This document shows positions 1 to 32,000 of a stretch of 32,000 nucleotides of DNA, one piece after another. The DNA is taken from positions 270,001 to 302,000 of the forward strand of contig MGBH01000001.1 in assembly GCA_001790095.1 (NCBI GenBank), given 5' to 3'. Under the pieces are notes generated by a model. That model ran no database searches. It was not told where the DNA came from and was given only the letters and a program-made list of their open reading frames with translations. Both the position numbers and the translations under genes were made by a program. This stretch comes from Candidatus Saccharimonadota bacterium. GTDB lineage: Bacteria; Patescibacteriota; Microgenomatia; UBA1406; GWC2-37-13. Positions within the stretch are counted from its first letter, which is position 1. Each line of letters starts with the position of its first letter.

Positions 1-2529
1 AGAGAGGCTGCAAGGAGAGTCTTGGGCGAGAGACACTATGACGTACAACTTTTAGCAGGGATTGCTCTACATGAAGGGAAAATAGTGGAACAGAAGACAG
101 GTGAAGGAAAAACACTATCTGCAACGACCGCTCTCTATCTAAATGCCTTGACTGGTAAGGGTGCACATTTAGTGACAGTAAATGATTATCTTGCTCGTCG
201 TGATGCCGGATGGATGGGGAAAGTATTTCATTTTTTAGGTTTAAAAACTGCGGCAATGATCGCAGAGCAGTCTTTTATCTACGACAATGAGTTTGAGGAT
301 AAAGAGGTACATGATTGGCGCCTTGTCCACCTCAAATCCGTATCGCGGAATGAAGCGTATTTGGCAGATATAGTTTATGGTATAAACAGCGAGTTTGGGT
401 TTGACTATCTTAGAGACAACATGGCCTCTTCACCCCATGACTTAGTGCAAAGAGGTTTCCATTTTGCCGTTATTGATGAAGCAGACTCAGTTCTTATAGA
501 TGAAGCACGTACTCCACACATCATTTCCGCTCCATATGAAGAAGATACTTCAAAATATTACAAATATGCTGGGATTGTCAAACAACTTGATCCACAAAAA
601 GACTACAAAATCGATGAAAAATCAAGAACTGCAAACTTAACGGAAGAGGGAGTAAAACATATAGAAACTATTTTAGGGATGGAGAATATTTATGAGAAAG
701 ACTTCGACACATTATTTCACATAGAAGCATCGCTTAAAGCAGAGGCATTGTTTAAAAATAATAAAGAATATATTGTTAAAGACGGGCAGATTGTAATTGT
801 CGACGAATTCACAGGACGACTTCTTGAAGGAAGACGTTTTTCTGAGGGCATACATCAAGCAATAGAAGCAAAAGAGGGAGTGAAGATACAGCGTGAATCA
901 AAGACACTAGCTACTGTATCCTTACAAAATTATTTCAGAATGTATGAGAAAATTGCAGGAATGACCGGTACTGCAGCCACAGAAGCTGAAGAATTCCATA
1001 AGATCTATAAAGCTGATGTTTTAACTGCGCCTACCCATCGTCCGATGGTCAGAAAAGATCATCCTGACATGATTTTTAAAACAGAAAAGGGGAAATGGGA
1101 CGCAGTGGTTGAAGAAATTGCTACCAATTACAAAACAGGTCGGCCTGTCTTAGTCGGAACCACCTCCATCGAAAAAAATGAACATCTATCTCATCTTTTA
1201 AAAGTAAAAGGTATTCCTCATGAGTTACTTAATGCAAAAAACCACGAACATGAGGCCTCAATCATTGCCTCAGCGGGAAAAAAAGGTAGTGTAACGGTTG
1301 CAACCAATATGGCCGGTCGAGGAGTAGATATTATACTGGGAGGAATGCCGCCAAATCAAACAAACGATGCAGATGTCGAATATAAAAATAAAAAAATAAA
1401 ATGGCAGAATGAACATGATGAGGTTGTTGCACTTGGGGGTCTTTATGTCATTGGAACAGAACGACATGAGTCTCGCAGGATTGATAATCAATTAAGAGGT
1501 CGTGCAGGAAGACAGGGGGATCCAGGCGAAACATGTTTTTTTGTCGCACTTGAGGACGATCTCATGAGGATTTTCGGCGGAGAGCAGATTTCGCGTCTCA
1601 TGACTTTTTTTAACTTTCCGGAAGATCAACCTCTAAGTCATCCTATGGTGTCAAAAGCAATCGAACAAGCCCAGGTGAAAGTGGAAGGATTCAATTTTGA
1701 TATCAGAAAACATCTCGTTGATTTTGATGATGTTTTAAACAAACAACGCGATATTATATACGCTAGGCGCCGAAAGATACTCTACTCTTCTGAAGAAAAA
1801 AAACAAGAGTTTAAGGGGGAAGTATTGGGGATGCTTAATGAAGAGGTGCAAAGAATCGTTGCTCAGTTTACATTTGAAGATGTGGAGTTAAATACAGATA
1901 TGTTAGTTAAGATTGGAAACGAGTTAAATTTTGTTCTCCCATTTGATCACGGAAAGCTACTAAGCTTTGCAAAAAACAAAGACACAGTTGGTATGAGTAA
2001 ATGGGTAGAAAACGAATTACAGTTTGCCTACGATGAACGAGAAAAAAAATTAGGAGTAGTTATTTGGAGTGAAGTGGTAAAAAGTATCTATCTCTCAACA
2101 ATTGACAAATACTGGACAGATCATCTGACCGGTATTGAAGACCTGCGTGAAGGGATAAATTTACGTGGCTATGCTCAGCTTGATCCATTAGTTGAATACA
2201 AAAATGAAGCATTTTCCATGTTTGAGAAGTTGATTGACGACATCGATTTTGAAGTAGCAAGACGGATATTTAAGGTTGAAGTAGAGGCTATTCCATCTAT
2301 TTCCCAACAGCATGAACAATCCCTAACTTATAAATCTGCAGCATCTATCGATCCTTTTTTAAAACAAAAAGAGCAAAGTGTTCAGCCTCAGCAATCTCCT
2401 CCCCAGGAAGAAAACGGTTTTAAAGTAATTCCACCTGGATCAACCCAACAAAAACCGGGTAGAAACGAACCATGTTGGTGTGGATCAGGAAAAAAATATA
2501 AGAAATGTCACCTAAATAGGGAACCGTAA
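1..2529 (+). CDS. secA: Preprotein translocase ATPase SecA (5' end cut by window edge)
   Basis: Frame 1 is open from nt 1 (REAARRVLGERHYDVQL), so the TTG at 22 in the ORF track is not the true start. Walker A GEGKTL, VIDEADSVLIDEARTP, TNMAGRGVDI, RGRAGRQGDPG. C-terminal zinc finger CWCGSGKKYKKCH. TAA stop at 2527-2529. Confidence 0.97.
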   Translation, partial: REAARRVLGERHYDVQLLAGIALHEGKIVEQKTGEGKTLSATTALYLNALTGKGAHLVTVNDYLARRDAGWMGKVFHFLGLKTAAMIAEQSFIYDNEFEDKEVHDWRLVHLKSVSRNEAYLADIVYGINSEFGFDYLRDNMASSPHDLVQRGFHFAVIDEADSVLIDEARTPHIISAPYEEDTSKYYKYAGIVKQLDPQKDYKIDEKSRTANLTEEGVKHIETILGMENIYEKDFDTLFHIEASLKAEALFKNNKEYIVKDGQIVIVDEFTGRLLEGRRFSEGIHQAIEAKEGVKIQRESKTLATVSLQNYFRMYEKIAGMTGTAATEAEEFHKIYKADVLTAPTHRPMVRKDHPDMIFKTEKGKWDAVVEEIATNYKTGRPVLVGTTSIEKNEHLSHLLKVKGIPHELLNAKNHEHEASIIASAGKKGSVTVATNMAGRGVDIILGGMPPNQTNDADVEYKNKKIKWQNEHDEVVALGGLYVIGTERHESRRIDNQLRGRAGRQGDPGETCFFVALEDDLMRIFGGEQISRLMTFFNFPEDQPLSHPMVSKAIEQAQVKVEGFNFDIRKHLVDFDDVLNKQRDIIYARRRKILYSSEEKKQEFKGEVLGMLNEEVQRIVAQFTFEDVELNTDMLVKIGNELNFVLPFDHGKLLSFAKNKDTVGMSKWVENELQFAYDEREKKLGVVIWSEVVKSIYLSTIDKYWTDHLTGIEDLREGINLRGYAQLDPLVEYKNEAFSMFEKLIDDIDFEVARRIFKVEVEAIPSISQQHEQSLTYKSAASIDPFLKQKEQSVQPQQSPPQEENGFKVIPPGSTQQKPGRNEPCWCGSGKKYKKCHLNREP

Positions 2530-2597
2530 ACGGCACAGGTATAGGAAACCTATAAACAATTTAATCGAGTGGAATCGAAGAGGGGGAATAAATGGGG

Positions 2598-4166
2598 TTA
2601 AAACCGAAAATCTATTTCAATCTTGCCGTTACCTGCTCTGATCTCTTTTATGATCGCTCGTAGAAAATGCTTCTTCTCTTCTAAGTTGGCATTGTCCCAT
2701 AAGATATTGAAGTCTTCTAATGATTTGGTAAATTTCTCCAGTTCTTTGCGTCGTTCGTTTATCATCTGAATCTTAGTTTTATATTCATCGGTTACCACAT
2801 GGTATTTATTTTCTTCCTCGTCTAGACGCTTTATATTGGCTGCATACACCTCTAACGAATCGATTCCAGCCTCATAGGCATCTTTCACCCTCTCACGCCG
2901 TCTATCGATGTCTGATAGGTGTTTAGCAGCTAATTTATAGTCAATTTCGAGGTTGTCTGTGATTGTGATATTTCTGTCAAAGATGAGCCGTTCTCTAGCC
3001 GTAGGATTGTTTACAAGATTCCTAATTTGATTTAAAACAAACTCTTCTAGTCTTGTGGCACTCATGATCCTGCGCTGGCATATTCCCGTGTATTTATAGC
3101 CACCGCACAGATATTCAAAAGTTGTGGTGTTGTTCCACTTGGGGTTCTTGTTTTTTCTGTTATGGTGACGAGTTAAATATGTAACGCCAGAACCGCAACG
3201 GATACATTTGGCTATACCCGTAAGTAGGCCTCGACTCATCTTTGCCCTACCTTTTTGCGAATTTCCCCGTATCTTTTTTTCTTTTTGGGCTAATTTAAAT
3301 ATTTCCTCGGGTATTATGGCCGTGTGGATACCTTTTTCGATAATACCCTTATGATCTCTTAGTGTCCGTTGTTTGTTTTTAGCATAATCGGCATGTCTCC
3401 ATCCCCAAAGAACTTTTCCCGTATAGGTTTCGTTTTGTAATATGTACTTTATCGCCTGTGCTCGCCAATATTTACCCCTAGGTGGCTTAACTCCTTTTTC
3501 TGTTAATGAAAACGCAATGCTCAAAGCTCCTTTTCCTTTGGTATATTCGTCAAATATCTGCCTGACAATAATTGATTTCTCTTCATCCACCTCAACTTTT
3601 CTTTGCACTTTATTCTTTTCGTCTATCCATCGAATAATTTTGTAGCCGTAGGGTACGTTATTTGGTATTTTGCCTGATTTAGCCACTGCTACCTTACCCA
3701 TTGTCATTCTGCGTCTGATCTTATTTCTCTCGATCTCATTCATGGTGTCACTAAAACCCTCTACCATAATACCTAGATCGTCATCGGTAGGATCGTAAAG
3801 TTTCGGATCTCGGGGTTCGACGGGGGTAGCTACGGAATAGGTTTGGATGAACATCTTTTTTAAATCATCCCTCGCCTTTGTGGCGTATGATTTGTTTCTG
3901 GCAAAGCGATCGAAGTCTTTAACTACCACTAAATCGAATTTATAGTCTGATGCATCCTGCATCATTCGTTGGAAACCTAATCTTTCCTCTATTAGATGTC
4001 CACTTTCGACGTCCTGATATGGTTCTCCCACCAAATCCCATCCATGATCGGCAATGGTTTTCTTGCAGACTCTTATTTGATCGGAGACAGATTCCTTGCC
4101 ATCGGCTTGTTCTTTAGTGCTTACACGGGCATATATCACTGCCCTGATCTTAAATTTATTTTCCAT
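2598..4166 (-). CDS. Large serine recombinase (integrase of the integrated element)
   Basis: N-terminal resolvase catalytic domain AVIYARVSTKEQ. Central recombinase domain. Cys-rich zinc-ribbon region (CIRCGS...CGGYKYTGIC). Long C-terminal coiled-coil. 522 aa, typical of large serine integrases. Confidence 0.93.
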   Translation of the reverse strand: MENKFKIRAVIYARVSTKEQADGKESVSDQIRVCKKTIADHGWDLVGEPYQDVESGHLIEERLGFQRMMQDASDYKFDLVVVKDFDRFARNKSYATKARDDLKKMFIQTYSVATPVEPRDPKLYDPTDDDLGIMVEGFSDTMNEIERNKIRRRMTMGKVAVAKSGKIPNNVPYGYKIIRWIDEKNKVQRKVEVDEEKSIIVRQIFDEYTKGKGALSIAFSLTEKGVKPPRGKYWRAQAIKYILQNETYTGKVLWGWRHADYAKNKQRTLRDHKGIIEKGIHTAIIPEEIFKLAQKEKKIRGNSQKGRAKMSRGLLTGIAKCIRCGSGVTYLTRHHNRKNKNPKWNNTTTFEYLCGGYKYTGICQRRIMSATRLEEFVLNQIRNLVNNPTARERLIFDRNITITDNLEIDYKLAAKHLSDIDRRRERVKDAYEAGIDSLEVYAANIKRLDEEENKYHVVTDEYKTKIQMINERRKELEKFTKSLEDFNILWDNANLEEKKHFLRAIIKEIRAGNGKIEIDFRF

Positions 4167-4192
4167 ATTACATTTAGTTGAACAATATTTGT

Positions 4193-4402
4193 CTACACAC
4201 CATCCTGTATAGCTTTTAAAATATCTTCCTTTCGATAGCGTCGATCTTTTCTGGAGCCTACTCTAACCGCCACAAGTTTTCCATTGTCATCCCATTTTCT
4301 AAGCGTCCATGGACTAACATTTAATATTGCGGAGGTTTGCTCTAAAGTTAAGAGTAGTCCCCATGTATCGGGATTTGATTTTGAAAATGTATCTGTTGCC
4401 AT
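4193..4402 (-). CDS. HTH_17 / excisionase-family (MerR-like) DNA-binding protein, directly upstream of the integrase
   Basis: 69 aa. Core LTLEQTSAILNVSPWTLRKWDDNGKLVAVRVGSRKDRRYRKEDI matches the excisionase-family HTH pattern. Ends 26 nt upstream of the int start on the same strand. Confidence 0.8.
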   Translation of the reverse strand: MATDTFSKSNPDTWGLLLTLEQTSAILNVSPWTLRKWDDNGKLVAVRVGSRKDRRYRKEDILKAIQDGV

Positions 4403-4435
4403 ACTAAGTAAACATGATTTATACTAAGTTAACAT
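4401..4435. promoter_or_regulatory. Two 15-nt direct repeats (ATACTAAGTAAACAT / ATACTAAGTTAACAT) at 20-bp spacing in the divergent intergenic region
   Basis: 14/15 identical copies at 4401-4415 and 4421-4435. They sit between the minus-strand HTH start (4402) and the plus-strand start (4460). Operator-like arrangement. Confidence 0.5.
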
Positions 4436-4459
4436 AAAGAAATTTAAGAAACAAGCAGA

Positions 4460-5251
4460 ATGAAAAATGTAATAGAAGACGCAATTGATTTGGCAAATAA
4501 TATTCTTAAAACTTTGTCATCCAAAAAAGATTTAGTAATAGTAAATATCGCCATCAATAAGCCAAACACATTTATTGTCGAGGGATATCCAAAAATTCCA
4601 CTATCTTACGGCTATCAATATAGCGATACTCCCAAAGTGTTGGAACAGGATGGGTTGGTATTGGGAAAGACAGTTGGCTGGTGGTATGTAGGCATTATAA
4701 GCAAAAATTCACTTACGTTTAGGAATAGGCCGCAGGAGATAAACCTAGATGGGAACATAGACGAAGTTGTAGAAAGTATGAGGTTTATAGATAAGGAAAT
4801 GGCTATTGAGTACTATTTCAATGTTCAAGATGACGATATCGGGCCGAATAAATCAGAGCATAGGGCAATTTTGGTTAGTAGAAAAAAGTTAGAGCAGTTT
4901 GTAGGTTGGTATAAGGGTATCTCTCCACAATTTGATGAAAAAACAGGCGTTTTTTCTTATAGGGGTGTTAACGTTACGATCGGAGGAGAAAAATCGGTAC
5001 GAAGGTTTAAGTTATTGTTTGATAATTTAGGTGGTATGGTAACAAAAAGGCAATTTTATGAAGCTACAGGAAAACAAGACTACGTAATTATTAAGAATTC
5101 ACGGGGTGTTACCCAACTTCACGATAGTCTTGAAAAGGGATTTGGGAAAATAGTAGAAATTATTGAATCTGAACCAATTCTACGTAAATCTATTATCATG
5201 TTACAGAGAGATGGATTTGGTATGTTTGTAGACAAAAACGCTAAATTGTAA
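4460..5251 (+). CDS. Hypothetical protein (263 aa), element-encoded
   Basis: Long ORF with ATG start filling the gap divergent from the HTH-int operon. No motif recognised. Confidence 0.6.
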   Translation: MKNVIEDAIDLANNILKTLSSKKDLVIVNIAINKPNTFIVEGYPKIPLSYGYQYSDTPKVLEQDGLVLGKTVGWWYVGIISKNSLTFRNRPQEINLDGNIDEVVESMRFIDKEMAIEYYFNVQDDDIGPNKSEHRAILVSRKKLEQFVGWYKGISPQFDEKTGVFSYRGVNVTIGGEKSVRRFKLLFDNLGGMVTKRQFYEATGKQDYVIIKNSRGVTQLHDSLEKGFGKIVEIIESEPILRKSIIMLQRDGFGMFVDKNAKL

Positions 5252-5255
5252 AAAA

Positions 5256-5309
5256 CTCCTCAAAATAGCTCCAATAACTCCCCAATATTGATATTTTCAG
5301 CTCCCCAAT
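5256..5309 (+). repeat. Cluster of four CTCC(N0-2)..AAT direct repeats (iteron/operator-like)
   Basis: CTCCTCAAAAT (5256-5266), GCTCCAAT (5268-5275), CTCCCCAAT (5278-5286), GCTCCCCAAT (5300-5309). All on one strand, in a non-coding gap. Confidence 0.45.
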
Positions 5310-5333
5310 CGGATTTGTAACATTTTGGCTGAT

Positions 5334-5516
5334 ATGGGAAATCAGTCTACTAAATCCGTCGGCAATGATCCAAATATTCGTTTAATAACGAACACTGTCG
5401 ATGCGCTTCAAACACTTTATCGATCAGTCCGAGAAAGAAAAGAGCGAGAGATGATATCCGAGATGAATAAAAAAGAGATATTTAAAAAACAATATGAAAA
5501 AAGAATACAAATCTAA
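5334..5516 (+). CDS. Small hypothetical protein (ATG at 5334; the track starts at TTG 5325)
   Basis: Only an ORF filling the gap. Overlaps the next gene by 23 nt. No motif recognised. Confidence 0.3.
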   Translation: MGNQSTKSVGNDPNIRLITNTVDALQTLYRSVRERKEREMISEMNKKEIFKKQYEKRIQI

Positions 5517-5733
5517 CGATCTCTATCAAGCGGTTGCGCTTAAAACTGCAGGATTTCCCCTGATTCGATTAGAACGAAACTCTGGACGCTTCTTTGACTT
5601 CATTTTTGAAGATTCTGAAAATAAAGCAGAAGAAATTCTGACGCAATTTTGGGCTAAAAAACTACAGGTAGATGCTAAAGAATTTGTCGAGAATATAAAT
5701 GAGCTTAAGGCACGTGTTAATTCAGGAATATGA
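5494..5733 (+). CDS. DUF5659-like small protein (phage/plasmid-associated)
   Basis: NDLYQAVALKTAGFPLIRLERNSGRFFDFIFEDSENKAEEILTQFW follows the pattern I recall for DUF5659. ATGA stop/start overlap with the next gene. Confidence 0.65.
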   Translation: MKKEYKSNDLYQAVALKTAGFPLIRLERNSGRFFDFIFEDSENKAEEILTQFWAKKLQVDAKEFVENINELKARVNSGI

Positions 5734-6335
5734 AGAACAATATACCACCATATCAGAACAAAAAACAATTGAGACAAGCATACCAGAGATTGGGATCGAC
5801 TAGGAAGGTAGCTCGGTTATTCAATGTTTCAAATGGAACGATAATTTGTTGGATGCGAAAATTCCACATTTCTAGAGAACCCAAACTATATCTTTCTAAT
5901 AGCAATTCTGGAAGGGGTAGACTTTGTGAACTGTATATAGTGGAACATCCTTATTTCACAATGCATTTTAAAGATTTGGGGGAATTTGATGATAAATCCA
6001 GGTATGACGGATTGTGGTTTGGTGACAGAGTAAATATCAAAAGTTCGCACAGTAAAAAGAAATTTACATTTAGGATAAAGAAAATAAAACATGATGTCGT
6101 TTATTACATTTGTTGTATCTACATTGATGAAATAGATCCACTTATACCAACAGAAGTATTTATTATTCCAGCAAAGAATTCACCACGTACGTCTATCACT
6201 GCAACACTAGGATCGAAGAGTAAATATGCTCAATTTAGGTTAAGTCTCAAGAGAGGTAAGGAATTCACAATCAAATCGGAAAGGGAATATAACGAGAAAT
6301 TCAAAAAGAAATATAGATACCCGACGAAAAAATAA
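5730..6335 (+). CDS. HTH domain fused to a PD-(D/E)XK endonuclease-like domain (PDDEXK_5-like)
   Basis: N-terminal HTH LGSTRKVARLFNVSNGTIICWMRKF. C-terminal GRLCELYIV...YDGLWFGDRVNIKSS...VVYYICCIYIDE...VFIIPAK fits the E...D...(Q/N)xK pattern of the small PD-(D/E)XK fold. Confidence 0.6.
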   Translation: MKNNIPPYQNKKQLRQAYQRLGSTRKVARLFNVSNGTIICWMRKFHISREPKLYLSNSNSGRGRLCELYIVEHPYFTMHFKDLGEFDDKSRYDGLWFGDRVNIKSSHSKKKFTFRIKKIKHDVVYYICCIYIDEIDPLIPTEVFIIPAKNSPRTSITATLGSKSKYAQFRLSLKRGKEFTIKSEREYNEKFKKKYRYPTKK

Positions 6336-6358
6336 GTTCCCGCCCTCTTATATGTAAT

Positions 6359-7105
6359 ATGAAAATGAAAAATAATGACGGGGTAGGTTGGTGTCTAATA
6401 CCACCTGATATCGTATGCAGAACCGATCTGACCTCAAATGAAAAGTTAATTGTCGGTAGGATTCATGGCCTTTGTCTAAAGCATGGATATTGCTATGCTT
6501 CGAATCGTTGGCTCGCTAAACAATTTGGATTGTCTGCAGGTACAATTTCAAACATCATAAGTTCTCTTGTTGTAAAAGGGTTAATTCAAAGAGAAATAAT
6601 TCGTGATAAAAATATGCGCATAATCCAGCGCAAGTTATATACCCTTTCAATGCAACAGTGGATACCTACCCATTCCCAAATAGAAGAGAGTAGTAGAGAG
6701 AATAGTATTAGAGATAATGTTTATAATGATCCCTTTCCCAAAAGTAAAAGGGATTTAAAAAAAGATACAGACACAATAACAAACTATTTGAAGAATGAAC
6801 CTACAGCGGTAAGCGAAGCAATTCGATATTATCTATACAGATATAAAGAAAAAATTGGGAAAATTCACCCTAAGATATCCAGATCTCAATATCATATTGT
6901 GAGAAGCGGATTTGAAAATCCAACGTGGATACATTCAGATAGTCTCTCCTATGAGGATTATAAAAAAATAATTGATAACTGGTTTTGGGATGAAAATGTC
7001 GAAAGTGACTACAATATTATTCATTTTGCCTCGGGGGATACGATCTCATATCATGCTCTGAAAGAAAACCTTATTGATGAAGAAGACAAACCTTGGCCAG
7101 AATAA
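6359..7105 (+). CDS. Winged-helix DNA-binding protein, replication-initiator/DnaD-like N-terminus
   Basis: LTSNEKLIVGRIHGLCLKHGYCYASNRWLAKQFGLSAGTISNIISSLVVKGLIQRE is the HTH pattern seen in phage and plasmid replication proteins. The rest is unrecognised. Confidence 0.6.
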   Translation: MKMKNNDGVGWCLIPPDIVCRTDLTSNEKLIVGRIHGLCLKHGYCYASNRWLAKQFGLSAGTISNIISSLVVKGLIQREIIRDKNMRIIQRKLYTLSMQQWIPTHSQIEESSRENSIRDNVYNDPFPKSKRDLKKDTDTITNYLKNEPTAVSEAIRYYLYRYKEKIGKIHPKISRSQYHIVRSGFENPTWIHSDSLSYEDYKKIIDNWFWDENVESDYNIIHFASGDTISYHALKENLIDEEDKPWPE

Positions 7106-7254
7106 TAAAAATACAGACATATGATGATGCAAAGAAATAAGCAACTAATAACAGTCTTCTTTGCAATGATCGTGGTTAGAGTATTGATCTGGTGTTTCAA
7201 AGGACAATCCAACATTCAGTTCATTAATAGTTTTGATGATTGTGCAGCAGGGTA

Positions 7255-7283
7255 TTGACATATATCCGTTACGGATATATACT
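7255..7283 (+). promoter_or_regulatory. Near-consensus sigma70-type promoter (TTGACA-17-TATACT) with embedded perfect palindrome operator
   Basis: TTGACA at 7255-7260 and TATACT at 7278-7283. The 17-nt spacer lies within the palindrome TATATCCGT-T-ACGGATATA (7261-7279). The padR ATG at 7290 is 7 nt after the -10 element. Confidence 0.6.
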
Positions 7284-7289
7284 AATCTC

Positions 7290-7634
7290 ATGGACTACAA
7301 GCAAGAACCTCTTACTCCAGCAGTTTTTTATATTTTATTAGCCCTTAGCATTAAAGAGCGACACGGCTATGACATTATGAAACAAGTGGAGGCAGATTCA
7401 CACGGACAAGTAAAAATGGGCCCAGGAACGCTATACGGTTCTATCAAACGCATGTTGGATGTAGGACTGATTGTTGAGGTTGACAATATAAAGGATAGTA
7501 GACGGAAATTCTACAGCCTCACAAAAAAAGGACAGAAATACTTGTCTGCCGAAATAAAACGCTACTCCGAAGTTGTAAATCTAGCAAAAAACAGAAAACT
7601 ATTAGGAGTTGGCAATTTAGATTTTGGCGTATGA
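7290..7634 (+). CDS. PadR-family transcriptional regulator
   Basis: LTPAVFYILLALSIKERHGYDIMKQV...GPGTLYGSIKRMLDVGLI...RRKFYSLTKKG is the classic PadR winged helix. The start is moved to the internal ATG at 7290 because the track start (TTG 7233) lies upstream of the promoter. Confidence 0.88.
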   Translation: MDYKQEPLTPAVFYILLALSIKERHGYDIMKQVEADSHGQVKMGPGTLYGSIKRMLDVGLIVEVDNIKDSRRKFYSLTKKGQKYLSAEIKRYSEVVNLAKNRKLLGVGNLDFGV

Positions 7635-8476
7635 AAACCACTCTTTCTTTGTCAGAAAAAATCTACAAGACAATGTTAGAACTATACCCATTCAGGTATA
7701 AAGATGAATTTGGCCAAGAAATGATCCAGTTATTTCAGGATATGTATCACGACGCAAAAAACACTGATAACGACATGGAAGTGATTAACTTGTGGATGCG
7801 TATAATCCCCGACTACTTTATTAGTCTTACCAAAGAACATTTATCACACTTGAGAGGGGGTGATTATTATATGCACAAAAAATTTGACATGTTAGGTTTA
7901 TTTTTCTGGGTAGTAGCAGGAATTGCCGTATTTCCTGTTGTGTTGTTTATTAGCGTGAATCTGGTTGGTATTTTAGGATTAGGAAGCACCGAGGATGAAA
8001 GTGTATTGTTGTGGTTGATTTTTATTCCCTTGTTACTAATATCGCTAATTGGCTCTCAATGGCTAGTTTTACGTAAATACACAGACAGAGCAAAAGATTG
8101 GCTGATAAATACGGCTTCCGCTTGGGTTGTAATGATTGCCTCAACTTTCGTGATTATTGGGTTACTATTCAGAAATCTTACTATCACAGAACCACAGTCA
8201 TTAATGTTTATTCAAGCTATCCAAGCAATAGTGTATGGGGGAATATTAGGATGGTTTCAAAAAAAGGCACTGCATGGTTATGCAAACGCATGGCTTTTGA
8301 TTCCTGCAAACATAATCGGTGTAGCATTAATTTTTACAAGTATTGGAGAATCAATTAGTAGCACAATCGACATGATGCTGGTTGGATCTTTTCCTGCGTT
8401 ATTTACAGGCATAGCATTACTATTCGTCCTTAGTAAAAAACCAGTACACAGCAGTAAGCAGGGTGTTATGGCCTAA
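7631..8476 (+). CDS. Multi-pass membrane protein co-transcribed with PadR
   Basis: ATGA overlap with padR. The N-terminal cytoplasmic segment (LYPFRYKDEFGQEMIQLFQDMY) resembles the prefix region often found downstream of PadR genes. It is followed by at least 5 hydrophobic helices. Confidence 0.75.
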   Translation: MKTTLSLSEKIYKTMLELYPFRYKDEFGQEMIQLFQDMYHDAKNTDNDMEVINLWMRIIPDYFISLTKEHLSHLRGGDYYMHKKFDMLGLFFWVVAGIAVFPVVLFISVNLVGILGLGSTEDESVLLWLIFIPLLLISLIGSQWLVLRKYTDRAKDWLINTASAWVVMIASTFVIIGLLFRNLTITEPQSLMFIQAIQAIVYGGILGWFQKKALHGYANAWLLIPANIIGVALIFTSIGESISSTIDMMLVGSFPALFTGIALLFVLSKKPVHSSKQGVMA

Positions 8477-8481
8477 TTCAA

Positions 8482-8509
8482 AAGGCTGGCTTTCTAGAGA
8501 GTCAGCCTT
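8482..8509 (+). terminator. Hairpin after the PadR operon (weak intrinsic terminator candidate)
   Basis: AAGGCTG (8482-8488) pairs with CAGCCTT (8503-8509), 6 nt after the stop. The downstream T-tract is poor. Confidence 0.35.
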
Positions 8510-8629
8510 GTGTAGTTATTTCGTCTGTTATATAAAGAGCTTTTAGGGTTATACAAAGCTAATATCTCCTTGTTCGTGATCGTAACATTAATATAAGCAG
8601 TCAAGTGGTATAAGAGATGTATAATAAAG

Positions 8630-9175
8630 ATGATGAATAAAAAAGTCTTAGTGGTTGCTACTTTAGTGATTTTGGGTGTTATAGGAATAGCCTTTGTAAC
8701 ATTAAATAAGCCAAACAATGGAAAACAGTTGTCTACTGAGGAAAATTCAAACCCTATAGACAGTTGGGAACAACAAACCATCGAAGAAATAGGGTTAACT
8801 CTCAAAATGCCACCTGACACTACTTTTAGAAAAGAGATTGGTGATAATGATGGCAACATTCGTACTGTCGCTTTTTACATTGAAAAAGGCGATGAAAACA
8901 ATCCCGAATACCAACTCTACGCTTTGTACTTAGCTGATAAAGAGGGATCAACTCAAGATTTAGAAAAAGCAAAAACAGGCATGTCTTCTATAAAAGAGGC
9001 ATCAATTGACGGATACAGCGGAATAGAAGGAACTGCCAATACTAACGATCCCAAGAAACACTACTTAACTGTAGTCCTGAAAGACGGAAGACTCTTCTCT
9101 GTTTCTACCTATCCACCCCAACCTGAAAATAAAGAGTTAACAGACAAAATAATCCAAACGTTTAATTTTAGATAA
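8630..9175 (+). CDS. Exported or membrane-anchored hypothetical protein (181 aa)
   Basis: N-terminal hydrophobic helix MMNKKVLVVATLVILGVIGIAFVTL followed by a hydrophilic domain. No motif recognised. Confidence 0.7.
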   Translation: MMNKKVLVVATLVILGVIGIAFVTLNKPNNGKQLSTEENSNPIDSWEQQTIEEIGLTLKMPPDTTFRKEIGDNDGNIRTVAFYIEKGDENNPEYQLYALYLADKEGSTQDLEKAKTGMSSIKEASIDGYSGIEGTANTNDPKKHYLTVVLKDGRLFSVSTYPPQPENKELTDKIIQTFNFR

Positions 9176-9185
9176 ATCTAACTTA

Positions 9186-9332
9186 ATGAAAGTCATCGTA
9201 GGATTGTTGCTATTGATAGTATTATTAGCCTTTGAATATTGGTGGTTCAGAGAAACAATGCAATGCATGATCAACAGAACAAATTCAGGAATTGTAGTGG
9301 ACTGGGCAATGGTTAAAGACTGTAGTTATTAA
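9186..9332 (+). CDS. Possible 48-aa small membrane protein (not in the ORF track)
   Basis: ATG at 9186, TAA at 9330-9332. MKVIVGLLLLIVLLAFEYWWF is a clean TM helix. No other support. Confidence 0.25.
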   Translation: MKVIVGLLLLIVLLAFEYWWFRETMQCMINRTNSGIVVDWAMVKDCSY

Positions 9333-9365
9333 AATCATTCATGCCAAAAAACAGTAGGCTTCAGG

Positions 9366-9902
9366 CTACACCCCAAATCCCAAAGTGATACTAAACCCTG
9401 CCCTATCACCCGTAAAGTCAATATTTGCCATAATTCCTTCTCTTTTAATATCCACATATCGAAATTCAGCTATATTAGGTGTTGGGTTAACGATAGGCTG
9501 ATCGGCAAGAACGGCAGCAAGATTTACAATAAAGCCTAGCCACTTGTCATCGTTTTTACAAAAAACTGATGGTAGTCCGTATACATCGAGTAAGTTGATG
9601 AGTTCATTTTTAAACTCTGGTAAAAGGAGAAAATCAATGTTGCCATCCTTGGGATAGGTATCAATGGATTGATCTATCCTCATCATAATTTCCTTCATTG
9701 TTTTGGTGATATGATCCTTTTTAGTATGAACAACCCAATCTGCATGAAAGCGTACTAAAGAATGCCTTTCTGGTTTGCTTTCTTCTCTCTCCCTATCTAG
9801 TAGTTTTCTCAGCTCAACCATCAAATAAACCACTTCATGTTCCTCGTCCATGTTATGTTTATTAAGAAACGTTTTTAACTTTTCTACAATCTGAATTTTC
9901 AT
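9366..9902 (-). CDS. Hypothetical protein (178 aa), last gene of the seven-gene operon
   Basis: Starts 13 nt after the stop of the preceding gene on the same strand. No motif recognised. Confidence 0.7.
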   Translation of the reverse strand: MKIQIVEKLKTFLNKHNMDEEHEVVYLMVELRKLLDREREESKPERHSLVRFHADWVVHTKKDHITKTMKEIMMRIDQSIDTYPKDGNIDFLLLPEFKNELINLLDVYGLPSVFCKNDDKWLGFIVNLAAVLADQPIVNPTPNIAEFRYVDIKREGIMANIDFTGDRAGFSITLGFGV

Positions 9903-9915
9903 AGGTTAAATAGGA

Positions 9916-11340
9916 CTAATTCCATAATTCATTCTCATTTCTGAACCTTGGGAAATAAGCATCACTACTTTGTCTTTGTGAAGCCACACGATACATATAC
10001 TCAAGAATATCGAGGAAGCTAGAAAAAGTGAGATATTCCATCGTCAGTCGGGCATAAAGCATCGTATCAAGAGCAACGCTAAATGGGCCACGCCTAATAA
10101 TAAATAGTCCATGATCATCTGGTGAATGTGCATAGAGGCCATCTTTCACTGAAAACATCCTATCTTTATCTTTTTCAAAATCAGCAATTTGTTTATCTAG
10201 ATCAGTTTCGGTACGATCTTCAATTTCCCAATTGTGCTGTTTTAGAATCTCCTTGAGTATGGTTACGTTTAACGTGCATTTAACCAAGTAATAACCAGAC
10301 ATCAAATACATGCAATCTTTAGCTGAGAATGGAAAGATTGAATACGGAGGAGCTGATCTAACAAAATTGCCTTTTTCGTCACTATAAAAAGTGTCCCAAT
10401 TGCTATGAATCAGTACCAAATCTTTTGTTTTTTCTTTAGGTGAGAGTTTCTTTAGTTCCTCAACATCAACAGGTTTCTTGTTTTCATTAATTGCTCTAAA
10501 ATTAGTTACTTCTATTTGTATGCAGTTGTCAAAATTTTCCGATACCACCATTTTCTTCTCTGATTTACGAAATAGCCGCTTGATTCTGCTAATGTAGGTA
10601 CGTGGCTCCAGTTCCATTACTCTCGTGTCAATATCAATTCCACCTATTCTAGCTTTGTTTGCTATCGCAATTCTTTGAAGTTCCAATAGCCTTTTTGCCT
10701 GATTGCTTATCTTTGCCTTACCTTGAACCCGTTTAAGGGTGAACATATTTTTAATATCTTTACCATATTTTTTGATTTCATGAATAAAAGCAACACCATC
10801 TTTGATCTCGGTTAAATCGCCTACCCTAAGAAAATGAGTTAAGTCATTAAGTATCACCAAACTATCAAGTGATTTAGAAATCCTATGCGCCCACATAAAC
10901 TCGCTTCTGAATTCTTTACTATTCACATCCACACTACCAGCACCAAATCCTCTGGAAGAGGAGTTTAGGAATGTGCGGTTATAGTTCAAGTTTCTCCATG
11001 CAATACCATCACATATCGTTCTGGAGATTCGTATTAATTGCTCATGGATGAGAATGTGATCTTCTAGTCCTCTGAGCTCTTTTTCTTCTTTAGGAGTTAA
11101 CTGGCTTTTGTCGTGTAGTTTTTTGGCCTTCTCTCGTCCTTCCCTAAGCTTTTCCCAAAACAACGTTTCTGCCTGCGCCAATTTGTATTGCATTGCAAGC
11201 ATTACGTCTTTCTTGTGCTTATGTCGCTTGCTCCTTGTTGCTCTTAGCACCTTTTCAAAGTAGCCAACCCACTCTTTGTAGTAGGAGCTGGCTAGAATAG
11301 CAGAGATTTTAATCGCATAGTCTTTTTCAAGCATGTACAT
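9916..11340 (-). CDS. Hypothetical 474-aa protein with NERD / PD-(D/E)xK-like nuclease motif
   Basis: aa 161-192 LVILNDLTHFLRVGDLTEIKDGVAFIHEIKKYG gives D175...E188-x-K190 in a beta-strand-like context (nt 10765-10860). No P-loop seen. Confidence 0.7.
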   Translation of the reverse strand: MYMLEKDYAIKISAILASSYYKEWVGYFEKVLRATRSKRHKHKKDVMLAMQYKLAQAETLFWEKLREGREKAKKLHDKSQLTPKEEKELRGLEDHILIHEQLIRISRTICDGIAWRNLNYNRTFLNSSSRGFGAGSVDVNSKEFRSEFMWAHRISKSLDSLVILNDLTHFLRVGDLTEIKDGVAFIHEIKKYGKDIKNMFTLKRVQGKAKISNQAKRLLELQRIAIANKARIGGIDIDTRVMELEPRTYISRIKRLFRKSEKKMVVSENFDNCIQIEVTNFRAINENKKPVDVEELKKLSPKEKTKDLVLIHSNWDTFYSDEKGNFVRSAPPYSIFPFSAKDCMYLMSGYYLVKCTLNVTILKEILKQHNWEIEDRTETDLDKQIADFEKDKDRMFSVKDGLYAHSPDDHGLFIIRRGPFSVALDTMLYARLTMEYLTFSSFLDILEYMYRVASQRQSSDAYFPRFRNENELWN

Positions 11341-11366
11341 ATATCTGAGTTTCGATCATCAATAAT

Positions 11367-12131
11367 TCATTTAACAAGTTGTTTTTTAAGTTTTTCTAAG
11401 ATTTTTATGTCATTTTCTGTTGCAACCTTCAGCTTTCTCATCTTCTCTAATAATGCAACAGCTTCTTTGTGGTTACCCTCCTTCTTGGCTTGCTTTGCTA
11501 ATGCCCGATATGCACTGCCCACAATTCCCAATGGCGCAGGTGGAGGACTATCTTTCCATTCTGGTGAAATTGCACACCTATCGCTTATGTTTAAGCCGAT
11601 CTCTGCACTTTTCAAATAGTTACCACGTTTGTAGAAGAGTTCAGCGTAAGAACACAAACATGGTTCGTATTCGTCAGTACTCTCAAAAACAAACTTTAAA
11701 ACTTTCTCTGCACGAACTAAATCCCTGATTGGAGCATCATCAACTAACATATGTCCAAGTTCGCCAGCTATATCTATTTGATCCAGATACTCAGCATTGT
11801 GCCGTTTTTCTAAGGGTAGTTGTACAGGAAGAGTGTTTGTGGATAATGAAAAAGCTTTATCGAAGCAAAATACCGCTTTATCCAGATATTCTTTCCTTTC
11901 ATCTCCACGAATATGCCAGGCAGTAAAGTTTCTCCAGGCTATGCCCATCCAATATGCTATTTTTGGGTTCTTAGTGTTCTGAAACTCATTTTCAATATCG
12001 CCAATAACCTTTAACATATTTTCTTTATTGAAATCTTGTTCATCCCCAAAGCCCATGCTTGTAATACGCATAAGTGCGGTTATAGCCTCGTTATCATTTG
12101 AATAATTTGATCTACTGAAGAAATTGAACAT
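11367..12131 (-). CDS. All-helical, TPR/Sel1-like repeat protein (254 aa)
   Basis: Repeated helix-pair segments: AYWMGIAWRNFTAW...YLDKAVFCFDKAF, YAELFYKRGNYLKSAEIGLN, GSAYRALAKQAKKEGNHKEAVALLEKM. Its start is 1 nt after the upstream stop. Confidence 0.65.
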   Translation of the reverse strand: MFNFFSRSNYSNDNEAITALMRITSMGFGDEQDFNKENMLKVIGDIENEFQNTKNPKIAYWMGIAWRNFTAWHIRGDERKEYLDKAVFCFDKAFSLSTNTLPVQLPLEKRHNAEYLDQIDIAGELGHMLVDDAPIRDLVRAEKVLKFVFESTDEYEPCLCSYAELFYKRGNYLKSAEIGLNISDRCAISPEWKDSPPPAPLGIVGSAYRALAKQAKKEGNHKEAVALLEKMRKLKVATENDIKILEKLKKQLVK

Positions 12132-12132
12132 A

Positions 12133-13281
12133 TTAGAGTTTGCTTAACAACGAGGCGTGGAACTCGTATGTTTTTGCAAACTCCGTGAAGGCATCAAAGT
12201 TGCTGAACATAAAAGACTCCTCAAGGCCACCCTCTGATTCGTAAGTCATATCACCATACTTAACAATGGGAATTTGATAATTGCCTTTGAATCTTTTATC
12301 CATAGAACCATCTTTATTAGCCTTCTTCCAAGTATGTTGAATAATCTCCGTATCCTTTGGTACACTTTCTTCTTCAACATAACCAGAAAGTTTCATTGTT
12401 GTCTTTACATCTTTAAGATCGAAGATTCCAAACTCTTGATTGTCTTTGAACAGAAGCAAGAATGTAGGAAATAAAAACACATCAGGGCCATTCGCATTGG
12501 GTAGAAATAAATGAGGTAAATCGCTTTTTACAAATTCAATTTCTCGTTCAGTTTTAGATATTGGAGTCCTTTTAGTGGCGGTTTGGGCTACAGTGCGTGC
12601 TTTGGCTCTGTCTACATTTTCTGCATAGGTAATATCCCAAATTTTTTCGCTGCTCATTAACTCATTGAATGTGTCAATACAGTTGAGCCAACTTTTCTCA
12701 AGTTGAGATTTATCAGCAAAAGTCAATTTAACAAAAGTTTCTAATACTTGCTTCTCTAGTTCTTTAACAACACTCTGTTGAATTTTTCTTGAATTGGCAA
12801 TCCCTTTATAGAAGAATCCTACTATAACGAGATAACTTCCAAAATGGATTGTGGAGAGTAAAAACAACTTTGTTTTAGCTGAATTGAGTTTTTTCAGTAA
12901 CTCAATACGTTGATTGTATATATCTGTAATTTGTTGACGTAGCACTTGAAAGTTTTTACTAGTAACTGTTAAGGCTTTGCTTGAGCTTCTGATAATATTT
13001 CCTGTATTTGATATTTCTATACCAGTTGGGTGTTCGTTATTCATAGGTGGATGTTTAACAGTATTAGAACTGTTATTTTTATTATTAGGAATTTTTAATA
13101 GATCGTCTACACTAACCGATGTTTTGTTATATACCTTATTGTAGAGTGCTTTCTTTGGATTCGTTAGTATTCCCATTCCTCTGGGAGCTTTCAAACCCAA
13201 GCTATGTCTTACAACTCGTTTCCAAGAGGTTCTAGCTGCAATTCTACGTTTTAATGATGGTGTTCTTATTCCAAATTTCAT
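12133..13281 (-). CDS. Single-pass membrane protein with a highly basic N-terminus and an unknown C-terminal domain of about 220 aa
   Basis: N-terminus MKFGIRTPSLKRRIAARTSWKRVVRHSLGLKAPRGMGILTNPKKALYNKVYNKT. TM helix at about aa 139-158 (LFLLSTIHFGSYLVIVGFFY). C-terminal domain unrecognised. Confidence 0.7.
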   Translation of the reverse strand: MKFGIRTPSLKRRIAARTSWKRVVRHSLGLKAPRGMGILTNPKKALYNKVYNKTSVSVDDLLKIPNNKNNSSNTVKHPPMNNEHPTGIEISNTGNIIRSSSKALTVTSKNFQVLRQQITDIYNQRIELLKKLNSAKTKLFLLSTIHFGSYLVIVGFFYKGIANSRKIQQSVVKELEKQVLETFVKLTFADKSQLEKSWLNCIDTFNELMSSEKIWDITYAENVDRAKARTVAQTATKRTPISKTEREIEFVKSDLPHLFLPNANGPDVFLFPTFLLLFKDNQEFGIFDLKDVKTTMKLSGYVEEESVPKDTEIIQHTWKKANKDGSMDKRFKGNYQIPIVKYGDMTYESEGGLEESFMFSNFDAFTEFAKTYEFHASLLSKL

Positions 13282-13302
13282 AATTGTTTTTAGCTTTAGT
13301 TA

Positions 13303-14082
13303 TTATTGAATACTGCACTGTCGCTGATAAAATTCATCTTGTTCTATCATCTTTCTAATTTCATTTTTTCTGTAGTTGTCAATGCAATTCTTGTTATTTT
13401 TCCCTGAGCCATACAAGCATTCATTTCTAACCCCATCTAAATTCAGGCTACTTCTAATAGATTCTAGTATCGTTAATTGAGGGTGTAACACACTATCATT
13501 TTCTATCCTGTATTCGATAGACTTCCATTCTTCAGAGTTCATTATTCCAAAAAACTTCCACTGTGCGTAAAAAGCTTCTGTCTCTTTATCAATACAAGAA
13601 AGCTCATCACTTCCATTGAGAGATTCTAGATATTGTTGTACGTGAGTAATTTCGTGGACAAGAAGTAATGCTGTAGTCAAGTCGTCCGTTGAACTATAAT
13701 CAGAATTAACAGTTATCGGAAAATAATCGCTTTTTATTTCAGGACTATTAAATACAAAATAGCCTTCTACACCAGAAGAACCTCGGGTATCATCTTCTAT
13801 AATTCTGATACAGTTAACTAATCGAGAAGGGAAAAAATACCAAGAATCTTCACCTTCACCACTATCTTCCCATAAACTGTATTTTTGTGCTATTAGACTC
13901 AAGGCTCGATCATATTGTGGTTCATTTTTTTGGCGTGTTGTTCTCGTACAATCTACAATTTCTGGTGTCTGTGTTAAATTTGAAGTATCTGAAACAACAG
14001 GAGACGTCTCTTTATAAAAGATTGAAGCAACCCAAACTAGTAAAACAAAAACTAAACCAAGAATAATATAACTTTTTTTCAT
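13303..14082 (-). CDS. Exported or anchored putative zinc metallopeptidase (HExxH)
   Basis: N-terminal hydrophobic helix IILGLVFVLLVWVASIFY. HEITH at aa 143-147 with downstream Glu residues (KETEAF, aa 166-171). Six Cys after the helix, consistent with an extracytoplasmic location. Confidence 0.7.
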   Translation of the reverse strand: MKKSYIILGLVFVLLVWVASIFYKETSPVVSDTSNLTQTPEIVDCTRTTRQKNEPQYDRALSLIAQKYSLWEDSGEGEDSWYFFPSRLVNCIRIIEDDTRGSSGVEGYFVFNSPEIKSDYFPITVNSDYSSTDDLTTALLLVHEITHVQQYLESLNGSDELSCIDKETEAFYAQWKFFGIMNSEEWKSIEYRIENDSVLHPQLTILESIRSSLNLDGVRNECLYGSGKNNKNCIDNYRKNEIRKMIEQDEFYQRQCSIQ

Positions 14083-14090
14083 AATTCTCT

Positions 14091-14714
14091 TTAGATATTT
14101 AATACTTTCTTTGACAACATGTCACCATATTTCCGATACATTTCCTCGGGCATTGAGAGTTTTAGCTTGTTCTCTATAGACGTGTTGTCGATAGTATCTT
14201 TTAATACTGAACTTTTTAAAAAATAGTCTCCCTCATGCGAAGAAGTACCAAGTAGACTGATAGTGCCAACCATAAACTTTGCAAAATTCTTCTTGTTTAA
14301 TACATCTTTTGACTTCACTATTACTGGCTCATGGATTTTAGCCTTATCAGATTTTGTATATGAGTCATAAGCAGTTAGGAGATTGTCTACAAAAGAATTT
14401 GGATCGAACATGTGCTTAGTTGTTGAAATAAATTGATCAAGTACCCCAAGTGCTATCAATAACTTTTCATCAGAGGATATTTTTGATTTTTTAACACCAT
14501 TCAAAACATCTATAAGCCCCATTGTAAGAACTTCTTTTGTAATAAAATCCTCTAATTCAAACTTATCAGGAAACAATTTATGCAAAATATTTCCGCTTTT
14601 TGGACGCTTCTTATATCCATAAGCACGCCAAACCTCATCATCCAACAATGGCCTCATTGCTGTACTTGCTAGGTATTCAACTAGATCGTTAATATCGGTT
14701 GTTTTATGTTCCAT
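14091..14714 (-). CDS. Hypothetical protein (208 aa from the internal ATG)
   Basis: The track ORF extends to 14792 and would overlap the upstream HTH gene by 77 nt. The ATG at 14712-14714 (MEHKTTD) lies 1 nt after the HTH stop, so the start was trimmed. No motif recognised. Confidence 0.65.
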   Translation of the reverse strand: MEHKTTDINDLVEYLASTAMRPLLDDEVWRAYGYKKRPKSGNILHKLFPDKFELEDFITKEVLTMGLIDVLNGVKKSKISSDEKLLIALGVLDQFISTTKHMFDPNSFVDNLLTAYDSYTKSDKAKIHEPVIVKSKDVLNKKNFAKFMVGTISLLGTSSHEGDYFLKSSVLKDTIDNTSIENKLKLSMPEEMYRKYGDMLSKKVLNI

Positions 14715-14715
14715 A

Positions 14716-14922
14716 TTATTTTTTTGTCCCACTCTTACTACGAGAGATATATGCCTGGATATCTTGTTTACGATAACGCCTATCTCCGACACCTCGCCGA
14801 GTGCCTACACGTACGGCTTTTAAGATTCCTTGTCGATCCCATCTCCGCAATGTTTGAGCGTTTACATTTAAGATTTTCGCTGTTTGCTCAATTGTTAACA
14901 GCTCTTCAATTTGTGGGTTCAT
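14716..14922 (-). CDS. HTH_17 / excisionase-family DNA-binding protein, paralogue of 4193-4402, first gene of the operon
   Basis: LTIEQTAKILNVNAQTLRRWDRQGILKAVRVGTRRGVGDRRYRKQDI aligns residue by residue with the first HTH. Start chosen at ATG 14922 (MNPQIEE), giving 68 aa against 69 aa for the paralogue. The track start at 14970 is less likely. Confidence 0.75.
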   Translation of the reverse strand: MNPQIEELLTIEQTAKILNVNAQTLRRWDRQGILKAVRVGTRRGVGDRRYRKQDIQAYISRSKSGTKK

Positions 14923-14924
14923 AG

Positions 14925-14951
14925 TAATTGTCTTTAATTGTACTAAATTGC
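14925..14951. promoter_or_regulatory. Three 10-bp-phased direct repeats TAATTGT / TAATTGT / AAATTGC immediately upstream of the operon's first gene
   Basis: Copies at 14925-14931, 14935-14941 and 14945-14951, with exact 10-nt periodicity. TAAATTGC recurs at 14991-14998. Confidence 0.45.
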
Positions 14952-15037
14952 TTGAGAATTTGCGATACAATAATGTAGAATATTAATAGTTAAATTGCCT
15001 AAACTTTGTGGTTTCCCCATAAGGCATGGCAAAAAAT

Positions 15038-15146
15038 CGGTTCAACGCAGTAAGCCCTTCATGGTGTTACGTTGAACCGTCGTGTGCCGAAAGGTATACG
15101 GGTGGCGCAAGCTACCAGCCGTGAGGGGCTTTTTGGTTCACACGGC
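15038..15146 (+). ncRNA. Structured GC-enriched 5' leader (candidate riboswitch/attenuator) of the zinc-ribbon gene
   Basis: 10-bp perfect hairpin 15038-15047/15070-15079. GAAA-tetraloop hairpin 15081-15100. GCAA-tetraloop hairpin 15101-15116. Competing 14-bp helix 15052-15065/15118-15131 followed by a U-run. The G.U pairs make the fold plus-strand specific. SD AAGGAGG at 15153-15159. Confidence 0.5.
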
Positions 15147-15166
15147 ATCTTTAAGGAGGTGAACAA

Positions 15167-15478
15167 ATGACAACTATTAAATGTCCATATTGCGCAGAAG
15201 AGATCCAAGTAGACGCCAAGAAGTGCAAACACTGTGGGGAGTGGTTAAATATTCCCAATGGCAATAACATTTTCAGTCCTTCAACTAGTTCAGTTGATGC
15301 AAGATCGGTAAGCAAAGGTATCAAAGACGCCGAATATAGCAAGTTTGTAATGGGTGTCTTGGGAGTAGTTGATCTATTTATTGCCGTTTGCGTTGGACTG
15401 TTTACCCATTGGATAGTTGGTTTAATCGTATTTGTCGGAATCGGAATGTGGATCGGTAATCGACACTATCAAGAATGA
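15167..15478 (+). CDS. Zinc-ribbon domain membrane protein (103 aa)
   Basis: CPYC...CKHC zinc-ribbon at the N-terminus and two C-terminal TM helices. Strong SD AAGGAGG 7 nt upstream of the ATG. Confidence 0.75.
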   Translation: MTTIKCPYCAEEIQVDAKKCKHCGEWLNIPNGNNIFSPSTSSVDARSVSKGIKDAEYSKFVMGVLGVVDLFIAVCVGLFTHWIVGLIVFVGIGMWIGNRHYQE

Positions 15479-15838
15479 GCATTATGATAAATAATCCTTA
15501 CTATCAATTCTTCTCCAATGTGTGAATGTGTAGACTCATAACTGCACATTTAGCCTTGATTGGAAAGACTACATAGACTATATATAGTAGACGTTTAACA
15601 TCCCAACACATATTTATTTGCTATAACTAGGGATATTAATCGGGATCAGCTATACTATTGGAAGATTCCGTTCAATTTAGATTGAGCTAAAATAAGTAAA
15701 ATCGAGGGGGCGGAGTAGTGAAATTGAAAATGCAGGGTAGAGGGTTAATAATCTAGTGTCATACTAGATAGGCATATGCGGTACCCTATATGCTAGCATT
15801 TCAAAAAATGCCACTGGCCTAATTGATACAAATATCCT

Positions 15839-17494
15839 TCATATGTTTTTGACCATGTAAGTATCTATGAGATTATATCCAAATTTCTCGTAATACTTTC
15901 TTGTTCCAACTCCCGCAATTATGGCAATTTTGTTTGAACCTTGTTTTGTAGATAATTTTTCAGCCTCTTTTAATAAACGAATGCCAAAATGGTGATGTTG
16001 AATCGTATTCTTTTCTTTTTTTCCAATGGGAACGACTTGTCCGTATACATGTAGCTCTCGTATCAGAGCTGCTCCAGCTAAACTCTTAGCTAAAGCAAAC
16101 TGTGTATGGGGGATAAACAGTCGGATGAATCCTAGCGAATGTTTGTTATCGTCTGTAAATTCTAAAAAAAATTCCTTACCATTAGACACATTATATGAGA
16201 TAGTGTGCAGGTATGGTTTTCCAACAATTTTCAGATCTTTGATTTCACGACACCTGATGCAGCTGCATATTTTATTATTGTCATGCATTTTTTTTTGAAT
16301 AATCTCCCGAAGATTAGGAGCAAATTGCTTAATTTGCATTGCATCGGTTGTAATGTCTCGTGTCAACCTTCCAATCCGCACCCAGGGAGGAACTACCTCG
16401 GATTTGAATTTTATGATTATCTCAATCAATTCATCCAGGGAGTAGGGTTTGTAGGTTTCATTTTTAAACCATTCAAAAAGTTTTGTATGTGTCGTAATTG
16501 TGGTCGGATAAAGTTTGAGATGGTCAGGTTTAAACCAAGGATTACTAAAAATCTCTTTCATCAATTGAAGGTCAAGTGAGGGGGTTGTCCCGGGAAGATT
16601 GGGCATAAGGTGATATCCTATTTTAAGGCCATAGCTTCTCAAGAGAGAGGTTGCTTTCATTACTTGCTTGACTGTATGGTTGCGTTTAATAAGAAAGTAT
16701 ATCTTATTGCTTGGCATCTGTACTCCTATTTCAACATGTGTAACGCCAAGAGTGCGCAGGTACACAAGCTCTTTATCGTTGATGTAGTCGGGTCGAGTCT
16801 CAATATTAATACCTATGATACGAGATTTTGCCGTTTCGTTTTCTTTCTGAGAGTCAAATAAAGTCTTTACTGTTTTAACGTAATCAATCTGACCACTTTT
16901 TAAATATTTTTCAATGTCTACGTTGCACGCATCAAACACGCGCCTCACAAACCATCTCCGGTATTGTTTTTTATAGAAAGAAAACGTTCCTCCTTTTATG
17001 ATAATTTCAACTTTGTCGATTGAGTGACCAGAAAGATAGAACATGACAAGTCTTTGTAGTGTTTGTTTGAATGGATCAAAATGATGTCTTATAGCTCGCA
17101 TGACAGCGGGTTCATCGGAAAAATAACTTTTTGGCATACCTGGTTCATTTGGACAGTAAACACATGAAAATGGACAACCAGTACCCTTTGTAAATAAAGT
17201 AAGGGGAACGATTCCAGATAGAGATCTGGTTTTCGTTTTTACCAAAAACTGTTTTATCTGTTTGATAAATGAGGAAGAGAATCTACTTTGATGACGAATA
17301 AGTATGAAGTTTAGCCACCAAGCAGAGGGTTTTATAGCTTTAAAGTCCTTTTGTAGTTTGAGCGAATCCATAAGCAGCCGGTTCATACTTTTTTGATCAA
17401 GGGGCGCTTTTTTTTCAAACCCTTGTTCAAGTAGTTGAAGCAGCTTGATAAGTGAATCCTCAAGTTGTGTTGGAAAATTAGCGGGGTAAAACAT
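15839..17494 (-). CDS. elp3: Elp3-family radical SAM / GNAT tRNA-modification enzyme (tRNA U34 carboxymethylation type)
   Basis: Radical SAM cluster motif CPFSCVYCP. C-terminal GNAT block ELHVYGQVVPIG...QHHHFGIRLLKEAEKL...IAIIAGVGTRKYYEKFGY, characteristic of Elp3. 551 aa. Confidence 0.9.
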   Translation of the reverse strand: MFYPANFPTQLEDSLIKLLQLLEQGFEKKAPLDQKSMNRLLMDSLKLQKDFKAIKPSAWWLNFILIRHQSRFSSSFIKQIKQFLVKTKTRSLSGIVPLTLFTKGTGCPFSCVYCPNEPGMPKSYFSDEPAVMRAIRHHFDPFKQTLQRLVMFYLSGHSIDKVEIIIKGGTFSFYKKQYRRWFVRRVFDACNVDIEKYLKSGQIDYVKTVKTLFDSQKENETAKSRIIGINIETRPDYINDKELVYLRTLGVTHVEIGVQMPSNKIYFLIKRNHTVKQVMKATSLLRSYGLKIGYHLMPNLPGTTPSLDLQLMKEIFSNPWFKPDHLKLYPTTITTHTKLFEWFKNETYKPYSLDELIEIIIKFKSEVVPPWVRIGRLTRDITTDAMQIKQFAPNLREIIQKKMHDNNKICSCIRCREIKDLKIVGKPYLHTISYNVSNGKEFFLEFTDDNKHSLGFIRLFIPHTQFALAKSLAGAALIRELHVYGQVVPIGKKEKNTIQHHHFGIRLLKEAEKLSTKQGSNKIAIIAGVGTRKYYEKFGYNLIDTYMVKNI

Positions 17495-17516
17495 GTTAAA
17501 TTGCTATAATGTGGCT

Positions 17517-18278
17517 ATGCAAAGATATTTTGATCAGATGGACTTCATTTTATCAGATCTGTTTAAAAAATATGCCTCCTTTGATATAAAACCTGGCGTG
17601 TTGTTATCTGGCGGAATAGACTCTACGACCATTACATATTTTGTCTCAAAATACTTTAAAGACTTTACTATTTTATCGATGGGTACAGATAAGACGAAGG
17701 ACAGAAGCTATATCGACATAGTATCTTTATATCTAAAGCACGAATACATATGGGTTGAAATGAACAAGGACGAAGTGGTGGAAAATTATAAAGAAGTTAA
17801 AAAACTACTAGAACAAGCCCTTGTTCCTACAAGCTTGATGCATATGTCCCTTGCCATGGGCTACTTTCTTCTTTTCAAAAAAGCCAAGCAATTAGGCATA
17901 ACCCACATTGTCACAGGGCAGGGACCAGATATCCTCTTAGGGGGATATCATAAATACAAGTCAGTTACCAACATAAATGTGGAAATAAAAAAGGATTTAC
18001 CACTTCTTGAGATAGATAAAAAAAGAGATGGAATTGTAGCAAAAAATTTTGGCATAACACTTTACAATCCCTACCTTGAAAAAGAGTTTGTTGATTTTTG
18101 CCTCACCATTCCTCAGAAATTTAAATTGCAAAAAGGTATTGAGAAGTATATATTAAGAGAATTTTCAAGAAAAAAAGGACTTCCAAGCAAAATAGTTAAC
18201 AGACCGAAAAAAGCATTTCAGTATTCAACAGGTATACAAAAGTTGGTATTAAATGTATTAAAATATACGCATGAATGA
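17517..18278 (+). CDS. Asparagine-synthetase-like PP-loop ATP pyrophosphatase (synthetase domain only, no glutaminase domain)
   Basis: PP-loop LLSGGIDSTT and GQGPDILLGGYHKY match the AsnB C-terminal domain. The track start 17493 shares a CATG with the elp3 start, so the ATG at 17517 (MQRYFDQ) is preferred. Confidence 0.85.
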   Translation: MQRYFDQMDFILSDLFKKYASFDIKPGVLLSGGIDSTTITYFVSKYFKDFTILSMGTDKTKDRSYIDIVSLYLKHEYIWVEMNKDEVVENYKEVKKLLEQALVPTSLMHMSLAMGYFLLFKKAKQLGITHIVTGQGPDILLGGYHKYKSVTNINVEIKKDLPLLEIDKKRDGIVAKNFGITLYNPYLEKEFVDFCLTIPQKFKLQKGIEKYILREFSRKKGLPSKIVNRPKKAFQYSTGIQKLVLNVLKYTHE

Positions 18279-18609
18279 GTTTATGTATTTATTAACCAAC
18301 GGACTTGCTGTATATATTTCTTCTTACTTATTAAGAGGAGTACACGTGAAGGATTTTTTTGTAGCTATTGTAGTGGCAGTTATTTTAAGTATTGTAAACA
18401 TAATTTTAAAACCTATGATCGTTTTTTTAACCCTTCCACTAAACATTTTGACGCTTGGGTTATTTACTCTTGTGATCAATGGATTCATGGTTATTTTGGT
18501 AAGTAGAGTGGTTCCTGGATTTACCGTTGACTCAGTTGGATGGGGAATACTTTTTAGCATAATTTTATCCTTTATAAGCTCACTTTTTAATTGGTTAAAA
18601 AAAGAATAA
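18271..18609 (+). CDS. Phage-holin-family-4-like (YvlD-type) 4-TM membrane protein
   Basis: 112 aa. LLRGVHVKDFFVAIVVAVILSIVNIILKPMIVFLTLPLNILTLGLFTLVINGFMVILVSRVVPGFTVD matches the PF04020 pattern. 8-nt overlap (ATGAATGA) with the upstream gene. Confidence 0.75.
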   Translation: MNEFMYLLTNGLAVYISSYLLRGVHVKDFFVAIVVAVILSIVNIILKPMIVFLTLPLNILTLGLFTLVINGFMVILVSRVVPGFTVDSVGWGILFSIILSFISSLFNWLKKE

Positions 18610-18618
18610 TCAGATAGA

Positions 18619-19503
18619 TTACTTGAATATTTTTTTGAGTTTTTCAAGTAAGACGGGGATAAAGGGGAGCTTGCTTTTAATGATGATTTTCAGTGATGTT
18701 ATTTCTTCCTCCATAGCCTGTTCTCCTGCATGTATTCCTTCAAGCTTATTTTTAGTTTGAAGAAGGGTTTTCCAATGGATATCATCAACTTTTGGAATCA
18801 CTGCAATATCTGCCTTTTGTATTTCATAATCTGCAATGTTGTGCATCATAATACTAAAAGAATGTCTTGCTACAGAAAGAAAATTTAACCTATCTAAAAG
18901 CTCAAAAGAATAATGATTGTTTAGATTAACTCCAATTACTATGTCAGAACCCATTTTTCGAGCCGTTTCAACAGGAACGGGATTTGTTACTCCTCCATCC
19001 ACTAAAGTTTTACCATCGATGAATACTGGATTAAGCAGCATAGGGACAGCGCAACTTGCAAGTACCGCTTGTGTAACTGAACCGTTCTGAAGAGAAACAG
19101 CCCTTCCTGTTGCAAGATCTACCGCTACTGATTCAAATGGAATAAGTAAATTTTTAAAGTTAAGATTCTTACCCAGAAATCCTTCTATAAAGGACTGAAT
19201 TCGTTTTCCTTGTAATATGCCGCCTCCCAAGGAAGGGTCTGTGATGAGCGAGATCATGTCCCACCAATTTTTTTTAACGATATAATCCTCAACCTTCTGT
19301 ATATCTTTGGTAGCGGCGTAGAAAGCACCCACAATTGATCCTGCGCTAGTTCCAGATATATAATCAATGGGGATATTTTGTTCCAAAAGCTTTTTTATTA
19401 CTCCAATATGAGCTAAGCCCTTTGGTCCACCACCTCCAAGAGCAAGGCCAATCGTTGGAGTTTTTTTAATTAGATTGAGTTTCATGAGTGTCTTATATAT
19501 CAT
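18619..19503 (-). CDS. Patatin-like phospholipase
   Basis: Oxyanion GGGGPKG, nucleophile elbow GTSAGS, catalytic Asp in LVDGGVTNPVP. Confidence 0.9.
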   Translation of the reverse strand: MIYKTLMKLNLIKKTPTIGLALGGGGPKGLAHIGVIKKLLEQNIPIDYISGTSAGSIVGAFYAATKDIQKVEDYIVKKNWWDMISLITDPSLGGGILQGKRIQSFIEGFLGKNLNFKNLLIPFESVAVDLATGRAVSLQNGSVTQAVLASCAVPMLLNPVFIDGKTLVDGGVTNPVPVETARKMGSDIVIGVNLNNHYSFELLDRLNFLSVARHSFSIMMHNIADYEIQKADIAVIPKVDDIHWKTLLQTKNKLEGIHAGEQAMEEEITSLKIIIKSKLPFIPVLLEKLKKIFK

Positions 19504-19559
19504 AACAGGATTTTAATAATGAGAAATATAAAATTCGCTTGATTTGGTAATATCTATTC

Positions 19560-20039
19560 ATGTATAGTAATAAATCTATGGACACATTAAACACCGGTTC
19601 TTCAAACAAAAATGATTTAAAACAGGAAAAAAACGAACCAGTAGGCGCAACAAGTTCTATGTCAATCATTGATTTGACAGCGATAATCAACAGGTATGTT
19701 TTGGATATTGATAAGGTAAAAGGCACTATGAAAGAAAAAAGTTTGATGTTCAAAGATGCTTTTGAAAACGACGCAGAGTATCATGAGCAAAATATAAAAG
19801 TAAAAGACCTTAGCAAACTAAAAAATGCGGCCAAGCAACGAATCCTAAAACAACCAGCTATGGAAGCTCTTACTGCTCAAATAAACGACTTGAAACTTGA
19901 ACTAAAAGATATGCAAGACATGCTTTCCGGCTATTTGGAACAGTACCAAAAAACATCCGGTACAAATATTATCGAAACAGAAAACGGAGTGATACGAGAA
20001 ATCATTCCTGTCTTCAAGCTCGTAAAACGCAAGATATAA
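19560..20039 (+). CDS. Hypothetical coiled-coil protein (start uncertain)
   Basis: ORF only. Lys/Glu-rich heptad-like C-terminal half. No motif recognised. Confidence 0.5.
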   Translation: MYSNKSMDTLNTGSSNKNDLKQEKNEPVGATSSMSIIDLTAIINRYVLDIDKVKGTMKEKSLMFKDAFENDAEYHEQNIKVKDLSKLKNAAKQRILKQPAMEALTAQINDLKLELKDMQDMLSGYLEQYQKTSGTNIIETENGVIREIIPVFKLVKRKI

Positions 20040-20049
20040 GGCAAAAGGT

Positions 20050-20634
20050 TTATTGACAGGCTTTCCATAATCCCTTATTAAATTCTCTCGCCTGTTGTTG
20101 AGCGGTCATAAATTGTTCCGCATATGCTACATCGGGGGGAAAGGTTGAAGCAAGGGCATATCCTTCACGGACAAGATAGTCGTTTACAAAGATACCCTCT
20201 CCTGTGGCAATTGGAGTATCATATACCCACACATATCTAAGGAGTCGATTGTATCTATCAACTTCAGAAACATCTTTTTCAAGAAGAACATATTTTTTTT
20301 CCACCAGTTCGATATTCTTTTTTGATGCCTCTTTGCCGAAACATTGCAAGCCTTTTGTCGGGTGTTTTGTTTCAGGAGTATCGATGCCAATGTAACGGAC
20401 TGTTTGATTGCCTTCAATGACGATTGTATCACCATCGATTACTCTTTCTACTTGTTTAAGAGATACTTGTTGTTTCTTTTGTGTTGGTGAGACAATCCCT
20501 TTTTCGTTCTTAGGGGGGGGTTGCTTATAAGTTATGACTCCAAAAGCTACCAAGATCGTTATAAGTAATACATATATTATCTGGAAAAGTTTAGGTCTTT
20601 TTCTCATGTATACAGTATAATATATTTCTGACAT
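20050..20634 (-). CDS. Membrane-anchored thermonuclease (staphylococcal nuclease family)
   Basis: N-terminal TM LFQIIYVLLITILVAFGVITY, then VIDGDTIVIEG...VRYIGIDTPE...YNRLLRYVW, typical SNase motifs. The start may instead be the ATG at 20607 (MRKRPK). Confidence 0.88.
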   Translation of the reverse strand: MSEIYYTVYMRKRPKLFQIIYVLLITILVAFGVITYKQPPPKNEKGIVSPTQKKQQVSLKQVERVIDGDTIVIEGNQTVRYIGIDTPETKHPTKGLQCFGKEASKKNIELVEKKYVLLEKDVSEVDRYNRLLRYVWVYDTPIATGEGIFVNDYLVREGYALASTFPPDVAYAEQFMTAQQQAREFNKGLWKACQ

Positions 20635-21214
20635 GCCTCAAAAAATAATCATAATTCGACACGGGCAAACAGCAAACAATAAAAAAAGGATTCTTCAGGG
20701 TCATCTGGATACGCCCCTTGATGAAGAAGGGAAAGCTCAGTCACATCGGGCTGCAAAGATTTTAAAGAACAGGAAAATCGACGTTGTTTTTTCTTCTGAT
20801 TTAATAAGAGCATTTCAAACAGCTCAAATTGTTACCAAGGGGATAGTGAAACATATCAAACGTACTCCGCTACTGAGGGAAAAATATTTTGGGAAGTTTC
20901 AGGGCATGACGTTTGATGAAATTGGAAGTTATTTGACGAAATTTGGCGAACAAGGTAACTTTTCATTTAGAGGAAGAGAAAAGGAATTTGGAGTTGAAAC
21001 AGAAGATGAGGTGATTGAACGCATAACTGAATTTAAAAAAATGCTTGTCACACATAAAGGTAAAACAATTGCCATTTTTTCACATGGGGGATTTATCAGG
21101 AGACTCTGTATCGTATTTGGCATTCCCAAAGAGAAAATAGAGAAAGTATATATTCCCAACGCAACGCCTATGGTTCTCATTAAAAAAGGGAACACATATA
21201 TTCTTGAGGAGTAA
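20633..21214 (+). CDS. Histidine phosphatase family protein (phosphoglycerate-mutase-like)
   Basis: IIIIRHGQT (RHG catalytic motif), SSDLIRAFQTA, FSHGGFIR second catalytic His. Confidence 0.88.
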   Translation: MPQKIIIIRHGQTANNKKRILQGHLDTPLDEEGKAQSHRAAKILKNRKIDVVFSSDLIRAFQTAQIVTKGIVKHIKRTPLLREKYFGKFQGMTFDEIGSYLTKFGEQGNFSFRGREKEFGVETEDEVIERITEFKKMLVTHKGKTIAIFSHGGFIRRLCIVFGIPKEKIEKVYIPNATPMVLIKKGNTYILEE

Positions 21215-21217
21215 TCC

Positions 21218-22996
21218 TCACTTCACTGTTACGCTTTTTGCTAAATTCCTTGGTTTATCAGGATCTGCTCCTCTTCCTACGCCAAGATAATATCCAAGTA
21301 GCTGACCAACAATAACATTCAAAAATATTGAGTATCGTGGATCTACATCTGGTGTCTGTATCCATTCATCAAACAGAGGCGACCTTGTTGGGCCAACTCC
21401 AATGATATATCCTCCACGGGCCTTCATCTGTGAAGCAGATGAACAGATTTCACCGTATGATGGGCCACTGTCTGTCATGATGAAGCATGGGGTTCCCTTT
21501 TGGATAAGCGTTATTACTCCGTGTTTGAGTTCTCCGGCTGCAAAGGCCTCAGCATGCATATAGCTTGTTTCTTTTAATTTCAATGCAAACTCCAAAGCTG
21601 CTGGATAGTTATTATATTTACCGATCACGTAAGCATGTTCTTCGCTCAGTAATCGTTTTGCTATATTAAGAACAGTACTCATTAAGGATGCGTTAAGCCA
21701 ATGTTTTAGCTTACTTTTTAACTGGGTCGAACTGCGTATTAGACCTGTATGAGGTTTTCTTTCATAGTATTGATTGGCTACGGCGTATAGGGTTGCAAGC
21801 TGGGCTGTAAAGGCTTTTGTTGAAACAACGGATATTTCAGGTCCGGCTCCAACTGGAAGTGTAACATCTGCTAACCGTTCAAGAGATGATCCACGGGAAT
21901 TGACAATAGCCACAACTATGGCACCTCTTTTTTTAGCTTCTTTTGCAGGTATAAGAGTGTCGGCCGTTTCTCCACTTTGAGATATGGCAAATACAATTGA
22001 TTTGTTTGAAATAGACTTTTCAAAAGGAAGATACTCATAGCCGCCTACCACTTTAGAATCAATACCAAGTTGTGCAAAGTAATAATGAGCGGCTAGAGCA
22101 CAGTAATAGGCACTGCCACATCCTAATAATAGGGGCGTATATCCACTAACCATTTTTTTTATAACATGCTCAACAGTTTTCTTATTTGAATCAAAAGCTT
22201 GGGGAATAGTCTTTTTTTCCTCCATTATTTCTTTTAGAAGAAAGTGTGGGAATCCTCCTTTTTCAGTGTCTTCAAGAGTCCAGTCAACTGTTTGTTTCTT
22301 AAACGAAATATAAGACTGTTTAATCAGATCAAAGATCCTCCTTTCATTTTTTGAGACAACGACCGCCTCATTGTCATTTAGATAATATACGGAGTTGGTT
22401 TTATTCAGAAAAGCAGTAGTGTCTGAGGCGAGGAACGTTTCTTTGGGAGAGAATCCGACAACAAGCGGAGAGCCATTTCTGCATGCGATTACTGACCCTG
22501 TTTGGTAGTCTAAGACTACAATAGCGTTTGACCCGACTAGTTCACGAAACGTTGAGAACACCGCCTCTTCGAGGTCCATGGTTTTGCGTTTTTCTTCAAC
22601 AAGGTGGGCGATGACTTCGGTATCTGTTTCGGAGATAAAGGAGTGACCTTTCTTTATTAATTCAATCTTTAATTCGTGGTAATTTTCAACAATTCCGTTA
22701 TGAATTACCGCTATTTGCTTTTTACAGTCAAGGTGTGGATGAGCATTAGTGTCGGTGACCCCTCCATGAGTTGCCCAACGGGTATGTCCAATTGCAACAG
22801 ACCCATCAGGTAATGAGGTAGTAGCGATCCCTATTTTACCGACATGCTTGTCCACTTGGATAGTTGATCCGCCCATTGGTTTTATTGCAATTCCCCATGA
22901 ATCATAGCCGCGGTACTCAAGTTTTTTTAAACCCGCAAGCACCGTTTGTGCCGCTTGGTTTTGTTTGTCTTCAATAACAGCAAAAATTCCACACAT
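21218..22996 (-). CDS. glmS: Glutamine--fructose-6-phosphate aminotransferase
   Basis: The required N-terminal MCGI is at the ATG at 22994-22996; the track's 7-aa extension from a TTG is rejected. GHTRWATHG, two SIS domains (SQSGETADT), C-terminal KSVTVK-type end. Confidence 0.97.
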   Translation of the reverse strand: MCGIFAVIEDKQNQAAQTVLAGLKKLEYRGYDSWGIAIKPMGGSTIQVDKHVGKIGIATTSLPDGSVAIGHTRWATHGGVTDTNAHPHLDCKKQIAVIHNGIVENYHELKIELIKKGHSFISETDTEVIAHLVEEKRKTMDLEEAVFSTFRELVGSNAIVVLDYQTGSVIACRNGSPLVVGFSPKETFLASDTTAFLNKTNSVYYLNDNEAVVVSKNERRIFDLIKQSYISFKKQTVDWTLEDTEKGGFPHFLLKEIMEEKKTIPQAFDSNKKTVEHVIKKMVSGYTPLLLGCGSAYYCALAAHYYFAQLGIDSKVVGGYEYLPFEKSISNKSIVFAISQSGETADTLIPAKEAKKRGAIVVAIVNSRGSSLERLADVTLPVGAGPEISVVSTKAFTAQLATLYAVANQYYERKPHTGLIRSSTQLKSKLKHWLNASLMSTVLNIAKRLLSEEHAYVIGKYNNYPAALEFALKLKETSYMHAEAFAAGELKHGVITLIQKGTPCFIMTDSGPSYGEICSSASQMKARGGYIIGVGPTRSPLFDEWIQTPDVDPRYSIFLNVIVGQLLGYYLGVGRGADPDKPRNLAKSVTVK

Positions 22997-23005
22997 AATA
23001 AAAAT

Positions 23006-23033
23006 CTCAAATTTCAAATGTCAAATCTCAAAT
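23006..23033 (-). repeat. Four in-phase heptamer repeats (minus strand AUUUGAN x4) between the ribozyme-like leader and the glmS start
   Basis: Plus strand: CTCAAAT, TTCAAAT, GTCAAAT, CTCAAAT at 23006-23033. Confidence 0.6.
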
Positions 23034-23061
23034 AGAGAAGAATAGATGACAGATGAAATGA

Positions 23062-23265
23062 ATTGGTAATGGAGCTCGTTTGAAGAAGTCTGTACCATGT
23101 TTTCTTTGATTCCTTCGTTACCGAAGGAGTTTAAAAAACATATTTAAGTTGACAGTTCAACTTGAGGGTTTCCGTAGATATACACCATAGATTGGTGTTT
23201 CCGATTCCCTCCGATTCGGAGGGCCCTCTCCTCGTAAACCTCCGATTCGGAGGTCCTTACGCTCT
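23062..23265 (-). ncRNA. glmS ribozyme-like 5' leader
   Basis: Minus strand reads AGAGCGUAAGG-[ACCUCCGAAUCGGAGGU hairpin]-UUACGAGGA-GAGGG...CUACGGAAACCCUC. This gives the A/GCG cleavage-site context, the conserved ACGAGGA, a GAGGG/CCCUC helix, and CGUA/UACG pseudoknot potential in the canonical position. Downstream hairpins and a CUUCUUCAAAC element follow. It sits directly upstream of glmS on the same strand. Confidence 0.65.
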
Positions 23266-23331
23266 TTTTTATAATATCTTCTAACTAGAGCTGATATTAT
23301 TATATCAATTTCAACTACAAATGTAAACAAA

Positions 23332-24150
23332 TTAATCTTCGGGTGTTTCTGTTGCCGTTGCCCTGGGCACAGTTGGTGTAGGAGTGGGTAACACTTGACT
23401 TGAGCAATGGGCTGAGTCTGTTATACTACCACCTGCGATAATATTACCATCTGCGTCAGTTTTGCACCGGGCACCTGTATTCTTTAGACGTAATCCATCC
23501 TCTTCTGCGTTTTTTTCTACAATACATAAATAGAGAGCTCCATCCGCATCAGATCTATTGTAATAATAAGCAAAAGGAGTTGAAAACTCAGTGACAGTAT
23601 ATCCTCCATACATACATACGGGTAGCTTTATAGGACAATGATTGGTATCGTAGATCGATCCATTGGCAATTATTCGTCCTTCATTATCAGTCTTACATCG
23701 ATACCCAGTATTAGTTCGAGTTACTCCATAGTCTGTAGTCTTTTTTTCCGCGATACATTTGTACACAATTTGGTCAAGTTTCCAGTTATACCAAACGTAG
23801 GGTTCAGTCGAGTTTGTGATAGTACGCTCATTCCAGTTGCAATTAAATTGAGGAGTGGATGTGGGAAGGAGACTAGATGGTGGTGTCGGTGATGATAAAC
23901 ACCGAAATTGAAACTGAGTTGAACCGTCATTTTGACATCTAACACAGTTTTCATAACTACCACATACATTTTTACATTCATTAATGTTTCGGTAAACACA
24001 GGATAATGAATTGGCGGCCTTTGATTTTAGCGAGTTATTGCTTAAATAGAAAAATGCAAGAAGACCTGAGAAAAAAACAACGAAGAAAAAAACGAAAAAT
24101 CTCAGTATATATTTAGAAAAACAGTACTTTGTGCTTTGAGAATCACTCAT
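23332..24150 (-). CDS. Secreted or anchored Cys-rich protein with two internal repeats of about 57 aa
   Basis: N-terminal TM (ILRFFVFFFVVFFSGLLAFFYL). Repeats at aa 116-172 and 191-249 share Y..C(I)..EK...G..R.NTG.RCKTD..G.IIA.GSI.D..HC. Pro/Thr-rich linkers. Confidence 0.7.
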   Translation of the reverse strand: MSDSQSTKYCFSKYILRFFVFFFVVFFSGLLAFFYLSNNSLKSKAANSLSCVYRNINECKNVCGSYENCVRCQNDGSTQFQFRCLSSPTPPSSLLPTSTPQFNCNWNERTITNSTEPYVWYNWKLDQIVYKCIAEKKTTDYGVTRTNTGYRCKTDNEGRIIANGSIYDTNHCPIKLPVCMYGGYTVTEFSTPFAYYYNRSDADGALYLCIVEKNAEEDGLRLKNTGARCKTDADGNIIAGGSITDSAHCSSQVLPTPTPTVPRATATETPED

Positions 24151-24190
24151 AAGTTTAGGAAATTTATAGTATTAGTTTATATTAATTTAT

Positions 24191-24577
24191 TCATTTTTTT
24201 TTGTCAAACAGCCGGTTTTTCAGGTGCAAATACAGGGAAAGGAAAATAAACGTCCATCCAGCAAGCGGGAGAAGGATGGGAAGGGCTTTTAATGTAAAGA
24301 TGTTTACGATTCTTCTTACTTTATTATGTTCTTGAATGGTAATAAGCGCATTAAGCGTTTGTTCTCGCAGACTTGTAACTATATGTTTGTCGTATTCAAA
24401 ACCAAAAAGAAGGATCAAAAAACCAAGCAAGAGAAGAACAGATTTACGTGAAGGCTTATAGATAGAATAACCAACGGAAAACAAAATCCCGCAAGAATAC
24501 AATAAAGCCAACGCATTATGGCTTACGGTAAAATAAATCAAATAAAAGATATTTTGTTTCAGATCAGGTGTTAGCAT
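24191..24577 (-). CDS. Small multi-pass membrane protein (128 aa)
   Basis: Three to four hydrophobic helices. Starts 4 nt after the upstream stop on the same strand. Confidence 0.6.
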   Translation of the reverse strand: MLTPDLKQNIFYLIYFTVSHNALALLYSCGILFSVGYSIYKPSRKSVLLLLGFLILLFGFEYDKHIVTSLREQTLNALITIQEHNKVRRIVNIFTLKALPILLPLAGWTFIFLSLYLHLKNRLFDKKK

Positions 24578-24581
24578 AAGA

Positions 24582-25496
24582 TTAGAACAAAGTCATCTGA
24601 GGTTTTGGTTCAGGTTTAATTTGTGTTTGAATTTGTTTTCGTTCAAATATGCGTTTGATAATTGAGTTCATCTCAAAGCGTACAAGATATTCTTTGAGAT
24701 CTTCATGGAACCAACTAAAATGGGTTTTTTCCAAGTCAAACTCAAGGGGTACATCTTTCACGATGGTTGCCAACTTTTTTGCTACCTGTATATTATCGAG
24801 ATTAGACTGGAGTATTTTTTTTATTTTTTCATTTTCCATTGATTGGATATGAGATAATATACCGTCAAGGCTTTTGTATTCATTAAGAAGCTTTACCGTT
24901 GTTTTGGGACCAATTCCCTTTGCTCCGATATAATTGTCAGATGGATCTCCAGCAATTGCTTTATAATCAGGGATTTGTGAAGGATCAACTCCCATTTTTT
25001 CCTTTACTTCAAGAGGAGTATATACCTTTGTTTTTGCAAAGCCAATCTGAGGAGATATGACAAAAATATTTTGTTCAACAAGCTGTAGAATGTCTTTATC
25101 TCCTGAAAGAATAAAGACTTGTATACCGTTTTTCTTATAGTGGTGGGTAATAGTGCCGATAAGATCATCAGCCTCAAATCCATCTTTTTCCATATGAATG
25201 ATTTTTGCTGCATCAAGGGCTTTCTTTACAAAAGGGATCTGTACTATGAAGTCGTCATCAATTTTAGGACGCTGTGCTTGGTAAGATTCTAAAAGATCAT
25301 TTCGGAACGTTCGTGCCGGCGTATCAAAGCAAACTAAAAGGTGGTTTGGTTGAAAATCAACGATACATTTATGAAGCATAGAAAGAAAACCAAATAAGAT
25401 ATTAGTAGGTACTCCAGTTGAAGTTTTAAAGGGTGGCAGGGCGTGATATGCTCTGTGCATAAGAGCATTCCCGTCGACAAGAAGTAATTTTTCCAT
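24582..25496 (-). CDS. Stand-alone 5'-3' exonuclease / flap endonuclease (Pol I N-terminal-domain homologue)
   Basis: LLLVDGNALMHRAYHA, FDTPARTFR, GFEADDLIGT, LSGDKDILQL and the H3TH GIGPKTTVKLL. 304 aa with no polymerase domain. Confidence 0.92.
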   Translation of the reverse strand: MEKLLLVDGNALMHRAYHALPPFKTSTGVPTNILFGFLSMLHKCIVDFQPNHLLVCFDTPARTFRNDLLESYQAQRPKIDDDFIVQIPFVKKALDAAKIIHMEKDGFEADDLIGTITHHYKKNGIQVFILSGDKDILQLVEQNIFVISPQIGFAKTKVYTPLEVKEKMGVDPSQIPDYKAIAGDPSDNYIGAKGIGPKTTVKLLNEYKSLDGILSHIQSMENEKIKKILQSNLDNIQVAKKLATIVKDVPLEFDLEKTHFSWFHEDLKEYLVRFEMNSIIKRIFERKQIQTQIKPEPKPQMTLF

Positions 25497-25522
25497 ACGT
25501 ACTATTGTACTTTATTGTTTGT

Positions 25523-27418
25523 TCACTGTGGGATAGAAAGAGACGCTATTGCTTCCTTTTTTCCGGCAATTTTTTCAAACTCATCTTGATCTAAACTTTC
25601 TTTGATAAGAAGTTCTTTTGCTACCTTGTCTAAGATGTCTTTCTTTTCTTTCACAGTATTGCTGGCCTTTGTATATGCTGTTTGCAGGATTTTATTCACC
25701 TGTGTGTCAATTTTAGCAAGCATTTCTTGGGAAAGAGTGTTTTGTTCATAATATGATTTGCCCCATTCACTTACGTCCATGGTTGGACCAAAGTTAATTG
25801 GACCAAGATCGCTCATACCATATTCAACCACCATAGCTTTCGCAATTCGTGTAGCTTGATCAAAATCGTTTGAAGCTCCGGTTGTTATCTCTTGAAATAC
25901 TACTTGCTCGGCAGCTCTTCCTCCCATCATGACCGCTATTTCTTCAAGTAGATGAGTCATTGTTTCATGAAGTTTGTCTTTAGCAGGTGGAATCAGAGTG
26001 TAACCAAGAGCCATTCCTCTTGAAACAATAGAAATACGATGTACTGGGTCGGTGTGAGGAAGAAAATGGCTGACTATTGCATGTCCAGCCTCATGATAAG
26101 CTGTTAACTTTTTATCCATTTCAGACTGCATACGTTTTTTTGCTGGTCCAAGCTTCACTTTTGTAGCAGCCTCTTCAATATCGTTCATATTTACTTCGGT
26201 TTTAGCATGTCTGGCTGCAAATATGGCAGCCTCATTTAACATGTTCTCAAGGTCTGCTCCTGAAAAACCAACGGTTCGTTTGGCGACTTTTTCCCAGTCA
26301 ACTTCTCTTGCGAAGGGCTTGCCCTTAGCATGAATTGTGATGATTGCCTTACGTCCATCCACATCAGGATAGTCAACTACGATCCGTCGGTCAAATCTAC
26401 CAGGTCTAAGCAAAGCACTGTCAAGGAGATCTCCTCTATTGGTTGCTGCTATCACAACGACCTGTTCAGTAGGCGCAAATCCATCCATCTCAACAAGTAT
26501 CTGATTAAGCGTTTGTTCTCGTTCATCATGTGACGGCATCGCTCCTACAGAACGCGCACGTCCAATTGCATCTATCTCGTCAATAAAAATGATGGATGGG
26601 GCGCTTTTTTTCGCAGTCAAAAATAAGTCGCGTGTTCGAGCAGCTCCAATACCCACTAACATCTCCATAAATTCTGAACCCGCAATAGAAAAGAATGGTA
26701 CGTTTGCCTCCCCTGCAACTGCTTTCGCAAGAAGTGTCTTACCGCACCCCGATGGGCCGACCAATATAACCCCCTTGGGAGTTCGAGCTCCAAGTTTTTT
26801 ATATTTTTCGGGATTCTTCAAAAAGTCCACAACCTCTTCAAGCTCCTTTTTTGCCTCATCAACACCTGCGACATCTTTGAAAGTGGTTTTGGGAAGATCT
26901 TTGTTAAAACGTTTTGCTCGAGATTGACCAAATGAGAAAACAGAGTCCTGAGCTCCTCGGGCTTGGCGAAAAAGAAATATGAAAAATCCAACCATAAGAA
27001 TGGTTGGAATAATGTTGCTAAGCAAACTTATAAGTCCTGAAGATGCTTGAGTGTCCTTGACGACAATCTGTGTACTGTTTGGGTTGATTCCAGAGTCGCG
27101 GAGAGTTTTTAAGAAACTATCGCTTGCTTCTTTATATGTGACGCCTAAGGTATTATCTTTGTAAAACGCAATAATTTTATTATCCATAATCTCAACTTTT
27201 TTTACCTTTTGTTCTTTAATATCTTGTACAACTGTTGTAATTGATTTTTCAGGAAGAGCTTGTTTTACCTCCTTAGAAATGGATTGATACGCAAAGAAAA
27301 GAAACAGAAGAATAAAAAAAATAAAGAAAAGATTTTTTACGTCAAAATGGAGATTAAATTGAGTAATGTTTTTAAAATCGTTTTTTTTTGTATTTTTTGA
27401 GTTTTTTTTGTTTATCAT
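25523..27418 (-). CDS. ftsH: ATP-dependent zinc metalloprotease FtsH
   Basis: N-terminal TM helices. AAA+ Walker A GPSGCGKT, Walker [33 protein letters not shown], zinc site HEAGHA. Confidence 0.97.
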
Positions 27419-27514
27419 GGGAACATTTTAGCAGATTTTTGGTAAAATTGCTTATTGTATAAAACAAAAAAGAGGTAAGTATAGAATCATCATCAGAAAG
27501 GCCTATACAAGATT

Positions 27515-28570
27515 ATGAAAATACTACATTTAAATAACAAAGCGATTGAGGAAGCGAAAAAGGTACTAAAAAATGGGGAACTTGTGATCTTTCCCTCAGA
27601 TACTGTATATGCAGCTCTTGTGGATGCGACAAGTAGTCAAGCAGTCAACAAACTCATCGCATTTAAGAATCGCCCACCCGGTAAACCAATATCGTTTTTT
27701 GTGTCAAACTTTAAGATGATGAAGGATTATGTAAAGATGGACTCAAAGCAAAATGCTCTCATTCATACAATCCTACCAGGTCCTTTTACCGTTATTTTAA
27801 AAGCGAATAAAAAGGTAGTAAGTGGGCTTGAATCAGAAAAGGGAGCGGTTGGGATAAGAATTCCTCATTATGATCCGGTCCTAAGGCTTGTTGAAAAGAT
27901 GAATAGACCAATCACCGCCACCTCAGCTAATCTCTCAGGTAGGTCGCCGCATTATTCTATCAAAACATTACTACAGGAGTTGCCAAAGATAAAAAAAGAC
28001 ATGATAGATCTGATTGTTGATGCAGGTCATCTACCAAGAAACAAACCCTCAACGGTTATTGACCTTACCTCCTCTTCATTTAAGACACTCCGTCAGGGAG
28101 ATATGAAGATGAAAAATAATGAAACTTTTATTTCAAGAGGGACCCGTGAAACAGAGAAGATAGCGCAATTTATATTTAACAAAACATTGGTGCAGGGTAC
28201 GGATAAACCGCTCATTTATATCCTTGAGGGAGAGATGGGAGTTGGGAAAACAATATTCGTTAAAGGGGTTGGTGCATTATTAGATATTAATAACATTATA
28301 TCGCCGACTTTTGTAGTCTCTTACGAATACACTGTCCATAAAGAAGGTGTTAATAAACTGATCCATTGTGATTTTTTTAACATTGAAGATGAAGAAGAGT
28401 TTGAGTATCTAGGTTTTGAACATAATCTAAAACCAAGAACAATTTTTTTTATTGAATGGGGAGAAAGAGGTGGAAAACTAAAGGCTCTATTACAAAAAAG
28501 AGCAAAGGTAATATATATAAAAATGAAATACAAAAAAGATAACATAAGAGAGATATCTTTAAATTTATAA
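27515..28570 (+). CDS. tsaC-tsaE: Fusion of TsaC/YrdC (threonylcarbamoyl-AMP synthase) and TsaE (t6A ATPase)
   Basis: aa 1-195 YrdC fold (FPSDTVYA, TSANLSG, STVIDL). aa ~203-351 TsaE (LEGEMGVGKT Walker A, SPTFVVSYEY, HCDFFNIEDEEE, FIEWGE). One uninterrupted frame. Confidence 0.9.
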   Translation: MKILHLNNKAIEEAKKVLKNGELVIFPSDTVYAALVDATSSQAVNKLIAFKNRPPGKPISFFVSNFKMMKDYVKMDSKQNALIHTILPGPFTVILKANKKVVSGLESEKGAVGIRIPHYDPVLRLVEKMNRPITATSANLSGRSPHYSIKTLLQELPKIKKDMIDLIVDAGHLPRNKPSTVIDLTSSSFKTLRQGDMKMKNNETFISRGTRETEKIAQFIFNKTLVQGTDKPLIYILEGEMGVGKTIFVKGVGALLDINNIISPTFVVSYEYTVHKEGVNKLIHCDFFNIEDEEEFEYLGFEHNLKPRTIFFIEWGERGGKLKALLQKRAKVIYIKMKYKKDNIREISLNL

Positions 28571-28585
28571 AGTCAAAAAATAAAA

Positions 28586-29629
28586 ATGAAAATACTTGCC
28601 ATTGATACTTCATGCGATGAAACATCCTGTGCTATAACCGATGGAAGAAAAGTAGTTTCAAACGTTATATACTCCCAAATACTAATTCATAGCAAATGGG
28701 GAGGAGTTGTGCCATCTTTAGCAAAGCGTGCCCATGAAGAAAAGATAGATTATGTTGTTAATGAATGTTTGCGCAAGTATCGCGACCCCATAGAGACGAT
28801 TGATTATTTTGCAGTAACACAGGGGCCCGGACTTGCGATAGCTCTTGAGGTAGGAATAAAAAAAATTAAACAACTATCTCTTCAGTATAATAAGCAGTTG
28901 ATTCCAGTAAATCATCTTGAGGGGCATCTATATTCTTCATTTGTTCAAAACAGTAAAGGTAATCCAAAACAAAGCTTTATGTTTCCGTATCTTGGTATCA
29001 TCATATCCGGGGGTCATACGGAGATTGTGAGAATAAAAGATCATGTTTCATATGAGACATTAGGAGAGACGATTGATGACGCTGCGGGTGAGGCTATTGA
29101 TAAAGCAGCTAAGATGTTAGGACTTGGTTATCCGGGTGGACCTGTAGTTGAACGATTGGCTCGTGAGGTAAAAAATAGAGAAATATATCATTTTCCACGG
29201 CCCATGATAAAAAACCAATCATTAAACTTTTCATTTTCCGGGTTAAAGACATCTCTCTACTATTTTTTGAAAGAAATGAATGAAAATAAAAAACTATCGC
29301 AGCTTAAGGATATTGCTTCATCCTATCAGGAAGCAATATTTGACACTTTGATAACTAAGACAGAAAAAGCCATGAAAGAAACAGGAATATCTCGGCTTAT
29401 TGTTGGAGGAGGAGTAATAGCAAATATGCGTTTACGAAGGTTGTTTAGAGGATTGGTAAACACATATGAGGGTGAAGTGTTATTTCCTCCATATTCCTAT
29501 TTGACAGGAGACAATGCAGCGATGATAGGTGTAGCAGCATATTATAAAGCTAAAAAAAATATATTTGTTAAAAATTTAACACAACTAGATCGCATCCCTC
29601 GTTTTCCTTTGCCAAAATACTACTTGTAA
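28586..29629 (+). CDS. tsaD: tRNA N6-adenosine threonylcarbamoyltransferase TsaD
   Basis: ILAIDTSCDETS, VNHLEGH, SGGHT, GEAIDKAAKMLGLGYPGGP, GGGVIAN. Confidence 0.96.
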   Translation: MKILAIDTSCDETSCAITDGRKVVSNVIYSQILIHSKWGGVVPSLAKRAHEEKIDYVVNECLRKYRDPIETIDYFAVTQGPGLAIALEVGIKKIKQLSLQYNKQLIPVNHLEGHLYSSFVQNSKGNPKQSFMFPYLGIIISGGHTEIVRIKDHVSYETLGETIDDAAGEAIDKAAKMLGLGYPGGPVVERLAREVKNREIYHFPRPMIKNQSLNFSFSGLKTSLYYFLKEMNENKKLSQLKDIASSYQEAIFDTLITKTEKAMKETGISRLIVGGGVIANMRLRRLFRGLVNTYEGEVLFPPYSYLTGDNAAMIGVAAYYKAKKNIFVKNLTQLDRIPRFPLPKYYL

Positions 29630-29660
29630 AATAGAAAAGTAACTATTACAATATAAGTAT

Positions 29661-30059
29661 ATGTTAACCCTAAGTAAACAAACAGATTATTCATTTATTA
29701 TCATATCTCAGCTGAAGGGAAAAGATACCTTCATTCCCCTTTCAGATCTAGTACAAAATACAGACCTGCCTCAACGCTTCCTTGCTCGCATCGCAGCTAC
29801 TCTTGTGAATAAAAAACTTCTTATAAGTCGAGAAGGAAGAGTAGGAGGGTACAAACTAGCATCAAACATCAACACAACTAGTCTTTACGACTTCTTAGCG
29901 ATATTTGAGAAGCGCCTTTCCTTTCTCGATTGTTTGGGTAACAAATCCACTAAGTGTAAATACGAAAAGGTTTGCTTACACCGTCACGGAGTAAAAGTAA
30001 AGCTAAACGATGTAGTGGTGAGTCAACTGAAACGGACAAAACTTATGGATTTATTCTAG
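29661..30059 (+). CDS. Rrf2-family (IscR/SufR-like) transcriptional regulator
   Basis: N-terminal MLTLSKQTDYSFIIISQL wHTH typical of Rrf2. Cys triad C-x7-C-x5-C (CLGNKSTKCKYEKVC) suggests Fe-S sensing. Directly upstream of sufCB. Confidence 0.85.
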   Translation: MLTLSKQTDYSFIIISQLKGKDTFIPLSDLVQNTDLPQRFLARIAATLVNKKLLISREGRVGGYKLASNINTTSLYDFLAIFEKRLSFLDCLGNKSTKCKYEKVCLHRHGVKVKLNDVVVSQLKRTKLMDLF

Positions 30060-30063
30060 ACAT

Positions 30064-30774
30064 ATGCTTGAGGTAACAAATCTTAGTGTTTCTGTGGGAC
30101 GCAAACTTATTTTACAGAACCTTTCATACATATTTGAGCAAAATAAAACGTATGTTTTAATGGGGCCAAATGGATCTGGAAAATCGACCTTTGCCCAAAC
30201 GATCATGGGACACCCTCAATATGAGATAGATACTTATAGTAGAATTTTTTTTAATAAAGAGAATATAACGTCTTACCCCGTAGAGAAAAGAGCAACAAGC
30301 GGAATCTTTCTTTCATTACAGACGCCCCTTAGTCTTGGTGGAATCACTGTTTTTCAATTGCTACGTGTTGTTTTGAAGGGTAAGAAAGACGCACTTTCCT
30401 TGAAAAGAGAAATCATGAAGTTGGCTAAACGGCTTAATATTAGTCAAGAAGTACTGAATAGATCTCTTAATCAAGGAGCTTCAGGAGGAGAAAAGAAAAA
30501 GATGGAAGTACTACAAGCCGGGATATTAAAACCAAAACTTGCGATTTTTGATGAGGTTGATACGGGGGTTGACATAGACGCCTTAAAGACGATATCTTCT
30601 TATTTGCGACATTTTAAGAAAAATAAAACAATAATTTTTATTACTCATAATTCACGGATTCTGGATTATATTCAACCGGACAAAGTTTTGATTCTGAAGA
30701 ACGGTTTGATAATTAAAGACGGTGATGCAGATCTTCTTTCCTTCATTGAAAAAAAGGGATTTGATAAATTATAA
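30064..30774 (+). CDS. sufC: Fe-S cluster assembly ATPase SufC
   Basis: Walker A GPNGSGKST, signature-like ASGGEKKK, Walker B FDEVDTGVDIDAL, H-loop ITHN. Confidence 0.95.
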   Translation: MLEVTNLSVSVGRKLILQNLSYIFEQNKTYVLMGPNGSGKSTFAQTIMGHPQYEIDTYSRIFFNKENITSYPVEKRATSGIFLSLQTPLSLGGITVFQLLRVVLKGKKDALSLKREIMKLAKRLNISQEVLNRSLNQGASGGEKKKMEVLQAGILKPKLAIFDEVDTGVDIDALKTISSYLRHFKKNKTIIFITHNSRILDYIQPDKVLILKNGLIIKDGDADLLSFIEKKGFDKL

Positions 30775-30785
30775 AAAATTGAGAT

Positions 30786-32000
30786 ATGCAAGATAATAAT
30801 CATCAATTTGATTCTGAAGTAAAGTATGGTTTTTCCATGCCAGAGAAACATGTTTATAGAGCAAAAAAAGGATTAAATATAAGCGTTGTAAAGTCAATTT
30901 CAAAACTAAAGCGTGAACCACTTTGGATGCTTGAAAAAAGACAAAAAGCATACCAATATTTTCTTTCAAAGAGTATGCCAAACTGGGGTGCTGATCTATC
31001 TCTACTTGACTTTGATGATATTACTTATTTTATTCGCTCGACCGATAAGCAAGTTTCTTCATGGGAAGATTTGCCTAGTGAGATCAAAATGACTTACGAC
31101 AGAATTGGCGTACCTGACGCAGAGAAGAATTTTTTAAGCGGGGTAAGTGCTCAGTATGAATCGGAAGTAGTCTATGAAAGCATTCAAAAAGAATTGAAAA
31201 AAAAAGGCGTGATATTTTGCGATATGGACACAGGGCTAAAGATGTATCCAGACATAGTAAGGAATTATTTTGGAACACTTATCCCCCACACGGATAATAA
31301 ATTTGCCGCATTGAATACCGCAGTTTGGTCAGGTGGATCCTTTGTGTATGTCCCCAAAGGTGTAAGGGTAGAATTACCACTTCAGGCCTATTTTAGGATG
31401 AATGCAGAACGTTTTGGACAGTTTGAACGTACTCTTATAATCGCTGATGAAGGATCCTATGTACACTATATTGAAGGTTGTACGGCGCCTATTTATACTA
31501 CAAGTTCTCTTCACAGCGCAGTTGTTGAAGTATTTGTAAAGAAGGGTGCCCGTGTTCGATATACAACAGTTCAAAATTGGAGTAAAAACGTGTTTAATCT
31601 CGTGACAAAGCGTGCACAAACAGATGAGAATGCCATTATGGAATGGGTAGACTGCAATTTAGGAAGTCAAGCTACTATGAAATATCCATCAGTTTATTTG
31701 AAGGGCGAACACTCAAAAGGCGAAGTATTATCGATCGCTTTTGCTGGAAAAAATCAGCATCAAGATGCGGGTGCGAAGATGATTCATTTTGCGCCCCATA
31801 CTTCCTCTCGTATAATTTCTAAATCAATCTCAAAAGAAGGGGGAAGGACTTCATACAGAGGTCTTATACAGATTCTTAAGGGTGCACATGATACCCACTC
31901 TTACGTATCTTGTGATGCACTGTTGCTTGATGAAAAATCTCGTTCAGATACATATCCAACGATGCGTACGAAAGAACAAGAAGTAGAGGTACAACATGAA
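30786..32000 (+). CDS. sufB: Fe-S cluster assembly scaffold SufB (3' end beyond window; absent from the ORF track)
   Basis: ATG at 30786. I translated 405 codons to the window edge without a stop. FERTLIIADEGSYVHYIEGCTAP, YTTVQNWS, HTSSRIISKSISKEGGRTSYRGL are SufB hallmarks. Confidence 0.95.
   Translation, partial: MQDNNHQFDSEVKYGFSMPEKHVYRAKKGLNISVVKSISKLKREPLWMLEKRQKAYQYFLSKSMPNWGADLSLLDFDDITYFIRSTDKQVSSWEDLPSEIKMTYDRIGVPDAEKNFLSGVSAQYESEVVYESIQKELKKKGVIFCDMDTGLKMYPDIVRNYFGTLIPHTDNKFAALNTAVWSGGSFVYVPKGVRVELPLQAYFRMNAERFGQFERTLIIADEGSYVHYIEGCTAPIYTTSSLHSAVVEVFVKKGARVRYTTVQNWSKNVFNLVTKRAQTDENAIMEWVDCNLGSQATMKYPSVYLKGEHSKGEVLSIAFAGKNQHQDAGAKMIHFAPHTSSRIISKSISKEGGRTSYRGLIQILKGAHDTHSYVSCDALLLDEKSRSDTYPTMRTKEQEVEVQHE

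Follow-up and report, generated by a model that had tools for sequence, protein, structure and literature searches.

A seven-gene array in a serine-recombinase element of Candidatus Roizmanbacteria as a probable mosaic of exchanged modules that includes a candidate nuclease family

Introduction

Defence islands and accessory 'moron' arrays, which are carried by integrative elements and prophages, are variable strings of small, mutually unrelated modules beside an integrase, and the gene content of sister elements turns over. Both properties are shared by the array described here, which lies in a 32,000-nt stretch of DNA (the window) from Candidatus Roizmanbacteria (CPR/Microgenomates). As in defence islands, relatives of its modules adjoin R-M, SIR2-HerA, Mrr, DUF4238, AbiU2 and AlbA_2 genes, and relatives of the fourth gene are found at prophage ends. 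The array differs from these systems in that its seven proteins (g1 to g7) belong to no family described in PADLOC-DB v2, in its CPR host, in gaps of only 1-26 nt, and in the ORF-precise exchange of modules that have no promoters or terminators of their own. Integron cassettes are likewise promoter-less single-ORF units in one orientation, individually exchanged and placed behind an upstream promoter. In contrast to integrons, the array has no IntI tyrosine integrase, its junctions of 1-26 nt are too short for attC, and a large serine integrase moves the entire element.

Individual members of the array also have described counterparts. The g6 protein resembles the PD-(D/E)xK superfamily in that its D...ExK is invariant and occupies the canonical places in strands 2 and 3, with an acidic residue in the helix before them and a conserved Q in the helix after them. 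It further resembles stand-alone type IV or Mrr-like enzymes as a single gene with no obligatory partner and with defence-island company. Unlike known superfamily members, it gave no significant sequence or structure match, including to NERD, Mrr_cat, Cas4/RecB, Vsr and Shedu DUF4263, and it has a unique 130-residue helical N-domain (CDGIAWR) and 170-residue C-domain (SNWDTF...R...PPYS). The g4 protein has its C-terminal domain in common with the DUF4236 prophage proteins (PF14020; PHROG 17982 and relatives; 25-44% identity), which carry a similarly placed short basic N-module and occur in accessory regions near integrases. It differs from them in that the DUF4236 model misses the N-module of the window protein, and in that g4 is paired in CPR with the TPR-like g5. 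To our knowledge, no biological context has previously been assigned to the LOOT RNA motif (RF03000). Hits to the whole motif that clearly exceeded the gathering score were present in the window and in the related loci L003, L033, L013 and L104; here the motif belongs to integrative elements of CPR bacteria, where it diverges from an HTH_17 gene and lies upstream of genes for small membrane proteins.

Results

The integrase of the element is a large serine recombinase of 522 aa (2598-4166, minus strand) with Resolvase, Recombinase and Zn_ribbon_recom domains. DNA homology between the window and the sister element L003 extended from 2488 to 15811 with differing cargo, which placed the element at approximately 2530-15815 (∼13.3 kb). 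The first-pass annotation had described the array as cargo of an integrated element, and the recombinase together with this homology in other hosts bore that out. The element is inserted downstream of secA and is bounded by the 3' end of this gene on one side and by the 3' end of an Elp3-like radical-SAM gene on the other. No flanking repeats were found, as expected for serine integrases. The element contained no capsid, terminase, conjugation or P-loop genes and no recognisable replication or structural genes. In the sister elements L003, L004 and L005, which occupy the same secA site, the recombinases were 87-89% identical to that of the window, and the adjacent SecA in L003 and L005 was just 48-56% identical. 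A second HTH_17 gene beside the recombinase (4193-4402, minus strand; 69 aa) corresponds to a Pfam HTH_17 gene call in L001 at 16939-17148. It is a paralogue of g1 (65% identity across 48 aa) and a candidate excision factor or regulator.

The seven minus-strand ORFs of the array (9366-14970) were all found at the coordinates given beforehand, and intergenic gaps of 1, 8, 21, 1, 26 and 13 nt were reproduced when recomputed from ATG starts. This spacing suggests that the seven genes are co-transcribed. Promoter and terminator scans of the array performed no better than on shuffled sequence, and no repeated sequence was found at the junctions of 1-26 nt. None of the seven proteins matched a P-loop, helicase, MTase, RT, TIR or SIR2 family in Pfam, PADLOC-DB v2, NCBIfam or PHROGs. 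Two library matches were generic or uninformative, namely g1 to the small HTH of PADLOC mad1 and g4 to phrog_17982. The proteins had been called unrecognisable and, apart from the HTH of g1, Pfam, PADLOC and NCBIfam indeed named nothing among them; the PADLOC-DB v2 check that had been proposed matched no described defence family. All sequence features reported earlier (HTH_17, HEITH with six Cys, a basic N-terminus and D175/E188/K190) were present.

Among ∼60 related loci the genes occurred independently, and DNA homology broke at ORF edges. The complete set of seven, for which a search for conserved order in other genomes had been proposed, was found in the window's own contig alone, and the only recurring block was LOOT-sRNA/g1-g2-g4-g5; many of the contigs are short, and the absence of a neighbour there sometimes carries limited weight. 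With a probability of roughly 70%, we consider the seven ORFs to be the accessory array of the ∼13-kb serine-recombinase element and a mosaic of four or more modules that have been exchanged independently.

The first gene, g1 (14716-14922, minus strand), encodes a MerR-type, excisionase-like HTH_17 DNA binder of 68 aa from its ATG; the listed ORF extends to 14970 from a TTG start. It matched Pfam HTH_17 with E=3.7e-12 and the NCBIfam excisionase domain TIGR01764 with 30.8 bits (cut-off 28.8). The protein was 92% identical in L003 and 75% identical in L033, and g2 was always the next gene. The g2 protein (14091-14714, minus strand; 207 aa from the ATG at 14714) had no match in the four HMM libraries and no hydrophobic segment. 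It was present in L003, L004/L036 and L033, each time between g1 and g4, and was never seen apart from them. Divergent from g1 lies a LOOT sRNA (Rfam RF03000; 14996-15116, plus strand) that matched over its full length of 1-121 with 89.7 bits (gathering score 46.4), and the same arrangement was found in L003 and L033 (94 bits each). DNA homology between the window and L033 at 14077-15045 covered g2, g1, the intergenic region and the 5' part of LOOT; in a three-way alignment the conserved columns reached the 3' end of LOOT, and compensatory changes were present in its long hairpin. Judged from these alignments, LOOT is co-mobile with g1-g2. A 181-aa exported protein, sec181 (8630-9175, plus strand), is convergent with the operon and travels with the g1-g5 block; it was 79% identical directly after g5 in L033 and 55% identical in L003.

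The g4 protein (12133-13281, minus strand; 382 aa) has three parts: a conserved, very basic N-module (1-70), a long helical hairpin whose tip is the sole hydrophobic segment (139-158), and a beta-rich C-terminal domain (about 184-382). It matched phrog_17982, of unknown function, with E=6e-44, and its N-module matched four other PHROGs. Among 258 homologues, the distant ones carried Pfam DUF4236 at the N-terminal position, and the N-module was elsewhere fused to TerB_N or TPR or swapped for a Zn-ribbon. The AF2 model had a pLDDT of 77, and Foldseek gave only weak PH-domain-like matches. The C-terminal domain was carried by 59 IMG/VR viral contigs, in several of which the gene adjoins a tyrosine integrase at the prophage end. 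The downstream gene g5 (11367-12131, minus strand; 254 aa, helical) had 32 homologues and is the usual partner of the CPR subtype of g4. Its reported TPR likeness held insofar as TPR_2 matches exist, but all were sub-threshold (E=9.5e-4, 19.6 bits, gathering cut-off 27). The close packing of g4 and g5 and the recurrence of g1-g2-g4-g5 as a block indicate that some of the genes are not independent of one another.

It is possible, though unlikely, that LOOT, g1, g2, g4 and g5 form a four-protein, RNA-regulated and membrane-associated conflict module, with g3, g6 and g7 as unrelated later insertions. The block, including sec181, was 75-88% identical at the amino acid level on the L033 backbone, whose serine recombinase is just 25% identical, and it was also present in L003 and L004; the genes in every locus that holds it are, however, close relatives (≥65% aa identity), which is compatible with common ancestry. 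On three element backbones (the L001 family, L033 and L034) g5 starts 1-2 nt past g4, but g4 is far more widespread without g2 or g5: it lacked g5 or g6 in L024, L027 and the 59 viral contigs, and in L005 g5 was precisely absent and g4 directly preceded g6. Conversely, g5 occurred without g4 in L035, L103 and L104, at 42-49% identity. LOOT, a g5-like gene and a DUF4236-TPR membrane protein lie side by side in L104, against which stands the presence of LOOT without g1-g5 in L013. The proteins P0175 and P0178 fuse the g4 N-module to TPR domains, but these TPR parts are not detectably homologous to g5.

Two further genes behaved as single-gene cassettes. The g3 protein (13303-14082, minus strand; 259 aa) is membrane-anchored or exported, with a hydrophobic N-terminal helix (4-22), HEITH at 143 and Cys at 45, 91, 163, 222, 233 and 256. 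Its best family signal was the putative metallopeptidase DUF6782 (E=0.021, sub-threshold). The gene was precisely missing between g2 and g4 in L033, L003 and L004, where window positions 13291-14076 had no counterpart, and no relatives were found in the other fetched loci, IMG/VR, GenBank phages or PDB. By this comparison g3 was inserted precisely as a single gene, and among the loci and collections searched only this element carries it. The g7 protein (9366-9902, minus strand; 178 aa) had no family match, and its homology was limited to window positions 9367-9903. It follows g6 in L004/L036 and L005/L037/L038, and it was found with no g6 within 8 kb in L039-L042, directly after HsdS-SIR2-HerA in L042 and after an HNH protein in L039.

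The g6 protein (9916-11340, minus strand; 474 aa) consists of an N-terminal helical domain, a central PD-(D/E)xK-type core and a C-terminal alpha/beta domain. The D...ExK motif noted by the first-pass annotation proved genuine: D175, E188 and K190 were invariant in 51 homologues down to 20% identity, as were Q51, D111, G112, W115, R116, D166, T168, Q214 and P332, and E147 was near-invariant. The suggested likeness to NERD found no counterpart in Pfam even at E≤1. The AF2 model (pLDDT 92) had the core order alpha-beta-beta-beta-alpha-beta, formed by helix 142-158, strands 161-164, 176-180 and 183-190, helix 213-227 and strand 229-232; D175 opens strand 2 and ExK lies within strand 3. The family is large and unannotated (1,462 cluster representatives at E≤1e-3), with no match in Pfam, PADLOC, PDB or BFVD. 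When the 22 genome loci with g6 were searched by tblastn with all window proteins, only three (L003, L004 and L005) held any other operon gene. In L002, g6 was 97% identical at the amino acid and 95.4% at the DNA level among unrelated neighbours; the homology was confined to window positions 9916-11363 and ended at the ORF edges, as did g6 homology to 10 other loci. By these breakpoints g6 moves as a single-gene cassette, and the invariant motif and the modelled topology suggest that it is probably a stand-alone nuclease.

It is rather improbable that the genes, and notably g6, instead belong to the core of the mobile element and serve excision directionality, replication or end processing, or the morphogenesis of an unrecognised CPR virus. 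The g6 gene is strongly linked to large serine recombinases: 12 of the 22 loci have one no more than 10 kb away, and five of those within 0.7 kb; in L010, L012, L016 and L017, tRNA genes adjoin compact SerRec-(HTH)-g6 units. The known directionality factors of serine integrases form a diverse group with some enzyme-like members, which counts in favour of this explanation, as does the lack of recognisable replication or structural genes noted above. However, in L006, L008 and L010 g6 remained 69-76% identical while the adjoining recombinase fell to 24-25%, a divergence that speaks against the two as co-evolving partners. In L002 no recombinase lies within 10 kb of g6, and distant g6 homologues in Dehalococcoidia are solitary amid housekeeping genes rather than in islands. 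No match to g6 was found in IMG/VR, GenBank phages or plasmids, and relatives of g4 occupy the accessory end of tailed prophages near the integrase, outside the structural modules.

Neighbours of g6 elsewhere included SLFN_AlbA_2, an N6_N4 MTase with a LexA-like gene, type I R-M, DUF5677/PADLOC DitA (E=8e-14), DUF4238, HEPN AbiU2 and Trypsin_2, and in L033 g1 adjoins Mrr_cat. The relatives thus keep defence-island or prophage-end company, in ∼10 neighbourhoods that are anecdotal rather than a statistical enrichment.

Discussion

That the seven genes are one undescribed sensor/scaffold/effector defence system working as a unit is highly improbable and was largely refuted by the co-occurrence test: the narrow gaps without evident internal terminators, the position as cargo beside an integrase with a plausible effector (g6) and envelope components, and the g2-g4-g5-g6-g7 order retained in L004/L036 speak for it, but the complete set was seen in no second contig, partial sets occurred only in sister elements, so that the common gene order reflects recent ancestry, g4, g5, g6 and g7 were each found alone or among unrelated neighbours, and g3 and g5 are precise presence/absence polymorphisms. 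Of the earlier interpretation, the cargo status, the g6 motif and the conflict- or defence-type company of the relatives stand; the single seven-gene system does not.

In the mosaic that we favour, the modules are packed head to tail and would probably be read from shared upstream transcription, and each may serve a conflict or accessory role of its own instead of contributing a part to a single machine. The first module would comprise the LOOT sRNA divergent from g1, together with g2, g4 and g5; g1 and LOOT would regulate this block. The g4 protein is predicted to be membrane-associated, with its promiscuous basic N-module, hydrophobic hairpin and C-terminal beta domain, and with or without g5 it would work as a membrane factor for prophage-type exclusion or an abortive-infection-like response. 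The exported HExxH protein g3 would be the second module, acquired as a single-gene insertion, the PD-(D/E)xK-type nuclease g6 the third and g7 the fourth.

The g6 protein would act alone as a Mg2+-dependent DNA endonuclease via E147/D175/E188/K190, and the helical and C-terminal domains on either side of the core would recognise the target or keep the enzyme autoinhibited. As g6 usually occurs without a cognate methyltransferase, a classical type II activity is less plausible than one that is modification-dependent (type IV-like) or gated in some other way. This family of probable DNA-cutting enzymes is the most interesting piece of the array.

Organization of the seven-gene array

With coordinates taken from the ATG starts, seven minus-strand ORFs were confirmed, separated by recomputed gaps of 1, 8, 21, 1, 26 and 13 nt. 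In order of reading they are g1 (14716-14922; 68 aa from its ATG, in an ORF listed to 14970 from a TTG), g2 (14091-14714; 207 aa), g3 (13303-14082; 259 aa), g4 (12133-13281; 382 aa), g5 (11367-12131; 254 aa), g6 (9916-11340; 474 aa) and g7 (9366-9902; 178 aa). Promoter and terminator scans of the array performed no better than scans of shuffled sequence, so that we infer a single g1-g7 transcript from spacing only. Near gap-free packing in these genomes is no evidence of a functional unit.

The features ascribed to the proteins by the first-pass annotation were present, namely the HTH_17 domain of g1, the HEITH motif and six cysteines of g3, the basic N-terminus of g4 and the D175...E188-x-K190 motif of g6. 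Its description of the set as unrecognizable was also borne out: Pfam, PADLOC-DB v2, NCBIfam and PHROGs returned just the HTH and PHROGs without known function.

The LOOT RNA and a recurring four-gene block

A full-length LOOT RNA (Rfam RF03000; 89.7 bits, gathering score 46.4) was located at 14996-15116 on the plus strand, divergent from g1, and the ∼200-nt region upstream of g1 was conserved. The long hairpin of the RNA showed compensatory changes. The same divergent arrangement with g1 was found in two related loci, L003 (1935-2058) and L033 (5830-5953). LOOT also occurred in L013 (5280-5399), a serine-recombinase element that carries g6 without g1-g5, and in L104 (5498-5621), where it directly precedes genes for a 91-aa membrane protein, a g5-like product and a DUF4236-TPR membrane protein. 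It was not found in the other 20 loci scanned, and viral contigs yielded no match in a pattern scan. The genes that follow LOOT on its own strand encode small membrane proteins (ZnR103, a 105-aa protein and the 91-aa protein) or an Mrr nuclease. To our knowledge, the LOOT motif has no assigned biological context; a literature search on DUF4236, LOOT and CPR serine-recombinase elements found nothing informative.

In L033, the block g1-g2-g4-g5 and the convergent gene for a 181-aa exported protein were 75-88% identical to those of the window, with a recombinase just 25% identical and an Mrr-type nuclease next door. This recurrence on an unrelated backbone favors the existence, inside the array, of a module of four genes and one small RNA; the recurrence is, however, confined to close relatives, and such a module is an unlikely reading, though the best placed of the alternatives. 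A broader proposal joins two parts. Under it, g6 would be the founder of a family of PD-(D/E)xK defence nucleases that is widespread (∼1,500 clusters at 50% identity) and without structural precedent; its members, self-gated and acting alone, would hop as ORF-precise single-gene cassettes between the serine-integrase elements of CPR and Chloroflexota, and LOOT with g1-g2-g4-g5 would form a new exclusion or abortive-infection module, anchored in the membrane and regulated by RNA. That both parts hold together is doubtful; if they do, the module would give LOOT its first biological context.

The element and its linkage to g6

After secA (22-2529) come a gene for a large serine recombinase (2598-4166), in which Resolvase, Recombinase and Zn-ribbon domains were found, as in large-serine-recombinase elements, and then an HTH_17 gene (4193-4402). 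Small genes, including DUF5659, HTH_50 and HTH_36 genes, a PadR-plus-membrane-protein pair and the gene of the exported 181-aa protein, lie between this HTH_17 gene and the array, and a Zn-ribbon membrane protein and then an Elp3-like radical-SAM gene lie beyond it. The PadR regulator shares a 4-nt overlap with the gene of a 281-aa multi-pass membrane protein (7233-8476, plus strand, inside the element); a PadR gene also neighbors a g4 homologue in Saccharibacteria (L027).

Sister elements were identified in two MAGs, one from Microgenomates (L003) and one from Daviesbacteria (L005), whose recombinases, beside secA, were 87-89% identical to that of the window, with SecA only 48-56% identical. 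DNA homology between the window and L003 spanned 2488-15811. Taken together, these values describe an element of ∼13.3 kb whose integration site follows secA and which has passed from host to host among distinct lineages. The same element was seen after secA in Roizmanbacteria, in Daviesbacteria (L005/L037/L038) and in another Microgenomates MAG (L003). The sequence comparisons indicate that the element was transferred recently between classes and that its insertion site is conserved. No att repeats were found at the element ends; the lack of flanking repeats is expected for serine integrases. The element had no capsid, terminase, conjugation or P-loop genes, and an inovirus-like prophage was rejected since neither a Zot/pI-type ATPase nor any P-loop gene was present.

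Several further observations were made in and around these loci. A glmS ribozyme/riboswitch (RF00234, 71 bits), an ordinary housekeeping feature, lies at 23086-23274 on the minus strand, where it follows the 3' end of one gene (23332-24150) and precedes the start of another (21218-23017). In two related elements, a group I intron directly adjoins the serine recombinase gene (L008, 2691-2923; L033, 2007-2212, the latter close to tRNA genes); these may be intron-containing tRNA genes that serve as integration sites. Several TPA records with CPR-type g6 loci (L002, L004, L008, L009, L014, L015) are labeled 'uncultured Gammaproteobacteria' or 'Pseudomonadales', which is probably a taxonomic mislabel of Patescibacteria bins.

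Of the 22 g6 loci, 12 had a large serine recombinase no more than 10 kb away, and in five of these (L007, L010, L012, L016, L017) the distance was at most 0.7 kb; several of the loci with a recombinase close to g6 adjoin tRNA genes. Compact units of recombinase and g6, with or without a small ORF, were seen beside tRNA genes in L017/L032 (8666-11338), L016 (8186-11398), L010 (8030-11416) and L012 (17-2549); in a Saccharimonas MAG such a unit is closely flanked by a type I R-M operon containing two hsdS genes on one side and by a tRNA on the other. The linkage and the compact units would suit genes that serve the core of the element, as directionality factor, in replication or in a virion. Against this, g6 was 69-76% identical in loci where the recombinase was only 24-25% identical (L006, L008, L010), which shows that g6 moves between backbones and does not co-evolve with the integrase; there are also solitary g6 homologues, and relatives of g4 hold prophage positions. 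Core functions are thus improbable, and g6 as a recombination directionality factor was rejected, since its identity does not track that of the recombinase.

Relatives of the array genes keep defence-island or prophage-end company. The immediate neighbors of g6 in other loci included SLFN_AlbA_2, an N6_N4 methyltransferase with a LexA-like repressor, a type I R-M system with a recombinase, a DUF5677 protein matching PADLOC DitA at E=8e-14, a DUF4238 protein matching PADLOC DUF4238-Pers, HEPN AbiU2 and a trypsin-like protease. Distant homologues in Dehalococcoidia stood alone among housekeeping genes.

The array is probably a mosaic

Co-occurrence was analyzed by tblastn of every window protein against the 22 g6 loci and by a neighbor search for each gene. 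Other array genes were found in only three of these loci: L003 and L004 carried g2-g4-g5-g6, with g7 in L004 only, and L005 carried g4-g6-g7. L003 and L005 are the sister elements; on L004, a contig of just 5.7 kb, no recombinase lies in range. In L002, g6 at 97% amino acid identity stood among entirely different genes. g4 occurred without g5 or g6 in L024 and L027, and g5 followed g4 in L033 and L034 and not in L035, L103 or L104. Among eight metagenome loci with g7, four (L039-L042) had no g6 in range; in L042 it came directly after HsdS-SIR2-HerA and in L039 after an HNH protein.

The DNA homology was broken up in the same gene-wise manner. Window 9916-11363, holding only g6, matched L002 at 95.4% identity; 9367-9903, only g7, matched L039-L043; 12118-13293, only g4, matched L005; 11389-13290, with g4 and g5, matched L033 and L034; and 14077-15045, with g2, g1 and LOOT, matched L033. 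The breakpoints fell within a few to ∼25 nt of ORF boundaries (9366-14082 against L002, L005, L033, L034 and L039-L043). g3 (13291-14076) was a precise insertion missing in L033, L003 and L004, and g5 was precisely missing in L005; single genes (g3, g5, g6 and g7) have been gained or lost as precise cassettes. The array differs from an integron cassette array: IntI or another tyrosine integrase is missing from the element, and the junctions (1-26 nt) contained no attC-like sites, for which they are too short, and no shared repeat.

Independent of the integrase, neither the gene set nor its order was conserved across unrelated backbones, and only g1-g2-g4-g5 recurred. Together with the LOOT placement, this block makes the array best described as the modules LOOT/g1-g2 plus g4-g5, g3, g6 and g7, which would act separately; g1 and the divergent LOOT would control the block. 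We therefore regard the array as a mosaic and not one system, with a probability of about 0.7-0.8. The single seven-gene conflict system proposed in the first-pass annotation fails this co-occurrence analysis, as its genes are found separately and DNA homology ends at ORF edges, and it is now very improbable; the proposal of a new defence architecture with seven genes is not borne out. What the element carries is a defence-island-like cargo array, a known kind, built from families that have not been described, in a phylum that has received little study. Gene families of this unknown sort are common on CPR mobile elements.

Relatives of g4

g4 had more than 258 homologues and matched phrog_17982, a PHROG with no assigned function, at E=6e-44. 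The protein has a strongly basic N-terminus and one hydrophobic stretch (139-158). Its N-module (residues 1-70) was ∼60-90% identical across proteins with differing C-terminal parts (TerB_N, TPR or the g4 C-domain), and a Zn-ribbon stood in its place in the homologue P0120. Clear transmembrane hairpins followed the N-module in the fusion proteins. The AF2 model of g4 (pLDDT 77) showed a long helical hairpin (109-181) with the hydrophobic stretch at its tip and a beta-rich C-domain ending in a helix. The protein had been described as a single-pass membrane protein; it may actually be a hairpin that dips into the membrane and leaves both of its ends cytoplasmic. Foldseek returned weak PH-domain-like matches only (E 0.02-0.1), a possible likeness of the model that we treat as a lead and not a finding.

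The window protein did not match Pfam DUF4236 (PF14020); this domain was found at the same position in distant full-length g4 homologues (P0150, P0154-P0168) and in a prophage protein (L073, 7887-9092; E=3e-21). Relatives of g4 were present on 59 IMG/VR contigs. The C-terminal domain was common in prophages, often adjoining a tyrosine integrase at the prophage end (L050, L073, L083), and in Paenibacillus phages the accessory region contained the N-module as a 67-aa ORF of its own. In a Rosetta-stone test, g5 showed no homology to the TPR portions of P0175 and P0178, two proteins in which the N-module is fused. Paired with g5 in CPR, g4 would act at the membrane in the way of prophage exclusion or abortive-infection factors.

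The small array genes

g1 matched Pfam HTH_17 (PF12728; E=3.7e-12, 46.8 bits, cut-off 27) and NCBIfam TIGR01764 (30.8 bits, cut-off 28.8), both above the curated thresholds, which places it among the HTH_17 or excisionase-type proteins. It was also the sole match of the seven proteins in PADLOC-DB v2.0.0 (small HTH 'mad1', E=1.9e-12), which by sequence appears to be generic HTH similarity; g2-g7 had zero matches at E≤1, and no signature protein of any anti-phage system described in that database was found. The HTH_17 gene adjoining the recombinase (4193-4402, minus) is a paralogue of g1, which heads the cargo array near the opposite end of the element (14716-14922, minus). The two proteins were 65% identical over 48 aa, and either could serve as an excision factor.

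g3 has a hydrophobic helix (4-22), HEITH at 143 and six cysteines, and would be a putative exported HExxH enzyme. Its best family match was a weak one to DUF6782 (E=0.021, 14.5 bits, Pfam cut-off 27), and no relative was found in any other fetched locus, IMG/VR, GenBank phages or PDB sequences. For g5, proposed to be TPR-like, TPR matches were present, all below threshold (TPR_2, 19.6 bits, Pfam cut-off 27, with one repeat at 207-234); some of its 32 homologues carried precomputed PF07719 matches or the source name 'TPR repeat protein'.

g6 belongs to a large family with a PD-(D/E)xK-type motif

A word-index search returned 61 homologues of g6, and 22 g6 loci were found in GTDB species genomes; the taxa were Microgenomates classes, Falkowbacteria, Saccharibacteria and Dehalococcoidia/Chloroflexota. 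An exhaustive profile search gave the family 1,462 cluster representatives with E≤1e-3, of which 720 reached E≤1e-10; among the 150 best listed, almost all were full-length (420-480 aa). No match was found in IMG/VR, GenBank phages or PLSDB plasmids. Ten distant members had no Pfam domain save one N-terminal Vsr fragment; this was in P0321 (521 aa), where residues 1-36 match the Vsr mismatch endonuclease (E=2e-6) ahead of a g6-type body, a join that may be either genuine or an artefact of gene calling.

Alignments of 24 and 51 homologues showed invariant Q51, D111, G112, W115, R116, D166, T168, D175, E188, K190, Q214 and P332, of which D111, G112, W115 and R116 fall in the motif CDGIAWR; near-invariant residues included E147, R217, Q222, D316, R328 and Y333. 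The D...ExK-type motif (D175/E188/K190) proved genuine, as it was kept in all 51 sequences down to 20% identity, as in PD-(D/E)xK catalytic sites. In the AF2 model (pLDDT 92, pTM 0.92), a helix (142-158) is followed by three strands (161-164, 176-180, 183-190), a second helix (213-227) and a fourth strand (229-232). D175 opens the second strand, E188-x-K190 lies in the third, and E147 and Q214 are in the first and second helix, respectively. The alpha-beta-beta-beta-alpha-beta order is a property of the PD-(D/E)xK superfamily core, and g6 agrees with it by order of secondary structure only. There was no significant profile or structural similarity to a known PD-(D/E)xK member: the PDB profile search was empty, and hhalign of the g6 profile against an Mrr_cat nuclease gave a probability of 1%. 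The suggested relation to NERD (PF08378) was not recovered either, hmmscan at E≤1 giving only a spurious PB2_cap-binding match.

g6 would be a metal-dependent DNA endonuclease working alone, and the chance that it is a defence or conflict nuclease is somewhat short of even. No methyltransferase is encoded in the element; for this reason g6 as a type II restriction enzyme was rejected, and a modification-dependent or otherwise gated g6 is more plausible than a classical restriction enzyme.

Implications for Patescibacteria

Few defence systems are recognized in CPR/Patescibacteria, and little has been described of their mobile elements. This locus shows movement of small elements with a serine integrase between Microgenomates classes, with fast-turning arrays of unknown genes that elsewhere adjoin classical defence genes. 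The g6 family, which is large, unnamed and confidently modeled and has no structural neighbor, is a genuine lead when taken together with the genomic context of LOOT. The leads to follow up are this unnamed nuclease-like family, the DUF4236-type family of prophage-end proteins and a genomic home for the LOOT RNA motif.

Follow-up and report, generated by a model that had tools for sequence, protein, structure and literature searches.

The window analysed here, a stretch of 32,000 nucleotides from contig MGBH01000001.1 of a Candidatus Saccharimonadota bacterium, carries on its plus strand, at 14996-15139, a copy of LOOT RNA (Rfam family RF03000). The RNA lies between a divergent gene for a small DNA-binding protein and a gene, on its own strand, for a zinc-ribbon membrane protein. 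The features of the locus are the following:

14716-14922, minus strand: divergent gene for an HTH_17/MerR-type DNA-binding protein of 68 aa (Pfam HTH_17, E = 2e-12).
14952-14981, plus strand: promoter-like site TTGAGA-18 nt-TAGAAT, a consensus match only (consensus scan, 10/12 matches).
14996-15031, plus strand: hairpin P1, positions 1-36 of the RF03000 model.
15032-15037, plus strand: A-rich linker AAAAAU between P1 and P2, its A's in upper case in the Rfam consensus.
15038-15079, plus strand: hairpin P2, with a basal stem of 10 bp (15038-15047/15070-15079) and a 22-nt apical 'tip' (15048-15069).
15052-15065, plus strand: 5' strand of the tip:tail helix, within the P2 tip; it pairs and covaries with 15118-15131.
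15081-15100, plus strand: hairpin P3, 8 bp with two G.U pairs and a conserved GAAA tetraloop (15089-15092).
15101-15116, plus strand: hairpin P4, 6 bp with one G.U pair and a GCAA tetraloop; 15116 is the last position covered by the Rfam model.
15118-15139, plus strand: 3' tail beyond the Rfam model, with the 3' strand of the tip:tail helix at 15118-15131 and the U-rich UUUUUGGUU after it (15130-15138); a terminator-like element.
15118-15146, plus strand: alternative hairpin H5, GCCGUG (15118-15123) with CACGGC (15141-15146), the U-tract in its loop.
15153-15478, plus strand: Shine-Dalgarno sequence AAGGAGG (15153-15159) and gene 15167-15478, from the list of open reading frames (Pfam Zn_ribbon_3, E = 6.7e-7).

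The RF03000 covariance model matches 14996-15116 with 89.7 bits (E = 5e-16) against a gathering score of 46.4, covering the model from end to end (positions 1-121 of 121). P1 and the linker (14996-15037) agree exactly with the upper-case consensus, including the CCUAAAC...GCAUGG loop, and a permissive Rfam scan of 14700-15500 returned no family other than LOOT. The original prediction had proposed a novel riboswitch or attenuator class and had suggested an Rfam scan as a check; that scan returned a known element, the outcome named there as counting against novelty. Since the core of the element is RF03000 above threshold, the claim of a new RNA class falls, and as a sequence feature the element is a routine Rfam match. 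The three hairpins and the long-range helix described in that prediction are all present in the places given for them, the hairpins being P2 to P4 of LOOT. Its account of the extent needs correction: the part flagged is real, but once the overlooked 5' hairpin P1 is included, the element begins 42 nt earlier.

The family derives from the Weinberg/Breaker alignments; the Rfam 14 paper (PMC7779021) gives it as a 'metagenomic-based RNA', and Rfam types it 'Gene; sRNA'. The main text of the 2017 motif paper (PMC5737381) does not mention the LOOT motif, and no described function was found in the literature searched. The window copy shares with the family the P1 loop (CCUAAAC/GCAUGG), the A-rich linker, the long P2, the GAAA loop of P3 and the GNRA loop of P4, as well as the taxonomic setting of CPR genomes and metagenomes. 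It differs from the catalogue entry in three respects. The RF03000 model ends at P4, whereas the window and almost all other copies go on for a further ~22 nt, a tail complementary to the P2 tip with a U-tract at its end. The window sequence forms the model's apical P2 hairpin only poorly, and this hairpin lacks covariation support in one tested register. Lastly, the gene context points to a 5' leader and not to the sRNA of the Rfam typing.

LOOT loci were gathered with an exact pattern in P1, so that the conservation of P1 in the collected set is partly built in. Among genomes the pattern gave 36 matches, 21 of which are LOOT copies, mostly in CPR (Patescibacteria) genomes; the other 15 score below the LOOT gathering score and were discarded, most of them being chance matches within coding sequence; among these discarded matches, L005 and L007 are truncated copies and L032 lacks P4. 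The RNA is present across several phyla with a near-identical P1. The closest genomic relative is L021.

Pairing across the family was scored for the stems of all four hairpins. P1 comprises the stems UGCC/GGCA and CUUUGUG/CAUAAGG around an internal loop UAAA/CAU, and its upper stem is 94% paired, with compensatory changes in 6 of 7 pairs. Two additional tandem copies, which came to light independently of the search pattern, do not keep the A-rich linker. In the basal stem of P2, 15038-15047 (CGGUUCAACG) is perfectly complementary to 15070-15079 across the 22-nt loop; family-wide this stem is 93% paired and shows compensatory changes at 10/10 pairs. The corresponding values are 98% and 8/8 pairs for P3, and 90% and 6/6 pairs for P4. 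The upper part of P2 behaves otherwise. The apical pairs of the Rfam model fit the window poorly (~10 positions marked non-standard), and in the register of L102 the apical hairpin is 49% paired across the family, no better than shuffles, with only weak covariation signals inside the tip. We therefore rejected the idea that the conserved pairing of the tip is an apical hairpin within P2, although such a hairpin may still form in sub-groups.

The P1 sequence CCUAAA...CAUGG resembles the 11-nt GAAA-tetraloop receptor, whose canonical form is CCUAAG/UAUGG (PMC2615604). The two share the CC-UAA-x/x-AU-GG layout, and LOOT also provides a conserved GAAA loop, on P3. The window departs from the canonical sequence: the G and U of the canonical wobble pair are A and C in LOOT (CCUAAA/CAUGG). 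By this resemblance, the P1 loop is a possible variant GAAA-tetraloop receptor.

The conserved partner of the tip is the tail. In the window, 15052-15065 (AAGCCCUUCAUGGU) and 15118-15131 (GCCGUGAGGGGCUU) form a helix of 14 bp with three G.U pairs and a duplex energy of -27.1 kcal/mol, and UUUUU (15130-15134) stands directly at its 3' end. Tip:tail complementarity of -20 kcal/mol or better recurs in 79 of 84 distinct LOOT copies (median 20 pairs). Cognate tips and tails pair with a mean of -26.4 kcal/mol, non-cognate combinations with -18.3 kcal/mol (permutation z = -16.7). Covariation was assessed in two alignments. A sequence-only MAFFT alignment, made from sequences pre-filtered for a strong tip:tail duplex (unfiltered sets agree), has 87.8% of its cells paired and 13 of 14 pairs compensatory; registers slid as controls give 41-59%, and double changes occur in 124 cells against 40 +/- 6 in shuffles, none of 500 shuffles reaching 124. 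In an 89-copy covariance-model alignment fitted to P1-P4 only, a 12-pair core of the helix reaches 90.9% pairing, and double-compensatory cells number 219 where 67 +/- 9 are expected. Overall, this core is 91-92% paired and 11/12 of its pairs are compensatory. Furthermore, when the whole alignment is searched for the column that covaries best with a given tip column, it is almost always the antiparallel tail column, a pattern that extends into the U-tract. The long-range helix with its U-run, as originally described, is thus real and conserved family-wide, and the proposed collection of homologous regions has yielded covariation both in the hairpins and in this helix.

The strand assignment made at the outset also holds. 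The plus strand folds with a minimum free energy of -71.5 kcal/mol (z = -5.3; none of 200 shuffles folds as well), compared with z = -0.96 for the minus strand, and the mean tip:tail duplex energy drops from -26.4 kcal/mol on the RNA strand to -18.7 kcal/mol on the complement. The region is indeed richer in G+C than its surroundings (0.50 over 15000-15179 vs 0.27-0.45 on either side). Could the complementarity nevertheless be a DNA-level feature, an inverted repeat or recombination site, as palindromic tips (CTGAAC-CCGTC-GTTCAG), recombinase genes near a few loci and one truncated LOOT fragment in L007 might hint? We regard this as barely credible, given the much worse fold of the complementary strand, the common G.U pairs in the helices (UG is the commonest pair type at two tip:tail positions) and the lack of duplicated LOOT parts in the loci. 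No repeated LOOT parts were found within the collected loci, and LOOT as an integration target with duplicated fragments was rejected on that ground.

In the window, GAGGGGC is followed by UUUUUGGUU, that is, a G+C-rich helix and a U-rich tract, as for an intrinsic terminator. The family consensus at this junction is GGGCUUUUUGU or GGGCUUUGUGUU, and U content falls from 60% in the tract to 26% further downstream. The architecture is unusual. Between the two helix strands lie 52 nt, which take in P3, P4 and one P2 strand, and the helix crosses the P2 stem; a compact short-loop terminator hairpin is absent. A standard terminator scan of the window misses the element because the 52 nt between its strands hold two hairpins. 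This genome shows no enrichment of canonical terminators (10 found vs 12.4 expected). We infer intrinsic termination at this terminator-like element.

The original prediction further held that the long helix competes, or forms a pseudoknot, with the first hairpin. The helix stands as conserved. Its exclusivity is probable: the helix uses the whole P2 loop, and geometry and computed energies suggest that it and a closed P2 stem are mutually exclusive, while partial coexistence as a true pseudoknot could occur. The calculated folds are nearly isoenergetic. For the window they come to -53.7 kcal/mol with P2 closed and the tail free, and to -59.1 kcal/mol with the tip:tail helix formed and P2 open; family-wide, one fold differs from the other by -2.3 +/- 3.1 kcal/mol, and the gap stays within 5 kcal/mol in 44 of 57 copies.

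Other pairings were weighed and set aside. The alternative hairpin H5 (-15.7 kcal/mol) has a compensatory version, UAGCGG/CCGCUA, in L021, and its signal across the family is weak (cognate -10.6 vs non-cognate -8.7 kcal/mol; permutation z = -6.2). It can form in read-through RNA only, and was rejected as a real terminator on account of this weak signal and because no U-tract follows it. A further pairing that had been noted, 15081-15086 with 15139-15144, does exist in the window but is probably due to chance, since the closest relative has no counterpart. Sequestration of the ribosome-binding site by LOOT segments was likewise rejected, with a small cognate excess for the 3' strand of P2 only (z = -3.4, ~1 kcal/mol).

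On its upstream side the RNA is preceded by the promoter-like site, which falls within the 73-nt divergent gap between the start of the HTH_17 gene (14922) and LOOT. A very similar sequence occupies the same place in L021, and other copies show an ACAAyTnAAT motif 0-9 nt upstream of P1. In the collection a promoter-like motif accompanies LOOT each time, also between tandem copies. The HTH_17 gene, which is also called on the public contig, is context outside the RNA; neighbours of this type recur at L038, L107 and L090.

The downstream side is more telling. The strong Shine-Dalgarno sequence and the start at 15167 (ATG) are present as reported before. The product of the gene at 15167-15478 is 103 aa long; a zinc ribbon occupies its N-terminal part and a hydrophobic segment its C-terminal part. 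Only 28 nt separate the tail from the start codon, and L021 is arranged alike. Across loci the downstream gene lies on the same strand in 61 cases, on the opposite strand in 5, and is absent in 9 (binomial p = 3e-13), while upstream genes are split 25 to 32 by strand and are unbiased. The gap from tail to start codon has a median of 40 nt, so that a separate promoter for the downstream gene could hardly be fitted in. In addition, 69% of the downstream products carry a hydrophobic segment, as membrane or secreted proteins do, vs 18% of upstream neighbours (p = 1e-8), and zinc-ribbon proteins are the commonest product type. No shared pathway that would hint at a ligand was found among these genes. 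A leader or attenuator role, as first proposed, is favoured by this context (a same-strand gene in 61 of 66 loci), which suggests that LOOT is a 5' leader of same-strand genes and gives a stop-or-go signal in transcription.

Our best reading, to which we assign a probability of roughly 0.55, is that LOOT is a 5' leader with a conditional, predicted terminator at the tip:tail helix and U-tract. Transcription would start at a promoter belonging to LOOT itself, and the RNA would form the leader of the gene behind it, which in the window encodes the zinc-ribbon membrane protein. The helix and the U-tract would act as an intrinsic terminator whose upstream strand is locked inside the loop of the P2 hairpin. 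Because a helix of ~20 bp would use up the 22-nt loop, it would not fit with a closed P2 stem, and the RNA could adopt only one of two folds at a time. A closed P2 with a free tail would let polymerase continue into the gene; formation of the tip:tail helix would halt transcription and release an RNA of ~140 nt. Docking of the P3 GAAA loop into the receptor-like loop of P1 may set the balance between the folds, which some signal (a ligand, an ion, a protein or temperature) would shift.

More tentatively, and at somewhat less than even odds, LOOT may constitute a widespread class of cis-regulatory leaders, rather than an sRNA, in Patescibacteria (CPR) and some other bacteria, with a regulon of mostly membrane or secreted proteins. 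Its terminator would be an unusual one, in which the apical loop of a sensor hairpin serves as the upstream strand, and the opening or closing of that hairpin would decide between a short RNA and read-through.

The strongest competitor, which we consider unlikely without dismissing it lightly, takes LOOT for a stand-alone trans-acting sRNA. The tip:tail helix would then be a permanent pseudoknot or closing helix combined with an efficient terminator, and the downstream gene would be unrelated or would tolerate read-through. Such an RNA would agree with the Rfam typing, with the promoter-like site immediately before the RNA and the U-tract that closes it, and with conserved nucleotides that form tertiary-contact motifs instead of an obvious ligand pocket. 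Tandem copies without an intervening gene (L089 and L123) also fit; in L089 a second LOOT, not a gene, comes after the first copy. However, an orientation bias of 61 to 5 that is confined to the downstream side would not be expected of an sRNA, the median gap of 40 nt would leave most downstream genes without a promoter of their own, and the enrichment of membrane and secreted proteins is hard to explain for unrelated genes.

It is improbable, in our view, that LOOT is a true small-molecule or ion riboswitch, in which a ligand bound to the P1-P3 fold stabilises the closed P2 or the pseudoknot and thereby sets termination at the U-tract. The 5' leader position and the two near-isoenergetic folds would suit such a device, as would the pairing of a tetraloop with a receptor-like loop, which is known from aptamers such as that of the c-di-GMP-I riboswitch. 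Even the diversity of the downstream genes, rich in envelope functions, recalls second-messenger riboswitches. Yet no conserved junction or internal loop looks like a pocket, the receptor-like loop excepted, and the downstream genes form no coherent metabolic or transport set. A promoter-like motif at every collected LOOT, even between tandem copies, also argues against this explanation.

Very little weight is given to a role in integrative mobile elements similar to that of the phage P4 CI RNA, in which the P2 tip of a resident LOOT would pair with the tails of nascent transcripts and terminate them, with the covarying tips and tails setting specificity. Genes of mobile elements or of restriction-modification systems make up about one third of the upstream neighbours; they include five with Resolvase domains (three of them full-length large serine recombinases), four HTH_17 genes, two transposase HTH genes and one tyrosine integrase. 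The window copy adjoins, besides the HTH_17 gene, a block of orphan genes. The spread of a near-identical P1 over several phyla and the variation of tip and tail among copies, which nonetheless stay matched, could be seen in the same light. Nevertheless, most loci have no recombinase nearby, and no LOOT was found in IMG/VR by pattern search or in the GenBank phage and plasmid collections by blastn. Specificity in trans would be poor because the tip types are few and similar and non-cognate duplexes already reach -18 kcal/mol, and the comparison with P4 is an analogy.

We return to LOOT as a conditional leader. Beyond the catalogue entry, three things are new: a 3' tail, conserved and paired with the P2 loop, that has a U-tract at its end; a marked preference for a same-strand gene immediately downstream; and the enrichment of membrane and secreted proteins among the products of these genes. 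Together they turn an orphan motif into a hypothesis that can be tested with defined mutations. LOOT occurs in the small genomes of CPR bacteria, whose gene regulation is very little known. If the reading is correct, the RNA would help to learn which cues these bacteria respond to in regulating their surface proteins, and it would speak for lengthening the Rfam model by ~22 nt and re-typing the family.

Two known systems help to place such a leader. In phage P4, CI RNA immunity relies on RNA-RNA pairing that leads to premature termination. LOOT resembles it in having a structured loop complementary to a downstream sequence of the same transcript, in termination as a possible outcome and in the mobile-element genes among some of its neighbours. 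The two RNAs share no sequence or structural homology, however; LOOT is found in no phage collection searched, and its action in trans would be hypothetical. The other counterpart is the group of transcription-terminating riboswitches and attenuators, for example ZTP and fluoride, whose sensor pseudoknot shares a strand with the expression platform. LOOT is like them in several ways: the 5' leader is structured, one of its strands can pair with either of two conserved partners, one helix runs straight into a U-tract, and a gene begins shortly afterwards. Unlike them, LOOT has no ordinary terminator hairpin: the helix that adjoins its U-tract is itself long-range and of the pseudoknot type, and takes its upstream strand from a hairpin loop 52 nt away.

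The multi-hairpin element that had been put forward as a candidate novel riboswitch or attenuator (15038-15146, plus strand) belongs to a known RNA family. Scanned against Rfam over its entire length, the window gave two matches at the gathering level, LOOT RNA and the glmS ribozyme. LOOT RNA (RF03000) is located at 14996-15116 (+) and scores 89.7 bits against a gathering threshold of 46.4, with model positions 1-121 of 121 aligned; a permissive scan of 14700-15500 found no family other than LOOT. The match to a known family refutes the claim of a novel class. In the Rfam alignment, the three hairpins of the original prediction correspond to P2, P3 and P4 of LOOT, while the 5′ hairpin P1 (14996-15031) and an A-rich linker were absent from it. 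LOOT originates from the motif alignments of Weinberg and Breaker, appears as a 'metagenomic-based RNA' in the Rfam 14 paper (PMC7779021) and carries the Rfam type 'Gene; sRNA'. Our literature search found no paper giving LOOT a function, and the main text of PMC5737381, supplements aside, contains no description of it. The glmS ribozyme (RF00234) lies at 23086-23274 (-), with 71 bits versus 37, upstream of a 599-aa ORF at 21218-23017 (-) which is presumably glmS.

All the structural elements first noted are present in the window, as a reading of 14500-15800 confirms:

15038-15047 with 15070-15079, plus strand: hairpin 1 (P2 basal stem), perfect 10 bp, loop of 22 nt
15081-15100, plus strand: hairpin 2 (P3), 8 bp with two G.U pairs, GAAA loop
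15101-15116, plus strand: hairpin 3 (P4), 6 bp with one G.U pair, GCAA loop
15052-15065 (AAGCCCUUCAUGGU) with 15118-15131 (GCCGUGAGGGGCUU), plus strand: long-range helix, 14 bp with three G.U pairs, running into UUUUU at 15130-15134
15153-15159, plus strand: SD AAGGAGG, with the ATG at 15167

The proposed GC-richness is also borne out (G+C 0.50 over 15000-15179 versus 0.27-0.45 around it). The plus-strand fold of 14990-15166 reaches -71.5 kcal/mol (z = -5.3), a value matched by 0 of 200 shuffles, against z = -0.96 for the minus strand; the structure is thus real and strand-specific, as had been proposed.

A search for further LOOT loci used an exact pattern taken from the conserved flanks of P1, so that the conservation of P1 and the linker in this set is partly built in. 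The pattern yielded 36 loci in a genome collection, 101 in a metagenome collection and none in IMG/VR. Of the 36 genome loci, 21 were full-length LOOT by Rfam, mostly from Patescibacteria/CPR (Saccharibacteria, Microgenomates, Staskawiczbacteria, Magasanikbacteria, Uhrbacteria, Doudnabacteria) with a few in bins labelled Gammaproteobacteria or Bdellovibrionales. The other 15 fell below the LOOT threshold and were mostly chance matches in coding sequence, together with two truncated copies and one without P4. The closest genomic relative, locus L021 from a Microgenomates bin, shares the promoter region and the downstream gene of the window; the zinc-ribbon protein of the window is encoded, with the same neighbours, on the 626-kb public contig Ga0208373_1000009. 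Two loci carry LOOT in tandem on the same strand: L089 (3687-3832 and 3920-4062, +, 87 nt apart) and L123 (2553-2407 and 2178-2035, -, 228 nt apart). The two extra tandem copies, found by the model and lacking the exact P1-flank pattern, preserve CCUAAAC/GCAUGG in the loop as well as the tip:tail match, and lack the A-run. The LOOT of locus L007 (5182 to about 5260, +) is truncated: it runs from P1 through the linker and the 5′ half of P2 to the tip and then gives way to unrelated sequence. Either decay of the copy or a recombination junction could account for this.

Right after P4 comes, in almost every copy, a stretch of about 14 nt and then GGGCUUUUUGU or GGGCUUUGUGUU; this tail is complementary to all of the apical part of P2, hereafter the tip. 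Without pre-selection, the tip forms a duplex of -20 kcal/mol or better with the 60 nt after P3 in 79 of 84 distinct copies (median 20 pairs). Cognate tip and tail average -26.4 kcal/mol, versus -18.3 (sd 4.8) with non-cognate tails and -14.7 with shuffled tails, a cognate advantage corresponding to a permutation z of -16.7. In a sequence-only MAFFT alignment of 48 copies, chosen beforehand for a good duplex between tip and tail, the 14 pairs of the window are 87.8% paired and 13 of them show changes on both sides. Double-change cells number 124; shuffles gave 40 +/- 6, and none of 500 attained 124. Sliding the partner by 1-3 columns lowers pairing to 41-59%. One helix position occurs as GC 15, AU 13, CG 9, UG 9 and UA 1 times. 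A covariance model built from P1-P4 alone, with the tail left unpaired, aligned 89 copies; the 12-pair core of the helix is 90.9% paired there, with 219 double-change cells versus 67 +/- 9. In an open partner search, the best covarying partner alignment-wide was the antiparallel tail column for nearly every tip column. This covariation extends into the U-tract, where for example a tip C is matched by a G. The analyses without the duplex pre-filter (cognate against non-cognate tails, prevalence in 84 copies, covariance-model alignment) agree with the pre-filtered one. On five agreeing tests, the long-range helix with its U-run is a conserved part of LOOT outside the Rfam model. The apical P2 hairpin of that model is poorly formed in the window and, in the one register tested, 49% paired, equal to shuffles and thus without support.

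The P2 basal stem is itself 93% paired, with compensatory changes in 10 of 10 pairs, and it crosses the tip:tail helix in a pseudoknot topology. The latter helix uses nearly the whole 22-nt P2 loop, with just 1-4 nt remaining as linkers. In A-form geometry, a single strand of a 14-20 bp helix extends over roughly 40-55 Å, while a closing pair holds the ends of a hairpin loop about 18 Å apart; beyond one helical turn, the tail must thread through the closed loop. From this geometry we infer that the full tip:tail helix and the closed P2 stem are probably mutually exclusive. For the window RNA ending at the U-run, calculated energies are -53.7 kcal/mol with P2 closed and the tail free and -59.1 kcal/mol with tip:tail formed and the P2 stem open. 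For the read-through RNA, they are -70.6 kcal/mol with P2 and a local tail hairpin and -69.1 kcal/mol with tip:tail formed. Over 57 copies the two folds differ by -2.3 +/- 3.1 kcal/mol, within 5 kcal/mol in 44. These near-equal energies are consistent with a two-state design, and the predicted competition of folds first proposed for the window extends across LOOT copies.

The tail has a third partner, helix H5, in which 15118-15123 (GCCGUG) pairs with 15141-15146 (CACGGC) at -15.7 kcal/mol with the U-tract in the loop. H5 is compensatory in L021 (UAGCGG/CCGCUA), and its signal over LOOT copies is modest (cognate -10.6 versus -8.7 kcal/mol, permutation z = -6.2). As no U-tract follows it, H5 is not a terminator itself; it could hold the tail after polymerase read-through. 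Just 3′ of the U-run, GGUUCAC (15135-15141) is complementary to GUGAAC by the SD (15158-15164). L021 retains both sequences, as does L038 with a G.U pair, and they may form an RBS-proximal hairpin in the read-through RNA of this sub-group. The 5′-strand sequence of P2 is repeated before the downstream RBS as CCGAUCA in L021 and CCGUUCA in L107, where by complementarity the P2 3′ strand could pair with the repeat. Over LOOT copies, the RBS region shows a small cognate excess with the P2 3′ strand (z = -3.4). When the terminated RNA is folded without constraints, its minimum-energy structure pairs tail GCCGUG (15118-15123) with CAUGGC (15025-15030), the receptor-like strand of P1. CAUGGC is similar to the tip's 3′ half (CAUGGU); we regard this as a probable coincidence of the window's sub-family.

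Genes around LOOT were assigned by simple ORF calls, made the same way on both strands at loci offering 500 nt of room or more. Downstream, the nearest gene shares the strand of LOOT in 61 cases, has the opposite orientation in 5 and is missing within 400 nt in 9, versus 25 same-strand and 32 opposite genes upstream (binomial p = 3e-13, Fisher p = 3e-9). The start codon follows the tail end at a median distance of 40 nt, and at 28 nt in the window, which leaves little room for a separate promoter. LOOT thus occupies a leader position across its copies, in line with the original prediction. The genes downstream of LOOT vary widely; zinc-ribbon proteins occur most often (Zn_ribbon_3 in 7 of 48, Zn_Ribbon_1 in 5, DZR in 5), and most others lack a Pfam match. 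Of the downstream products, 69% (44/64) contain a strongly hydrophobic stretch of 19 residues, versus 18% (11/60) of the upstream ones (p = 1e-8).

About a third of the scanned upstream neighbours are mobile-element or restriction-modification genes, including 5 Resolvase-domain genes (3 full-length large serine recombinases), 4 HTH_17, 2 transposase HTH and 1 tyrosine integrase; restriction-modification genes are frequent here too. This points to variable or mobile regions as the setting of LOOT loci. Recombinases stand directly upstream in L008, L055 and L132 (full length) and in L072 and L083 (partial), and small HTH_17/MerR genes in the window (14716-14922, -), L038, L107 and L090; both kinds are mostly divergent from LOOT. 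In the window, the divergent 68-aa HTH_17 protein is followed by a block of orphan genes. Five ORFs at 9916-14792 (-), of 474, 254, 382, 259 and 233 aa, have no significant Pfam match, and the run, which ends at the HTH_17 gene, may be an orphan-gene island. A promoter-like site, TTGAGA-18-TAGAAT, is found at 14952-14981. Most LOOT loci carry a conserved motif, ACAAyTnAAT, 0-9 nt before P1 (fuller form (T/A)ACAA(T/C)TnAAT; about 14979-14995 in the window). It may represent a -10-like promoter element, if one whose C is unusually conserved, or else a binding site for a protein. A similar motif recurs in L008 between LOOT and the downstream gene.

We read the LOOT of the window as a leader with a predicted conditional terminator, at a probability of roughly 0.55. 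The tip:tail helix and U-tract would together act as an intrinsic terminator, with the P2 loop holding its upstream strand. During transcription, P2 would fold first. Should it stay closed, the tail would pair only in part and polymerase would read through into the gene; should it open, formation of the full helix beside the U-tract would release a LOOT RNA about 140 nt long. Canonical terminators are not enriched in the source genome (10 found versus 12.4 expected), which counts against this reading, as do the tandem copies of L089 and L123 with no gene between them and the sRNA label in Rfam. A stand-alone sRNA, as that label has it, is a possible alternative that we hold with distinctly less conviction, next to the same-strand bias of the downstream genes. 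A true ligand riboswitch, to which competing folds in a leader would be common, appears unlikely; the downstream genes make up no coherent metabolic or transport set. An RNA of mobile elements like P4 CI is improbable: mobile-element genes do occur upstream, but LOOT-like DNA was not found in phage and plasmid collections. That the tip/tail complementarity is a DNA-level feature we consider hardly credible, the duplex averaging only -18.7 kcal/mol on the complementary strand.

The long-range helix, the U-run, the predicted competing folds and the probable leader role go beyond the catalogue entry of LOOT; the family is known, but a functional hypothesis is now testable for its member in the window. 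The balance between the folds in a conditional-terminator leader could be tuned by a putative dock of the P3 GAAA loop into the P1 loop. In sequence, that P1 loop (CCUAAA/CAUGG) is similar to CCUAAG/UAUGG, the 11-nt receptor of GAAA tetraloops (PMC2615604), and the GAAA loop of LOOT P3 is conserved.

What the first reader, a model, noticed from the sequence alone, without database searches (positions are those of the whole stretch)
15839..18278. Bacterial Elp3 divergently paired with a glutaminase-less asparagine-synthetase-like PP-loop enzyme
Elp3 (radical SAM plus GNAT) installs the carboxymethyl group on tRNA U34. In eukaryotes the step that amidates cm5U to ncm5U has no assigned enzyme. 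Here elp3 sits back to back with a 253-261-aa protein consisting only of the AsnB synthetase domain (SGGIDS PP-loop, GQGPDILLGGY). The starts are 22 nt apart at most, and the track starts share a CATG. AsnB-type chemistry is adenylation of a carboxylate followed by amidation. The juxtaposition suggests, but does not prove, a two-step cm5U to ncm5U-type pathway. The next gene, a 4-TM protein, overlaps the PP-loop gene by 8 nt.
Basis: inference. Interest (0 to 1): 0.58.

Follow-up and report, generated by a model that had tools for sequence, protein, structure and literature searches.

The report
Conserved Elp3 and stand-alone amidating-enzyme gene pair
In a group of ultra-small (CPR) bacteria, the tRNA-modifying enzyme Elp3 almost always sits next to a short enzyme built to turn acid groups into amides, making that enzyme a testable candidate for a tRNA modification step whose enzyme is unknown in any organism.

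Summary
Window 15839-17494 (-) encodes a full-length Elp3. Window 17517-18278 (+) encodes a 253-aa protein that consists only of the asparagine-synthetase (AsnB) synthetase domain, with an intact PP-loop and no glutaminase domain.

The contig is from Candidatus Roizmanbacteria (CPR/Microgenomates).
- Starting from the PP-loop protein, 37 of 38 testable loci have Elp3 as the immediate neighbour.
- Starting from Elp3, 4 of 4 loci have the PP-loop gene as the immediate neighbour.
- The pairing holds although Elp3 identity falls to about 41%, the outer flanking genes fall into 33 different families, and one genome has the pair in tandem instead of head to head.

The next-closest clade is also paired. 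The much larger, mostly archaeal family of stand-alone AsnB-like proteins is not (2 of 80 loci).

The function remains inferred. Elp3 leaves a free carboxylate (cm5U), and AsnB-type enzymes adenylate carboxylates and amidate them, so ATP- and ammonia-dependent formation of ncm5U is the best reading (about 0.45). The literature I could search still lists the ncm5U enzyme as unknown. Three of the four aspartate-contacting residues of asparagine synthetase are retained, so an unrelated asparagine-synthetase role is not excluded. The 4-TM gene is not a conserved part of the module.

The parts
15839..17494 (-). elp3: radical-SAM plus acetyltransferase-type tRNA U34 carboxymethylase, 551 aa
   Evidence: TIGR01211 scores 464 bits (cut-off 350), covering residues 78-551 and model positions 49-522. 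Pfam finds Radical_SAM and Radical_SAM_C. The radical-SAM cysteine motif CPFSCVYC is present. The acetyl-CoA loop reads QHHHFGIR where relatives have QHxG[LYF]G.
17495..17516 (.). 22-nt divergent intergenic region holding an extended -10 box (TG at 17502-17503, TATAAT at 17505-17510), 6 nt upstream of the PP-loop start codon
   Evidence: Sequence read. A TATAAT-like box ends 3-12 nt upstream of the start in 35 of 42 loci, and it is an exact TATAAT in 22 of them. It is absent in L036, where the gene lies in tandem behind elp3.
17517..18278 (+). Stand-alone AsnB-type synthetase-domain (PP-loop) enzyme, 253 aa; an in-frame ATG at 17493 would give 261 aa
   Evidence: PF00733 scores 117 bits and there is no glutaminase domain. 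The protein is 100% identical to the deposited hypothetical protein A2334_02395 of Ca. Roizmanbacteria RIFOXYB2_FULL_38_10. The AF2 model has pLDDT 93.6, and its best fold match is the human ASNS C-terminal domain (TM 0.87). SGGxDS, GQGPD and RPKxAxQYSTG are invariant and no cysteine is conserved.
18271..18609 (+). 4-TM membrane protein (PF04020 family); adjacent to the pair but not a conserved member of it
   Evidence: PF04020 scores 98.5 bits. Among the related loci it is found only in L004, L006, L010 and L018.

Best explanation
This is a two-gene tRNA wobble-uridine modification module specific to a clade of CPR (Microgenomates/Roizmanbacteria) bacteria.

Step 1 follows from family membership. 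Elp3 uses SAM radical chemistry and acetate derived from acetyl-CoA to put a carboxymethyl group on C5 of U34, giving cm5U with a free carboxylate.

Step 2 is inferred. The neighbouring 253-aa protein is an AsnB synthetase domain on its own. It would bind ATP at its PP-loop, adenylate the cm5 carboxylate, and let free ammonia attack the acyl-adenylate, because it has no glutaminase domain and no ammonia tunnel. The product would be the amide 5-carbamoylmethyluridine (ncm5U) or a closely related amide.

The two genes share a very short divergent control region (22 nt in the window). The PP-loop gene appears to be transcribed from a -10 box only about 6 nt before its start codon, so its mRNA would have little or no leader.
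For: Identity of the two proteins.

Conserved linkage:
- 35 of 36 testable species-representative loci found with the PP-loop family have Elp3 as the immediate neighbour. 34 are head to head and one (L036) is in tandem with a 3-nt gap.
- Two further metagenome contigs show the same arrangement.
- 4 of 4 loci found with Elp3 have a 254-263-aa PF00733 neighbour.
- The next clade out (P0253 type) is also paired, with an Elp3 only 40% identical to the window's (L096).
- Across 39 pairs, Elp3 identity ranges from 41% to 100% and PP-loop identity from 29% to 100%. The two distance matrices correlate (r = 0.87; 0 of 2000 Mantel permutations reach that value). The 71 outer-flank ORFs fall into 33 families, so only the pair itself is constant.

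Chemistry:
- The ATP/adenylation residues of AsnB are invariant here: the PP-loop, D367 and K466 in human ASNS numbering.
- No cysteine is conserved, which argues against a thiolase or an Fe-S enzyme.
- Elp3's product retains both acetate oxygens, so no activated acyl intermediate is left on the tRNA. Making an amide would therefore require fresh ATP-dependent activation (PMC13315578).
- The family is basic (median pI 8.4) whereas the human ASNS C-terminal domain has pI 5.4. This is weak evidence.

[quoted passage not shown] No paper linking Elp3 to an AsnB-like enzyme was found.
Against: - There is no biochemical or tRNA mass-spectrometry evidence. As far as I know ncm5U has not been reported in bacteria; that rests on my own knowledge and was not searched for specifically.
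- Three of the four residues that contact the aspartate moiety in human ASNS (G365, D367, R403) are retained, and only E368 is replaced, by I/V. An amino-acid substrate is therefore not excluded.
- The much larger sister family of stand-alone AsnB-like proteins is not Elp3-linked (2 of 80 loci).
- One core-family gene (L008) has no Elp3 within 10 kb upstream or 3 kb downstream.
- All the paired genomes are related CPR bacteria, so the loci are not phylogenetically independent.
- No Elp3/PP-loop fusion protein was seen.
Confidence: 0.45

Rival explanations
1. The PP-loop protein is an ordinary small-molecule enzyme, most simply an ammonia-dependent asparagine synthetase. It would sit next to elp3 only through inherited synteny or shared regulation, with no shared substrate.
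For: The fold and sequence are closest to asparagine synthetases. G365, D367 and R403, which contact the aspartate moiety in ASNS, are retained. The sister archaeal family shows no Elp3 linkage and in some loci lies near gatC/gatA and purB. All the paired genomes are related.
Against: The adjacency survives complete turnover of both flanks, a change of orientation and divergence to about 41% (Elp3) and 29% (PP-loop) identity. E364 is Q and E368 is I/V in every member. The score is far below the AsnB equivalog cut-off (112.6 against 267). The family is confined to this Elp3-bearing clade.
Confidence: 0.2
2. The PP-loop protein works with Elp3 on the same tRNAs but does not amidate cm5U. It could be an ATP-dependent accessory factor for tRNA loading or release, comparable in role to Kti12 or Elp456. 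Alternatively it could adenylate a different atom of the wobble base.
For: The strong, co-inherited linkage shows only that the two genes work together, not which reaction is catalysed. ATP-binding residues are conserved. The family has a basic pI. Bacterial Elp3 lacks the eukaryotic accessory subunits (PMC13315578).
Against: Elp3 from archaea and Dehalococcoides works alone in vitro (PMC13315578, PMC6367351). Known members of the AsnB branch all act on carboxylates. No cysteine is conserved that could support thiolation.
Confidence: 0.15
3. The PP-loop enzyme does act on the cm5 carboxylate but makes something other than ncm5U. Candidates are an amide with a different amine, a hydroxamate, or, after a second ATP-dependent dehydration, the nitrile cnm5U, as QueC does for preQ0.
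For: AsnB-superfamily members use varied nucleophiles, for example beta-lactam synthetase, CarA and the hydroxyamidotransferase TsnB9. The biosynthesis of cnm5U is unknown (PMC7694415). With no glutaminase domain, the choice of nucleophile is unconstrained.
Against: QueC similarity is limited to the PP-loop (17.6 bits, cut-off 22), and QueC's zinc-binding cysteines are absent. cnm5U has been reported only in archaea. Free ammonia is the simplest nucleophile.
Confidence: 0.12

Closest known systems
Glutamine-dependent asparagine synthetase (AsnB / human ASNS), C-terminal synthetase domain
   Same: Same fold (TM 0.87 to 6GQ3). Profile alignment covers the whole domain (87 bits). The PP-loop SGGxDS, D367, D400, R403 and K466 equivalents are invariant. 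The expected chemistry is also shared: carboxylate adenylation followed by attack of ammonia.
   Different: There is no N-terminal glutaminase domain and so no ammonia tunnel. The protein is 253 aa, against about 550. E364 is replaced by Q, S366 by P and E368 by I/V. The score is below the AsnB equivalog cut-off. The gene is locked to elp3 in the genome.
Elongator/Elp3 xcm5U34 pathway of eukaryotes and archaea (Elp3, then Trm9/Trm112 for mcm5U, and an unknown enzyme for ncm5U)
   Same: The first enzyme is an Elp3 that passes the family cut-off. The proposed second step is the reaction whose enzyme is still missing.
   Different: The host is a bacterium and Elp3 stands alone. No Trm9-like gene is part of the module; a class I methyltransferase lies 1.7 kb from the pair in one locus only, L128. 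No eukaryotic homologue of the PP-loop family was identified here.
Other ammonia-dependent PP-loop amidating enzymes that work on a carboxylate: NH3-dependent NAD+ synthetase (NadE), QueC, diphthine-ammonia ligase (Dph6)
   Same: They are single-domain PP-loop ATP pyrophosphatases that adenylate a carboxylate and use free ammonia. Dph6 does this on a macromolecule of the translation apparatus. Some members of the wider AsnB-like family are fused to a Dph6-type domain.
   Different: They belong to different branches of the superfamily, with only weak fold matches (TM 0.4-0.5) and sub-threshold sequence scores.
Archaeal 'asparagine synthase C-terminal domain-containing' proteins (GQGADELFGGY ... 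KKAxQYGSG)
   Same: They are also stand-alone or short AsnB-like proteins with Q at the E364 position, a basic pI and about 30% identity to this family.
   Different: They keep E368. Many relatives carry a glutaminase domain. Only 2 of 80 loci have Elp3 nearby. Their function is unknown.

Membership tests
Elp3 (TIGR01211) | Full-length match above the curated family cut-off | tested here: met
   464.2 bits against a cut-off of 350; residues 78-551 align to model positions 49-522 of 522.
Elp3 (TIGR01211) | Radical-SAM domain with a three-cysteine cluster motif, plus the Radical_SAM_C domain | tested here: met
   PF04055 scores 60.7 bits and PF16199 scores 69.7 bits. The motif CPFSCVYC is in the translation.
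Elp3 (TIGR01211) | C-terminal GNAT/KAT domain with the acetyl-CoA loop Q/RxxGxG/A | tested here: inconclusive
   The TIGR01211 alignment covers the C-terminal domain, but no Pfam GNAT hit is reported. The loop reads QHHHFGIR where relatives have QHxG[LYF]G.
Elp3 (TIGR01211) | Forms cm5U34 on tRNA | not testable with these tools
   Requires an enzyme assay or tRNA mass spectrometry.
Asparagine synthetase B (TIGR01536 / PRK09431) | N-terminal Ntn-type glutaminase domain | tested here: not met
   The protein matches only model positions 246-379 of TIGR01536 and has no GATase Pfam hit. Longer relatives do carry GATase_7.
Asparagine synthetase B (TIGR01536 / PRK09431) | Score above the equivalog cut-off | tested here: not met
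   112.6 bits against 267.1 for TIGR01536; 87.7 against 499 for PRK09431.
Asparagine synthetase B (TIGR01536 / PRK09431) | Aspartate-contacting residues G365, D367, E368 and R403 (human numbering; PMC10245805) | tested here: inconclusive
   G, D and R are invariant in the family, but E368 is I/V and E364 is Q.
PP-loop ATP pyrophosphatase superfamily, AsnB-type synthetase fold | SGGxDS PP-loop and the synthetase-domain fold | tested here: met
   SGGIDS is present, and S, G, G, D and S are invariant in 24 sequences. PF00733 scores 116.8 bits. The AF2 model has pLDDT 93.6 and TM 0.87 to 6GQ3.
tRNA U34 2-thiolases (MnmA, NcsA/Ctu1 type PP-loop enzymes) | Catalytic or Fe-S-binding cysteines | tested here: not met
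   No cysteine column is conserved in the family alignment. Fold matches to NcsA and TrmU are weak (TM about 0.45).
QueC (carboxylate to nitrile synthetase) | Family-level score and a zinc-binding cysteine cluster | tested here: not met
   PF06508 scores 17.6 bits against a cut-off of 22, over residues 36-68 only. TIGR00364 scores 16.3 against 150. No cysteines are conserved.
Conserved functionally linked gene pair (the module claimed here) | Adjacency retained across divergent genomes with changing flanks, found from both partners | tested here: met
   37 of 38 loci from the PP-loop side and 4 of 4 from the Elp3 side, plus L096. The outer-flank ORFs fall into 33 families and one locus has changed orientation.

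The most novel reading that the evidence does not exclude
This stand-alone AsnB-like family is the first identified enzyme that amidates a carboxylate carried by RNA, converting Elp3-made cm5U34 to ncm5U34 with ATP and free ammonia. It would supply a sequence and structure template for finding the still-unknown ncm5U enzyme of eukaryotes, and possibly the route to cnm5U in archaea, for example among uncharacterised AsnB paralogues.
Probability: 0.35. Interest if true: 0.82.

Novelty: new variant of a known kind. Interest (0 to 1): 0.66.

Why it matters
The enzyme that makes ncm5U from cm5U is described as the one missing gene in the otherwise near-complete yeast catalogue of tRNA modification genes, and as unknown in any organism (PMC6412123). 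A two-gene bacterial module in which Elp3 is locked to an ATP-dependent carboxylate-amidating enzyme gives a concrete and inexpensive experiment: express the two genes, then read the tRNA nucleosides by LC-MS.

If the result is positive, it would define a new RNA-modifying activity within the AsnB superfamily. It would show that some CPR bacteria use a eukaryote-like xcm5U wobble pathway, and it would guide searches for the eukaryotic and archaeal enzymes.

If the result is negative, the conserved pairing would still need explaining, for example by a role for the protein as an Elp3 accessory ATPase.

Tried and rejected
- Thiolase or Fe-S PP-loop reading: rejected, because no cysteine is conserved.
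- QueC-type reading: rejected on score and the missing cysteines.
- Generalising the Elp3 link to the whole stand-alone AsnB-like family: rejected. A metagenome scan with a profile of the wider family gave 80 loci, and only 2 have Elp3. Follow-up of the archaeal case showed one lineage that keeps the arrangement (L107, L121, L123) and three relatives that do not (L122, L124, L125).
- The 4-TM 'holin-family' gene as part of the module: rejected. It is present in 5 of about 40 loci.
- Joint pseudogenisation in L037: uninformative, because that contig is frameshifted throughout.
- A fusion ('Rosetta stone') protein: none was seen among the listed Elp3 hits (lengths 439-593 aa) or the PP-loop representatives.
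- AlphaFold-database fold search: the library was unavailable.
- att-type direct repeats around the 13-kb insertion: none convincing.
- Literature searches for any prior link between Elp3 and AsnB-like or PP-loop enzymes, for ASNSD1/YML096W with ncm5U, and for Elp3 in Patescibacteria: nothing relevant was found.
Full report
**What is in the window**

The ORF at 15839..17494 (-) encodes a 551-aa protein. It scores 464 bits against NCBIfam TIGR01211 (Elp3), whose cut-off is 350, and the match runs to the last model position. Pfam reports Radical_SAM and Radical_SAM_C.

The ORF at 17493..18278 (+) encodes 261 aa. Its only significant Pfam family is Asn_synthase (117 bits). It aligns only to positions 246-379 of the 517-position AsnB model TIGR01536 (112.6 bits against a cut-off of 267), so the glutaminase half is absent.

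The protein is 100% identical to a deposited 253-aa hypothetical protein of Candidatus Roizmanbacteria bacterium RIFOXYB2_FULL_38_10. Homologues begin at the position of the ATG at 17517. I therefore take 17517 as the start, which leaves a 22-nt intergenic gap. With the longer ORF, the two start codons would overlap in the CATG at 17492-17495.

The next ORF, 18271..18609 (+), overlaps the PP-loop gene by 8 nt and is a PF04020 four-TM protein.

**The PP-loop protein**

A search of about 5.8 billion proteins found 213 relatives, all about 250 aa long. Those that carry names come from Roizmanbacteria, Microgenomates or Patescibacteria.

In 24 diverse members, the motifs SGGxDS, GQGPD and RPKxAxQYSTG are invariant, and no cysteine is conserved.

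A profile search of the PDB aligns the family over the whole synthetase domain of human ASNS, E. coli AsnB, CarA and beta-lactam synthetase. An AlphaFold model (pLDDT 93.6) superposes on the C-terminal domain of human ASNS with TM 0.87.

Mapped onto human ASNS numbering, the active-site residues compare as follows:

| Human ASNS position | This family |
|---|---|
| PP-loop | kept |
| E364 | always Q |
| G365 | kept |
| S366 | P |
| D367 | kept |
| E368 | I or V |
| D400 | kept |
| R403 | kept |
| K466 | kept |

In a published model of the beta-aspartyl-AMP complex, the aspartate moiety is held by G365, D367, E368 and R403 (PMC10245805). The adenylation machinery therefore looks intact, but the substrate pocket is only partly remodelled. 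This point counts against over-confidence in a non-amino-acid substrate.

**Conservation of the pairing**

A scan of one genome per GTDB species with the family profile returned 37 loci. tblastn with the window's proteins gave the following:

- Elp3 is the immediate neighbour in 35 loci.
- 34 of these are head to head.
- L036 has the genes in tandem, Elp3 first and then the PP-loop gene, with a 3-nt gap.
- L015 ends at the PP-loop start and cannot be tested.
- L008 has no Elp3 within 10 kb upstream or 3 kb downstream.

Two more metagenome contigs seeded with divergent PP-loop proteins show the same pair.

The reciprocal test also holds. Four divergent Elp3 proteins (46-53% identical to the window's) were looked up, and all four have a divergent 254-263-aa Asn_synthase neighbour in otherwise unrelated surroundings.

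Across 39 complete pairs:

- Elp3 identities range from 41% to 100% (median 49%).
- PP-loop identities range from 29% to 100% (median 41%).
- The two distance matrices are correlated (r = 0.87; 0 of 2000 permutations reach this value), so the genes have been inherited together.
- The 71 ORFs flanking the pairs fall into 33 families.

The downstream synteny seen in the window (patatin, a 159-aa protein, nuclease, histidine phosphatase, glmS) is kept only in the closer relatives. It is lost in L022-L036, where the pair persists. This is the pattern expected of two genes that must be kept together, not of passive synteny. The caveat is that all these genomes belong to one CPR radiation.

**Extent of the link**

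An exhaustive profile search of 1.84 billion cluster representatives found about 25 representatives of the core family, scoring above 200 bits. Below them lies a continuum of proteins with the motifs GQGADELFGGY and KKAxQYGSG. Some are stand-alone (250-300 aa). Others are 400-570 aa with an N-terminal GATase_7 domain, and a few are fused to a diphthamide-synthase-type domain.

A metagenome scan with a profile of this wider group returned 80 loci, and only two carry Elp3.

- L096 belongs to the clade nearest the core family (representative P0253). It comes from another CPR-like bacterium, is head to head with a 44-nt gap, and its Elp3 is 40% identical to the window's.
- L107 is archaeal, with the PP-loop gene 313 nt upstream of elp3 on the same strand.

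Relatives of the L107 protein are archaeal: Bathyarchaeota, Odinarchaeota, Nitrososphaeria, Pyrococcus and Natronomonas. Two of them, at 83% and 44% identity, keep the PP-loop gene near elp3 and the CCA-adding enzyme gene. Three others, at 41-45% identity, do not.

The link is therefore strong in the core CPR family and its nearest clade, sporadic in one archaeal lineage, and absent from the bulk of the superfamily. The common neighbours of the wider family are adenylosuccinate lyase, a deacetylase-fold protein and, in a few loci, gatC/gatA.

**Mechanism**

Elp3 carboxymethylates C5 of the wobble uridine. Recent work shows that it uses free acetate shuttled through a tunnel, and that both acetate oxygens are retained in cm5U. 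No activated acyl group is therefore left on the tRNA (PMC13315578).

Turning that carboxylate into an amide needs a new activation step. AsnB-type enzymes provide exactly this: adenylation at the PP-loop followed by attack of ammonia. With no glutaminase domain, the nitrogen donor would be free ammonia, as in NH3-dependent NAD synthetase.

Reviews state that the cm5U to ncm5U enzyme is unknown in any organism (PMC6412123, PMC7694415, PMC10275265). My searches found no paper connecting Elp3 with an AsnB-like or PP-loop enzyme.

I rate ncm5U (or a close amide) formation at about 0.45. What is shown is the identity of both proteins, the intact ATP-binding residues and the conserved co-inherited adjacency. 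What is inferred is the substrate, the nitrogen donor and the product.

The rival explanations are:

- An unrelated ammonia-dependent asparagine synthetase (0.20). The retained G365, D367 and R403 favour it. The linkage, the E364Q and E368I/V changes and the sub-threshold score count against it.
- An ATP-dependent accessory factor for Elp3, or a reaction elsewhere on the same tRNAs (0.15).
- A different product from the same carboxylate, such as another amide, a hydroxamate or the nitrile cnm5U (0.12).

A thiolase role is unlikely because no cysteine is conserved.

**Control region**

The gap between the two start codons is short in all the head-to-head loci, roughly 6-75 nt.

A TATAAT-like box ends 3-12 nt upstream of the PP-loop start codon, most often 5-7 nt, in 35 of 42 loci. 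It is an exact TATAAT in 22 of them. In the window, TGcTATAAT occupies 17502-17510 and the ATG is at 17517.

No such box is present in L036, where the gene follows elp3 in tandem. There is no room for a ribosome-binding site, so the mRNA is probably leaderless or nearly so. This is inference from sequence.

**Novelty and score**

Both protein families are known, and Elp3 in bacteria is known. I did not find the conserved Elp3/stand-alone AsnB-domain module described anywhere, nor the implied RNA-carboxylate amidation. I class it as a new variant of a known kind.

It makes a long-standing open question directly testable with two genes and one LC-MS run. However, it is restricted to a CPR clade, it is unproven biochemically, and it may not be homologous to the eukaryotic enzyme. 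Interest: 0.66.

**Other things seen**

- In 16 relatives, secA ends right next to the elp3 stop codon. In the window, about 13.3 kb (2530-15838) is inserted there. The insert carries a large serine integrase, a replication-initiator-like protein, HTH/PadR regulators, many orphan ORFs and a LOOT RNA.
- The window also holds a glmS ribozyme upstream of glmS.
- It also carries t6A genes, including a TsaC-TsaE fusion.

Noticed in passing
window 2530-15838: A roughly 13.3-kb insertion lies between secA (22..2529) and the elp3 stop codon; in 16 related loci secA abuts elp3 directly. The insert carries a large serine recombinase/integrase (2598..4166, -), a replication-initiator-like protein (6359..7105), HTH and PadR regulators, many orphan ORFs and an HTH/excisionase-like ORF (14716..14970). 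It looks like an integrative mobile element. No phage structural genes and no att repeats were found.
   Followed up: partly
window 14996-15116 (+): Full-length match to the Rfam LOOT RNA (RF03000; 89.7 bits against a gathering score of 46.4). It lies at the elp3-proximal end of the inserted element, next to the small HTH gene.
   Followed up: no
window 17502-17516, and the equivalent sites in L001-L040 and L126-L127: An extended -10 box (TGnTATAAT) ends about 6 nt before the PP-loop start codon. A TATAAT-like box in that position is conserved in 35 of 42 loci and is absent where the gene is in tandem behind elp3 (L036). This implies a leaderless or near-leaderless mRNA.
   Followed up: partly
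window 15839-17494 (-), Elp3 residues about 497-504: The acetyl-CoA loop of the GNAT domain reads QHHHFGIR, whereas most relatives have QHxG[LYF]G[KE]. The closest relatives also lack the first glycine (QHMSYGK, QHHMYGK, QHKSLGE). Pfam detects no GNAT domain in most of these CPR Elp3 proteins.
   Followed up: partly
window 23086-23274 (-) and 21218-23017 (-): A glmS ribozyme (Rfam RF00234, 71 bits) lies upstream of glmS. The glmS gene is part of the synteny block shared with the closer relatives.
   Followed up: no
window 27515-29629 (+): t6A tRNA-modification genes: a TsaC/Sua5-TsaE fusion protein (351 aa) followed by TsaD. They lie about 10 kb from the elp3 pair, on the same contig.
   Followed up: no
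L041-L120; proteins P0267-P0386: A large, mostly archaeal family of stand-alone or short AsnB-like proteins of unknown function, with the motifs GQGADELFGGY and KKAxQYGSG and a basic pI of about 9. Recurrent neighbours are adenylosuccinate lyase (24 of 80 loci), a deacetylase-fold protein (20 of 80), GatA (8) and GatC (6). Some members are fused to a diphthamide-synthase (Dph6-type) domain: P0271 by Pfam, and P0274, P0350 and P0372 by a shared C-terminal motif only. Other calls: 31, 52, 68, 69.
   Followed up: partly
L107 9938-12674; L121; L123: One archaeal lineage keeps a stand-alone AsnB-like gene upstream of elp3, followed by the CCA-adding enzyme gene, with carbamoyl-phosphate synthase genes upstream in L121 and L123 and other pyrimidine-pathway genes in L107. 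Other archaeal relatives at 41-45% identity lack the arrangement; in L122 a QueT gene is adjacent instead.
   Followed up: partly
L128 6479-7225 (+): A class I SAM methyltransferase (Methyltransf_11/25 type, 248 aa) lies 1.7 kb downstream of the Elp3/PP-loop pair in this one locus. It was not seen near the pair elsewhere.
   Followed up: no
L008 9334-10732: The only core-family PP-loop gene without Elp3 nearby. A histidine-phosphatase gene occupies the divergent position, and the TATAAT box before the start codon is retained. A histidine phosphatase also follows the pair in L096 and lies in the window at 20633-21214.
   Followed up: partly
L037 6000-11900: Both elp3 and the PP-loop gene are broken into several frames, but so are the neighbouring genes. 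This most likely reflects assembly quality, not joint pseudogenisation.
   Followed up: yes
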